Of a stretch of DNA of 64,000 bases, positions 1-64,000 are shown piece after piece; position 1 is the first letter of the stretch, and every line of letters begins with the position of its first letter. The translations under genes and the position numbers were made by a program. The notes beneath the pieces are model-generated. The model was not told where the DNA came from. It made no database searches and saw only the letters and a list, made by a program, of their open reading frames with translations. This stretch comes from Selaginella moellendorffii (taxonomy: Eukaryota > Plantae > Lycopodiophyta): positions 1,841,419-1,905,418 of the forward strand of contig NW_003314275.1 in NCBI RefSeq assembly GCF_000143415.4, written 5' to 3'.

Positions 1-2600
1 ACTTCTAGGAGCGGATGCCTTCATGAATAACCTAATTTTATTTAGAAAACTATTTTGAATGCCATTAGTTGCAAAAGGAATGGAGACACAATTTTTCTAG
101 GCATACACAAGCAGGAAAATTGGGCACTTGTAACTCTCATCTTTGACTCCAGTTTAAAAAGAGCTAAAGCCAATTTTAATGAAGAACAAATTAGGGAATT
201 ATTCACCTAAATCTTAAGAGGCTTTGACAAAGGCAAAATCACAATTAGAATATTATGCTATCTCAAGACTTTAATCCAATGTCCTTTAGTTTGGACAACT
301 ACTCAAACACAGTTTGAGAGTAGACTTGTCTCAAGTTTAAGTGTCCTACGTATATTGCAAGCACTATAAAACTTAAACAATACTCACAAATCTAAAATTT
401 GAAAACAATTATCACAAACCATTCTAACCATTCAAACTACTCTATGCTTAATACACTTAAGAAAATTAATCAAGGCTCATCTCTTATACATAGAGAGCTT
501 ACTCAAACATTTGAGATTATAAACACTACTCAATGTGAAAGGTGTTACTCTCCTATAAATTTTGAGAGCATTTATATCACATCTAGCCCTATAAAGAAGA
601 ATTAAGGGCAATCACATGGAACATACTTTATATCCCCTGAAATGAGGCATAAATAAAGAGAAAATATATAAGTAAATATAGGCATGAAAACTCACCCTCT
701 AGACTAGTTGACTGACACTTAGTTGCTAGGGGAAATATTCACCACTTTAGACATGAAACACTTTTTGTAAAGTATAAACCACCCTTTATGAGATATGATC
801 CTTTATACGTACCTCTTTACAAAAGAGAATTTCCACCCAGTGAATATTTTTTATGTAGGCAAAATTATACAACTACTCAAGCAAGAGTTATAACTCAATT
901 TTTGCTTATGTTTGGAATGCATAAATCACCATGTGTGAATCAAGCTTTTGTTAGACGAAGTAGTCAAGAGGCTTTATGCCATAAACACGGAATAAAGAGT
1001 TGTAGAGGTTGTTGTTAGACGTAGGCATAACTCTTTTAGACACTATTACCATCACTTTGATCTCTAAAGAACTAAAATAAGCTTAGAGATATTAAAAAAG
1101 TGTTTTGTCTAACAATGTGAAATAGCATTAAACACTCCCAAAAATTCTAAAATACATTGTAAAGCTCAAGAATTTATTATACAAGCTTAAGTAGAAACTT
1201 GTATTGAACATTGGCAAAGAGGCTAAACAGAAATTTATCTTGAAAATTCATTTTTGTCTAGATTTGAAGCAAAGACTTTCAGGAATTAGTTAGCATATGC
1301 TTGAAAAGCTACCTAATGCTATTTCACAAATAAATTGATCTAAAATAAATTATTATGCACTAAACAATTTAAACCTTGTGTTGATTCCACAAGGCAATTT
1401 TATGGAATGGTCTCCATGCCTCATTCAAATTAGTCCCTAATGTTGATCCATTCAAATAATTCCAGGCAAAGTTGGCTGTAAGCTAAAGAGTAAGACTCAC
1501 TGTGAAACAAGCAAGCTACTCCAAAATTGGCAATTACGTGCTAGAGACTTTGCACTGAATTAATCTTCACTACACTAAGCACAGTCAGAAAAGGAAAGTC
1601 CTCATGCCCACCTAGGTGAAAAAATTAAGGATTGACAACCCTCCACAGTCTTGATAAAAGTTGATTGGGGGAATTGAGGTAGACAAAATAAAAATGTTTA
1701 TCAGTGATCCATCACATCTTTCAGAAAATACATTTTGTTTATAGACCTAGACGAAAGTTTGTTGATCCCCACTTTGTGTGGCTAAGCAAAAGTATAAGAA
1801 AACAAAAATTAAATTATCTTATGTGCCTAACTAGGCTAACAAATGATAGATTTAACGAAATTGCTTAAACAACTCAATGAATTACAGAGTAAAATACTTG
1901 ATAATATTTTGCTCAAGGTATACAAAATTTTGACTCCTAGTACCTTCACTATTGTCAAAGAAGGTGTGATAATACACCTAGATTACTTTGTAAGTACATA
2001 ATATAAGTGAGATTTATATATATAGAGTTACCTATATAAAAAGTAAATAGTGCCAAGATTTTTCCTAAACAAAGAGATAATTTGCCTATCCGAGCTAAAC
2101 GCAAATTTTGAGTATTATAACTTGCAAAGGATTTACAAAATTCTACTCAAAAGAATCACTAAAAAGGTGGATGGAGTTATAGGCAAGTAGAATCATCAAT
2201 GCAACATAATTTAATAACTCAAAAGTGCAATTCTACCTTTCACATCTACCAATGCATAGCACATCAACTACCAAGACTAATATATTGCAATGCTTGACTA
2301 GGAAAATCAGATCATGCATCAAAAACTCAACGATCTACACCAAAGTATCAAGCTTATTAATATGAAAACCAAGCTCAACAACATGGAGTAGGATTTGAAG
2401 AATCCAACTATCTAAGGATAGGCAATAATTTTGTCATAGGGAGTAATGAAGAGGTAAATGTTTTATCTTTTGTAACTTCTTGGGCAGAGTAAAAACATGA
2501 AGTTTAGGTGAAATGGAGTTACGCTTACACTTAAGCATCCAAAGAAGATATACCCGACCTAAGCAATGCTCATCATAGACAAGTATGAAATAGTTAAAAA
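1..2600 (+). mobile_element. Highly decayed Ty3/gypsy-type pol remnant (RT region recognisable)
   Basis: Frame-broken RT-like motifs: GEIFTTLDMK at ~730-760 (cf. FSxLDL) and FGMHKSP at ~910-930 (cf. PFGLxNAP). AT-rich with many stops; boundaries approximate. Confidence 0.5.
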
Positions 2601-3894
2601 CAATTATAAAATCATGTAATATATAAATAACACTTAGACATGTTGGAAAACAACCCCACCTACTATTGTATGCATTTGTATTAAATTAACCATCTTTTCT
2701 CCCACTTATGATTATTTGTGTAAAGTAAAGTTGAGAAAGTGATATATACTTATCCTTACTTATGCCTTTAGGGTTTGAGGTTGAGTGATTTTCTATTCTC
2801 TTCTCATTTTTTTTGTTCTTCTTCTTTTCTTCTCTACATTCTTGTTTCTATTTGTTTGTCACTATTTTGTAGGCAAGAGTAAGAATGCAAGTATAGGCAA
2901 AAAAAAGCCTTACTCAAGTCTATACCTTAATATTATTTCTCATTAGAGACCAAGATTTAATGTTTATATGTTTTCTTTTGAGAGATCTTAGCCTCTTTTC
3001 TCTTTTGGTTTGTTTTTGGGATGTTTTGAGTATGTTTACATAGTTTTTAGCCAATATTTTTGGGATAAATACACAATCAAACACCCTTACCCCCAAATAC
3101 AAAAATTGCTTAGTAAAGTGCCTAAAATATTAACAAAGGTGCTAAATAGTGTATTTTACTTGTGTTTTCAATATTTCTCTCCATCATAATTTAGATTTAG
3201 TTTAGAGCTTTTAATCAAGTAATTCCAAGTTAAGTTTCATCATTCCTAGCTCATGATTTGATATTTCTTTACTACAAGGGTTTCTTTGTGAGGGTATTTA
3301 TTAATATTGAGATTCTTATTTCTTCTCTTAAGTTTTACTCTTATCTTTCTTGCCCAATCTTTTCATGGCTATGACTTTTGTTGCAAGATATTCTATATAG
3401 AACAGTGAGTAAATGAATTTGTCATGGATTACATTAGCAAATTCAAGAGTTTGTGAGAGAATAAATTGTATATAATTCTAAAGTCCACCATCATAAAAAC
3501 TTGTGTTATTGGTTTCTTGCCTTTTGTTGCTTATAAGGGAAATTTCTTCCTCTTGTCATTTGTTTAGATTATGCAAGTGGAAAGGAAACTTTTAGGTCTT
3601 TCCCCCCTTCTTGACATATTGGCATCAATTGTAGACATTCTAGCTATCAAGGATCATACTTCTCTTTATCTATGTGAATTTATTATTAAAAAAAAAGCCA
3701 ATGTGTAAAAAATGCCATATTTTGAGATTCTGGTTCAAGTTCTTTTATAAAGTTTGAATATGCAGAATCAATCCATTGAGGTTTGCATTTGATGTCACAG
3801 TATATTCATTCTTCTCATTCATATCCATTCCTTTGTCTTTTACTTTGCATTGATTAAACACTCATTTAAATGGTTATATATAAATTATTAGAAT

Positions 3895-4407
3895 TGTGAG
3901 GTCCAAGTGTATAGCTATAATATCATATATTAATATTAGTATAGTGGGATTTTTGTAGCCATCAAATTGGTTTCAGTCTAGACCACTCGCTCTTGTATAT
4001 AAGCTAGGGTCTTTGGGCTAATTAATATGCACATTTCTATATTTTATTTTTATATTCCATGCACTCACATTAGTGAAGGTGAGGGGCAACTTTGATTGTC
4101 CCTGAGGAGTGCTTGGATTTAGGATTTTACTTTAGATCTAGCTTTTGCATTATCTAAACCTCCCTTTCTTTATAGCTTTTTCAATTTTTTCTTTTTTACT
4201 TTTTTCCTTTTCATTCATTTTCATGGTAGAATAGCAACCTCCTCCTCCTTTGACTTAAGAGTAGCAATTAGGACAATTGCTCAATGTTATATGGTTGCAG
4301 TTGAATAATCAAACTCAGTTGATAGCAACATTCATGGCGTATGGTATAGCTTCTTTTGCTTTTGCTGCCAATCCTTAAGTCTAACCAGAGTTCTTTTGTG
4401 GAAATCC
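3895..4407 (+). mobile_element. 5' fragment of a short-LTR gypsy element: LTR (3895-4069), decayed PBS and leader
   Basis: LTR runs TGTGAGGTCC...GCACTCACA (~175 bp) and is followed by TAGTGAAGGTGAGGGG. It is the reverse complement of 7940-9383 and a direct match to the LTR at 10895-11071. Homology stops at 4407. Confidence 0.8.
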
Positions 4408-7400
4408 GATAAGCACTAGTGAAAGTGTGGCATATCTCTAACCAATACATCAAAACATGAAATCCCTCAGCCATAAATGCAAGACCATTATCCGAAAAAA
4501 TTCACTCTGAACAAGAATGCTGAAACACCATTAAATTGAGGAGGAAGTATTCAATAGCAGTTGCAGAAGCACTAGCAAGAGCACCAACTTCTACCTAACA
4601 AGTCAAATAGTTAAAAGTAATAATAATATGCTTATTGCCAACAGTAGATCGTGGAAAAGGTCCTATAAAATGAAACACTACCAACTCAAACGGAAGGGAA
4701 ATTACAATTGACTCCAATTGTCCTTCTGCAACATGAAGGGGAGTATTATGAGCTTGGCATTAAATGCAACTATGCATATATAGAATAACATCATCTCGCA
4801 TCTCCAGCCAATAGAAAGAGCTGTGTAGTTTCTTAGTCACATGATAATGTCCTATATTCCCGCCTAGAATACGAGAATCATGGTAGGCATGAAGAAACCG
4901 TGGAATAAAGATTGAAGGCACCACCAGCCATAAATGATCATCAGGATCCATCCCCACAAAATAAAAATGGTTGTCTTCAAAACAAAATTAAGAATGTAAA
5001 TGCTAGAATGGCAAGTCATTAGCAAGTGATGTAGGATTCTCAAACCCATCTCAAAGCCTTCGAATCCATGACTCAATCTTTTGAGCCTTGCAAACATCAT
5101 TAAAACAAAGTAAATATTGCTCTATACCTTATGGACACTAAACATTTAGTACAGTAACCACCAACAGCATAGAATCCTTGTCTAGAAAATCCACAAATGC
5201 TAAAATAACAAGCTTGTTAGAAAAATGGGAAGAGAGTAAAAAAGGAAAAGGAGCTCAAGAAAGGGCATTAGCATTATCTATAGAACTCCCTAGGCAATGA
5301 ACAACATTAAAATTATATATCTGAAACTTCAAAACCCACTAGACAGTATGACCAACCATATTCTTCTACTTCAATCACCTTTTAGTAATGTCCAAGAACT
5401 ATGTAAATATGCATGAAGTCTTTCAAAACCCTAAACTGCTGCTAAACACTCCTCTATCGTGGATTAGTTTACCTTTGCTAGTTGTAATGTATGGCTGATA
5501 TATGCAATAGGATAGCACTGACTAGGCACACTTGGGCTCTCTTGCCTCAACACACCTTCAAGACCAATATCAAAAACATCCATGCACAAAAAGAAAAGTC
5601 AAGTGTAGTTAGGATATGCCAAAATTGGAGGAGTTATTAATAGCTTTTACATATTCACAAACGCCTGTTCACAATTCGTAAACCAAATGAAAGATGATGT
5701 TAATGACTTCAACAACACTTGCAATAATGTAATCCGATTAGAAAGATGATCTACAAAAAGACCGAGATATTGCACCTTGCTTAGGAAGCACTGCACATTA
5801 TTCACACACTTCAGAGTAGAGAACTTTAGAATAGCCACAAGTTTATTAAGATCAACTTGCAAACCCTCACAAGAAATACAATACCCAAAATAAGTTATGT
5901 CCTTGGACCCAAACATACACTTTAACCACTTCAGCTTTAAACCAATGTCCTGTAGTCAATGCAACACTTTATAAACATTACAAATGTGTTCCTCCTATGT
6001 CCCCTCCAAATGGATCAAGACATCATCAATGAAGTCAGCAATCATCTCCAACATATTGTAAAGAACCTCGTCCATCATCCGTTGAAAAATTGCTGGAGCA
6101 TTGTTCAAATCAAATAGCATCACCAAAAACTCATACAAACTAAATAGTGTATAAAAAGTAGTCTTAATAATATCTTCTTCAGCCATTGGTACTTGCCAGT
6201 ACCCTGAAGCATGATTTAGCTTGGTGAACCAAAGACTTCTTTTCAGACGATTCAAAAAATTAGTAGTGTGAGGAAGAGGGTACATATCAGGGATTGTCAC
6301 TTTGTTTAACAAACAGTAGTTGATGTAAAAAAAAATATTCCCATTAGGCTTTGTCACAAGATGAGGTTCACATGCCCAAGGACTTCGTGACTTTCAAATA
6401 ACACCTTTTTCCAACATCTCTTTGATATTTATATGTAAAATCTTAATCTCTTTAGGTGACCAACAACAAATAAAAACTTTGATTGGACAAGCATCTTTGG
6501 TTGGAATTGGATGATATATGGCAATCTTGGCCCCAAACAATGAGTCAAATTCAAAAAGATTGGCATACTCTTTCCTGAGCTAGTCAACCACTGCAACACA
6601 AAAACTGTTGAAAGAATCAAAAAAGGGAAAAGCAGAACAAAGCAAAAACATAGGAGGAAGTAATAAAGAGACAAAAGTAATTGAAGCAAAGGTAAAAGTA
6701 GAGGGATAAAGAGGTATGGAAGTGAGAAGAATAGATGAAATATAAAGAAGTATAAGACAAGGGGGAAAAGCCTCAAAGTCACACTTGGCATAATTGCACT
6801 GCAACCAATCTGTACCATAGATAAGGTTAAAAGCTTGACTCGGCACCACCCACAATGACTGCAATCCAAGCTCGAGATCGCCTATATGCACATCTACGTC
6901 TGCCTCATCCCATGCATATGCATGTGTACAGCCGTTGTTATAAAGAATGAAAATTAGCTCCACCGCACGATGCAAATGTAGATGGCAACGTGTGGTAACA
7001 GATCGAGCAATAGAAAATAAATTTAAACCTATATCAACTAATATGGAGAGAATAATATGAGATTTCTTGTATAAAAACGAGCTTGAAAAGTAAACACTAG
7101 ATAAACTAGTGCCAAATGAACCACTTGATGATACTCCCGAAAGAAAAATGGAAGGGTCACTGACTTATCTGTGCAAGATCCCTTTGTTATTCATGTGACT
7201 CCTCATTTCCCAGATGCTACTCGGTGTTCAGATCTTCCACTGTAGCAACACGAACAAGATGTTCTTGACACCAAGGTCTCTAAGTAGGAAATGGAGGCCT
7301 CTAATTCGGAAAACGCCGACAACACTGATAAGTGTGATTAACCTTATCACATGCCCAGCAATGAACATCACGGCTATGACCATGTCCTTGCTCTTGTCCT

Positions 7401-9383
7401 TGAACTCAAGCAATAGTAATATTAACCTCCATTGGAACATGACCATCTCCCATAGGAAGTGGAGCTGAAGGACATGCAGTGAGAAGTGGAAGAGACAAAA
7501 TCTCATAATGTTGTGTCAAATAAAAGGCATTGTCAATGGTGGCTGGAGCAAATGCATGCACAAGTCTTACAAGATCTTGACGAAGTGTTGGCCATAACAT
7601 TCCCAGCTTAATTTGTTTTGACATAATTGGCTCCGCACGAAGTAAAATGCTTCGGAAACAAATGCCAAATTGCATCACTGACTCTAATGGCCCTTGACAA
7701 AGGCAATGCAATTGTTGGAAGGCATCATCATAATGTCAGCATGTCCGAGTATGCGTTTGAAGATGTTCAAGAGAATACTCTAATTCCAACGAGTGGCTGC
7801 TCTCAAACCATTGAACCATTACAATGTTGTCTCTTGGAGACATGTGGGAAACTCACCCAAACATCAAGTATCATCCCAAGAATGATATATGGTAATCACT
7901 GTGAAGTGATTGAACCATTAGTACATATCATCCTTAGGATTCCCAAGAAAGAACTCTGGCCAAACGCAAGGATTAACACCAAGAGTAAAAGGAGCTATAC
8001 CACATGCCATGAATGCTATGAGAAATTAAGTTTGGTTGTTCAATTGCAATCGTATAGCATCAAGCAATTGCACCAACTGCTGCTCTAGAGTCAAAGGAGG
8101 AGGAAACTATTGCTCTACCATAAAGATAAATGAAAAAGAAAGAGCAAAAGAAGAGAAATGACAAAAAAAAAAGTGGAGATCTAAATAATGCAAGAGCTAA
8201 ATCCAAACCAAAATCCTGAAAGGAAAGAACAAAAAAAAGGAAATGGAAAAAGCTAGATTTAAACAAAAATCCCAAATCCAAGCACTCCTTAGGGAAAATC
8301 AAAAGTGCCCTTCAACTCCACCAATGTGAGTGCATAGAATATATAAAGGGGAATATAGAAAATATGCATATCAATTAGCCCAAAAACTTAGCTNNNNNNN
8401 NNNNNNNNNNNNNNNNNNNNNNNNNNNNNNNNNNNNNNNNNNNNNNNNNNNNNNNNNNNNNNNNNNNNNNNNNNNNNNNNNNNNNNNNNNNNNNNNNNNN
8501 NNNNNNNNNNNNNNNNNNNNNNNNNNNNNNNNNNNNNNNNNNNNNNNNNNNNNNNNNNNNNNNNNNNNNNNNNNNNNNNNNNNNNNNNNNNNNNNNNNNN
8601 NNNNNNNNNNNNNNNNNNNNNNNNNNNNNNNNNNNNNNNNNNNNNNNNNNNNNNNNNNNNNNNNNNNNNNNNNNNNNNNNNNNNNNNNNNNNNNNNNNNN
8701 NNNNNNNNNNNNNNNNNNNNNNNNNNNNNNNNNNNNNNNNNNNNNNNNNNNNNNNNNNNNNNNNNNNNNNNNNNNNNNNNNNNNNNNNNNNNNNNNNNNN
8801 NNNNNNNNNNNNNNNNNNNNNNNNNNNNNNNNNNNNNNNNNNNNNNNNNNNNNNNNNNNNNNNNNNNNNNNNNNNNNNNNNNNNNNNNNNNNNNNNNNNN
8901 NNNNNNNNNNNNNNNNNNNNNNNNNNNNNNNNNNNNNNNNNNNNNNNNNNNNNNNNNNNNNNNNNNNNNNNNNNNNNNNNNNNNNNNNNNNNNNNNNNNN
9001 NNNNNNNNNNNNNNNNNNNNNNNNNNNNNNNNNNNNNNNNNNNNNNNNNNNNNNNNNNNNNNNNNNNNNNNNNNNNNNNNNNNNNNNNNNNNNNNNNNNN
9101 NNNNNNNNNNNNNNNNNNNNNNNNNNNNNNNNNNNNNNNNNNNNNNNNNNNNNNNNNNNNNNNNNNNNNNNNNNNNNNNNNNNNNNNNNNNNNNNNNNNN
9201 NNNNNNNNNNNNNNNNNNNNNNNNNNNNNNNNNNNNNNNNNNNNNNNNNNNNNNNNNNNNNNNNNNNNNNNNNNNNNNTATATACAGGAGCGAGTGGTCC
9301 GAATTGAACAAATCTAATGGCTACATAATCCCACTACACTAATATTAGTATACGGCATTGTAGCCATATACTTGGACCTCACA
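4408..9383 (-). mobile_element. Degenerate Ty3/gypsy LTR retrotransposon, 5' LTR through the integrase core
   Basis: LTR 9383-8325 (spans the N gap); PBS TGGTGGAGTTGAAGGG ~8323-8308; gag zinc knuckle C-WA-C-DKVN-H-TYQC-C ~7366-7325; protease-like LVDIG ~7035; RT ORF 5995-6357 (YPLP..., ASGYWQVPM, NNAPAIFQRMM, FIDD); integrase H-H-C-C region 4760-4957 and SDNG...TSAY ending at 4408. Order PR-RT-RH-INT is gypsy. Confidence 0.9.
8394..9278. other. Assembly gap (885 N)
   Basis: Run of N bases. Confidence 1.
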
Positions 9384-10256
9384 AAATCATAATTTTAACA
9401 TTGATGGATTTTTATCTATATTTATAAAATATATAATTTAGTGTTTCCAAAATATTTATAGTTATTTCTATTATGTCATATTAAGGTGAAAGCCCCCTCT
9501 ATCTAGGGCAAGCTTTGAAAGGATGGTAGAGGATGGAGTGTAGGGTAGCCAAGATCAGACCTCGAGAAGAGTACCAAGTGTCTAAAGTTTGCATAACTAG
9601 TATAAGAAGATCACTTCTGGTGATTTTTCTGAATTTAAAAGCTCCCTTTTTCTAAATTTGAGAAAGCATCTACCCCTAAAATGGGACAAGCAGTGAGAGA
9701 GCAAGGATAATGTTACAACCCAAGCACAAACAAGCACCAGATATCCACCAGAATTCAAATCAATTACACTATAGTCACTAGTCTACATTGTAGAAAGGAA
9801 TATCCGAATTGTATTGGAATATTAAAGGGTTCCCCCACAATTGCAAGATTAAAAGCAAAGTGATATAGTTGCCCTAGTGAAAACCTAAGAACACCAGCAA
9901 TATTGCATTGCAAAGTATCCAAGATGGACAATCCACAATACCTGGCACTGGAAGATAACTTGCACAAGACAGGGGGATAGAAGCATCATAATGTATGTGT
10001 GTGACAAGCTCAAGATGGCCATCACATGCCAATACCAAGATAAGGACAATCACTTTCTCACAATGCAAATCCAAACTCCAAAAACCACTTATGGTCTATC
10101 ACAGCCCTAGCTATACTAGACACAACAACAAAAACACCTATATGAAACATTTGCAACAAAGATTCAGGCATGGAATACCCATGCAACTCTCTTCCTAGTG
10201 GGAGACTTCAATAGTCAGACAAAGGTGTACCAAACTCCACCAAAAAAGGGGGAATT

Positions 10257-11071
10257 CACACACAAGACTAACTGATTTATGGAGCTGTTATCCACAATCA
10301 TTTGTCATCTTTTTGGTATGTATATGTCACAGGGGTGCAGAGTTTTGTTAATGCTTCACCATATAAATTTTTATATGGTCATAATCCAATATTACCAATA
10401 GAGTTGGGTTTACCTTCGCAATTGCCACGAGCTGTTGATGCTAAATTGTGGGATTAATATTTGATGAGCATTCTTCCACTTGTTCGAGTAGAGTCTACTG
10501 AACACTTAGACCACGTATAAGTGGGACAACAATGGCACTACAACTCCTATTATCGTCTACCTACGGAGTATAAAATGAATGACTTGGTGTTAATTTGTTT
10601 TCCCCATCTTACGGTATGTGGTTTATTTAAGGGGCTCCTTGTTCAATGGAAAGAACTATATCGAGTGTTACAGCAAGTTGGACCACAAGTTTATGAGGTT
10701 CAACATGATGTCCAACAAGCCGATCCTCTAGAAATTGTGCATGTGTAATAATTAAAACACTTCGTACAAAAAAATCAAGAACAATTGATACCACTTACAA
10801 ATCCATTTATACCTTCTCTTGATGTTCCTCTAGATCCTGTCCCATCTAAGAGAGAACTCTAATGGTCTTCTATTATTCCAAAAGGAGGGGATGATATGAA
10901 GTCCAAATGTATAAGTATAATGCTGTATACTAATATTAATGTAATGGGATTTTAGTAGTTGTTAGATTGGTTTCAATCTAGATCACTTGCTCCTATATAT
11001 AAGCTAGGGCTTTTTGGCTAATTGATATGCACATTTTCTATATTCCCCTTTCCATATTCCATGCACTCACA
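10257..11071 (+). mobile_element. 3' part of a gypsy element: integrase C-terminal half, PPT and 3' LTR (10895-11071)
   Basis: HKTN*FMELLSTII...SPYKFLYGHNPILP...QWKELYRVLQQVGPQVYEV...IVHV; polypurine tract AAAAGGAGGGGA ~10880-10891; LTR ending GCACTCACA. Confidence 0.85.
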
Positions 11072-12729
11072 ATTTATATTTTATAATGTAATTTTTATGA
11101 TTGATATTTAATATACTTAATATAAATAATTGTTAAACAATATATAATAATATTTAGTATTAGTATTAAGCTTAGATTTGGGCCTTTATATTAGACCTAA
11201 ATAAAAATTTAACAGAACTATTAGATGTGGCTTGAAAAAATAGATTGAAATATTTAATATTCTATCTATTAGAATATAAAAACTAAGATGCTAATAATCT
11301 TCTATAATTAGTATGTGATCACATAGTAGAAGCAGCAAACAAAAGCTTGGCAATAGAAGGTATTATTAGAACAGTTTACCTAAACCTCCTATGTGGTGAG
11401 ATGAATGAATGAATGAATACATGCAAGATGTATTGAGCAACTCAAACTCTGGACATGGCAAACTTTTCAACAATAGTGCAGTGATAGGATAGTGGACACT
11501 GTAGGCTACAAGATTTACATAGGCACAGTAAACATTCAAAATACACAACAATCTACATCAATAGTAATTATTCATAGTTCAAACATGGGATTAACATCAT
11601 AATTTGGTTTAGTAAACGTAAAATTCTAAGCTACATCGTAACAACATCAAGGCAAAGGAATTGTACCTGGAGATGAACGTTTACCCTCTTCGGGTACCCC
11701 TAGAGGCACCGCCATTTTCCCGCCGGTCATTAAACCACAGAGTAAACTCTCATAAATGGCGACACCCTCAAATCACTCAACGTGGAACTCCAGAAAACAA
11801 AAAGAACATAAAGAAAGAACATAAAGAATTACGGTCGAGAAGAATATCTTTGTCAAAGCACAGATAACCACCACGGCAGGAACAAGCCAATCTCAAGACC
11901 TGGGCGTATCACATCAATCTAAGGCGGTGGCCAGCAAGCTTTCGCCACCTTAATTAACCCCGGCTTAGTCGCCCACTTAATTAGCTTCAAGCCGTTCCGG
12001 TGCCCCACACCAGAAGCACCACCTCCAACATGCTGCTATCAAAGATCTGATCCTCAAGCCTGCTTCCGTACTGTTGTCCTCAGCCTTTGACAAAAACACG
12101 ATAACACTCTCGCTGTCAAATAGAATAAGTAAAATGTATAAAAGAAAAAAAAACATTGGAGCAGTGATTTTAGCAGCAGCAGCAGCGGGCAGCGGCAGTA
12201 GCAGTGGTAGCAGCAGCAAAAGATTTGCAGGAAGGTGTGAGTGTCTGTGAGAAAAATCTGAGAGCTCTCCACTCCAAATCTTCCTTTACCACCGCGAATT
12301 ATAAGCAAATGGCCAGTTGAAAGTTCCTCGCAGTCAGTGGTGAGAGTGAGAGAGCGAGCGAGCGAGCGAGCGAGCATCCAGGCACGCACCAGCGATATCT
12401 TGACAGCACCAGGCACTATGTGTCTCACCCCAAGGTTTGCATCATCACGGATTAAAGAAACTACAGGAAAGAAAAGACCAAACTATAAGAGTATTAGTAT
12501 ACTGCTTAGAAACGAGAAACGAGAGAGAACGATACCTCCAGAATCGTAGTCCACTTGTCCAAAGAGCTCTCGAGGACTCGTCCCCGCTACAGAAACTTAT
12601 CAGTTAGAGAACCGACCAACAGCGAGAAAAGAGGAAAGGAAAACCATTGCCAAGGAAAAAAGAAAGAAAGAAAAAAGAACCAGCGACCGCTCTAATCTCG
12701 ATAAGTTACGTCGTGTAATCTTGCCCGTT

Positions 12730-13805
12730 TCAGCTTAACGGGGACCTGTGAGGCGTGCTCTTCCGTCGACCTCCTCCCGATGAGAAAACTGCCGTGGCAG
12801 CCGCGGCTACAACTTGCTTGATCCCCCGCGAGCTTCGAACTTTCTTCCGGGCGGGCGCGGCTTTAGCCGCTGCTGGTGGCGGCGTGGATGATGTCGTCGC
12901 GGTGGAGGTCACTGCGTAGGAGCTGCCATCGTTGGCTGTGGAGCCCGAGGATGTATCAGAGTCCTGGTCCTCGAGGATGGAATTTGGAGATAGCTCCTCG
13001 TCGTCGGGCTTGTCGTCGTCCTTGGAGCTTCCGGCTGGAGAGACTGGGAAATCCGAGAGCTGCAGTGAGTTGCAGCGGGGGAGGAGGCTCGCGAGATCGT
13101 TCCCTTGTTTGCAGGCAGCATCAACCTGATTGATCGAAAGAGAGTGAGCCTCACAAGAACTTAATTCGATCAATGAGCGGAGTACCTTGCATCCAACTGA
13201 GCAGTAGCGGTATGACTCTTGCAAGCTTCGATCGCACGTCTCGCAGACATTGCCAAGGCCTTTCGGTGGTCGCGGCTGTGGCCTTTGGTTCAAGAAAACT
13301 ACTCTAGCGCTGTTGATTATGTAAGTCTACCAAAGGAGAAGAGAAAGCCATGAATCTACAAAGATTTTTCACTCGAATTTGCACAAATCTTACCTGTACA
13401 TGCGAGCAATCGACGAGCTTCTGGATGTCATGCAGCCGGATTACATCGTGATAGACGTATCTGCGAACCTGGAATAGAAACACCATTCCCCCGGAATTAG
13501 AAATCCTCTAGCCGAGAAACCGAAGAAAAGAGAGAAGCAACGAAACAAATAAAAACCAAGCGATCAAGGAATTTCTTCCTCCCCATGGCCGATCGTACCT
13601 GCAAGAGCTTGTGATTCCTGTGGCTGGAGAGGCAGTGCTGGCAAATGCTCCCCGTGCAATCGACGCAGAAGATATTTCGCTCGTTCTTCTTGAGCGCCGC
13701 GTGCCTGGCGCACGCTGTGAAGAATTTCTCGCTCAGCAGAGATTCCAGCCACGCCGGCTTGAGCTGCTGGGGCACAACCGAGAGATTGGAGCCCGAGGCC
13801 TGCAT
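12730..13805 (-). CDS. PLATZ: PLATZ zinc-binding transcription factor (4 exons: 13805-13599, 13468-13394, 13326-13186, 13125-12730)
   Basis: PAWLESLL..FF..C..H...KKNERNIFCVDC...CQHC...H; QVRRYVYHDVIR; TYIINSARVVFLN; CETCDRSL...YCSVGCK; C-terminal RRKSTPHRSP. GT-AG introns are in frame. Confidence 0.95.
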
Positions 13806-14626
13806 AATCCGGGAGCGCTCCAAGCTTCCCACTCGATTTACATTACCGCGCGGCGCCGATCGAAACGAAAACCTCTCAAAATCTCCCTCCCCTAAGCGCG
13901 TCGCCGCCGCTACGCCTTCTTCTTCCCTGTCTAGAATGAATAGCTAAAATGTGGCTTCTCCTCCTCCGCCTCCTCCAAGTAAATGACCATATAAATCCTT
14001 TAATCTTTCCTGTCAAGCGAAAGCCAATCCCAGCCGTCCGTCGCAGCCCATCCGACGGTGGAAGTGACCCATTGTGCGAGCAGTCAGGAGGAAAACCATG
14101 TAGACCGCGCGGTGCCACCGCGCGGTCGCGCTTTCCCGCGCGTTCAAATTCGGCGATCGTACAACATTGGTACGTGTGGGGGTCAATGTCAGGCGAGCAT
14201 TTCCGGGGCTCGATGGCATCCCAGCCGTCCACGTGGCAGCCCCTAGCCCGACCTACCAGAGCCGACGTTCGAGTCCAGTCAACAGCCGGCATTATCAATC
14301 ACATTTTACTTATTGTAAAGATTTGTGCAATCTTTCAGGTCGGCAAGCCCAAAGTTCCACCAAAGTTTTTTCCGAAAGTTTCAAAACTTGCTGCTGGATT
14401 TGGATCAAAGCTCGAGCCGATCGAGTTTTGATCACCGGGTGATCATAACTAACAGCAGCATGACCAAGTAAAAACCTTTGTATAGAGCGAAAAGAGAAAG
14501 AGAAGAGAGAAGAGGGAAGAAGAGATTAAGAACCATGCATGCATATTATTTTCCTCCGTAGCGTGTGCGTCGACGACAATGGCGATGGCGATCGTAGATG
14601 GCGATGGCGATGGCCTGGCCGCAATG

Positions 14627-15236
14627 TTACAGTATCGAACAAGAACACTTGTTGTGCTTGGAAGAGTCGGATGGATGCTTCTCTGCGAAGACCACAACAA
14701 AAAAAGAGAGACGAACTAGGCGTTAGTGGGATCTCGCCAGAGAAAGCGTTTGATCGAAGGAAATACTTTACCACCTCCTTTGTCAGTGGACGGGGGTCGA
14801 ACCACGACGTGCATTGTTATCACTCCACCGGGAAGCTCTCCAACGGGGACTCTTGATTCTGACAATGTCTTGTTGTTCTCAAGCACCTTGCCAGCATTGA
14901 TCAATTTCATGTCATTCACCGACTTTGGACCATTCTCTTTCTCTGAATATGCAATGAATCCGATGATCAAAGAGAGCTCCTAGAAGAAGAAGTTAAAGGA
15001 AAAACAAGGACGCAAGGAGACAATCACGCAAAGATATGCAAGAAAAACCATGTCACCCAGGAAAATGTAAGGGGGAGAGAGAGAGAAAAAATTTAAGTAC
15101 CTTGTGGCCACTGTGCGATGATACTCTCCTTCAACGTGGCGATGGTCGTGGCGGGAGCATACTTGTAAGGCCCGATGTCGGAGCCATCGCTGAGCCGGAA
15201 TTTGAGCTCCAGCAATTCTTGCCCCGCTGCTGCCAT
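14627..15236 (-). CDS. MUB: Membrane-anchored ubiquitin-fold protein (MUB), 3 coding exons
   Basis: ELKFRLSDGSDIGP...QWPQ / EKENGPKSVNDMKLINAGKVLENNKTL...TMHVVVRP / C-terminal CAAX CSCSIL*. Confidence 0.93.
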
Positions 15237-15816
15237 TTCCTGATCTAGAAATTCAAGAATTCCGCTGCGTCACGATCCTAGCTCTATACATTTGACGGAC
15301 CAGCTCCAGCCAATTCCCACCAAAAGAATGAGCTAGATCTGCGACCTAACTAATCTGCGCATCTGGAGCAGCCAAGCCGACTATCATCAACACCGAGAGC
15401 GCGGGCGCCGACCACCGGATTTCCTCGCCAAGATCTCCGATTTCCAGCCTTACCTCGGAAATCCAAGCCGCGCGATCGCTCGGGGACGACGACGACGCGG
15501 CCGATGCGCGTCACTGCTGCTGCTCCACGCGCGTGCGCGTCACAATCCCCAAGCCGCCATAGCGCCGCCCAGCCCTAGGCGGCAACCCCTCTCCCCAACA
15601 AGAAAGACTCCTCCCACTAGGGTTTCTTCCTGGCTGTAGTGGCAAGCAACCGAGATGGAAGGGAAAGCTCATATAATACGAGAGCCCGTCCGTACGACAC
15701 CCGAGTTCTGGCGCGCGAAATACGGAATGGGCCGCCGCCAGAATATACCTCGCCTGCCAGCTGGCGTGACACGTCTGTTTAGAATATTGTCCGAATCTAC
15801 TTATCTCTTTTTTCTT

Positions 15817-16665
15817 TTAGCGCTCCATAGTCCACAGTAAGTCCACGTCCGACTGGACTTTCACCACTTCGTTCTCCACGACGTTGCAAGTGCTGATGAG
15901 CGATCCAATCGCCATCGCCGTGGAGTCGAGATTCCATCGCAGTCCGGTAGTGGTGGAGCTCTGGGATCGCTCGCCCAGGGGGACGAGACCACAATGCGCG
16001 CCAACTCTCGCCCTAATCTCGTGGAGGACGCCGTGGCGGAGGAGGAACACTAGATTCTCGTCGCTGGCCAGGCAGATCCTCAAGCCCGGGAACGCGAACA
16101 GCACATTCAAGTTGCCAAGCTCGTGATCGAATCGCCCGCCCAGCGCGCCCAGCACGACGATCCTCTCCACTTCGTCGCCGCGCGAGGAATCTCTTAGGAA
16201 GCTCACGCATTTGTGGAGATCCGTGGAGTCCTGATCACTGGACATGTCCAGGATCTCGCTGCCCTGCGCGCAATTCGCGTGCTTTCAGCTCTGCTCGACG
16301 CGAATTTAAGCTCATACCTTGGAGGCGTAGATCTCCCGGATGTTGGGCTCGATAGAATCCAAATCGCCGACAATGTGATCCGGGACGAATCTAAAGAAAG
16401 TGATTTGATCAACCAAGCCTTCTCAACAACACAACCTTTCGGCAGGGGAGGGCATCTCGCGATACACTCGATTGGCTCCTCCATCCGCGCAAACGCGCAC
16501 TCGAGCTGGAAGAACATTCCATTCGATTCAAATAGATTCGCAATCAATCCACTCACCCAGCTCCCACAAAATGGGAGCCTCCTTTGGCAGAGTATTGTTG
16601 AGAATGACAAGCGCGAAGCTCCCCCGGGAGAAGAAATCTCTGTGTTCCAACACCGTCCCCTCCAT
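15817..16665 (-). CDS. TPK: Thiamine pyrophosphokinase
   Basis: ALVILN, CADGGANR, PDHIVGDLDSI, DQDSTDLHKC, GALGGRFDHELGNLN, CGLVPLG, TTTGLRWNL motifs over 4 exons. Confidence 0.93.
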
Positions 16666-16862
16666 CCCGTAGCCCTAAAAACCAGTCAATTATTCCACAC
16701 AAACGAGGATGGGCCCCGAGGTACCAAAAGGGTGTGTGGCACCGGACCATGTTGACCACCTATTGCAAGCCGGGATGTACTCCCGCGAGCTAGAGGTTGA
16801 GCCGTCATGGTTGCGCATCCAGATCTCCAATACCACAAACCCGGAAGAAAGTCAACGGTCAA

Positions 16863-18353
16863 TTATTCCTCAGAATGGGGCTCCGTGCCGTGGACGCGGA
16901 CCCGATACAAGCACGTATGCGTAGAGCTCCCGTAGTTTGACACAACGTGGACTCTGACTGTGTTGACCAAGAGCTTTGACGCGGTCTTGTAGAGCCGAAA
17001 GGTCTGGACGCTGGAGCTCTCAATATCATACCTGAATGATCCCAGCAAGACCCTCTCGCCCTTCTTGTGCGCCGCGGAGGCCTCCAGCCAGCCAAACACC
17101 TGGAAATCTCTCGGGGCGCTCCCGGTGTCATAGGCAACCCTCTGTTAGATCCACCAGAAGAAGCACGGAATGAGAGAGATCGATCCTTTCTAAGCGATGG
17201 TCTATCGATCGGTCGACAGTGCTGCTAGCTAGCAGTGGCAACGATCGAGAGCCGAGAGGATTACCTTTGAGACGTGCTCGAGCGTGATGGAGTCCGCGTA
17301 GATGGCGGTGCGCAGCCGGATGTCCACGAAAACGTTGCTCCCTTTGAGCGGGAGGCACTGCCCGGGCTCGCCAAAGCTGGGCTCCAGGATCTTGTTGGCC
17401 TTGGGATGGCGGCGGTAGTCCCCGGGAAGAATGCCCAGCAATCCCGACCAGGGAGTGAGCGAGAAGTAGCCCTCCGAGTAGTCGATCACTCTCCCGCCGC
17501 CGCTGGCCAGCGCGTAGTCTGTTCTTCCGATCCCGTCCGCCCTGTGCCTCTCCAGCTCGTCCTCGATGATCTTCTTGGCGGCGGCGCGGACGTCGTCCAG
17601 GCTGAGCGCCTTGCCCGATCCATCCGTGGCGCGATCGTCCGCCGCGCTTCCAATCAGCTGCAGTGTCTCCTGGCGAGTGAGGATCCCCTCTTGCTTGAGG
17701 AAGTTGAGCGATGATTCGATGCTGTCCATCTGGGATTTGAGGTTGTGGACCTTGGAGGCGATCGAGAAGGCCTCGGCGTCGATCATGTGTTCCACGTCGC
17801 GCTTGAGTCCCGCCATCTCCTTCCCGATCTTCATGTCGATGAGATCCAGCTGGGCTTGCATCCACTTGGTGGACTTGCGCAGCATCGAATCCATCTCCGC
17901 GAATTCCCTCGCGGATGGCACCAATCCCCCGCCCGCCGACTGTGATTCCTGCCAGTTCCAAAACGTGCTGATCAATCCCAGCACCACCACCAGCGCCACG
18001 AATCCCCACGAGAAGAAATGCCCCACGAGATCCCAGGCTGTGACATCAATCATCTCCGCCGGGGCCTCCGCCAGTGATGATCGCCGGATGGGCGACTTGG
18101 AGGGCCGGGCTTGCTTCCTGGATCGCGTCACCGGGCGATGGGTCTCTGCGGCGGCCTTTTGAGAGGTGGTCGATCTAGTGCTGGATCGTCTCGTTGTTCT
18201 TCCCGAAGTTCCTGGAGGAGCCATCGTCACCAATTCTTTGCTCCCAGCTTGATCTCGATCCCCTGCCGCTCCTTCTGCCGCTACTCCTGCCAATCTCGCC
18301 GCCCCGAAGATGGAAGCCGGAGGAGGGCAGACGACCGCGGAAGCCATTCGCAT
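16863..18353 (-). CDS. SUN: C-terminal SUN-domain inner nuclear envelope protein (SUN1/2-like); alternative start at 18224
   Basis: Basic N-terminus, TM segment (FFSWGFVALVVVLGLISTFW), coiled coil, then ADGIGRTDYALASGGGRV, EPSFGEPGQCLPLKGS, ITLEHVSK. The second exon carries APRDFQVFGW and VSNYGSSTHTCLYRVRVHG. Confidence 0.92.
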
Positions 18354-18647
18354 CACGGATCCATCAGCTTCTCACGCCGCGATCGCAACTTGTAATTCCT
18401 CCAATCCAGGACCCGCGATCGATCGATGGCGCTGCCCTAGAAAACCAAGAAGAAATCACAACTAACCGAAAGAAATGACGTGGCGTGGGTGCGTCCACGT
18501 CGGCATTTCGTGCTATGACATGCCCGGGAGACGTCGTCATCGCCATAGCTGAAATATCCCTTGTTCTTTCTTTCCCGATACCAATCAGCCCTAATGTGGT
18601 GCATGGCGCAGCGCTAGGGTTCTTGGAGACGCCGGCACCCTCCGGCT

Positions 18648-21600
18648 ATGGCCGACGCCGCTAGCAACGAGGTACGTGATCCGAATCTCGGGGACGCTGC
18701 TACCGCCGCGGCTGCGGCCATTCCTACTGCCGTGAGATCGCTGCTGCCATCGGCGGCCTCCAGCGCCTTCGCAAGCTCCAGTAGGGTTTCCGGGGCCGGG
18801 GACGCTGTGGTTAGGGATGGACAGGGCCGATCTTTCTCCGTTCCGGCAAGGATGGGTCTTTCTTGCTCGATGGAATTGCCAGGAATCTCGTTCGAGGACT
18901 CGTCGGCTGCTCCCGCGAGCTTGCTTGGCTCCGCCAATTCTCTGGAGAACTCTGGGGTGACATCGGTGGATTGCAGTAGCCTGGCTGGGACGAGCAATGG
19001 GGATCTCGAGTCCATTCCGGGCTTGGCGACGGAGGGGCATTCGTCCATGGAGTTGGAGAGGTCCTTGAATCAATCGGCTGTAGAGGGCGCATTCACTTAC
19101 GAGTGTATGGACGCCTCGTCGCCGGATCCTCACCACGATTACCAAGAAGCGCTCGGGTCTTACCAGCAGTCGGAGGGACTTTTTCCAGCAGCGGGTGCTT
19201 CGGATGATTCCACTTCGCCATCTCTTGCCCAGGGCTCTTGCGCGGTGAATTCGGCGTTCTTCGAGGCGTCGGGATCAGTGGAGTTGGAGACTAGGTCCAG
19301 TCCTGTAGATGGTACGCAGTCTGCGTCTGCTGCTCTGGTGAGGGCAGTGACTTTGCTGGATCCCTCGTCTCCTACGGCTGTGAAGCGCTCAAAAGATCTC
19401 ATAACTTCCGCTCGCTCGAGTATTCCCGGTGAGAAGAGAGCTGCTGTTCCCCCGAAGAAGCCAGCTGATGTAGAGAAGGAAGAAGAAGCAATGCAATTAC
19501 CATCTTTGCAGGAGCTACAGGAGAAGCTTGGAGCACAGAGAAAGGTCTTCGAGAGTCAAGTTGACGAGCTGCAAAGTCTTCTAAAAGTCCAATACAGCCT
19601 CACTGGAGCGAACCCCCTTTACCTAGAAATGGTATCGTTTCTCTTACTTCAACAATTATGTATTGACGTGTGTTATGGTTTTCCCAGGGTACTTCTGTGC
19701 TCGGCCCTCGAGCAGGTAAACATCTCATGTTTGCAATGCACTTAGCGAGAGTAAACGTTTTGCAGTTAAAAGGCCTGAAGATTCACTGCTGCCAGAGGCC
19801 CAGAGGTTGCTACGAGATGTATTTGCCCTCAAAGACACGGTCACCAAAAAAGAAGTGCTGGAACTTAGTGCCCTCACGGGTGCTGCGCGGACTCACGTAT
19901 GTTATTCTTGTGTCTTATATAAGGTTTTATTTGATCTTGTTTTCTTTTACTGTAGGTCAATGACTTCTTCACGGGGCAACAGTCTCGTGTGAAGAGGCTG
20001 ATACAAATGGCAACCGATGGTACCGGAAAGGTTGACGTGAGCAGTACCGCGGAGTACACCCAGTCGCAGTTTTTCCCGACAAATACAAGCTCTCTGACAA
20101 CGCTGAGCTCATTAGAGGCGTTCGAAAAGCTTCTAGATCACATGCGTGCAGAGAAGTCATTCACTGGCCAGTCGAATCTCCTTCAACTTATTTTGGAAGC
20201 GGACTTTGTTCCGGGACTTCGCTTGTGAGTTTCAATATGTTTGATATTATGTTGGTTATTTTCATACTCTTTGACTTTGCAGTTTCTTAGAGAACGGTGG
20301 CTTGCGTGTTTTGGCCAAGTGGTTGACTCAGGCAGCTTCTGAAGAACAGACGAGTCTCGTCAGGTTAATATTGAAGGTAAGTAAATGTTTCTTTTACTTG
20401 TAACGCATTTTATGATTTGGCCCTTCAGGCTCTTCTACACTTGCCGATGATCCATGCTATTCCGGCCCATGTCTCTCCACTTGTTCAGATAATGACCAAG
20501 CTTCGGCTGTATTTTGCAACAGGTACCTTGCCATTTGTCATAAAGATAACTTCACAGTGATTGTACGTATTAGACGTTGCTTCGAGAGCACGCACGTTAT
20601 TAGCAAAATGGTCAAAGATTTTTGCACGAAATGGAGTTGGAAAATTAGCGGGGCAAGCGGCAGAGCCTGGTAATGCTAATCTTATTTGCAAGCTTCTGGT
20701 TCTTACTTCCTCTGTCTTCCTTCCCTCTCAGCTGGTGTTTCAGGCGCACTTGGACAAAGCAGGTACTGGCTTGTATGCAAAAGTGTTTGGATACTTTACG
20801 ATTCAAGCTCATTTGTGCAGCTCGAGTGGACCGTCTGTTGGTCCGGACAAGAAGAAGCTTAAGACAGGTATCATTGTCATTGCTATGGTGTATTGTTCTA
20901 ATTTTGTCTCAAAATTCAGAAACCAGCACCGTTTCGGATGCGCAGAATGCGCAGAAGGCGCAGCAAAACAAGGTGTTGGCTCAGCCAAACTTAAAAGGAT
21001 TGGATATGTCGGAGAGGCCATCCTCTAGCTCAAATTTGCGGTAAGAAGAATTTTAAATATTAGTTCTCTAATTAATAGTGTTTTTAGCAGGAGATCTCTA
21101 CAAACCGTCGATGACCCCGTACTTGCCACCCAGGCTTCAAAAAAGAAACTTGCTGAACGTAGGTTTCAAGTTTTTCTTTTTTAATCCTCTTAAGGTTCTT
21201 GGTTGTCATTTTGCAGATGGCAAAGAGAAAAGACGAGTCGTTCTCGTGGAGGAGCTTACTGCAACGACAAGACGTATCAGAGATGCTAATGCGAGGAAGC
21301 CTTCTATAACGGATAAAGGATCACGGCCTCTTTCGGCAGATGACATACAGAAAGCTAAAATGCGGGCTCGCCTGCTTCAAGGATCTAATCCAAATGCGGT
21401 GAACTCAAACCGTGGTAGTCAAGCCGTGGCACCCGATGGCAGCCCGCAAGAATCGATTCCTCCGACCGCTCCGGTTCAAGATTCAGCTTTGCAAGATTTA
21501 GCTATGCCAACTGCGCCACAAAAGGTGGAATATTTCAGGCCCGTACAAGAGTCACCTCCGTTGAAGGTTCCAACGACAGAGTATTTCAAACCGCTTCAGG

Positions 21601-22936
21601 AAGTAACACCAGCAACTCCGCCAAAGGTTCCTGTCGCGGAGTTCTTTAAACCGGCACCACCTCAGGAGTTGACACCGTCAATCCCGCTGGACGCACCACC
21701 GGCGCTTCAAATTGCAGAGCTTCTGAAACGTGTAATCCCTTGGAGCATACCCCGAGGTAATGGCTGTTTATCTTCCTTTGTTCGGTCTCTAACTGGTTTC
21801 TTATCTTGTTAGTGTTTACCGTGGATCCGCAATGGACTGTTGCCGTTGGGGAAGAAAGTAAGGAGAAGGAGGTTCAATCCATGCGTGTGAAGCGTGAAGT
21901 GGAAGAGTTCTACTCGGACCCAGGCCTGATCCCCGAGAATCCAAGGGATCCATGGGACGTAGAGCCGGACTACGACGACTCCCTCACCCTCCAAGTTCCA
22001 CTGGAAGATGGACAGGACAAGGCAGAAGGTACAACAATCCCGCAAGCTCCAGAACCACCTCAGGCGGCTACCGCAAGTGCCCCGGCTCACGACCCCGAGC
22101 TGCTGGCACTGCTACTGAGGAATCCAGCTCTGGTGTCCGAGCTCACGTCCGGCGTGGTAAAGCCTGACAGCACCCTCAAGCCGGTAAGTTGCATTCATTT
22201 CTTCTTCTTCTTTTGGAGCACGGCTTACACGCTGGTGTGTTGGTTTTGGCAGCTCCAACCTGTGCAGGCCGGTGGCGTAGCATCGCTTCTTCACGGCATC
22301 CAACAACAACAACAACAGCAGGTAATGTCTCATCAGTTCCAAAGAGATTCCGCTCCTCCACAGCCACCACAGTTCCAGCCGCAGGGTCTGGAGCTCCCGT
22401 ACCGAGAAAGAGAGCAGCAGCAGCAGCAGCAGCCATTCTACCTCCCAGGTTCGACGAGTTCTTTAGTAGTGGCACCGCAAGCTCCAAATGCCGGAGACGC
22501 TACTGGGCGAGTTCCATGGAATGCTCTTGAGATGTTCCAGGCCCAGGCAAAGGGCGGCGGCGGCGGCGGCGGCGGCGGTGGTGTTGGTGGCTATGGTGGT
22601 AGCGGTGGTGGTGGCGGTGGTGGCGGCGGTGGGTTTAGCAATCTCGTCCCACCGGCCAGAGATTTCAATGCAAATGCCAATGGAGGAAACCCGCAACTTT
22701 GGAACCGAGTAAGTAATAATAATGTGTCGTTTGGCCAGCATCACCACCAGCATCATCATCATGCTCATCATCATCAAGGCATGGAAATGAGATCGTCCCT
22801 GGCGCATAATTTAGATGGGTCTGCTAGATTCGCAAGGCCGCCGCCACCCCATCCTCCACAACACCACCAACAAAGCAGCTGGTTTAATAATAATAATCAT
22901 ACTAGGAGCTCCATACCGCCGCGGCCTGGCTGGTAA
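18648..22936 (+). CDS. LD: LUMINIDEPENDENS-like homeobox/TFIIS-N protein (multi-exon; start uncertain, 18648 or 19491)
   Basis: QRKVFESQVDELQ...LTGANPL..EM, DVFALKDTVTKKE, FFTGQQSRVKR, GGLRVLAKWL, ARTLLAKWSK, RPLSADDIQKAKMRA, IPWSIP, PENPRDPWDVEPDYDDSLT and DPELLALLLRNP match the LD family pattern. C-terminus is Q/G/H low-complexity. Confidence 0.85.
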
Positions 22937-23381
22937 CATACCAAATTTTTGGAAAGAATGGCATTTTATTTTTATCTTTTTCTTACTTTCCGTTTTAAAT
23001 AAAAAGAATTTCAATTTTTTCTTGGGTAAATTAGACACTTTATTTTAAGAAACATTATTTTAAAATAATTTAAAAGAAATGGAAAAATTGTTTATAAAAA
23101 AGGGAGTTTTCTTTAAAGCTAAAGGTTTTGTTAAGATTAACTTTGTTTAATGTGAGACTTTCCCTTTTACCATTTTAGGCAAAGTGAAAAAGTAGCCGTT
23201 GCGGTGAGGTGGCGATCCAACGGCCACGATGCCCGGGCATTGGCCACGTGGACGGCCGGCTGGACTGTTTTGGAGCTTAGCGTGTCGCGCGCCATGTATA
23301 ATCGATTATTCCCAGCTCTTCTCTCGTGACGGACGCGCTTTCTTCTTCTTCTTCTTCATCGTCTTCTCCGGAGCTCCATCC

Positions 23382-24008
23382 ATGGCGATGGCGATGGCGA
23401 AGAACAGGGTAAGGAGGAAGATGTGTGACAGGGTCGAGGAGCTGGAAGAGGTGGATCGGCATCCCCTGCTGGTGCACCATCGCCGCCGCCGCCCGGCGCC
23501 GCGGAAATTCGCGTCATCGCTCCCCAATTTCTCGCCCGCGCGGAGCTCGAGCGCCAAGAACAGTGGCAGTGGCAATGGGGCAAGCTCCTCGATTCTATCG
23601 TGCGTGGGGCTGAGCGGTGAGGGCAAGCGAGGCAAGAATCTCGTCACGCTCGTGGTGGGCGAGGAGGAGAGGGCATTTAGGGTAGAGCCACAGATCCTGG
23701 ATCACGGAGTCGTCCAGTGCTTGCTGGAGAAGACGACGCGCTGCGAGGCGATCGATCGCGAGTGGCGAGAGGCGGAAGAGATCGAGGAGGAGGGGGATAG
23801 CGCGTTGTTCGCCGCGCTGGATGGATCTAGCGTCCGTCGCTCATGGTCCATGGATCACCACCACCAACGTCATCGCCACCCCCACCGCCGAGTGATTCGT
23901 GTCGATTGCGATGCGATCCTGTTCGAGCACATCCTGTGGCTGCTTGGGAGGGACGATCCATCGCTGCGGCACCTGAATGTGGACGAGCTCATGGAATTCT
24001 ACTCGTGA
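23382..24008 (+). CDS. SAUR-like (SAUR76/77/78-type) protein, single exon
   Basis: LVVGEEERAFRV...LDHGVVQCLLEK and VDCDAILFEHILWLL...VDELMEFYS resemble that SAUR clade. An upstream in-frame ATG at 23229 is also possible. Confidence 0.7.
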   Translation: MAMAMAKNRVRRKMCDRVEELEEVDRHPLLVHHRRRRPAPRKFASSLPNFSPARSSSAKNSGSGNGASSSILSCVGLSGEGKRGKNLVTLVVGEEERAFRVEPQILDHGVVQCLLEKTTRCEAIDREWREAEEIEEEGDSALFAALDGSSVRRSWSMDHHHQRHRHPHRRVIRVDCDAILFEHILWLLGRDDPSLRHLNVDELMEFYS

Positions 24009-24400
24009 TTCGGCAGGAAGAGGAGAACCAAACAAAAAATCGCGATGGTTCCTCCGGATTGCATAGATCGAGCTTCGAATTACTACGAATTTCGCGGCTC
24101 CAAGTCCTCTAGCCTCTGGATTTAACCTCCATAGCTCACAAGGATCGAGCAAATAACCGTCTAGAGATTTGTCATGATCGATCGAACACTAGAAAAAACT
24201 TTGGAAGATATCGCAAGGATTTTGTCAAACAAATCAAAAGCTGTATGACATTTCTTATTCTATTGCTTTTAGACGACGACCCGAGCTTTCAGCCATGGTC
24301 TCGCAAATCCTACACACGTTTTTGCCAGAAGGAGCTAGCTAGCTCGTCGAGAGATGGAGAACAAAAAAAAGGAGGCCGGAGAGTCAGCTCTCTCGATCGA

Positions 24401-25535
24401 TCAGGACAAGATCGCGAGCAAGTCGGACACTCTCATCACTACGTACTGGCTGTTGTCTTTGTTCTTAAACTCGTTTCCAGCGTACTTAGAGTAGAGAACA
24501 TTGTCACCGATCGACACTTCTAGCGGCTTCCGGGTTCCATCTTCGCCATAAGATCCAGGACCGACGGCGACCACCTGAAAGATCGAATAGATCACTTAGA
24601 ACTTTAAAGTTTCTAAGAACTGGAGAACTTAAAAGTTTCTAAGAAGTCAAGAACTTACCTCTCCGATCACTGGTTTTTCCTTGACGCTGTCTGTCAAAAG
24701 CACTCCACCAGCCGTTTTGTCCTCAGCCTCTGCAACCTGTTTGGAAAGTCGCTGTTGTCATTTCTTCCGAAAAGAGAATCAGACTTGCCTTGATCAGGAC
24801 CCTGTCATTCACAGGCTTGAGATCTTTGATGTCCTCGGTGGATAGCAGCCCAATCACGTCGTCCTCCTTGAGGAGGATGTGGTCAGCACCATTGAACTGG
24901 ATCTCCGTGCCGGCGTACTTTGAGTAAACGATCGTGTTTCCGACCTGCGAGGCAAACAAAAACTATGCTCTTCGCACGACACGAATCGAAAAAACCACGT
25001 ACCGTCACACAAGATGGAACGCTCTTCTCGCCAATTTTCTTCCCTTCGCCAACTTCGACTACTTCTCCACTCTGAGGCTTGGTTTGCGTGGTCGTGGGAA
25101 GAATGATTCCACCATCGGACTTCTCCTCCGAGGCTTGGATCTTGACAAGCACGCGGTCGCCAAGAGGCTTCAAAGTTTTGTACTGCTAAAAGAAAGGAGC
25201 TCAAACGCACATTTCAGGCAATCCATCCAAAGCTTCGAAACAGCTCGCGAGAAACTCACCGTTGGAGGAGCAGTCACGGCAGCTCTCGCCACACCGGCTG
25301 ATAGTCGACTAGCAGCCGAGGATTTGCTGCCGGCCACTGAATCGATGGAGAGAGAGAGCGCGGCGAATTCCCCCTGGCACAAACGCGATACCCGATTGAG
25401 CACACGAACTGCCTAGACGTGGATTACCTTGAGCTTCCGGAAACAAGCCTGCTGATTCGAAGAATACTTCCCGCTCGCGCTGCTGAGCAGCAGCGAAGCG
25501 CCGGCGCACGAAATGCTCCCCACTGTAGCTGCCAT
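24401..25535 (-). CDS. CPN20: Chloroplast co-chaperonin CPN20/21 (tandem GroES domains), multi-exon
   Basis: Ser/Ala-rich transit peptide; [11 protein letters not shown]...GGIILP...VVEVGEG; YSKYAGTE; second domain [10 protein letters not shown]...TAGGVLL...VAVGPG...YSKYAGNE. Confidence 0.93.
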
Positions 25536-25682
25536 TCCGGCCAGGAGCGCTAGGATGCACTATTTCCACTCGCGGCACCGCTGGGACGAAGAAGAATGCC
25601 GCAAGGAAGAAGAAGCTTTTGTCGCCAAAACCGCCCTAGAATGCTACCAAGGGTTTCGGACAGGGAGAAGCTTCGAGACGTC

Positions 25683-25885
25683 CAGATGAACGGCCAGGAT
25701 CGCGTCACATTATGGTTAAGGTACCGTACTCTTATTAACCCAACCGTACGCTTTAGTTTATCTTAAACCCTTCTTACAACGGCCCCTTTAGCTTAAACCC
25801 TCCCTTAATCAGATGAACGGCCAGGATTGCGTCACATAGTACTCTCACTAACATAACCTTACGATTTAGTTTAGCTTAAGCCCTC
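25683..25885. promoter_or_regulatory. Divergent CPN20/KAB1 intergenic region with a ~90-bp imperfect direct duplication
   Basis: CAGATGAACGGCCAGGAT(C/T)GCGTCACAT at 25683 and 25810, each followed by similar TACG.TTTAGTTTA.CTTAA.CCCT blocks. Confidence 0.6.
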
Positions 25886-26008
25886 CAGTCTAATTCAGCG
25901 GTTGAGATATTTTTCAAACGAATGGCACGGAATGTGCCACAGCACTGTTTTATTAAACCTACCGTTTACCTTAAACCCTCGCTTTTAATCGTCTCTTTTG
26001 TCTCGGCT

Positions 26009-27407
26009 ATGTCGTCGAGCGCTATGCAATACCGGCATCTAGGGAAGACGGGGCTCAAGGTAAGCGTGCTCGGCTATGGCGCCTGGGTCACATTTGGGAA
26101 CCAGCTCGATGTCAAGGACGCCAAGATCTTGCTCTCGCGCTGCCGCGACTCGGGGATCAATTTCTTCGACAATGCCGAGGTCTACGCCAACGGCAGGGCG
26201 GAGGAGATCATGGGGCAAGCGATCCGGGAGCTGGGATGGAAGAGATCCGATGTGGTGATCAGCACCAAAATATTTTGGGGAGGGCCAGGGCCAAACGATA
26301 AGGGGCTGTCCAGGAAGCACATTATCGAGGGCGTCAAGGCGTCGCTCAAGCGGCTGGAGATGGAGTATGTGGATCTCCTGTATTGCCACAGGCCCGATCC
26401 GGCCACGCCCATGGAGGAGACGGTGCGAGCTATGAACTATGTGATCGATCACGGGTGGGCGTTCTACTGGGGGACGAGCGAATGGACCGCCCAGCAGATC
26501 ACCGAGGCGTGGGAGGTGGCCAGGAGATTGGGGCTTATTGGGCCTTGCGTGGAGCAGCCAGAGTATAATCTTCTCGCCAGAGACAAGGTGTGTGTTCTTG
26601 GTCCATTCTCTTTTTCATTGCATGGTTTCCTTGTTGTTTGTGTTCTTTCTGGGTGACAAGCATGTTGGTTGGAAATTTTATTCTTTCGAGGTGGGTGATG
26701 AGACCCAATGTTTTCTTTCGGACGTGCTAGCTTGCAGCATTGCCAAGTGAAAGATTCCAGCTACAGTGGTGTGTCACTCTTTTTCGTTCTTTGCTTGGAA
26801 TTTTGGTCATTGATTACGCTCTCCATCTTTGTTTTCTTTCTTCCAGGTGGAAGTGGAATATCTTCCACTGTACAGTAGCTATGGGATCGGCGTGACGACT
26901 TGGAGTCCTCTGGCGTCAGGAGTTCTGACTGGAAAGTATACCAAATTCAGCATTCCACCTGACAGCCGCTTCTCGCTGGAAAACTACAAGGTCTCCGACT
27001 TGTTTTTGTATTGGGTTTCTAGATCTCTTCTGACGATTGTCTCTGCGTCATGACAGAACTTGGCAAATCGATCCTTGGTTGATGATATTCTACTCAAAGT
27101 TGACAAGCTCCGACCTATCGCAGCCAAGCTCGACGTTTCTCTGGCGCAGCTCGCCATTGCGTGGTGTGCTTCGAATCCAAACGTCAGCTCCGTGATAATG
27201 GGAGCTACAAAAGAAAGCCAAGTGAGTTATCTCTATCAATTCCTTCTCCTTCTGGATGTTTTCTAAAAAGATGTACTTTTTTATATGCTCCAGCTGATAG
27301 AGAATGTGAAAGCTCTGGAATTGCTACCCCGCCTCACGCCGGATGTAATGGACAAGATCGAGGCCGCTGTCATGAGCAAGCCAAAAAAGCCTGACCTCTA
27401 TCGCTGA
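26009..27407 (+). CDS. KAB1: Aldo-keto reductase / voltage-gated K+ channel beta subunit (KAB1-like), 4 exons
   Basis: [14 protein letters not shown]...[74 protein letters not shown]...NVSSVI.GAT. Confidence 0.93.
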
Positions 27408-27534
27408 GACGAGAGAGTGCGGTGGTCCTTAAATGCTTGTTTTACACGTTCCTGAGATAAATTCTTGGAGAGGTATGATAAAAGATCATTTTTTAAAATC
27501 AAGTTTTCTTGGAAGTTTTCAGTCGATCAACAAA

Positions 27535-27662
27535 ATATCAGCTCCGTGATAACGGGAGCTTGATCGAAAGAAACAAAGTGAGAGCTTTAGAATCAAATGG
27601 ACAAGAGCAAGGCCACTGTCATGAACAAGCCAAAAAGAACGCATGAGTGACCTCTATCGTCA
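27535..27662 (+). pseudogene. Decayed partial tandem duplicate of the KAB1 3' coding end
   Basis: TCAGCTCCGTGATAA.GGGAGCT, ATGGACAAGA..AGGCC.CTGTCATGA.CAAGCCAAAAA and TGACCTCTATCG re-occur in the same order as in 27184-27404, with internal deletions. Confidence 0.65.
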
Positions 27663-27987
27663 AGATAGGACTTGGGATGCGTTTGATCACATCTTTGCTG
27701 TGATCATTTGTATTCATCCGATCCAACACAGGACGGGGAGATCTTTCGGCGATGATTTTGGTCTAGTTTCCTGACAAGTTGGGGGCCTAGTTTACACTTT
27801 TATTTTCTCGGTCGCAGCGTCGGGCATGAAACACGAGACGAAAGGAAAACTATTGGAGATTGGAATCGCAATTTTGTCAATTCAATCTTTGGGCCTGAGT
27901 GGGACGGTGGTGGGTTCTCATGATTAAACAAGCCCGATTCGCTTCTCCATCGCTTTTGATTGACCCAAAGAAAGAAGAAACTCACAC

Positions 27988-28026
<39 letters not shown>

Positions 28027-28207
28027 TCCTGGGATCTTGCCACGGCAGCACATCCTTACACGTGTCATAATTTGAGGACCACAAAAGCTTGGCTCCATTA
28101 TACTAGCTATAGCTTGGAAGTTCCAACTTGGAAGAGCTCATAGTCTCCTTTGAGACGATCAAGGAGCTCTGGCGATGGATCCATCTATGGAGTCCATCAC
28201 AAGAAAT

Positions 28208-28937
28208 CTAGCAGCATTGCCGGACAGTGCACGCCACAGCCTGCGCCCAATGCCGCAGCCTCGTCTTCACCACTTGCGGATGATCCCCTGCCAAAGACAG
28301 GGAGAAATCAGCCAAAAACATCTCTAAACCCTAGCTAAAACCCACCTGGGCTCGCGATCTTCCACTCCACCGGGCTGGACGACCCGCTGGACTCGCTCCC
28401 ATTCTCCTGGAAGTGGCGGAGCGCGTGGCAAATCTCCAGCGCCGGGAGCGTCTCGCACAGCCGCGGATCCTCGCAATCGAATCGGAAGCCCAGATCAATG
28501 CAGCCGCGCAGCTCCTCCAGATCGTCGTCCGTGAGGCTGCGCGTGCGTGTTCTTCGCAGCCTGGGTGTGGCGGGGCTGGATTCCTCCAAGATTGACGCCA
28601 ATGGAGGTGGCTTCTGGCCGCAATCCGACGCCGAGCGGCCCAGCGCGCGATCCTTGCCCGCGGGATCCAGCTCCAGGTCGCGCAATTCGTCCAGGAGCGA
28701 CTGATCGCGCCGCCGCTCCCACGCCTCCTCGCAAATCGCCTGTGACGACCACGATCTCTGCCGGGACAGCCTCCGGCGAGGAGCTTTTGGAATCACTTCT
28801 TCGTCCACCATGATCTCTTCCTGCGATCCTTTGCAAAAGGGAAGACTTGTAGCCACAACCTTTTCTCCCTTTTCCTCGACATCGAGCTCGATTTCCTCCA
28901 ATTTCTCCATCGCGCAGCTGCGATCATCCAATTCCAT
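28208..28937 (-). CDS. DUF1685-family plant protein (2 exons)
   Basis: RTRSLTDDDLEELRGCIDLGFRF...LCETLPALE...WKIASPG / DHPQVVKTRLRHWAQAVAC. Confidence 0.85.
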
Positions 28938-29299
28938 CGCCCCTCTTCCTCCACTCGAGTGGCAAAAATAAATTGGAAAGATCCTTGTAATGTAGAAATA
29001 GCTCCAAGGTCACTTAATGCTTAAATTTACAGTGGCGACCAACTGGAAGGCAAAGCTCTGTGTTGTTTGTGGCTATGGCGGCTGGAACGAGCGACCTGGT
29101 GGCTTTTACGCAGCCCGGGCTGGAATTCCATCTCAGAATCGGCAGCCATCACAACCGTCCAATCCAAGCCCTCGTTTTCTCTTTAGATAACCCGGCAGGC
29201 ATTTTTCACATTATCATCTACAGCCTCGAGAAAGAATCATACACTCAAAACCAAAAAGAAAAAGAAAGAAGCAATCAATCGATCCATCCATCGCTGCTG

Positions 29300-29985
29300 C
29301 TACTGATTGCAAATCTCGTCCTTTTTCCCCTCCTGATCTAGCTTCGTCTTCTCACTGCTGCGCTGCTCGAATCTTTTCTCTTCATCTCCCTCCTTGGCTT
29401 CCTCCAGAGCTTTCTCATCTTTGGCGGCTAGAAGAACCTCGGGAGCTTTCTCCTGATCTCCATCTTTGGCTTGGAATCCACCGTCGAGCTCCTGCTCTGG
29501 CTGCAACGCCCTGATCTTGATGCAAAATCTCTTCCCATCGTCTGTGCTTCGATCCACATCCAGGCAGCCGATCACCGACGACGAGATCCCCGACTCCAGA
29601 TGCCCGATGGTGGCACCGCATTGCCGGCACAAGAGCCGCGTTTGCATTCTCTGGATCCCCCACTTCCCTGGCGATTCGAAGTACGGGCCACACTTGACCT
29701 CGTCCAGCATTCTAAACCGGCTCTCATCGATCGAGAGGAAGTAGAGGATCCCTTTCCTGCTAGTTTTGGAGTACCTGGGACCGATGCTCGTGATGAGCCG
29801 ATCGGAGGAGCTGAGATTGAGCTTGAACGCGCACCTCCCGCAGCTGGAAAGCAGAGAATTAGCTCGACTGGAGCAAGAAATCCGCGAAGAAGAGCTCGAA
29901 GAAAAGCCCATCGACGATCTCGCGTGGATGAATTCCTTTACCTGTAGGAAACGTCTCTGGTCGATCCCGTCGCCGATACCGCCAT
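29300..29985 (-). CDS. At4g08330-like CxxC zinc-binding uncharacterised protein (exons 29985-29942, 29843-29300)
   Basis: MAVSATGSTRDVSYS/CGRCAFKLNLSS...YSKTSRKGILYFLSIDESRF...TRLLCRQCGATIG...FCIKIRALQP, with a charged C-terminal tail. Confidence 0.75.
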
Positions 29986-30480
29986 GGAATGCTAGCGCCT
30001 CCTCGCAGCAATGCCTCCTACCATAGCCACTGGGACAAACCCTAAGCACGTCTTTCTCCACCATTGCCGGAAAATGCCATTTCTTTAACGGCCAGCTGAC
30101 GGAATATTCTTGAGAGCGGATATGCCGCCACGTATAGCCGTTGGTTCTCTTAAAATCCGACGGCTCTCTAGCGTTTGATGTTTTCAAAGGAAGCAACGAT
30201 GGGTTTGTCCTCCTGGCGCCAGGGCGTCCGATCGATCAGCGCGAAATCTCGCGTATTGCAGCTGGATTTCGCTGCTGCGCGGCGCGCACAGCACGGTGAA
30301 TCGCTTGCCTGAATCGCAGGGATTGAGCAGCGCGCTTGTCATGAAGCTCAGGGTTTTCTCCGGCATTGGAAGAGCTCGGGCACTCGCAGATCTGTATTGC
30401 ATTGAGTGGAGCAAGCATTTGTGCTGGCATCTCCGGCTCCAATCTCTGCGGCGCTAGGCTACCAGAAATTTTTTGGGAGA

Positions 30481-32331
30481 ATGAGAGGCAGCAGAGTTAG
30501 AGTATCGGGGAAATGGATGCTCCTCTTGTGCGTGGCAAGCTTCTGTGTGGGTACGCTCTTCACAAACAGGTAAGACTGTGTCTCCTACACGTAGAATGGT
30601 TTTCAATTTTTATTTTTTATTCTATTTTCTATTCTCCAAAGTAGTTATCAGTCGTTACTTACGTCGATCAATCCAAAGATCTCACTGTTACGAATGTAGG
30701 ATATGGAATGCGTCAGAAGAACTAGACGTGATTCGTCCAAAGACGTCGGATCTCCTTCACATTGTCAAGGACGAACAGTGTGGTCCAAAGCCTGTGAGTT
30801 GAAAGCTTGATTCTTACAAGCGAGCTACTTTTTTCTTTGTTTTTCTTGGCAGAAGCCCGAAACATCACCCAGAGATATACTCGATCAAGTGTCCAAAACT
30901 CATCACGCAGTTTGGTAAGCACTGTAGGTTCTGTTGGTGCGTGTCTAAGATATGATCTGGTTTGTAGGAACTTGGATAAAACAATATCAACACTTGAGAT
31001 GGAGCTCTCAGCCGCTCGCTCCATTGCGCAGCAATCCATAGGCTCTCCTGGACTGGGGGTCCCGACTGGTGCTTTTGGTGCTGAGCCTCGACAGAAAGTT
31101 TTTGTTGTGATCGGAATCAACACGGCTTTTAGCAGTCGTAAGCGTCGCGATTCCGTTCGAGAGACATGGATGCCTCAAGGTAAATTCGGCTCAACGCATT
31201 CTCAAGTGCTTGACTATTTTCATTTTTTCCAGGCGAGAACTCACGTAAGCTCGAAAGAAAAGGAGTTGTTATCAAGTTTGTTATCGGTCACAGGCATGTC
31301 ATGTCTTAAACAGCTATTGCGACTTCGCTCTAACAGCAGGATTTCCAGTGCAACGCCCGGCGACCTGTTAGATCGTTCGATTGACGCGGAAGAAGCCCAA
31401 CACGGCGATTTCCTAAGGCTGGTAATAGAAACGCTTTCTATGTCTTTCCTCTTTCAATGTACTGAAACGTAGTTTCTCCTTGTCTGCTGGCGCAAGGACC
31501 ATATTGAAGGCTACATGGAGCTGTCCGCAAAAACGAAGATCTACTTTTCTACAGCTGTTGCTAAATGGGATGCGGAATTCTACGTCAAAGTCGACGACGA
31601 TGTCCATGTGAATATCGGTAAGTGCCAGTCCTGAAAGCTGCTTCTAGTTGTGCTAGCATTTAAGCTTGCAGGCATGCTCGTTTCAACTCTGTCTCTTCTG
31701 CGCTCCCAGCCTCGCACTTACATTGGCTGCATGAAATCAGGCCCTGTTCTAGCACAGAAGTAAGTGACATTCGCTCTGAAACTGGTAGATTTTAAATGCC
31801 TCGTTCTTCCAGGGGCGTCAAGTATCACGAGCCAGAATACTGGAAGTTTGGTGAAGACGGTAACAGATACTTTCGCCACGCAACAGGTCAGTTGTATGCG
31901 ATTTCAAAGGATCTGGCGACTTACATCGCTATCAACCAGTAAGTCCATTAAGTTCCTTGTCTGATGGTGTTAGCTAGCGATCTTTGACTTCCTCGGATTT
32001 TTTCCAGGCCCATATTGCATCAATTTGCAAACGAAGATGTGTCGCTCGGGGCGTGGTTCATCGGACTGGACGTGAATCACGTCGACGAGCGAAGCTTTTG
32101 CTGTGGAACTTCACCGGGTTTGTTCTCGATCGATTTGCTCTCGTATCGATTGGATGAAGAATTTTTCTTTTGCTCCTGGCAGATTGCGACTGGCAAGCTC
32201 AAGCAGGCAACGTTTGTGTTGCCTCGTTCGATTGGAGTTGTAGCGGCATTTGCAAATCCGTGGAAAGAATGAAGATCGTGCATGAAAAATGCGGAGAAGG
32301 CGATCGCGCTGTCTGGAACGCTGTCTTTTAA
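30481..32331 (+). CDS. GT31 beta-1,3-galactosyltransferase (type II membrane), multi-exon
   Basis: N-terminal TM segment; [89 protein letters not shown]. Confidence 0.93.
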
Positions 32332-33673
32332 AGTTTAGAAGCATTCTCGCTCCGACGTGTCATTGCGTGTCAGTTATCGAGAGCCACGTAAAGCTACAAT
32401 TCTGACGTGGACATTTTAATGCTGCCACGTCAGAGTTTTAAAGGCACAAAGTTTCGAGCTTTGAAGCCCGGGGAAGGATTTCAAAGCATGGTTTCCAACC
32501 ACCATCACCTTGCCCGTGCAACAAAATTTTCTTTGCAGATTAAAAGATTTCAAATGCATTATAGGATATAGCCTCAATGAAGCTGAAACATTTCAGTTGG
32601 GGGGAAAGAGTGCTTTTGCTCATGGCAGACTCAGACTGTGCACTCTTGTGGCCGGGCGGTGCTGGCCTGGTACCCAGAGGAGCAACTGCTAGGAGTTGTG
32701 TCAAACAGGACTTCGCTCTGAAGGCCTCATGCTCGGGCCTGCCAAAGCTGATATCATAACCCTGCAACTTGCTAGATATCCCGAAAGATGAGCTCCCCAG
32801 CAAGATGGCCAGTGCTCAAAGCTGAGGACGTCCAGACTTGGGAGCTCGAGTGCCAAGTGTAGACGGTGTGAACTCCAAGATGTGTGCAGAGCAGTAAATG
32901 CTGAACTGCTCCTGGTTGCCCCTCATTTCCAGCTTAATGTCACCTGAGTAGTCAGGACGCTTCTTCGCAGCGTAGGCCACATTCACAGCGGGAAGCTTCT
33001 GCTGGAAGCGGGTGCGAGGATTGCAAACTGCCACCATGCCGGCTCCTTGTAGTTGTAGTTGCAGTATATTGGCTCTGGATCATGGACCGCAATGCCAATT
33101 CCAGGTGCCAGTAAGAAGCAGGGATTTTGTGGAGGTATGACAAGTGAGGAAAGACTGCGTAAGTAATATTTAAGCTTGTAGTCACTTATGAATTGAAATG
33201 TTTACCTGTGTTTTTAGAAGTGGGAACCCCTGGTCTGACTTTGAGTTCGAGCCCCCTTGCACTGTCGCCTGGGAACACGATCTTGCCACAACTGTTTGTA
33301 GCCATGCAAAGATTCTACTTGACAAAGAAATTAGCTCCAGATCATGCTTAGTTGTTCTAGCTCACTGAAAATGCACTCTTGTCCTCTACGCTCTTGGGTT
33401 TTCACATGTCGTGAGCAACTCCAAGATTCTCTCCTTACAGGGCTTTCTTACTCCAGAAAATCCCTCAAACACACTAAGATTGCATCAAATAAGCACTGTC
33501 TTTCTTTAAAACCAAAGGTTTGCCATTAATTCCATCCGGAGCCACATTGCATCATCGTGCCCCGACGCTCTCGCTGTGGGATTTTCTGGAGTTCTCGAAG
33601 CCACGTTGCTACTATCTGACGTGGATATTATTAGGGCTGCCATGTCAGAGTTTTTTTCTTTCTCTAGATTTCT

Positions 33674-35693
33674 ATGGCGACGCTGCTACGGAGGTTCTTC
33701 AAGTCGCTGGCCTTGTCGTCGTCGGCGTCTCAAGAGGAATCGCCCGAATCGGCGCATTCCCTGGCGGAATTTCCAGATGATCTCCTTGGCGCGGTGCTCC
33801 GGCAGCTTAGCCCCGAGGATCTGGCAACGGCGAGCTTGGTATGCAAATCCTGGCACGCCTCCGCCACTGAGGACTCGATCTGGGAGGCGATTCTTCGGCG
33901 CGAGACGAGCTCCTGGTGGCCGTTCGTGCGGTTTATGGAGGCCTATTTGCGTCCAGAGTTTTCCCAAAGGCAAGATTGCTGTTCTTGAGCGATAGAATGG
34001 GGCAAATTCCGTGCACAGATTTTTAGCAATTCCAGTGGAGCTGGAGCTTCCTTTCTACAAGATCTATTGCGGCAGGCGTAGTTTACAACAGTGTCTTATA
34101 ATCGATGGTAAGTCTTTCTTTTCTTTCTTATAGACTTGGTCTAAAACACTGGCAGTCGCTCTTCAGGAGGATCCGGGTATTGTAAATATGGACTCGCGAA
34201 TAAATTCGCTCCCGAAGGAAAGCTGGCGACATTTCTGGTATGTGAATGCTTTTGGTTTCTCGTGGCAAAGTCTTTAGTGTTTTTTTTTTCTTTGCAGGAG
34301 TTTGGGAACATTGACTCTCCTCTTGCTCCGCGGCTGTCTAATCTCTATCAAACGATTCTTAACAGGTATGACGATTTTTCCGCAAGAGGACTTGGTTTTG
34401 TAGCATTTCTTGCTTTCCAGGATGAAAACAAAAGCTTCAGCACAACCGGTTGTCATCTCAACTCCAATATGCCAAAATGATGGTTGTGTGCAATGGTTTT
34501 GTTACTTTTTGAGAGTTTTCGTGATCAATCTTTTCTTAGCTAATGGCTACTGCCGCAGATACGGATGTAGCGTTGGCAATGCGACGGCAATACAGGGAAA
34601 CAACATTTAATGTACTGTTTGATCTTGGATTTCCTGCGGTGTGCGCTGTTAACCAGGTGAAGCTGTTGTAAGCACGATGTAATCCTAAACTGTTCTTACC
34701 AGGCAGTTTTGGCTCTTTATTCGGCGATGAGGACTTCGGGAATAGTTGTAAATATCGGCTTTCATGTTACTAGTGTTGTTCCAGGTGATGTTTGTGTTTT
34801 AGTATGTCACTGTGACTAAACTGTGAACTTCTTGGCAGTTTATAATGGAACAGTGATGAGAAACATCGGTGTAGAGGTCATTGGCCAAGGAGCGCTCCGC
34901 TTAACTGGATATTTAAGTGAGCTCATGCATCAGAATGGAACAAATTTTACGTCAATGTACGCAATCAGAACTTTGAAAGAGGTGATTTTCAAAAATTATT
35001 TTGGTTCCAAGTGGCACAACACGTTTGTTATATGCAGAGACTGTGCTATGTAGCGGAAGACTACGAAGCAGAGCTACTGAAAGATACCAGTGCTTCGTGT
35101 GACGTTGGCGACGATGGCAACTTCGTGCTAAAGCACGAGCGGTTTAAAACGGGAGAACTTCTCTTCAGACCATGGCTTGGCGGCATGTAAGTTTTAATTC
35201 TATCTCCTCCCGTGAGTGCTAAGTTGCAGTGATAGGCGAGCTATGGGATTGCATCACGCCGTTGCCTTGTGCATGGAGCACTGCGCAGACCTGGACTCTT
35301 CTGGTGAAGAATGGTACAAAACCATAGTTTTGACAGGAGGATCGGCATGCCTTCCCGGCATAAAAGGTAACTCACAGCGAAATCCATGGTACTCCTCTGA
35401 TCCTACTCTTACCGACCAGAGCGACTAGCCAAGGAACTTCGCTACTATCTGCCAGTCTCTCTAGTGGAAGGGATGACCATCATACCACCGCTTCACGGAC
35501 CTCACGGAGCATGGATTGGAGCTAAGCTCCTGAGCGACGTAAGTTTCTTTGCTTTGTGTTTTCTCGCTGGATCCAACATGAGCCAATCACTTTGCAGATG
35601 AGCAGCTTTCCACGGGAATGGTGCGTGAGCCGAAAGAAGTTCCGGAAGGTTGGCTCCAGCATTCTCCATGCCATGGCGTTTGATGACAGCTAG
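33674..35693 (+). CDS. ARP8: F-box-containing actin-related protein (plant ARP8 type), multi-exon
   Basis: F-box (FPDDLLGAVL...L.PEDLATASLVCKSW) followed by actin-fold motifs IIDGGSGYCKYG, QAVLALY, VVNIGF, LCYVAEDY, ERFKTGELLFQP, IVLTGGSACLPG, AWIGA. Confidence 0.9.
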
Positions 35694-36207
35694 AGAGCAC
35701 ACCACCGAAAACTCGGTACTGCTCCGACGACAAGAGAAAAGTCTGGTAAAGTTCGTGACGAGTTTTATAGCTGTGAATTCAGAGCAGCGGAGGACGACCT
35801 CCGTCCCAACCCGTGACTTTGATGTTCTTCGCGCGGTGGTTTTCATTTTCTTACGCTCGCTACTTCTAACCCCGTGTGGAGCGTGTCTTGCAGCTATGAC
35901 ACAACACTCGGCCATTGAATGCGTCGAGAAGAAAAAGTAAGATTTCTTCGTTCTTTCTTTAAGGAGCGTGAAAGGCTGTTGCTGGGAGTACGTTTTAGGA
36001 ACGACTCTTTCCAAGTGAGGGATAATATCGTTCTTACAACTCGTCCAAGTAAGCGCCCACAGAGGAAGACTTGCTCCTTCTCCACCGCAGGATGGGGCTT
36101 GGTGGACGGCGCACGATTAGCGCGCTTATCCACCGTCAAATTGGCAACTAACGGTGGATACGGCACTACTTATGCAGTGCGTTCATATCTTTCCTTTTGA
36201 TCCGGCC

Positions 36208-37194
36208 ATGGGAAGTAGAGCGCTGGATCATGATCAAGTGCTGGGCGCAGTGGTAGCGGCTTTGGGGCGATCATCCAGCAGAGTAGTCGACTGTAATACC
36301 GATTCCTCTCAAGAGTTTAATCCTCCTCCTGCTTCTCCAGCGCCCAAGAACGATCGTGGATCCAGGAGCTCGCTGCAGCACCACAATCTCTTCTCGTGCT
36401 TCACAGGTAGGAAGATCAAGCCCTCTCCTACGAGTGGATCGTCGTGGTCGTGGCCGCGGAGCCCATCCATCATGTCGCGGCTGCTGCTCAGCCCCAGCAT
36501 GAGCCCGGACAATCGAATTCTCGCGGGGGACCAGTCGCCGGCAAGGGGCAACCACCATTCCCACAAGATCCGATCGTTCACTTTCTCGGCTGCGAAGGCG
36601 AGGAAGAACAGGAGATTCGATGATCCGGAGGAGGAATCGTCGTCCAACCGGGGCGAGCCAACCTCGCCCAAAGTTACTTGCATGGGGACCGTGAAGGCGC
36701 CCAAGCCGTGCAAAGCCAAGACCGCAAGGCCTCCTCCGCGGCGTCCTGGATCGACGAATCTCACGTATCACCACCAGCAAGTCCAGGATTCCTTGCTTGA
36801 TCTCAGCAGATTTAGCTCCAAGTCCGGCGAGCTAAGGAGATCAAAGGCGACTGGCTTGGGTCACGATCAGCGATCAAGTTCCCAAGGGCACACGCGATCA
36901 TCGTCATCGCTATCAAACAGGAAGATGAGCTCCATAGGTTGCCAGGTCTCTTCTCTACAGTCGCACCAAATGGTTCCTCAATCGACTGCGTCAATGCCAG
37001 CGCAATTCGCCACTGCCTCTTCTTTGCAACCAATCGATCTCGTGGAAAGGCCCTCCATCTCGCTCAAGAGGCCCGAGGAGGTGTGCATTTGGCGGAGACG
37101 ATGTGTCCCGGAGCCCTTGCGTCTCGACATTATGGGATCTTTGGCAGGTCCACTCAAGTCAGTCGAGGTCAACGGTTCGGTCAGAGTTATGTAG
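36208..37194 (+). CDS. Uncharacterised Ser-rich plant protein with EPTSPKVTCMG motif, single exon
   Basis: 329-codon ORF with EPTSPKVTCMGTVK and C-terminal EVCIWRRR...PLRL, a pattern seen in plant uncharacterised proteins. Confidence 0.7.
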   Translation: MGSRALDHDQVLGAVVAALGRSSSRVVDCNTDSSQEFNPPPASPAPKNDRGSRSSLQHHNLFSCFTGRKIKPSPTSGSSWSWPRSPSIMSRLLLSPSMSPDNRILAGDQSPARGNHHSHKIRSFTFSAAKARKNRRFDDPEEESSSNRGEPTSPKVTCMGTVKAPKPCKAKTARPPPRRPGSTNLTYHHQQVQDSLLDLSRFSSKSGELRRSKATGLGHDQRSSSQGHTRSSSSLSNRKMSSIGCQVSSLQSHQMVPQSTASMPAQFATASSLQPIDLVERPSISLKRPEEVCIWRRRCVPEPLRLDIMGSLAGPLKSVEVNGSVRVM

Positions 37195-37444
37195 CTAGCC
37201 AAAGTCGTGTACAAAAATCTATAGTGTGTGCCACTTTTCATTGTCTGATAGCAAATCGCCATCATACAAGAAGGGACCATTAAAAATCGGACGGATCAAA
37301 TAATGCCACGTCTAGATAAATCGGATGAATCCAAATGTACCAAGTCTACACTGCGACACGTGGCAAAATTAGGATAGTGTCTTCTACGTGTCACACGTAA
37401 TATTCCTGCTAGCGAAGAACCCTAAAACCCCCTGTTGGAAGACA

Positions 37445-38744
37445 ATGCTCCGGATGCCGCCAATCGTCACCTGGGAATCCACCAGATTCCCTCGCAGGAC
37501 GAAGATTTGCTGCTCCCTCCGCGACGACAGCGACTACATGAGGCAGTGCGTGGAGCTCGCCCGGCGCGGATTAGGGCGCACGTCACCCAATCCCATGGTA
37601 GGATGCCTCATTGTCGATAACGCGGGAGAGATTGTGGGCCGAGGATTCCATCCCAGAGCTGGTGAGCCTCATGCCGAGGTGCTCCTCTTCCTCTATTTCT
37701 TTCCTCTCTTCTTCTCGCTCAATCGAGCGTTGTTTAGGTGTTTGCGCTGCGGGAAGCTGGATCTAAAGCCCATGGATCAACCGCGTACGTGAGCCTGGAG
37801 CCCTGCGATCACGTCGGAAGAACACCACCGTGCAGCAGAGCGCTCGTCGCCGCAAGAGTGAGGCGTGTAGTCGTCGGAACTGTGGATCCAAATCCGCTCG
37901 TCGCTGGGAAAGGAGTGGAGCGACTGCGACGAGCTGGAGTGGAAGTCACCGTCGGCGTCGAGGAGGAGCTTTGCCGGGTTACCAACGAAGCGTTCTTCCA
38001 CCGCATGGTGACCAAGAAGCCGTTCACCTGTCTCAGGTTTGGAAAGCTGGCAATTCCCGAAACTGTGCAAACGATCGTTTCTGTTCCTCTCCGCGTAGAT
38101 ATGCCATGACTATCGATGGATGCCTGCTCGCTGATCCTTCAACTCCGGTCGCCGCGAGTTTCTACAGCCAGCAGCTGGAAGAGTATGATGCGGTTGTCAC
38201 CACCGAAGCTTCCCTCGACGCTGATCCTGTTCTTCTCTCGGCGGAGCAAGGAGCCAAGCAGCCACTCCGTGTCGTGGCCGTCACCTCTTCTTCGTCACTC
38301 TCCAAGCTCGCGGGCCTTTTGAGTGCTCGAGTGTTTGACACCAAGCTGGCCCCAACGCTGCTCGTGATGGACCAGCAGAGCCTGGTGGAGGACGTGACCA
38401 AGCAGCTGGGTGGCAAGGGGGAATCCATTGAAACCGTGTTGCGGCGCAAGAACGTAGAAGTGGTACCTGTGAACGAGGTTGATCTCGACTCGGTGCTGGA
38501 CTTGTGCAACCAGCGGGGTGCCTGCTCGGTGCTGCTCGACTCCACCGCTGGATTCGACATGCTGGGAGTGAAGGAAGCCCTCGAGGACGAAGATCGTGCG
38601 GTAATCCAGAAGCTCTGTGTTGTGGTCGGGCCTTTTGCTGGAGGGGGACAAAGCCAAAAGATTGCATCGTCGATGAGAAAACTGGGCAGGCTGACCACGC
38701 GAAAATGTGGTGAGAACGTTGTTATTCAAGGCTACTTTGAGTAA
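37445..38744 (+). CDS. PyrD: Riboflavin biosynthesis pyrimidine deaminase PyrD (RibD-like), 3 exons
   Basis: [53 protein letters not shown]. The C-terminal reductase-like domain is divergent. Confidence 0.92.
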
Positions 38745-41278
38745 AAAGATTGGGAAGTCTGCTCTAAATTTCTAGAAATAATCATCATAGAGAGTGTAGG
38801 CGTGAGCTTGGTTTTCCTCTTCTTCCTCTTGCCTTTATGAACTTCTTGCACTTGCTATGCATCTCAACAATGCTACTGTTCATCCATCATAAATTTGCTT
38901 CTGGTGACCAAAAAATGCACTATGTTGAAAAAGGACACGTGGCATTCCTTTATTGGTCCTAGAAGAATGTGTGAATTGGATATTCTTCATGTGTAAAATA
39001 GAATATTCCTACTGGATTCTTAAAGGATTTCCTAGAAATGGCCATTATGTGGGGATCATGGCCATGTATTACATGACTATCCATAACCATTCAACTATAT
39101 CCATTTATCATTTAATTTTTTTTTATTATAAGCCTTGAATTTTTTCCCCAATTCAACAATACAAACACCATAGTGCTTCTTTAAATTCCAATCAATAAAA
39201 ACTTTTGGGCATTGTTGCAGCTCAAAAAGAGTTCAAAAACTCAAATAGAGTAATTTAAATTATAGATTTCAATTGTCAATAGCTATGTAGTATAGCATTG
39301 GATGAGCAGTGCATAAAATTTCATGAAATTTCATTATTTCACAAAGAATTTAATGTAATTGTTTCAGATTTCAAAATGCTTTGATACCTAATTATTGCTT
39401 TTATTTGCAAGAATGGGTCAATTTTTTTTACTATATGCTATGTGCAAAGGAAGGAGGACAAAAATTTATTAAGATTGGAAGATAATTGTACTTTTTTTAA
39501 TTCATATAATTTTGGATACAACATATATTCATTTTTCTTTTCTAGTAGATCTAAAAGTTTCCTCCAAGACTTGCTCAATGAAGATGTTTCTTGATCAAAC
39601 CTAAAAGTGTTTACTCCCATGTTTCACTTACTGATTTGCCCAATATGCAAAAAACCTAACTTAAGCTCATACCCAAAACTAAAGATAAATAAAATGAAGG
39701 CTATATCACAATTGAGGATGATATTGAGGCATTTGAGGGACTTGAGGAGTAAAATAATGCAAAACTTGTGGAGGTTCAAAAGGTTAATTGTTTGGAGAGC
39801 AATATTTTCAATCAAGTGGCTAAAGTAAATTGTTTTTAAAGAACTTTAGCAATATGTTATTGGGCATGGAAGTAAGTGATAGCAATCACAAGATGCCCAC
39901 TAAAAGCATTTATAGGAATTTATAAAATATTTATATATACAATTTTTTGTGTTTAATAACTTATACTTCTAGAATTGTATTTATTTGATAACACTATATT
40001 GCTTTAAAACTCATAGCTACATACTATCATATGAGATAGGGTTCATAAGTGACTCCAAAACCTACTTATGTCAGTCCTTGCTAAGATATAATTTTGGAAT
40101 GAAAATTAATTGCCCACATGTTACTGATCTTGGAAATGAAGTTGGTTCTTGGAATAAATTATTTTTTCACATTTTTTCCCCAAGCCAGAACTCTAGTGAA
40201 TCTATTGCAAAATGGTGTGACTTAAATAGTCATTCTTCATCACATTTTGTAAAGTGAACAAAAAGTGGATTAAACAAACATGGTTCGTAAACAGTTGAAA
40301 CTATATGTTGAACAATCTCCACAAACCACTGTTGTAAATGTTTTTCAAGGCCTTTGAAGTGTCAAGTTGCTACCATATCCTCTATTTAGATCATGACTTA
40401 CAGTGTGAATACCTATAATAAGGAGGTGGTGCCAATACTTGTTAATGTTTTGAGGAGTACTCAACTTTTCTGAGGATAGTATTGCACTTTCATCCTCATC
40501 AAGTGTTGGAAACTTACTTGCAAAGCATCCCGACTAACTGTGGCTCCAAGAAAAGTGTGTGGTAAAGTATAATTGCCATGCACTCCTTTATAATATCTTT
40601 GTAATTGCCATTGAGGTCCCCTAGAGCTATCTCTAAAACTTAGTGGAGATGAGTGATTGTTGGATTCTCTAGTATCTCATTCATTAATTTTCTCTTTTTA
40701 TTTGTAATTTGGAGATTTATGGTGGCTCTTAGGATGTTTACTCCATCTGAAATCCGAGGGGCAACAACTTCAAGTGTGATAGTCTTTTGTCGCATGGATC
40801 TAGATTGCTTCTGCAGCTATCATTAGTATAGCTATGCTACACAATTAAGAGACTTCTGCTTGAGCTTTAAAACATTAGAACAATAGCCAATCAACAAATA
40901 TGGCCTATAAAAAGGTATAGTTAAAAATAACTCAATATATACAACTTGTAATTCATACATTTTTCCTATCAGCTTCTTATAAAGTCATCCAAAATGGGAG
41001 TTTCTTTGGATGCCAATATGAAGCACCTTCAGTAAACACACAAACTTAATTTGCCTAAAGAAAGGAATATTAGAAAATATGGTAAATAAACTTTGATCTT
41101 ATTCACATTTTTGAGGCCACAATGCCTCACATAGTGCATTTTGTCATGGGCTTCCAGTGTCAATGGTTCTCATCTCCCACACCATTGCCATAATGATATT
41201 GCATGCATATTTCACTCAAAATTGAGGAGTATGACAATTTGGTTTGAAGAGAGGCTCTAAACAAAAGAACTCATTACT

Positions 41279-41422
41279 TATAACTAAAAAGACTTCTAGT
41301 TGAGGTAGAAGTATACAAAACATATACTATCACCAGGTCCAACTTGCCATGCCACTTGTAGATGTCAGTCATAATATGTGTTTTGTATACTTCTGCCTCA
41401 ACTAGAAGTCTTTTTAGTTGTA
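41279..41422. repeat. 144-bp inverted repeat / hairpin (~50-bp arms)
   Basis: TATAACTAAAAAGACTTCTAGTTGAGGTAGAAGTATACAAAACATATA pairs with TATGTGTTTTGTATACTTCTGCCTCAACTAGAAGTCTTTTTAGTTGTA. Confidence 0.9.
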
Positions 41423-41789
41423 CGCCTACAAAAAAGAAATAACTACATCAATATAATGATAAATTATACAAAGGAAAAGAAACATACAGCATTGTTCTCT
41501 CATTGTTAATAGGCATGTGCCTATTTTTGATAGTGAAGCAAGTGTTTGTGCATTAGGTGTTAACCTATGTTGTATAGGTAAATGACTAAAGATAATTTTT
41601 TGTAATTCACTAGAGAGTGAGCATTGTGAAGAGGAAACACAACCACTTATATGAATCCCTTTAGGAGTTGGAGTCGACTGTATTGGTGTGTGCTTGGTGG
41701 TGTTGTGTGGCCTTGAAGAAGAAGTTTATCAAAGAGTATACAAGCCGATGCATGTGTTGGCAATTAGTTGAGGGATTTGAGTTGTGATA

Positions 41790-41826
41790 AATTGTTGGTT
41801 GTTGTTGTTGTTGTTGTTGCTGTTGC
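41790..41826. repeat. (GTT)n microsatellite
   Basis: Direct reading of the sequence. Confidence 0.85.
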
Positions 41827-43318
41827 TTGCATTGATTATATTGGATGGGCATTAAGGTAGAGCTCTAGCTAGAAGGATGGGAATGGAACATATGCCATAG
41901 ATGAAAATGTTCTCTATGATCATTCTCTTGACTTGCTCATATGCTGTGGGCACAACCAGAATTGAACTGGGCGAAGTGTTACTTATATTGGATAGCCATG
42001 AAAGATCAAGCACTTATTGTGAATCCACTGGAGGATCCCTCCTTCAAGTTTCCCTTCTTCTTGTTGTTTTCAGCCTGCACGCCTGGAAAGAAAGAAAAGT
42101 TGATCGCTAAAACATCCACAAGAAATGGATGATGGAACTTACTGCCTCTAACAAGTGCAAAATTGGAGCAAAAATGTAATCATGCCAAGTTTCAAATCCA
42201 ATATTAATAAATCAATACTTCATGCTATCCTATAACCCTAAATTCTTTGAAGTGTATGCAGCATGCTTCCAGTTTCTATATTGCATTTTATAGCTTCTTC
42301 TTAAAAGAAAATAACTATAACCTCATAGAAAGTAAAATATGAATTTTAAAAATAAATTAGACTGAAATTAGAAATCATAAAAATTCTTTATAAGAGAATG
42401 AGAAAGTAAGAATAACATAAACTTAAGATAGTATTAATATTGTGTTTTTATTATATAGTTGAAATAAAGTAAAATCATACTTTAATTTAAATATTTCTGG
42501 CTACAATAAGCTTTTATTTGTATTTAGTGGTTTTGGTGGTATACATTTGGCCTTGCAAAGCTCGATATATCTAGTATTGGTTTGGCTTAGTAAAACTAAA
42601 ACATGATTAGAGGGTAAAGAGCTTAATTGTGAGCTTGAATGAATGTTTTGTTCTTGTGGATGGTGCTTCCTTTAATGGTGGATGTATTTTAAGCAAAGAG
42701 CTTGCTAAAATAAATCTAGCTCTGTCAAGAGAGCTCTTATAGATGATGCTTTCCATTATTGCTAATGGTTATCCTAGTCATGACATAGTTTAGCATGTAT
42801 GTTCTTCATTTAAGATTTTCACCTTTTATAACCTGCCATACTTCATACTAATATATAGGCTAGTGATGAAATTTGAATTCCTCTACTTAAAATTGAAATA
42901 TAACCTTGAAGAACAAATAAATTTTAAAAAATTCAAACTAAAGTAGATGAAGAATAACCATTTACAACTTCTCAAAAGCTCTTCTAGTGACTAAAGTCAC
43001 TATCAATAATGTTGTTGCAATATAGTCTATGACTTCTAGATTTGCTAATGCACATTACATTGATAAGTCTAAATGGAGAAGGTATTGTGGGATTTAGCCC
43101 AGTATGATAGAGTGAAAATTCTTGATTCTGGATTGTTGCTATGTGTTGCTCAAAACAAGTTTAGAATAGAGAACATCACAAAAAGCTAGAACTAAATACT
43201 TGTGTAAAATAGCACCTTCAACACCATATAAAAATGGTTTAAATAAAATTTTGATATCTTTGCTACTCAATGTTTTAAATATATTGTTAAAACAATATAC
43301 ATATTAATGAAACAAAAA

Positions 43319-44030
<712 letters not shown>

Positions 44031-45074
44031 GTTCTTACCCAATCTCACACTCCATAGGTTGAAACAAATTAATAGAAATATGAGAAGCTTTGAAATATTC
44101 AACAATTTGAAATGCTTGAACCTCATGAAGGTTTTAATTCACAACCCAATGTGCAAGATCCTTTGCAATATAAGGCATAAATATGTATCTCAAACTTTGT
44201 ATATATTATGCATTAGATGCATCTAAAATGCTAATGTCTTTTATTGCTTATAAACTATATCACTTTCTCGTAAAGCTTTTTTTAGAGATGCTCAAGGCAT
44301 TGGAAGAAGAAAACCAAAATTTAGAAAGATTTGTGTATATATTTTGTATTTAGTTTCATGTTGAGATGCCATGGATAAAATGCATAGCTTGGGAGGCCTA
44401 TATTCTATTCATATCCTTCTCCATATTGTTGGTCTTTAGTGCATGATTGCTCCTCTTAATCTGTTTTGGATGACTAAATTTGCAAATAGCATGCACATAG
44501 GTATTGAAAATTCCATACAATTGCTTTGTAATCGATAGCTTGCAAGAGACAATGTAATATGTAGTGCCACAAATCATGGTATGGATATAAAATCCATATG
44601 ATACTAGTTTACAATACACTGTGAGAGCAAAGTATGAAATAGTAACACAAAAATCTTTGAAACTAAATCATGTACTCACAATCCATATGGCACAATGTAT
44701 AAGGGACCTCATTGGTATACATTTGCTTCCAAATCTTAGACAAGTGCATTTATACAGGCCTTGTAAGGTTGTGTATAGTTAAAGTTTCATGAATTTTATA
44801 TTGACCAAAATGGTGTCTAGCTTAAGTAGGAATTCACAATTTGTGAGACACAAAATCCTTAAGCCCCAAAGTGGAGCCAAAAGGGTGCCACATGGTAATG
44901 GCTAAGGCAAAAGCTAAATGAGCATAACACATTTGGATTAAAACCTCTGACTTGAAAAGTCGAAAGTAGGAGTGGAACTCTTAACAAAGTGCTCGAAGAA
45001 CGAGCACAAAGCAAGCAATAAATGAGTCTCTATAAAAAAGGACACAAAAGGACCAACATATGACATGTGGAAGT

Positions 45075-45390
45075 GTCTGAGATGGAGTCTGAGAAAGAGT
45101 TCGAGAAGGAGTCCAAGATGGAGTCCAAGAAAGAGTCTGAGATGGACCCAAGATGGAGTTCGAAATGGACCTAAGATGGAGTCTGAGATGGAGTCTAAGA
45201 TGGACCTGAGATGGAGTTCGAGATGGACCCAAGATGGAGTCCAAGATGGAGTCTGAGATGGACCCGAGATGGAGTTTGAGATGGAGTCTGAGATGGACCC
45301 AAGATAGAGTCCGAGATGGAATCCGAGATGGAACCAAAACTGAGACTGAGACTGAGACCAAGTCCGAGTCCAAGTCCAAGTCTGAGTCCA
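45075..45390. repeat. 12-bp minisatellite (RAGATGGAGTCY / RAGATGGACCCR) grading into 6-bp units
   Basis: Repeated GAGATGGAGTCT, AAGATGGAGTCC and GAGATGGACCCA, then GAGACT and AAGTCC hexamers. Confidence 0.9.
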
Positions 45391-45419
45391 AATACTAATA
45401 CAGGCTGTTGGGTGAAAGC

Positions 45420-47255
45420 TCAAAGCGATCATCCCCTAGGGGGGCTATAGGGGGTTCCAAAAGTATAGTAGGGAGAGTGTGGGGGTTGAACTCTAGTGGA
45501 ACCAATTTGGTTAGGAAAGGCTAGTGTGATTCAAAAAAGCTATGCCCACGTATTGGGTGATGATATAACCACTGAGGAATCCAAGGCTAACCATTGAGGA
45601 ATCAAAGGTTAGAGTGAAATGGAAAAACAAGCGGAGTAGCTTGGTAAAGTGTTCAAGAGCTAGCTCTAGCTTGTAAGCTTTTGAATTTAGACTTCCCAGG
45701 AAGTCACCCAACCTAGTACTATTCAGCTTTATTATCATTTCTTGGCAGTGGCCATTTGCTTGTGTGTCTTCATGGCTCTTGGCTTTAGTGGTCCAATTTG
45801 CTCTGTGCTCCTGTCCCTTTGCTCCTTGGGCTGTATGCTCAGGAGTCGTTCAGGCAGTGGTTGCCACAACTTGAGCGAGCAATGGAGACTTGGTGATGGT
45901 GGAAGGACAATTTACACAAATGACAATGACGACCTAAGGACACTTAACCTTAAATATCCCAAGACCCTTAACCAATTGAAAAGGGGGTGCACTCTTATTC
46001 ATGGGCTCTTTCCCTCTATATTTGAACCCCATGGATTGTCTCTCAAATTGTTTTTTTAGTTGCTTACAACAATTCATCACGCTTCCCTACAAGTTCACGC
46101 CCTTGTGAATAAAAGGTAAGAGCCATAACTCTCCTGAGAGCCCTGCTCTCTTGACATCCTACCCCTTGGGTTGAGCCCAGCTGGAGCAAGCTAGACCTAC
46201 CAAATGTCAATCAACATATGGTGCAATTTCCCTAAGCCAACCAACAGAGTTGAACTCAAGACCCCCTCTAATATCAAATGTAAGCTCATGACTTTGGACT
46301 TCCTGGGAGGTCATCCAACCCAATATTATTCAAACCCAAGGACATTTAACCTTAAATATCCCAAGACCCTTAACCAAGTGAAAAGAGGGTGCACTTTTAT
46401 TCATGGGCCCTTTTTCTTTATATTTAAACCCCATGGATCGTCTCTCAAGTCGTTCTTTTTGGTTGCTTACAACATAGCTCTCCCAGGAGATCGAATGGTC
46501 AATACTCTCAATCCAAGTGTGGGTGGCATTACTTACTTGGATACCTAATGTGGCTCATTGGATCCTCACTCTAGCCATATGGCTAGGGCACCTAAGGGTA
46601 AAAGGTGGGGAGAGTACCCACAAGGCTCGCATAGGGCCGCAGTGTTTCAAAATGTTGCTCTAGAGTCTTAGACTGAAGAAAGGAAAGGGAGTAATCCTCT
46701 TATGTGGTGACCAAGGATGCGGTCATGTGGCAAGGATGTCTTAAAGGTCGGTAGGATATAATGGTCGAGCTTGTGGGCCTTGACCTAGTGGGAGTGTTGG
46801 CGAACACAACTGGGGACAGAAAGGGACTTAGTAAGGACTGAAAAAGGGAGATTGGGGAAGGCTGTTCCCCATCTCTATAGGCATCCCAAGGATGCTAAGA
46901 AGTAGATCTAAGATGATCACTCATGGATGGATGACCCAGTCTTTGAGAGATAAGACTGTGATGCAAATAGTGTTGGATCACCAGTGTGACAAAGGTGAAT
47001 GGGTATGGCTTTAGCGTAACGGGCTGATATGTCAGTGGTACTTTTGGGTGTCGGTCATAGGATTGGACACATAGAGCACTTGGACTAAGTGCAAAGGTTG
47101 AGTGGTATGAATGCCATTTTCGGGGCTAGCATGTCCCCAAGTCCAGGATAAGACTTATGGAGGTTATGAGTGAGACTCCTTCAAGTGGTCGAAACTATGG
47201 TTAAGTGACTAAAGTAAAATAGAAAATTTAGTCACTTACAATTTAGTATTAGAGT
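45420..47255 (+). mobile_element. Nested, decayed LTR fragments related to the 48390 LTR family
   Basis: 45430-45490 and 45800-45850 match segments of LTR 48390-49522. A ~135-bp direct repeat (45935-46071 / 46335-46473) ends TTGCTTACAACA. A segment ending ...CACTTACA at 47240 is followed by a decayed PBS (TAGTATTAGAG). Confidence 0.65.
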
Positions 47256-47505
47256 TGTTCCTTAGTCTGACTTTTATTGGTGGTCAAGTATATCACCATT
47301 TGATATTGGCATCGAAAGGTCTCAGGAGTGGGTCTTCCTTAAGGAGTAGCATGTCGAGATGGCATGACTCTCCACCTTAATTCATATATGAATATGTTAA
47401 TAATGTGGTGGATAAAAAAGGGCCAATAAGGGAATAACTTTGGGATCTTGGGAACAATATAAAGTTTTTCTCAGAGAGTTGAGGATGTGATCCAAATGAG
47501 CATTT

Positions 47506-48389
47506 TGTAAGCAACTAATTTTTCCATTCTACTTTAGTCATTTAACTGCACCTCCGACCACTTGGAAGAGTCTCATTCACAACCTCCATAAGTCCCATTC
47601 AGAACTTGGGGCTTGTTAGCCCTGAGAATGGCATCCACGCCACTCAACCTTTGCACTTGGTCCAAGTGCTCCACATGTCCGATCCCATGAGCGACACCGC
47701 AAGGTACCACCGATATACTAGCTTGTTATGCTAGGCCATGCCCATTCACCTTGGTCACATCGGTGGTCCAACACCACTTACATTACAATCTCGTCTCTCA
47801 AAGATTAGGCCATCCATCCATGAGTGGCTATCCCAGATCCACTCCATAGCATCCTCAAGATGCCTGCAGACGGGGAATAACCTCCCCCAATGTCTCCTTT
47901 CCGGTCCCCACCAAGTCCATTCTTGTCCATGGCCGTGTTCACCAACACTGCCACTGGATCAAGGCCCATAGGCCCGACCACTAAGTCCAATTATCCTCTG
48001 GGACTTCCTCACTATGTGACTCTGTCCTTTGTCACCACACTAGAGGGCTACTCCTCTTCCTTTCCACAGTCTAGGACTTTGGGGCAACATTTCGGAACAC
48101 CGTGGCCCTACGTAGGCCTCGTGGGTACTCTCCTCGCCTTCTACCTTTGGGTGCTCTATCCATGGGCTTAGAGCAAGGTTCCGTTGAGCCACCCTAGGTA
48201 TCCAAGTAGGTAGTGCCACCCACACTTGGACTGGGAGTATCGGCCAGTCGATCACCCGAGGGAACTAGAGCCCGCTCTTGAACACTTCACCAAGCTACCC
48301 CGCTTGTTGGTTCGTGTTCACTCTAGTCTTGGACTTCCTAGTGGGCAGCTCATCACCCAACACTGGGTACAGCCTTTCTGGGCCAAACT
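47506..48389 (-). mobile_element. LTR fragment, inverted relative to 46475-47240 and cut off by the element at 48390
   Basis: Begins TGTAAGCAAC; its reverse complement aligns, with many substitutions, to 46475-47240 and to 45545-45670. Confidence 0.7.
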
Positions 48390-51300
48390 TGTCGCGAATG
48401 TGACTTCGGGTATCGAAAGTTACCTGTCGGCTAGTCCTTTCAGATATTCTTTCCTTACTGCCACGACGGCAGGAGATCGGTATTGCTGGACCCGTTATCA
48501 GTTTCCCACTTGAGCTAGTTGAGAAACTGGTCAATGACCATGCACTTAGATTGGATAAACATAAGGTAGGAACCCTATGTGTTTCTTGCTGAGCATACTC
48601 GGCCTGGTTTGAGAAACTTGAGTCATTGGCTTGCACTTGCTAGTATCAAGAACCCCCGCGATATTGAGATTGGTCCCTCAATATCGCTAAATGATAGCTT
48701 ACTGTGTCTGCCAAACACCCTCGCTATCATGCCCTTTGTGTTAGTCTCAATTCGGTCCCAAATGCTATTTATGGAAAGCGTCCAGATTTGCTCATTTGGC
48801 ATATCTACGGAATGTAGAGATCGTCCTGAACACAATGGTGTTCGTCCCGTGTCCAAATTCGCAATCTAGGGACATTCCATATTTAGTAAGTTTCGAGCTT
48901 GTCCCAGAGACTAACTCCTAATACTAAGGGAGGCTTGGGGTGAAAGCCCAAAGCGTGTGTTCCTCAAGGGGGGGGGGGCTGTGGGGGGTTCCAAATGTAT
49001 AGTAGGGATAGTGGGTAGGTCGGGCATGGCCGACCAACTTGAGGCATAGTCTAGCTCCCGCTTGCATGCCTGTCCTTGTTCTGCGTCCGGCTTGGGTCTA
49101 AGCCCAAGTTCCATTCCATGCTAGTTGGTGGAGTACCCATGTCCTCGCGTTAGGCCACCGGTATGCCAAAATAGCGCCAGACTCCGTTTGGCTCCGTTTT
49201 GCGTGCTAGTCCTAGCATTGGGATGCTGGTTACTCTAGGACTGTTCCAAGTCGCTCCGGGCTCCTGTCCCTTCGCTCCTTGGGCTTTATGCTCGGGAGTT
49301 GCTCCGTGGTTCGGTTCCGTCACTCCTTGGCTCCATGCTTGGGAGTTTGGCACCGTTCCTTTGTTCAGTGGCCCAAGGCCTTGAACCTCGGGTTCCTATG
49401 GACACGTGGCATGTGACATGTGGCATCTGTCACGTGGCACAAAAAGGGTTTAGGTTCCGCTTCGTGGTGTTATCCTATGGTAAATCACCATAGGATAAAG
49501 GGTCAAAACCACGTGCGCTACATTTGGTATCAGAGGATGAGTCTCAGCGAGTACTATTCAATGAGATTGGGCAACTAGTCTCGTTGCATACGCAGAGATG
49601 AAAACGATGATCCGAGTGGGTACACGTTTGGTGCAAAGGGTTCACAATTGTTCCTTGGGTATGGGTTTGGTTACCTTTTGTACCATATTCTGTGAGCTTG
49701 AGCTTGGGCTCACAAAAGGGATTGAGTTGTTCCGGTTACACGAGTTTACGCTTGGGCTCGTGAGTGAGGCGCATTAGCAACTTGAGGTTACACTTTGAGT
49801 TGGCAGGATTAATGTTAGCCTATCGGTGGTTCCATGAGTTGTTCCATGTACCGTGAGTAAAAGCAAACCTTCCCTGGGTTTGCTATGAGTGGCAAATAGG
49901 TTGGTCCGTAGCTATTTAGCACGGCATTAGTAGATCCTTCCTAGGCATGATTATAAGTGGATCAATCAAGACTGTAGGGATTAGTCTATTGGTTCAAGTA
50001 ATCATTGCCGTGCTCTATTATAAACTTTTCTTGGATTGGACTGAAGGCAGTGCGAACGCAAGCTTGAAGTGTAGTCAAAGATGAGACCGAAAAGAGAGTC
50101 GTCGGGGATGAAGGATCAAACACGTAAATCATCTTCTCTTTTGGAGAGATGGTTTGCAACGAGGGGTGACTCATTGCTCGTGTTCACATCATGCAATCAA
50201 GAGTCCCTACCTTGATGCATCTTGGAGATGATGGTCTTACAAATGGTGAGTTGTGGGATGGATAGCGGTGAAATGCTATACCATTTTGTCTAGGCTTGCT
50301 ATTGGAAGACTTGAGTTACAATGCTCAATTCTTTTTCGGGGAACCTTGCTATTGCTCCTTGAGTAGCTTGGTATTGGATTAAGTTTTGAGTTTGATCGGA
50401 TAGTGAGTGGTATGAGCTTGTCTGTGTTGTGAACAAAAGTTAGTGGTGTTGGGTGTTGTAAATCTCTATCGGTAGAGTGTGGCATTTATGTTGCATTCTG
50501 TCAAGTTGAGTTGGCACTTGATATTCATGTAAACCTTTGAAGTAATGACATTGGCATTGTTCATGGTGTTGCTCAATTGATGATCAAGTCATTGTAATAC
50601 TTATATCATATCCATGTGATAATGAGCAATGTGTTTACGAAGTTGCTGGTTAAATGATGATCAACCCCAAAGTGGTTGATGGTGAAGCTAGTCTACTTGC
50701 ATGAAGTAACATTATAGTAGCTTTGACTGGATTCTCGATGGTGGTCCATTATGCTAAGCTTAAGTTGGTTCCTTGTTTCCTTGGGAGTTAACCCATAAGG
50801 AGTTGGAAAAGGGTTGTGGCATTCATTTGCTATAACTCATTGGTTTATCCGTTAGCACTTGGAGTAGATTGTTGGATGGAAAAGGTGTGTAGTTAAGGCA
50901 TTAATATCGCTAACACTTGTGTTAGTGGAAGTGGCATTGTTGATTCGAGTGATGAGGAATTTTCCTTATAGCTTGATTTTCCATGTCATTTTTCTTGTTA
51001 GTGTTTTGGCTTCACATTGGATCTTGAAGGTGATTGAAGAAAAGTGTTAGTGCAATGTGAATATCTGAAGATGTGGTCTTTGTGATCAAGCCTTGGATGT
51101 TCCATTTGCATTTTACGGATATCAGTGTTGGATGTCGAAAGAATGGGCAAAAAGATGTTCAAGGCTTAAGCATACTATGGGTCATGAGAATTGGTGTTAA
51201 GGTGAACTTATGTGAAGTTGTTAGTAGAAAGAAGTTGGTTGAGTCTTGAAAGTTTGTATTTCTGGACTGAGAGTCATTCTTTCTCTAGGATGGAAAATTT

Positions 51301-53816
51301 TCCACAAATTTTCTTAGACTTATCCAATGGCTGATCTGTTGATCACTTTGCTCGAAAACCATTCCGTTTTCGTAAGCCAGTACAAACTAGTGAAGGGGTT
51401 AGAGTTAACTTCGGTTAGCTTAGACCTAGTATGTAGTTTGTATGATGTGACCCGAAAGGGATGCTGACTTTTGGGGCTAAGGCAATTGAGTTGGATAGAG
51501 TCTGGAGTTAGTGTAGAGAAGTGGCCGTTGCACTTTTCTAAGAAAGGTGACCCTTGTGCCTTTCTTCTATAGTGTTATGCTTGGTGGCAGGTTGCACCTT
51601 GCATTTTGTTAGACTCTATGAGAGTAGTGAGCTCTCACTGATCTTGACTTGGACTTGGTGGTCCTGCGCCTTGGCTGAGGATAGTGATGTCCAACTTGAT
51701 TGTTTGAAGTTGAGATGTTAGTACCCGTACTATAGCTTTGTATAAGGAGGTTGTGTACCGATATGAGTCCATCTCATGGTCTTCACTTTAGTTTCGACTA
51801 AGTGTCGATCATGCTTAGCTAGCCTCTTCAAGGCATGCTCAGAGCTAGTGGCTAAATGCTTTGGTGAGCTTATCGTGGTTGAGTTGGATTCGAGTGGTCA
51901 TTTGGTTTGTGCTTGTCTATGAACTTTTATCTCATACCGGAGGTATCACGTTCATGTTGGACAAGTGTATAACTCAATGGCATGAGTTAGTGTTTGGGTC
52001 TTGTGAAAGGCAAGACAAGTGATTGTTGGTTGCTTTGCAACTAGTGATTGCTTGTAGACTTTGTCAAGGGCTTTGGACACTTGCTTCGCTTGATGAAGAT
52101 TTAGCAGTGATGGGTTTACTTTACCGGATGGTATTGCAGAGGATCGTGTCATTTGACTTACATGGGTTTTCCATGTTGGCATGTCGACTCTACCTCTGTT
52201 GGTATCATTTGGTTGCGTTTAGTTCATAGTGTTGGATTTCATTGAGTCTTGGATGTGGTGATGCACTCCTTGAGGAAGTGTTATCTGTACCTGAGTAATG
52301 TTGAAGAACTAGTCTCGGATACTGACTAAAGTATCTTCGACTTTGGTTAGCTTGGTTGCAAAAGAGTTTTGAGTAGTGATTCACTCTTGCTTTCTTTTAG
52401 CTTTGTTCTGATGTTGATGGCATTAAGGTGATGCCTTGTCATTGATATTATTGACGTTGAGATTCAAGTGAGATGAGATGTCTATCCTTAGGATTGATAT
52501 TGCGTTTCATTAGTCTCGATGAAAATAGTGTTGATGATTTGGCTATGGCTTTGTGTTATTGGCATTCGTGCATTTGCTAATTAGCAACTGTGTTGACGTT
52601 CAAACAAGCGAAATGGCAAGTTTGAGTTAGTTGTGTTCTAGACGAGATTATTTACTAGGGGTTGAGCTTTGGCTTTTCCTTGAAAAGTGATTTAGTTGTG
52701 GATAACACTAACTTTACAAGCGGAAGAGTTAGTGATTGATATTGGAATGTTTGAATCCTTATTGGATTTGAGTTGGAATATATCGAACATTAATGATTCT
52801 TCTTGTGCTTGTTATGAAGTGAGTTACGTCTTGTTATAGATGGATTCATGGAGGATCATTTGGTGATCACTTGTTGAGCATAGTTTCGTTATGCTTAGCT
52901 TTTGGATTGATGCAGACATGCTCTTCATTAGCTTTGCATTATGAAGTTAGCTTATGGATGTGTTGAGGAGGATATTATGGATTATACCATGATTTCTTCT
53001 TTAGCATTGAAGTTAGTTCATGTGAGACTCGTGATCATTGTTAGGCAAAAACTTAGCTATAGACTTCTTCGAGCTTTTGGTTCTTTGAGCTTTATGCTCG
53101 TTGTTCCATATGTTAGGAGTTGTTGGGGGAAGGCATTTTAGCTCATTAGCTTCGATGTTGACAATAGTCTTTGCATCTAGCAATCATTGGTGATGATTGA
53201 CTATCATCTAAGATAGTTGATTATCCTTGTCAAGGGTTTTGCTTGATTATTGTTGGTATAGAATGATTTGCTATTCTTCGGGATGGTAGATTCTTTCTTC
53301 GATGATGATTATGCATTTCTTTATTGATAGGATGATTGATGATCTTTCATGATGGTTAGTTGTTCTCTTTGATAGCTTTTGGCTTTTTGCAAAACCACGT
53401 GTTCTTTGTGGTTTGCTCTGGATTGGTCTCTTGGGTTTGAGACATCAGTAGGATGTTGCTGACACTTGCTTAGGCAACTTAAGTTCCTTGGTATTGTTGG
53501 CTGGGATCTATTCAGATTGGCTTTTGTGATAGTTGGCAGGAATGAGTGTTTGTTGGTCTTACCGCATTCATTCTCTACTGTTGATTGTTGCTTGAGTTTG
53601 TTCTGATAGATTGGAATGTTATTTCCTCCGGGTGATACATTCGCGAGCATTTTGCTTGCCAGTTGATGATACTTTGTGTTCTTTGAGTTTTCTTTGGTAA
53701 GTTGTTTGGCATTCTGTCTGCAATCTTTGATAGTTAAGTTTGGTCATTGAGTTTTCTTGATGATACACTTGCTATTGAATTTTGTTTGATGGTGAATCCT
53801 ATGTTTACCAGTTATG
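48390..53816 (+). mobile_element. Non-coding (LARD-like) LTR retroelement, copy 1: LTR 48390-49522, PBS 49525-49535, internal region truncated
   Basis: TGTCGCG...GCTACA LTR; TGGTATCAGAG (tRNA-iMet PBS); G/T-skewed internal region with no long ORF. Confidence 0.85.
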
Positions 53817-53831
53817 CTGATCTTGGTGGTT

Positions 53832-56800
53832 CATAATTGGTAAACATAGGATTCACTATCCAACAAAATTCAATAGCTAGTGTATCATCAAGAACACTTA
53901 ATGATAAAACATAACTATCAAAGATAGCAGACAGTAAACCAACAACTTACTAGAGATAACTCAAAGAACACAAAGTATCATTGACTGACAGGCACAATGC
54001 TCGCGAATGTATCACCCGAAGGAAATAACATCCCAACCTATCAGAACTAACTCGAGCAATAATCAACAGAACAGAATGAATGCGGTAAAACCAACAAACA
54101 CCCATTCATGCCAACTATCACACTAGCCAATCCAAATAGATCCCAGCCAACAACACTAAGGAACTCAAGTTGCCTAAGCAAGTGTTAGCAACATCCTTTT
54201 GATGTCTCAAACCCAAGAGACCAATCCAGAGCAAATCACAAAGAACATGTGATATTGCAAAAAGCCACAAGCCATCAAAGAGAACAACTAACTATCACGA
54301 AAGATCATCAATCATCCCATCAATAAAGAGATGCATAATCATCGTCTAAGAAAGAATCCACTATCTCAAAGAGCAGCGAATCATTCTATATCAACAACAA
54401 CCAAGCAAAACTCTTGACAAGGATAATCAACTATCTTAGATGATAATTAATCATCACCAATGATTGCCAGATGCAAATATTAACTTCATCGAAGCTAACA
54501 AGCCAAAATGCCCTCCCCAACAACTTCTAACAAATGGAACAACGAGCATAAAGCTCAAAGAACCAAAAGCTCGAAGAAGTCTATAGCTAAGTCTTTCCTA
54601 ACAATGATCACAAGTTTCGCATGAACTAACTTCAATGCTAAAGAAGAAATTATAGTTCAACCCACAATATCCTCCTCAACACATCCATAAGCTAAACTTC
54701 ATAATGCCAAGCTAATGAAGAGCATATCTGCATCAATCCAAAAGCTAAGCATAATGAAGCTATGCTGGACAAGTGATCACCAAACGATCCTCCATGAATC
54801 CATCCATAGCAAGACGTAACTCACTTCATAACAAGCACAAAAAGAATCATCAATGATCAATATATTTCAACTAAAATCCCATAAGGATTCAAATATTCCA
54901 ATATCGATCACTAACTCTCCCATTTGTAGAGTTAGCATAGTCCATGACTAAATCATTTTTCAAGGAAAAGCCAAAGCTCAACCCCTACTAAATAACCTCG
55001 TCTAGAACACAACTAATTCAAACTTGCCATTCCGCTTATTTGAACGTCAACACAGTTGCTAACTAGCAAATGCACGAATGCCAATAACACAAAGCCATAG
55101 CCAAATCATCAACACTATTTTCATCAAGACTAATGAAACGCAATATCAATCCTAAGGATAGACATCTCATCTCACTTGAATCTCAACGTCAATAATATCA
55201 ATGACAAGGCATCACCTCAATGCCATCAACATCAGAACAAAGCTAAAAGAAAGCAAAAGTGAATCACCACTCAAAACTCTCTTGCAACCAAGCTAACCAA
55301 AGTCGAAGATACTTTAGTCAGTATCCGAGACTAGTTCTTCAACATTACTCAGGTACAGATAACACTTCCTCAAGGAGTGCATCACCACATCCAAGACTCA
55401 ATGAAATCCAACACTATGAACTAAACGCAACCAAATGATACTAACAAAGGTAGAGTCGACATGCCAACATGGAAAACCCATGTAAGTCAAAGGACACGAT
55501 CCTCCGCAATACCATCCGGTAAAGTAAACCTATCACTGCTAAATCTTCATCAAGCGAAGCAAGTGTCCAAAGCCCTTGACAAAGTCTACAAGCAATCACT
55601 AGTTGCAAAGCAACCAACAATCACTTGTCTTGCCTTTTACAAGACCCAAACACTAACTCATGCCATTGAGTTATTATACACTTGTCCAACATGAACGTAA
55701 TACCCCAGATATGAGATAAAGGTTCATGGACAAGCACGAACTAAATGACCACTCGAATCCAACTCAACTGCAATAAGCTTACCAATGCATTTAGCCACTA
55801 GCTCTGAGCATGCCTTGAAGAGGCTAGCTATGCATGACCAACACTTAGCTGAAACTAAAGCGAAGACCATGAGATGGACTCATATTGGTACACAACCTCC
55901 TCATAGACAAAGCTACAGTATGGGTACCAACATCTCAAACTCAAATAACTAAGTTGAACATCACCATCCTCAGCCAAGGCGCAGGGCCACCAAGACCAAG
56001 TCAAGATCAGTGAGAGCTCACTACTCTCATAGAGTCTAACAAAATGCAAAGTGCAACCTGCCACCAAGCATAACGCTACAGAAGAAAGGCACAAGGGTCA
56101 CCCTTCTTAGAAAAGTGCAATGGCCACTTTTCTACACCAACTCCAGACTCTATCCAACTCAATTGCGATAGCTTCAAAAGTTAGCATCCCTTTCGGGCTG
56201 CATCATACAAACTACATACTAAGGTTTAAGCCAACCGAAGTCAACTCCAACCCCTTCACTAGTTTGTACTGGCTTACGAAAACGGAATGGTTTTCGGACA
56301 AAGTGATAACAGATCAGCCATTGGAAAAGTCTAAGAAAATTTGTGAAAAATTTTCCATCCTAGAGAAAGAATGACTCTCAGTCCAGGAATTCAAACTTTC
56401 AAGACTCAACCAACTTCCTCCTACCAACAACTTCACATAGGTTCACCTCAACACAAATTCTCATAACCCATAGTATGCTTAAGCCTCGAACATCTTTTTG
56501 CCCATTCTTTCGACATCCAACACCAACATCCGTAAAGTGCAAAGTGAACATCCAAGGCTTGATCACGAAGACCACATCTTCGGATATCCATATTGCACTA
56601 ACACTCTTCTTCAACCACTTTCAAGATCCAATGTGAAGCCCAAACACTAACAAGAAAAATGACATAGAAAATCAAGCTCTAAGGAAACTTCCTCATCACT
56701 CAAAAATAACAATACCACTTCCACTAACACAAGTGCTAGCAATGTCAATGCCTCAACTTCACACCTTTTCTATCCAACAATCTACTCCAAGTGCAAGCGG

Positions 56801-59297
56801 ATCAACCGACAAGCTATAACAAGTGAATGCTATAACCCTTTTCCAACACCTTATGGGCAAACTCTCAAAGGAACAACATACCAACTTAAACTTAGCATAA
56901 TGGACCATTATTGAGAATTCAGTCAAAGCTACTACAATGCTACTTCGTGCAAGTAGACTAGCATCACTATCAACCACTTTGGGGTTGCTCATCATTTAAC
57001 CAAGCAACTTCGTAAACATATTGCTCATTATCACATGGATATGATATAGAAATTACAATGACTTGATCATCAATTGAGCAACACCACGAGCAATGCCAAT
57101 GTTATTACTTCAAAGGTTTATGTGAGTATCAAGTGCTAACTCAATTCGACAAAATGCAACATAAATGCCACACTCCACCGATAGAGACTTACAACACCCA
57201 ACATCACTAACTTTTGTTCACTACATGGACAAGCTTATGCCACTCTCTTTCCGACCAAACTCAAAACTTAATCCAACACCAAGCTACTCAAGGAGCAATA
57301 GCAAGGTTCCTCAGAAAAGAATTGAGCATTGCAACCCAAGTCTTTCAATAGCAAGCCTAGACAAAATGGTTTAGCGCTTCACCGCTATCCATCCCACAAC
57401 TCACCATTTGTAAGACCATCATCTCCAAAATGCATCAAGGTAGGGACTCTTGATTGCATGATGTGAACACGAGCAATGAGTCACCCCTCGTTGCAAACCA
57501 TCTCTCCAAAAGAGAAGATGATTTACGTGTTTGATCCTTCGTCCCCGACGACTCTCTTTTCGGTCTCATCTTTGACTACACTTCAAGCTTGCGTTCGCAC
57601 TGCCTTCAGTCCAATCCAAGAAAAGTTTATGAGAGAGCACGGCAATGATTACTTGAACCAATAGACTAATCCCTACAGTCTTGATTGATCCACTTGTAAT
57701 CATGCCTAGGAAGGATCTACTAGTGCCGTGCTAAATAGCTACGGACCAGCCTATTTGCCACTCATAGCAAACTCAGGGAAAGTTTTCTTTTACCCACGGT
57801 ATAAGGAACAACTCACGGAACCATTGGAACAACCCATGGAACAATCGATAGGCTAACATTAATCCTGCCAACTCAAAGTGTAACCTCGAGTTGCTAACGT
57901 GCCTCACTCACGAGCCCAAGCTCAAACTCGTGTGTACGGAACATCTAAAATCCATTCTATGAGCCCAAGAGCAAGCTCACATCATAAGGTACAACAAGGT
58001 AACAAAATCCATACCCAAGGAACAATTGCGAAGCCTTTGCACCCAACGTGTACCCACTCGGATCATCGTTTTCATCTCTGCGTATGCAACGAGACTAGTT
58101 GCCCAATCTCATTGAATAGTACTCGCTGAGACTCATACCTCTGATACCAAATGTAGCGCACGTGGTTTTGACCCTTTATCCTATGGTGATTTACCATAGG
58201 ATAACACCACGAAGCGGAACCTAAACCCTCTTTGTGCCACGTGACGGATGCCACGTGTCACATGCCACGTGTCCATGCCACGTGTCCATAAGAACCTGAG
58301 GTTCAGGGCCTTGGGCCACTGAACAAAGGAACAATGCCAAACTCCCAAGCATGGAGCCAAGGAGTGACGGAACCGAACCACGGAGCAACTCCCGAGCATA
58401 AAGCCCAAGGAGCAAAGGGACAGGAGCCCGGAGCGACTTGGAACAGTCCTAGAGTAACCAGCATCCCAATGCCAGGACCAGCACGCAAAACGGAGCCAAA
58501 CGGAGTCTGGCGCTATTTCAGCATACCGGTGGCCTAACGCGAGGACATGGGTACTCCACCAACTAGCATGGAATGGAACTTGGGCTTAGACCCAAGCCGG
58601 ACGCAGAACAAGGACAGGCACGCAAGCGGGAGCTAGACTATGCCTCAGGTTGGTCGGCCATGCCCGACCTACCCACTATCCCTACTATACATTTGGAACC
58701 CCCCACAGCCCCCCCCCCCTTGAGGAACACACGCTTTGGGCTTTCACCCCAAGCCTCCCTTAGTATTAGGAGTTAGTCTCTGGGACAAGCTCGAAACTTA
58801 CTAAATATGGAATGTCCCTAGACTGCGAATTTGGACACGGGACGAACACCATTGTGTTCAGGACAATCTCTACATTCTGTAGATATGCCAAATGAGCAAA
58901 TCTAGACACTTTCCATAAATAGCATTTGGGACCGAAATGAGACCAACACAAAGGGCATGATAGCGAGGGTGTTTGGCAGACACGGTAAGCTATCATCTAG
59001 CAATATTGAGGGACCAATCTCAATATTGCGGGGGTTCCCAACACTAGCAAGTGCAAGTCAACGAATGAGTTTCTCTAACCAGGTCAAGTATGCTTGACTA
59101 AATAGACACTTAGGAATTCCTTCCTTATGCTCATCTGGTCAAGTGCACATGCGAGGACCAGTTTCTCAACTAGCTTAGGCGGAGACTGATAATGGGCCCA
59201 GCAATACCGACCTCCTGCCATCGTGGCAGTAAGGTAAGAGTGTCCGTAAGGACTGGTCGACAGGTAACTTTCGATACCCGAAGTCACATTCGCGACA
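53832..59297 (-). mobile_element. Same LTR element, copy 2 (inverted): LTR 59297-58152, PBS 58149-58139
   Basis: Reverse complement of 48390-53816 throughout; e.g. ORFs 49986-50174(-) and 57476-57664(+) are near-identical. Confidence 0.85.
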
Positions 59298-62200
59298 CTG
59301 ACCGACCTGAGGCATAGTCTAGCTCCTGCTTACATGCCTGTTCTTGTTTTGCGTCCGGCTTGGGTCTAAGCCTAAGCTCCACACCATGCTAGCTGGTGGA
59401 GTACCCATGTCCTCGTGTTAGGCCACCAGTATGCTGAAATAGCGCCAGACTTCGTTTGGCTCCGTTTTGCGTGCTGGTCCTGGCATTGGGATGTTGGTTA
59501 CTCTAGGACTGTTCCAAGTCGCTCCGGACCCCTGTCCCTTTGCTCCTTGGGCTTTATGCTCGGGAGTTGCTCCGTAGTTCGGTTCTGTCACTCCTTGGCT
59601 TCGTGCTTGGGAGTTTGGCACCGTTCCTTCGTTCAGTGGCCCAAGGCTCTGAACCTCAGGTTCCTATGGACACGTGGCATATGACACGTGGCATCTGTCA
59701 CGTGGCACAAAGAGGGTTAGGTTCCGCTTTGTGGTGTTATCCTATGGTAAATCACCATAGAATAAAGGGTCAAAACCACGTGCACTACATTTGGTATCAG
59801 AGAATGAGTCTCGGCGAGTACTATCCAATGAGATTGGGCAACTAGTCTCGTTGCATACGCAGAGATGAAACGATGATCCGAGTGGGTACACGTTTGGGTG
59901 CAAAGGCTTCGCAATCGTTCCTTGGGTATGGATGTTGGTTACCTTTTTTGTACCATAATAATATGAGCTTGCGCTTGGGCTCATAAGATGGTTTGAGATG
60001 TTTCGTTTCGCACAAGTTTGCGCTTGGGCTCGTGAGTGAGGCACATTAGCAACTCTTTGAGTTGGCAGGATTAATGTTAGCCTATCAGTGGTTCCGTGAG
60101 TTGTTCCATGTACCGTGGGTGAAAGTAAACTTTCCCTGGGTTTGCTATGAGTGGCGAATAGGCTGGTCCGTAACTCTTTCGCACGGCACTAGTGGATCCT
60201 TCTTAGACATGATTACAAGTGGATCAATTAAGACTGTAGGGATGAGTCTATTGATTCAAGTACTCATTGCCGTGCTCTCTCATAAACTTTTCTTGGATTG
60301 GACTGAAGGCAGTGTTAAAGCAAGCTTGAAGTTTAGTCAAAGATGAGACCAAAAAGAGAGTAGTCAGGGACGAAGGATCAAACACGTAAATCATTTTCTT
60401 CTCTTGGAGAGATGATTTGCAACAAAGTGTTAACTCATTGTTTGTGTTCATATTATGCAATCAAGAGTCCCTACCTTGATGCATTTTGGAGATGATGGTC
60501 TTACAAATGGTGAGTTACGGGATGGATAGCGGTGAAACGCTAAACCATTTTGTCTAGGCTTGCTATTGGAAGACTTGGGTTACAATGCTCAATTCTTTTC
60601 TAGGGAACCTTGCTATTGCTCCTGGAGTAGCTTGGTGTTGGATTAGTTTTGAGTTTGGTCGGAAAGAGAGTGGCAAGAGTTTGTCCGTGTTGTGAACAAA
60701 AGTTAGTGGTATTGGGAGTTATAAATCTCTATCAGTGAGGTGTAGCATTTATGTTGCATTTTGTCGAATCAAGTTGACACTTGATACTCACTTAAACTTT
60801 TGAAGTAATGACATAGGCATTACTCATAGTGTTACTCAATTGATGATCAAGTCATTGTGATTTTTATATCATACCCATGTGATAATGAGCAATGTGTTTA
60901 CGAAGTTGCTTGGGTCAAATGATGATTAACCCCAAAGTGGTTGATGGTGAAGCTAGTCTACTTGCACGTAGTAGCGTTGTAGTAGTTTCAACTAGATTCT
61001 CAATGGTGGTCCATTATACTAAGCTTAAGTTGGTACCTTGTTTCCTGGGGTTTACCCATTAGGTGTTGGAAAAAAGTTATAGCGTTCACTTGCTATGGCT
61101 CGTCGGTTGATCCATTAGCATTTGGAGTAGATTATTGGATGGAGAAAGTGTGCAATTGAGGCATTGACATCACTAGCATTTGTGTTAGTGGAGATGACAT
61201 TGTTAAGTTGAGTGATGAGGAATTTTCTTTAGAGCTTGATTTTCCATGTCATTTTTCTTGTTAGTGTTTTAGCTTCACATTGGATCTTGAAGATGGTTGA
61301 AAAAGAGTGTTAGTGCAATGTGGATATCTGAAGATGTGGTCTTCGTGATCAAGCCTTGGATGTTCCATTTGCATTTCACGGGTGTCGGTATTGGATGTCG
61401 GAGATATGGGCAAAAATATGTTCGATGCTTAAGCATACTATGGGTCATGAGAATTGGTGTTGAGGTGAACCTATGTGAAGTTGTTAGTAGGAAGAAGTTG
61501 GTTGAGTCTTGGAAGTTTGTATTTCTGGATTAAGAGTCATTCTTTTTCTAGGATGGAAAATTTTTCCACAAATTTTCTTAGACTTTTCCAATGGCTGATC
61601 TGTTGATCACTTTGTCTGAAAACCATTCCGTTTTCGTAAGCCAGTACAAACTAGTGAAGGGGTTGGAGTTGACTTTGGTTGACTTAGATCTTAGTAGGTA
61701 GTTTGTATGATGCGACCCGAAAGGGATGCTGACTTTTGAAGCTAAGGCAATTGAGTTGGATAGAGTCTGGAGTTGGTGTAGAAAAGTGGCCGTTGCGCTT
61801 TTCTAGAAAGGTGACCCTTGTGCCTTTCTGTTAGCATTGTGCTTGGTGGCAAGTTGCACCTTGCATTTCGTTAGACTCTATGAGAGTAGTGAGCTCTCAC
61901 TAATCTTGACTTGGTCTTAGTGGCCTTGCACCTTGGCTAAGGATAGTGATGTCCAACTTAGTTGTTTATGGCTGAGATGTTAGTACCTGTACTATAGCTT
62001 TGTCTATGAGGAGGTTGTGTACCGATATGAGTCTATCTCGTGATCTTCACTTTAGTTTTGACTAAGTGTTGATCATGCATAGCTAACCTCTTCAAGGCAT
62101 GCTCAGAGCTATTGACTAGATGTGTTGGTGAGTTTAATGCAGTTGAGTTGGATTCGAGTGGTCATTTTTCGTGTTTGTCCATGAACCTTTATCTCGTACC

Positions 62201-64000
62201 TGGGGTATTACGTTCATGTTGGACAAGAATATGACTCAATGACATGAGTTCAGTGTTGGGTCTTGTGAAGGCAAGTTGAAGAGTGATTGTTGGTTGCTTT
62301 GCAACTAGTGATTGCTTGTAGACTTTGTCAAGGACTGCTGACACTTGCTTCGCTCGATGATGATTTAGCAATGATGGGTTTGTTTTACCGAATGGTGTTG
62401 CGGAGGATCATGTCGTTAGACTTACATGGGTTTTCCATGTTGCATGTCGACTCTACCTTTGTCGATATCATTTGGTTGTGTTTAGTCTGTGGTGTTGGAT
62501 TTCATTGAGTCTTGGACGTGGTGAATCACTCCTTGAGGAAGTGTTATCTATAACTGAGTTTTCCTGAAGAACTAGTCTCAGATACTGAGTAAAGTATCTT
62601 TGACTTTGGTTAGCTTGGTTGCTAGAGAGCTTTGAGTGGTGATTCACTTTTGCTTTCTTCTAGCTTTGTTATAGTGTTGATGGCATTGAAGTGATGTCTT
62701 GTTATTGACATTGTTGATGCTGAGATTTGAGTGAAATAAGATGTCTTTCCGAAGGATTGATATTGAGTTTCATTAGTCTCGATGAAGATAGTGTTGATGA
62801 TTTGGCTATGGCTTGTGTTATTGGCATTCGTGCATTTGCTAGTTAGCAACTGTATTGACGTTCAAATGAACTGAGTGGCAAGTTGAGTTAGTTGTGTTCT
62901 GGACGAAATTATTTAGTAAAGGTTGAGCTTTGAGCTTTTCCTTGAAAAGTGATTTAGTCATGGACAACACTAACTCTACAAGAGGAAGAGTTAGTGATTA
63001 ATATTGAAGTGATCAAATCCTTGTTGGATTTGAGTTGGAATATATTGATCACTGATGATTTTTCTTGTACTTGCTATGAAGTAAGTTACGTCTTGCTATA
63101 GATGGATTCATGGAGGATTGTTTGGTGATCACTTGTTGAGCATAATTTCGTTATGCTTCGCTTTTGGATTGATTTGGATATGCTCTTCATTAGCTTTGCA
63201 TTATGAAGTTTAGCTTATGGATTTGTTGAGGAGGATGTTGTGGGTTGTACTATGATTTCTTCTTTAGCATTGAAATTAGTTTATGCAAGACTCGTGATCA
63301 TTATAGGCAAGACTTTGCTATAGGCTTCTTCGAGCTTTTGGTTCTTTGAGTTTTTATGCTCATTGTTCTATTTGTTAGAAGTAGTTGGGGAAAGCATTTT
63401 TGCTTATTAGCTTCGATGTTGAAGTTGGCTTTTGCATCTAGCAATCATTGGTGATGATTGACTTTCATTTAGGACAGTTGATTATCCTTGTCAAAAAGTT
63501 TTACTTGATTATTGTTGATATAGAATGATTCACTATTCTTCGGGATGGTGGATTCCTTCTTTGACAATGATTCTGCATCTCTTTATAGATGGGATGATTG
63601 ATGATCTTTCATGATGGTTCGTTATTCTCTTTGATGGCTTATGGCTTTTCGCAATGCCACATGTTTTTTTGTGGTTTGGTCTAGAGTGGTCTCTTGGGTT
63701 TGAGACATCGATAGGATGTTGCTGACACTTGCTTGAGCAACTCTGGTTCCTTGGTATTGTTGACCGGGATCTATTCAGATTGGCTTCTATGATAGTTGGC
63801 ATGAATCAGTGTTTGTTGGTCTTACCACATTCATTCTGTTCTGTTGATTATTGCTCAAGTTACTTCTGATAGATTGAATGTTATTACCTTTGGGTGATAC
63901 ATTCGCAAGCATCTTGCTTGCCAGTCACTAATACTTTGTATTCTTTGAGTTAGCTTTTGGAAGTTATTTATCATACTGTCTATAATCTTTGATAGTTAAG
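59298..64000 (+). mobile_element. Same LTR element, copy 3: 5'-truncated LTR 59298-59789, PBS 59792-59802, internal region running off the window end
   Basis: Direct repeat of ~49030-53738. Confidence 0.85.

What the first reader, a model, noticed from the sequence alone, without database searches (positions are those of the whole stretch)
48390..59297. ~10.9 kb palindrome made of two LTR-element 5' halves with only a 15-bp spacer
Seen: 48390-53816 and 53832-59297 are reverse complements. Each arm is a full ~1.13 kb LTR, a PBS and ~4.3 kb of internal sequence, and both stop at the same internal position (...TTTACCAGTTATG [CTGATCTTGGTGGTT] CATAATTGGTAAA...). The unit has precise TGT...ACA outer ends but no matching TSD (AAACT vs CTGAC). 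Inference: two independent insertions truncated within 15 bp of each other are improbable. Fold-back priming or hairpin repair, or an inverted-LTR unit with two U3 ends acting as an integrase substrate, is more plausible. Both LTR promoters point inward, so the unit could yield multi-kb hairpin dsRNA and act as an siRNA source against the family.
Basis: partly seen in the sequence, partly recalled or inferred. Interest (0 to 1): 0.8.

Follow-up and report, generated by a model that had tools for sequence, protein, structure and literature searches.

The report
Old retrotransposon palindrome, three-copy compound
The 10.9-kb palindrome is real: it is two old inverted 5' halves of a gene-less plant LTR retrotransposon, followed at once by a third copy. 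The whole is most likely one botched reverse-transcription product, not a mobile fold-back element and not an assembly error.

Summary
Window 48390-53816 and 53832-59297 are reverse complements. Each arm is a TGT...ACA LTR, a tRNA-iMet-type primer site (PBS) and about 4.3 kb of body. Both arms stop at the same base, with 15 nt between them.

- The arms are only 92.4% identical. Three stretches are 97-98% identical against a 90% background, which fits arm-to-arm gene conversion in an old structure and argues against misassembly.
- The body has no coding capacity, so the element is non-autonomous (LARD-like).
- A third copy, c3, starts at 59298, directly after arm 2's last LTR base. It begins at LTR position 641, 32 nt after the LTR's only TATA, which is the predicted RNA start.
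- The left flank is one arm of an older inverted repeat, and that repeat does not resume after arm 2.

A two-U3-end integrant therefore fails both the target-duplication test and the target-continuity test.

Best reading (confidence about 0.5): one aberrant cDNA. A plus strand copied back on itself at 53831, ran to U3 base 1, then jumped to a template starting at R base 1. This predicts a 3' LTR and AAACT beyond the window, which I could not read.

Hairpin RNA is structurally possible but untested. Earlier notes of this scan report other copy-back integrants in this genome.

The parts
48385..48389 (.). Left flank AAACT. Under the best reading it is one half of the target-site duplication; the partner is predicted beyond the window.
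   Evidence: The flank is the last part of the older inverted repeat's right arm.
48390..49522 (+). Arm 1 5' LTR, 1133 bp, TGTCGCG...GCGCTACA.
   Evidence: The first 40 nt are identical to arm 2's LTR.
48998..49004 (+). TATAGTA, the only TATA in the LTR (LTR position 609). It lies in a block conserved in a roughly 75%-similar related LTR at 45370-45486. Predicted core promoter.
49525..49535 (+). Arm 1 primer binding site TGGTATCAGAG, tRNA-iMet type, 2 nt after the LTR.
49536..53816 (+). Arm 1 non-coding body, G+T-rich on the sense strand.
53817..53831 (+). 15-nt spacer CTGATCTTGGTGGTT. Its composition fits a native continuation of arm 1's sense strand (likelihood ratio about 93), so the turn-around is at 53831/53832.
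53832..58138 (-). Arm 2 non-coding body.
58139..58149 (-). Arm 2 primer binding site.
58152..59297 (-). Arm 2 5' LTR, 1146 bp. It carries extra copies of a 14-bp CACGTG repeat.
59298..59789 (+). Third copy (c3): the LTR from position 641 to its end only (inferred R-U5), with no U3. It contains AATAAA 23 nt before the LTR end.
59792..59802 (+). c3 primer binding site.
59803..64000 (+). c3 body. It runs off the window 78 bp before the position where arms 1 and 2 turn round.
48652..49513 (.). Arm-to-arm gene conversion tract 1 (about 3% divergence), with its mirror in arm 2.
49845..50244 (.). Conversion tract 2 (about 3% divergence).
51985..52631 (.). Conversion tract 3 (2.3% divergence between the arms; c3 is 12.4% away here).
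45523..48389 (.). Older, degenerate inverted repeat. Left arm 45523-45669 plus 46475-47241; right arm 47505-48389; 75-91% identity. The compound's left end sits in it. Its left arm continues outward into a related LTR.

Best explanation
Shown:
- Three copies of the 5' part of one non-autonomous LTR retrotransposon lie head to tail in the order forward, reverse, forward.
- Copies 1 and 2 meet at the same body position, with 15 nt between them.
- Copy 2 ends on U3 base 1 and is followed, with no filler, by copy 3, which starts at LTR position 641.
- All three are of similar age. Arms 1 and 2 have since exchanged sequence in three tracts.

Inferred: the block was made off the chromosome, in one aberrant reverse transcription.
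1. A growing plus strand copied the LTR, the PBS and the body up to 53831.
2. It then turned round and copied plus-sense DNA (itself or a displaced plus strand) back to that template's natural 5' end, U3 base 1.
3. It then jumped end to end onto a minus-strand template whose 3' end is R base 1, such as strong-stop DNA or a minus strand that had run to the RNA cap.
4. It went on normally from there.

The product keeps a normal U3 left end and, as predicted, a normal U5 right end. It would therefore have been integrated once, with AAACT duplicated beyond the window.

A transcript from either inward LTR would fold into a stem of about 4.8 kb. Whether this happens, or matters, is not known.
For: - Shared breakpoint and 15-nt spacer.
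- The inverted copy ends exactly on LTR base 1, and the first 40 nt of the two LTRs are identical.
- c3 starts at LTR position 641 with no filler. That is 32 nt after the only TATA in 1133 bp. About 1% of random breakpoints would fall 25-35 nt after it.
- The TATA sits in the best-conserved block shared with a related LTR.
- The spacer's composition fits the sense strand of arm 1. The likelihood ratio is 93, and only 0.07% of antisense 15-mers score as high. This gives the copy-back a polarity that matches one continuous left-to-right strand.
- In unconverted tracts the three copies are nearly equidistant: arm 1 to arm 2 is 9-10%, and either arm to c3 is 11-12.6%. Private changes are balanced, 167 in arm 1 and 157 in arm 2.
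- The left flank is an arm of an older inverted repeat that does not resume after arm 2. The integrant's right end must therefore lie elsewhere.
Against: - The 3' side is outside the window. The window ends 78 bp before c3 reaches the breakpoint, so the predicted 3' LTR and AAACT are unseen.
- The RNA start at position 641 is inferred from a TATA-like motif that I looked for after seeing where c3 begins. TATAGTA is not a canonical box. Four CACGTG boxes would then lie downstream of the start.
- c3's branch is about 1.45 times as long as each arm's in the tracts I took as unconverted (190 changes against 128 and 136). c3 could therefore be an older, separate copy.
- There is no microhomology at either junction.
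- I found no published natural example of this exact product.
Confidence: 0.5

Rival explanations
1. Palindromic cDNA (arm 1 plus arm 2 only) inserted by integrase through two U3 ends, next to or into an unrelated older copy c3.
For: Both outer ends are intact TGT...ACA U3 ends. Earlier notes of this scan report several integrants with two U3 ends or two U5 ends and a target duplication in this genome (not checked here).
Against: There is no target duplication: AAACT against CTGAC. The left flank is the older repeat's arm up to 48389 and shows no LTR similarity, while the right flank is LTR position 641. The target is therefore not continuous. Rescuing the idea needs a later deletion ending exactly on the unit's first base.
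Confidence: 0.12
2. Chromosomal replication error on one resident element: a fold-back at the body breakpoint followed by a second template switch (inverted triplication, DUP-TRP/INV-DUP type).
For: It produces the same forward-reverse-forward order with a short spacer. All three copies would be the same age. Fold-back inversions through short hairpins are well documented in yeast (PMC7467729). Earlier scan notes report chromosomal inverted triplications in this genome (not checked here).
Against: The second switch would have to leave the inverted copy at exactly LTR base 1, out of about 5400 possible positions plus the flank, and land 32 nt after the only TATA. No flanking DNA is included in the inverted copy.
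Confidence: 0.15
3. Several unfinished linear cDNAs (a hairpin or dimer with U3 ends, and a cDNA starting at R) were end-joined and captured at a chromosome break, without integrase.
For: It explains natural ends at both junctions and needs no target duplication. Capture of retrotransposon cDNA at breaks is documented (PMC4516963).
Against: Arm 1's first base is exact, with no nibbling or filler, and so is the arm 2 to c3 joint. Clean joints are less usual for end joining. The idea also needs several molecules to join in one event.
Confidence: 0.12
4. Three independent insertions during one burst, later trimmed by deletions. The shared breakpoint would be a coincidence or the result of hairpin processing.
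For: Nested same-family insertions are common in plants. The arm 2 to c3 joint looks like an ordinary LTR-end-to-target joint.
Against: The two truncations fall within 15 bp of each other in a body of at least 4.3 kb. Inverted repeats cannot be trimmed symmetrically by single-strand annealing (established knowledge). Neither a 3' half nor a 3' LTR of any of the three copies is present in the window.
Confidence: 0.07
5. Assembly artefact (false fold-back join).
Against: The arms differ at 410 sites and 20 indels, with a mutation spectrum typical of decay (316 transitions, 94 transversions; G>A and C>T dominate). Chimeric reads or assembler fold-backs give identical arms. The only gap in the window is at 8394-9278.
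Confidence: 0.03

Closest known systems
[quoted passage not shown]
   Same: One oversized daughter element is built from more than one pass over the template and is then integrated once.
   Different: Going by the abstract, the 2007 cases are fusions in which two elements share an LTR. The rice preprint has no occurrence of 'inverted' or 'palindrom'. Here the middle copy is inverted and the joints are a copy-back and an end-to-end jump.
Mu killer of maize (PMC3440606)
   Same: A partial inverted duplication of a transposon's 5' part, thought to give a hairpin RNA of about 4 kb that silences the family.
   Different: Mu killer is derived from a DNA transposon and is read from a flanking gene's promoter. 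Its silencing has been shown genetically. Here the element is an LTR retrotransposon with its own LTR promoters, and nothing is known about expression.
Antisense nested EVD insertion in Arabidopsis proposed as an LTR-hairpin source (PMC11624286)
   Same: An LTR retrotransposon in sense and antisense arrangement, discussed as a trigger of silencing.
   Different: That case is an ordinary nested insertion of a full copy. Here the two halves share one internal breakpoint.
Chromosomal fold-back inversions and inverted triplications (PMC7467729)
   Same: A short spacer at the turn-round and a forward-reverse-forward order.
   Different: There the breakpoints are arbitrary. Here one joint unites LTR base 1 with the predicted RNA start.
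Large palindromes homogenised by arm-to-arm gene conversion (primate Y chromosome; from my own knowledge)
   Same: Tracts of much higher arm-to-arm identity than the background.
   Different: Here conversion covers only about a third of the arms, and the sequence is a dead transposon.

Membership tests
LTR retrotransposon, non-autonomous (LARD-like) | LTR with TG...CA ends | tested here: met
   TGTCGCG...GCGCTACA in both arms.
LTR retrotransposon, non-autonomous (LARD-like) | Primer binding site next to the 5' LTR | tested here: met
   TGGTATCAGAG lies 2 nt after each LTR, three times in the window. The match to the 3' end of tRNA-iMet rests on my own knowledge; no tRNA gene is in the window.
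LTR retrotransposon, non-autonomous (LARD-like) | No gag or pol; long non-coding interior | tested here: met
   The longest open piece is 140 aa. Ten pieces gave no Pfam hit at or above threshold. There is no Rfam hit.
LTR retrotransposon, non-autonomous (LARD-like) | Polypurine tract, 3' LTR and target-site duplication | not testable with these tools
   No 3' end of any copy lies in the window.
Integrant with two U3 ends (inverted LTRs) | Same LTR end outward on both sides | tested here: met
Integrant with two U3 ends (inverted LTRs) | One target-site duplication around the unit | tested here: not met
   AAACT against CTGAC.
Integrant with two U3 ends (inverted LTRs) | Target sequence continuous across the unit | tested here: not met
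   The left flank is the older repeat's arm. The right flank is LTR position 641 of c3.
Chromosomal fold-back inversion or inverted triplication | Forward-reverse-forward copies with a short spacer at the turn | tested here: met
Chromosomal fold-back inversion or inverted triplication | Breakpoints unrelated to element ends | tested here: not met
   The inverted copy ends on LTR base 1, and the next copy starts 32 nt after the only TATA.
Hairpin-RNA silencer locus (Mu killer type) | Long inverted repeat downstream of a promoter | tested here: inconclusive
   The geometry is right and the central 1.4 kb folds at -1012 kcal/mol. The promoter is only predicted.
Hairpin-RNA silencer locus (Mu killer type) | Transcript across the centre, small RNAs and silencing in trans | not testable with these tools
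   No expression or small-RNA data were reachable.

The most novel reading that the evidence does not exclude
A single retrotransposition error (copy-back plus an end-to-end jump onto strong-stop DNA) delivered a ready-made hairpin gene of nearly 11 kb, driven by the element's own LTR. The older degenerate inverted repeat of a related LTR next door would be an earlier product of the same error. This element lineage would then repeatedly manufacture its own potential silencers.
Probability: 0.2. Interest if true: 0.75.

Novelty: new variant of a known kind. Interest (0 to 1): 0.45.

Why it matters
If the compound is one integrant, it is a fossil of a reverse-transcription pathway known mainly from test-tube work: copy-back followed by a forced jump between natural template ends.

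It would also show how an LTR retrotransposon can create, in one step, the long inverted repeat that plants are thought to use to start silencing a family. The idea is checkable by reading a few kilobases past the window and by mapping small RNAs.

If it is not one integrant, this is simply an old rearranged transposon nest.

Tried and rejected
- The left flank is not the missing first 640 bp of c3's LTR. Its local alignment score is no better than shuffles.
- The family is not the hairpin-packed non-coding family mentioned in earlier notes. It has only one short inverted repeat in 4.3 kb.
- There is no antisense or decayed gag-pol in the body. Pfam found nothing at or above threshold.
- There is no known RNA family and no tRNA gene.
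- The hypervariable U3 stretch (alignment columns 40-265, 22% divergent) is not a foreign patch. Its transition:transversion ratio of 38:12 matches the rest.
- Autointegration does not give this structure, by reasoning from its known products: it joins an LTR end to the body, not body to body.
- Two metagenome scans, one for the junction and one for a conserved family 28-mer, found nothing. This says nothing about the plant genome.
- The search of earlier findings by sequence and by words was blank, and it cannot look past base 64000.
- The big protein searches were not used, because nothing here rests on a protein.
- The species name (Selaginella moellendorffii) comes only from earlier scan notes. 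I verified only that the window carries plant-type genes.
Full report
**1. The observation**

A self-comparison of the window gives one reverse-complement match, 48390-59297 against itself, at 91.5% over 10970 columns. The repeat finder recovers the same arms in pieces.

A MAFFT alignment of arm 1 (48390-53816) with the reverse complement of arm 2 (53832-59297) has 5007 matches, 410 mismatches and 20 gap openings, which is 92.4% ungapped identity.

Each arm starts with an LTR running TGTCGCG...GCGCTACA. Arm 1's LTR is 48390-49522 (1133 bp) and arm 2's is 58152-59297 (1146 bp). Each LTR is followed by TT and then TGGTATCAGAG. That motif occurs exactly three times in the window, at 49525 (+), 58139 (-) and 59792 (+). 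From my own knowledge it is the usual plant primer site for initiator tRNA-Met.

The complementarity stops on the outermost LTR base on both sides. The flanks are AAACT and CTGAC.

**2.

(a) *The body is non-coding.* No open frame over 113 aa lies in the arms. The longest stop-to-stop piece in the three bodies is 140 aa. Ten of the longest pieces from the three copies gave no Pfam match at or above threshold. There is no Rfam family. The sense strand is G+T-rich. This is a non-autonomous, LARD-like LTR element. The window also carries plant-type genes at 12-38 kb: At4g08330 beta-tent, DUF1685, a SAUR-like fragment and an aldo-keto reductase. Earlier scan notes name the genome Selaginella moellendorffii. 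I did not verify the species.

(b) *There is a third copy, c3.* It runs in forward orientation from 59298 to the window end and is 89% identical to either arm. It starts, with no filler, directly after arm 2's last LTR base, at LTR position 641. It has its own primer site at 59792. The window ends 78 bp before c3 reaches the position where the arms turn round.

(c) *The arms are a mosaic.* Mismatches per 100 columns between the arms have mean 8.5 and variance 38. For arm 1 against c3 the mean is 11.6 and the variance 14. Divergence by region:

| Region (alignment columns) | Arm 1 vs arm 2 |
|---|---|
| 265-1140 (LTR) | 2-3% |
| 1500-1900 | 2-3% |
| 3650-4300 | 2-3% |
| Rest of the body | 9-10% |
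| 40-265 (GC-rich U3) | 22% |

c3 shows no dip in the three low-divergence tracts. In columns 3650-4300 it is 12.4% from the arms. There the sites where both arms agree against c3 rise to about 35 per 300 columns, while private changes fall to 1-5. That is what copying one arm onto the other produces.

Private changes are balanced, 167 in arm 1 and 157 in arm 2, and are dominated by G>A and C>T. This is the decay pattern expected of old, methylated DNA. I read the mosaic as arm-to-arm gene conversion in an old palindrome.

The amount and kind of difference also argue strongly against an assembly fold-back, which would give identical arms. The only gap in the window is at 8394-9278.

(d) *The three copies are about the same age.* In the tracts I took as unconverted, arm 1 to arm 2 is 9-10% and either arm to c3 is 11-12.6%. 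Branch lengths there are 128, 136 and 190 changes. Conversion itself inflates c3's branch.

(e) *The flanks.* The DNA to the left is the right arm of an older, degenerate inverted repeat. Its left arm is 45523-45669 plus 46475-47241, its right arm is 47505-48389, and identity is 75-91%. The homology runs up to the base before arm 1's LTR. The left arm continues outward into a sequence related to this family's LTR. After arm 2 this older repeat does not resume. c3 follows instead.

**3. What the joints say**

*The centre.* Two independent truncations falling within 15 bp of each other in a body of at least 4.3 kb are very unlikely. Inverted repeats also cannot be trimmed symmetrically by annealing. 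One arm was therefore copied from the other, or from the same template, by a turn-round. The spacer's base composition fits a continuation of arm 1's sense strand. The likelihood ratio is 93, and only 0.07% of antisense 15-mers score as high. This places the turn at 53831/53832 and makes arm 1 the leading copy.

*The arm 2 to c3 joint.* The inverted copy ends on LTR base 1. A chromosomal template switch could have ended anywhere in about 5.4 kb or in the flank. A template that is a linear cDNA strand ends exactly there.

c3 then starts at position 641, 32 nt downstream of the only TATA in the 1133-bp LTR. This TATAGTA lies in the block best conserved with a related LTR of about 75% similarity. 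c3 keeps an AATAAA 23 nt before the LTR end. Position 641 is thus the predicted RNA start, R base 1. About 1% of random breakpoints would fall 25-35 nt after that TATA.

I found the TATA after seeing where c3 begins, and it is not a canonical box. This step is an inference, not a demonstration.

**4. Best reading**

One aberrant reverse transcription produced the whole block.

1. A plus strand ran through the LTR, the primer site and the body to 53831.
2. It copied back along plus-sense DNA to that strand's 5' end, U3 base 1.
4. It then continued normally.

Strand displacement, copy-back and end-to-end jumps are established activities of reverse transcriptases (my own knowledge). I found no paper describing this natural product. 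The nearest published cases are fused complex elements made by template switching (PMC1950507). The rice preprint on complex elements nowhere uses 'inverted' or 'palindrom'.

The product has normal ends, so it predicts a single integration with AAACT repeated after a 3' LTR beyond the window, followed by the rest of the older repeat's arm. I could not read that sequence:
- The notes tool stops at base 64000.
- The public collections I could scan do not hold this genome.

My confidence is about 0.5 in this reading and about 0.65 that the block was made off the chromosome in some way.

**5. Rivals**

- *Integrant with two U3 ends.* It fails the duplication test and the target-continuity test.
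- *Chromosomal inverted triplication.* It gives the same order of copies but needs two coincidences at the second joint.
- *End-joined cDNA fragments captured at a break.* These would look the same here and differ only at the unseen right end (see PMC4516963 for cDNA capture).
- *Independent insertions.* These need the breakpoint coincidence.
- *Misassembly.* It is contradicted by the diverged arms.

**6. Function**

A read-through transcript from either would pair sense against antisense over about 4.8 kb. The central 1401 nt fold into one almost continuous stem at -1012 kcal/mol.

This is the Mu killer design (PMC3440606). It is also the kind of LTR hairpin proposed for EVD in Arabidopsis (PMC11624286). 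Nothing here shows transcription, small RNAs or any effect. After roughly 10% divergence the promoters may well be dead. I rate an active silencing role as possible but unsupported.

The mobile fold-back unit idea has no support. There is no duplication and no second copy in the window.

**7. Novelty and score**

Earlier notes of this scan, which I did not check, report several copy-back or like-ended LTR integrants and some chromosomal inverted triplications in this genome. The scan has therefore met this general kind of thing before, on other DNA.

This case is larger, has three parts, and has a joint between two natural replication ends. I class it as a new variant of a known kind, with moderate interest that depends on a few kilobases of sequence just past the window.

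Noticed in passing
window 45523-48389: An older, degenerate inverted repeat (arms 75-91% alike, 263-bp spacer) lies directly left of the palindrome. Its left arm carries about 805 bp (45670-46474) that the right arm lacks. It continues outward into a sequence related to this family's LTR, so it may be an earlier product of the same kind of copy-back.
   Followed up: partly
window 45370-45486 and 45789-45851: Pieces of a related LTR, 75-84% similar to LTR positions 519-631 and 853-915. The block around TATAGTAGGGA is almost unchanged. A 12-bp tandem repeat (GTCCGAGATGGA, about 22 copies, 45075-45332) lies just upstream.
   Followed up: partly
window 45932-46057 and 46334-46459: Two 126-bp direct repeats, 89% alike and 402 bp apart, each followed by ...TTGCTTACAACA. 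This could be a small terminal-repeat element or a local duplication.
   Followed up: no
window 49401-49439, 58235-58289, 59669-59707: A 14-bp tandem repeat carrying the G-box CACGTG, present in 2, 4 and 3 copies in the three LTRs. It lies downstream of the predicted RNA start.
   Followed up: no
window 49470-49493: A perfect 8-bp inverted repeat (CCTATGGT, a 5-nt loop, ACCATAGG) just before the AATAAA/GATAAA near the LTR's 3' end. It is conserved in all three copies.
   Followed up: no
window 43277-44032: An AT-rich microsatellite block of about 750 bp (ATATAC and TATGTG units) that is also self-complementary.
   Followed up: no
window 12000-38000: A GC-rich gene cluster with plant-type domains: Sad1/UNC, At4g08330 beta-tent, DUF1685, aldo-keto reductase and a SAUR-like fragment. 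The transposon nest begins at about 40 kb.
   Followed up: partly
window 8394-9278: An assembly gap of 885 N.
   Followed up: no
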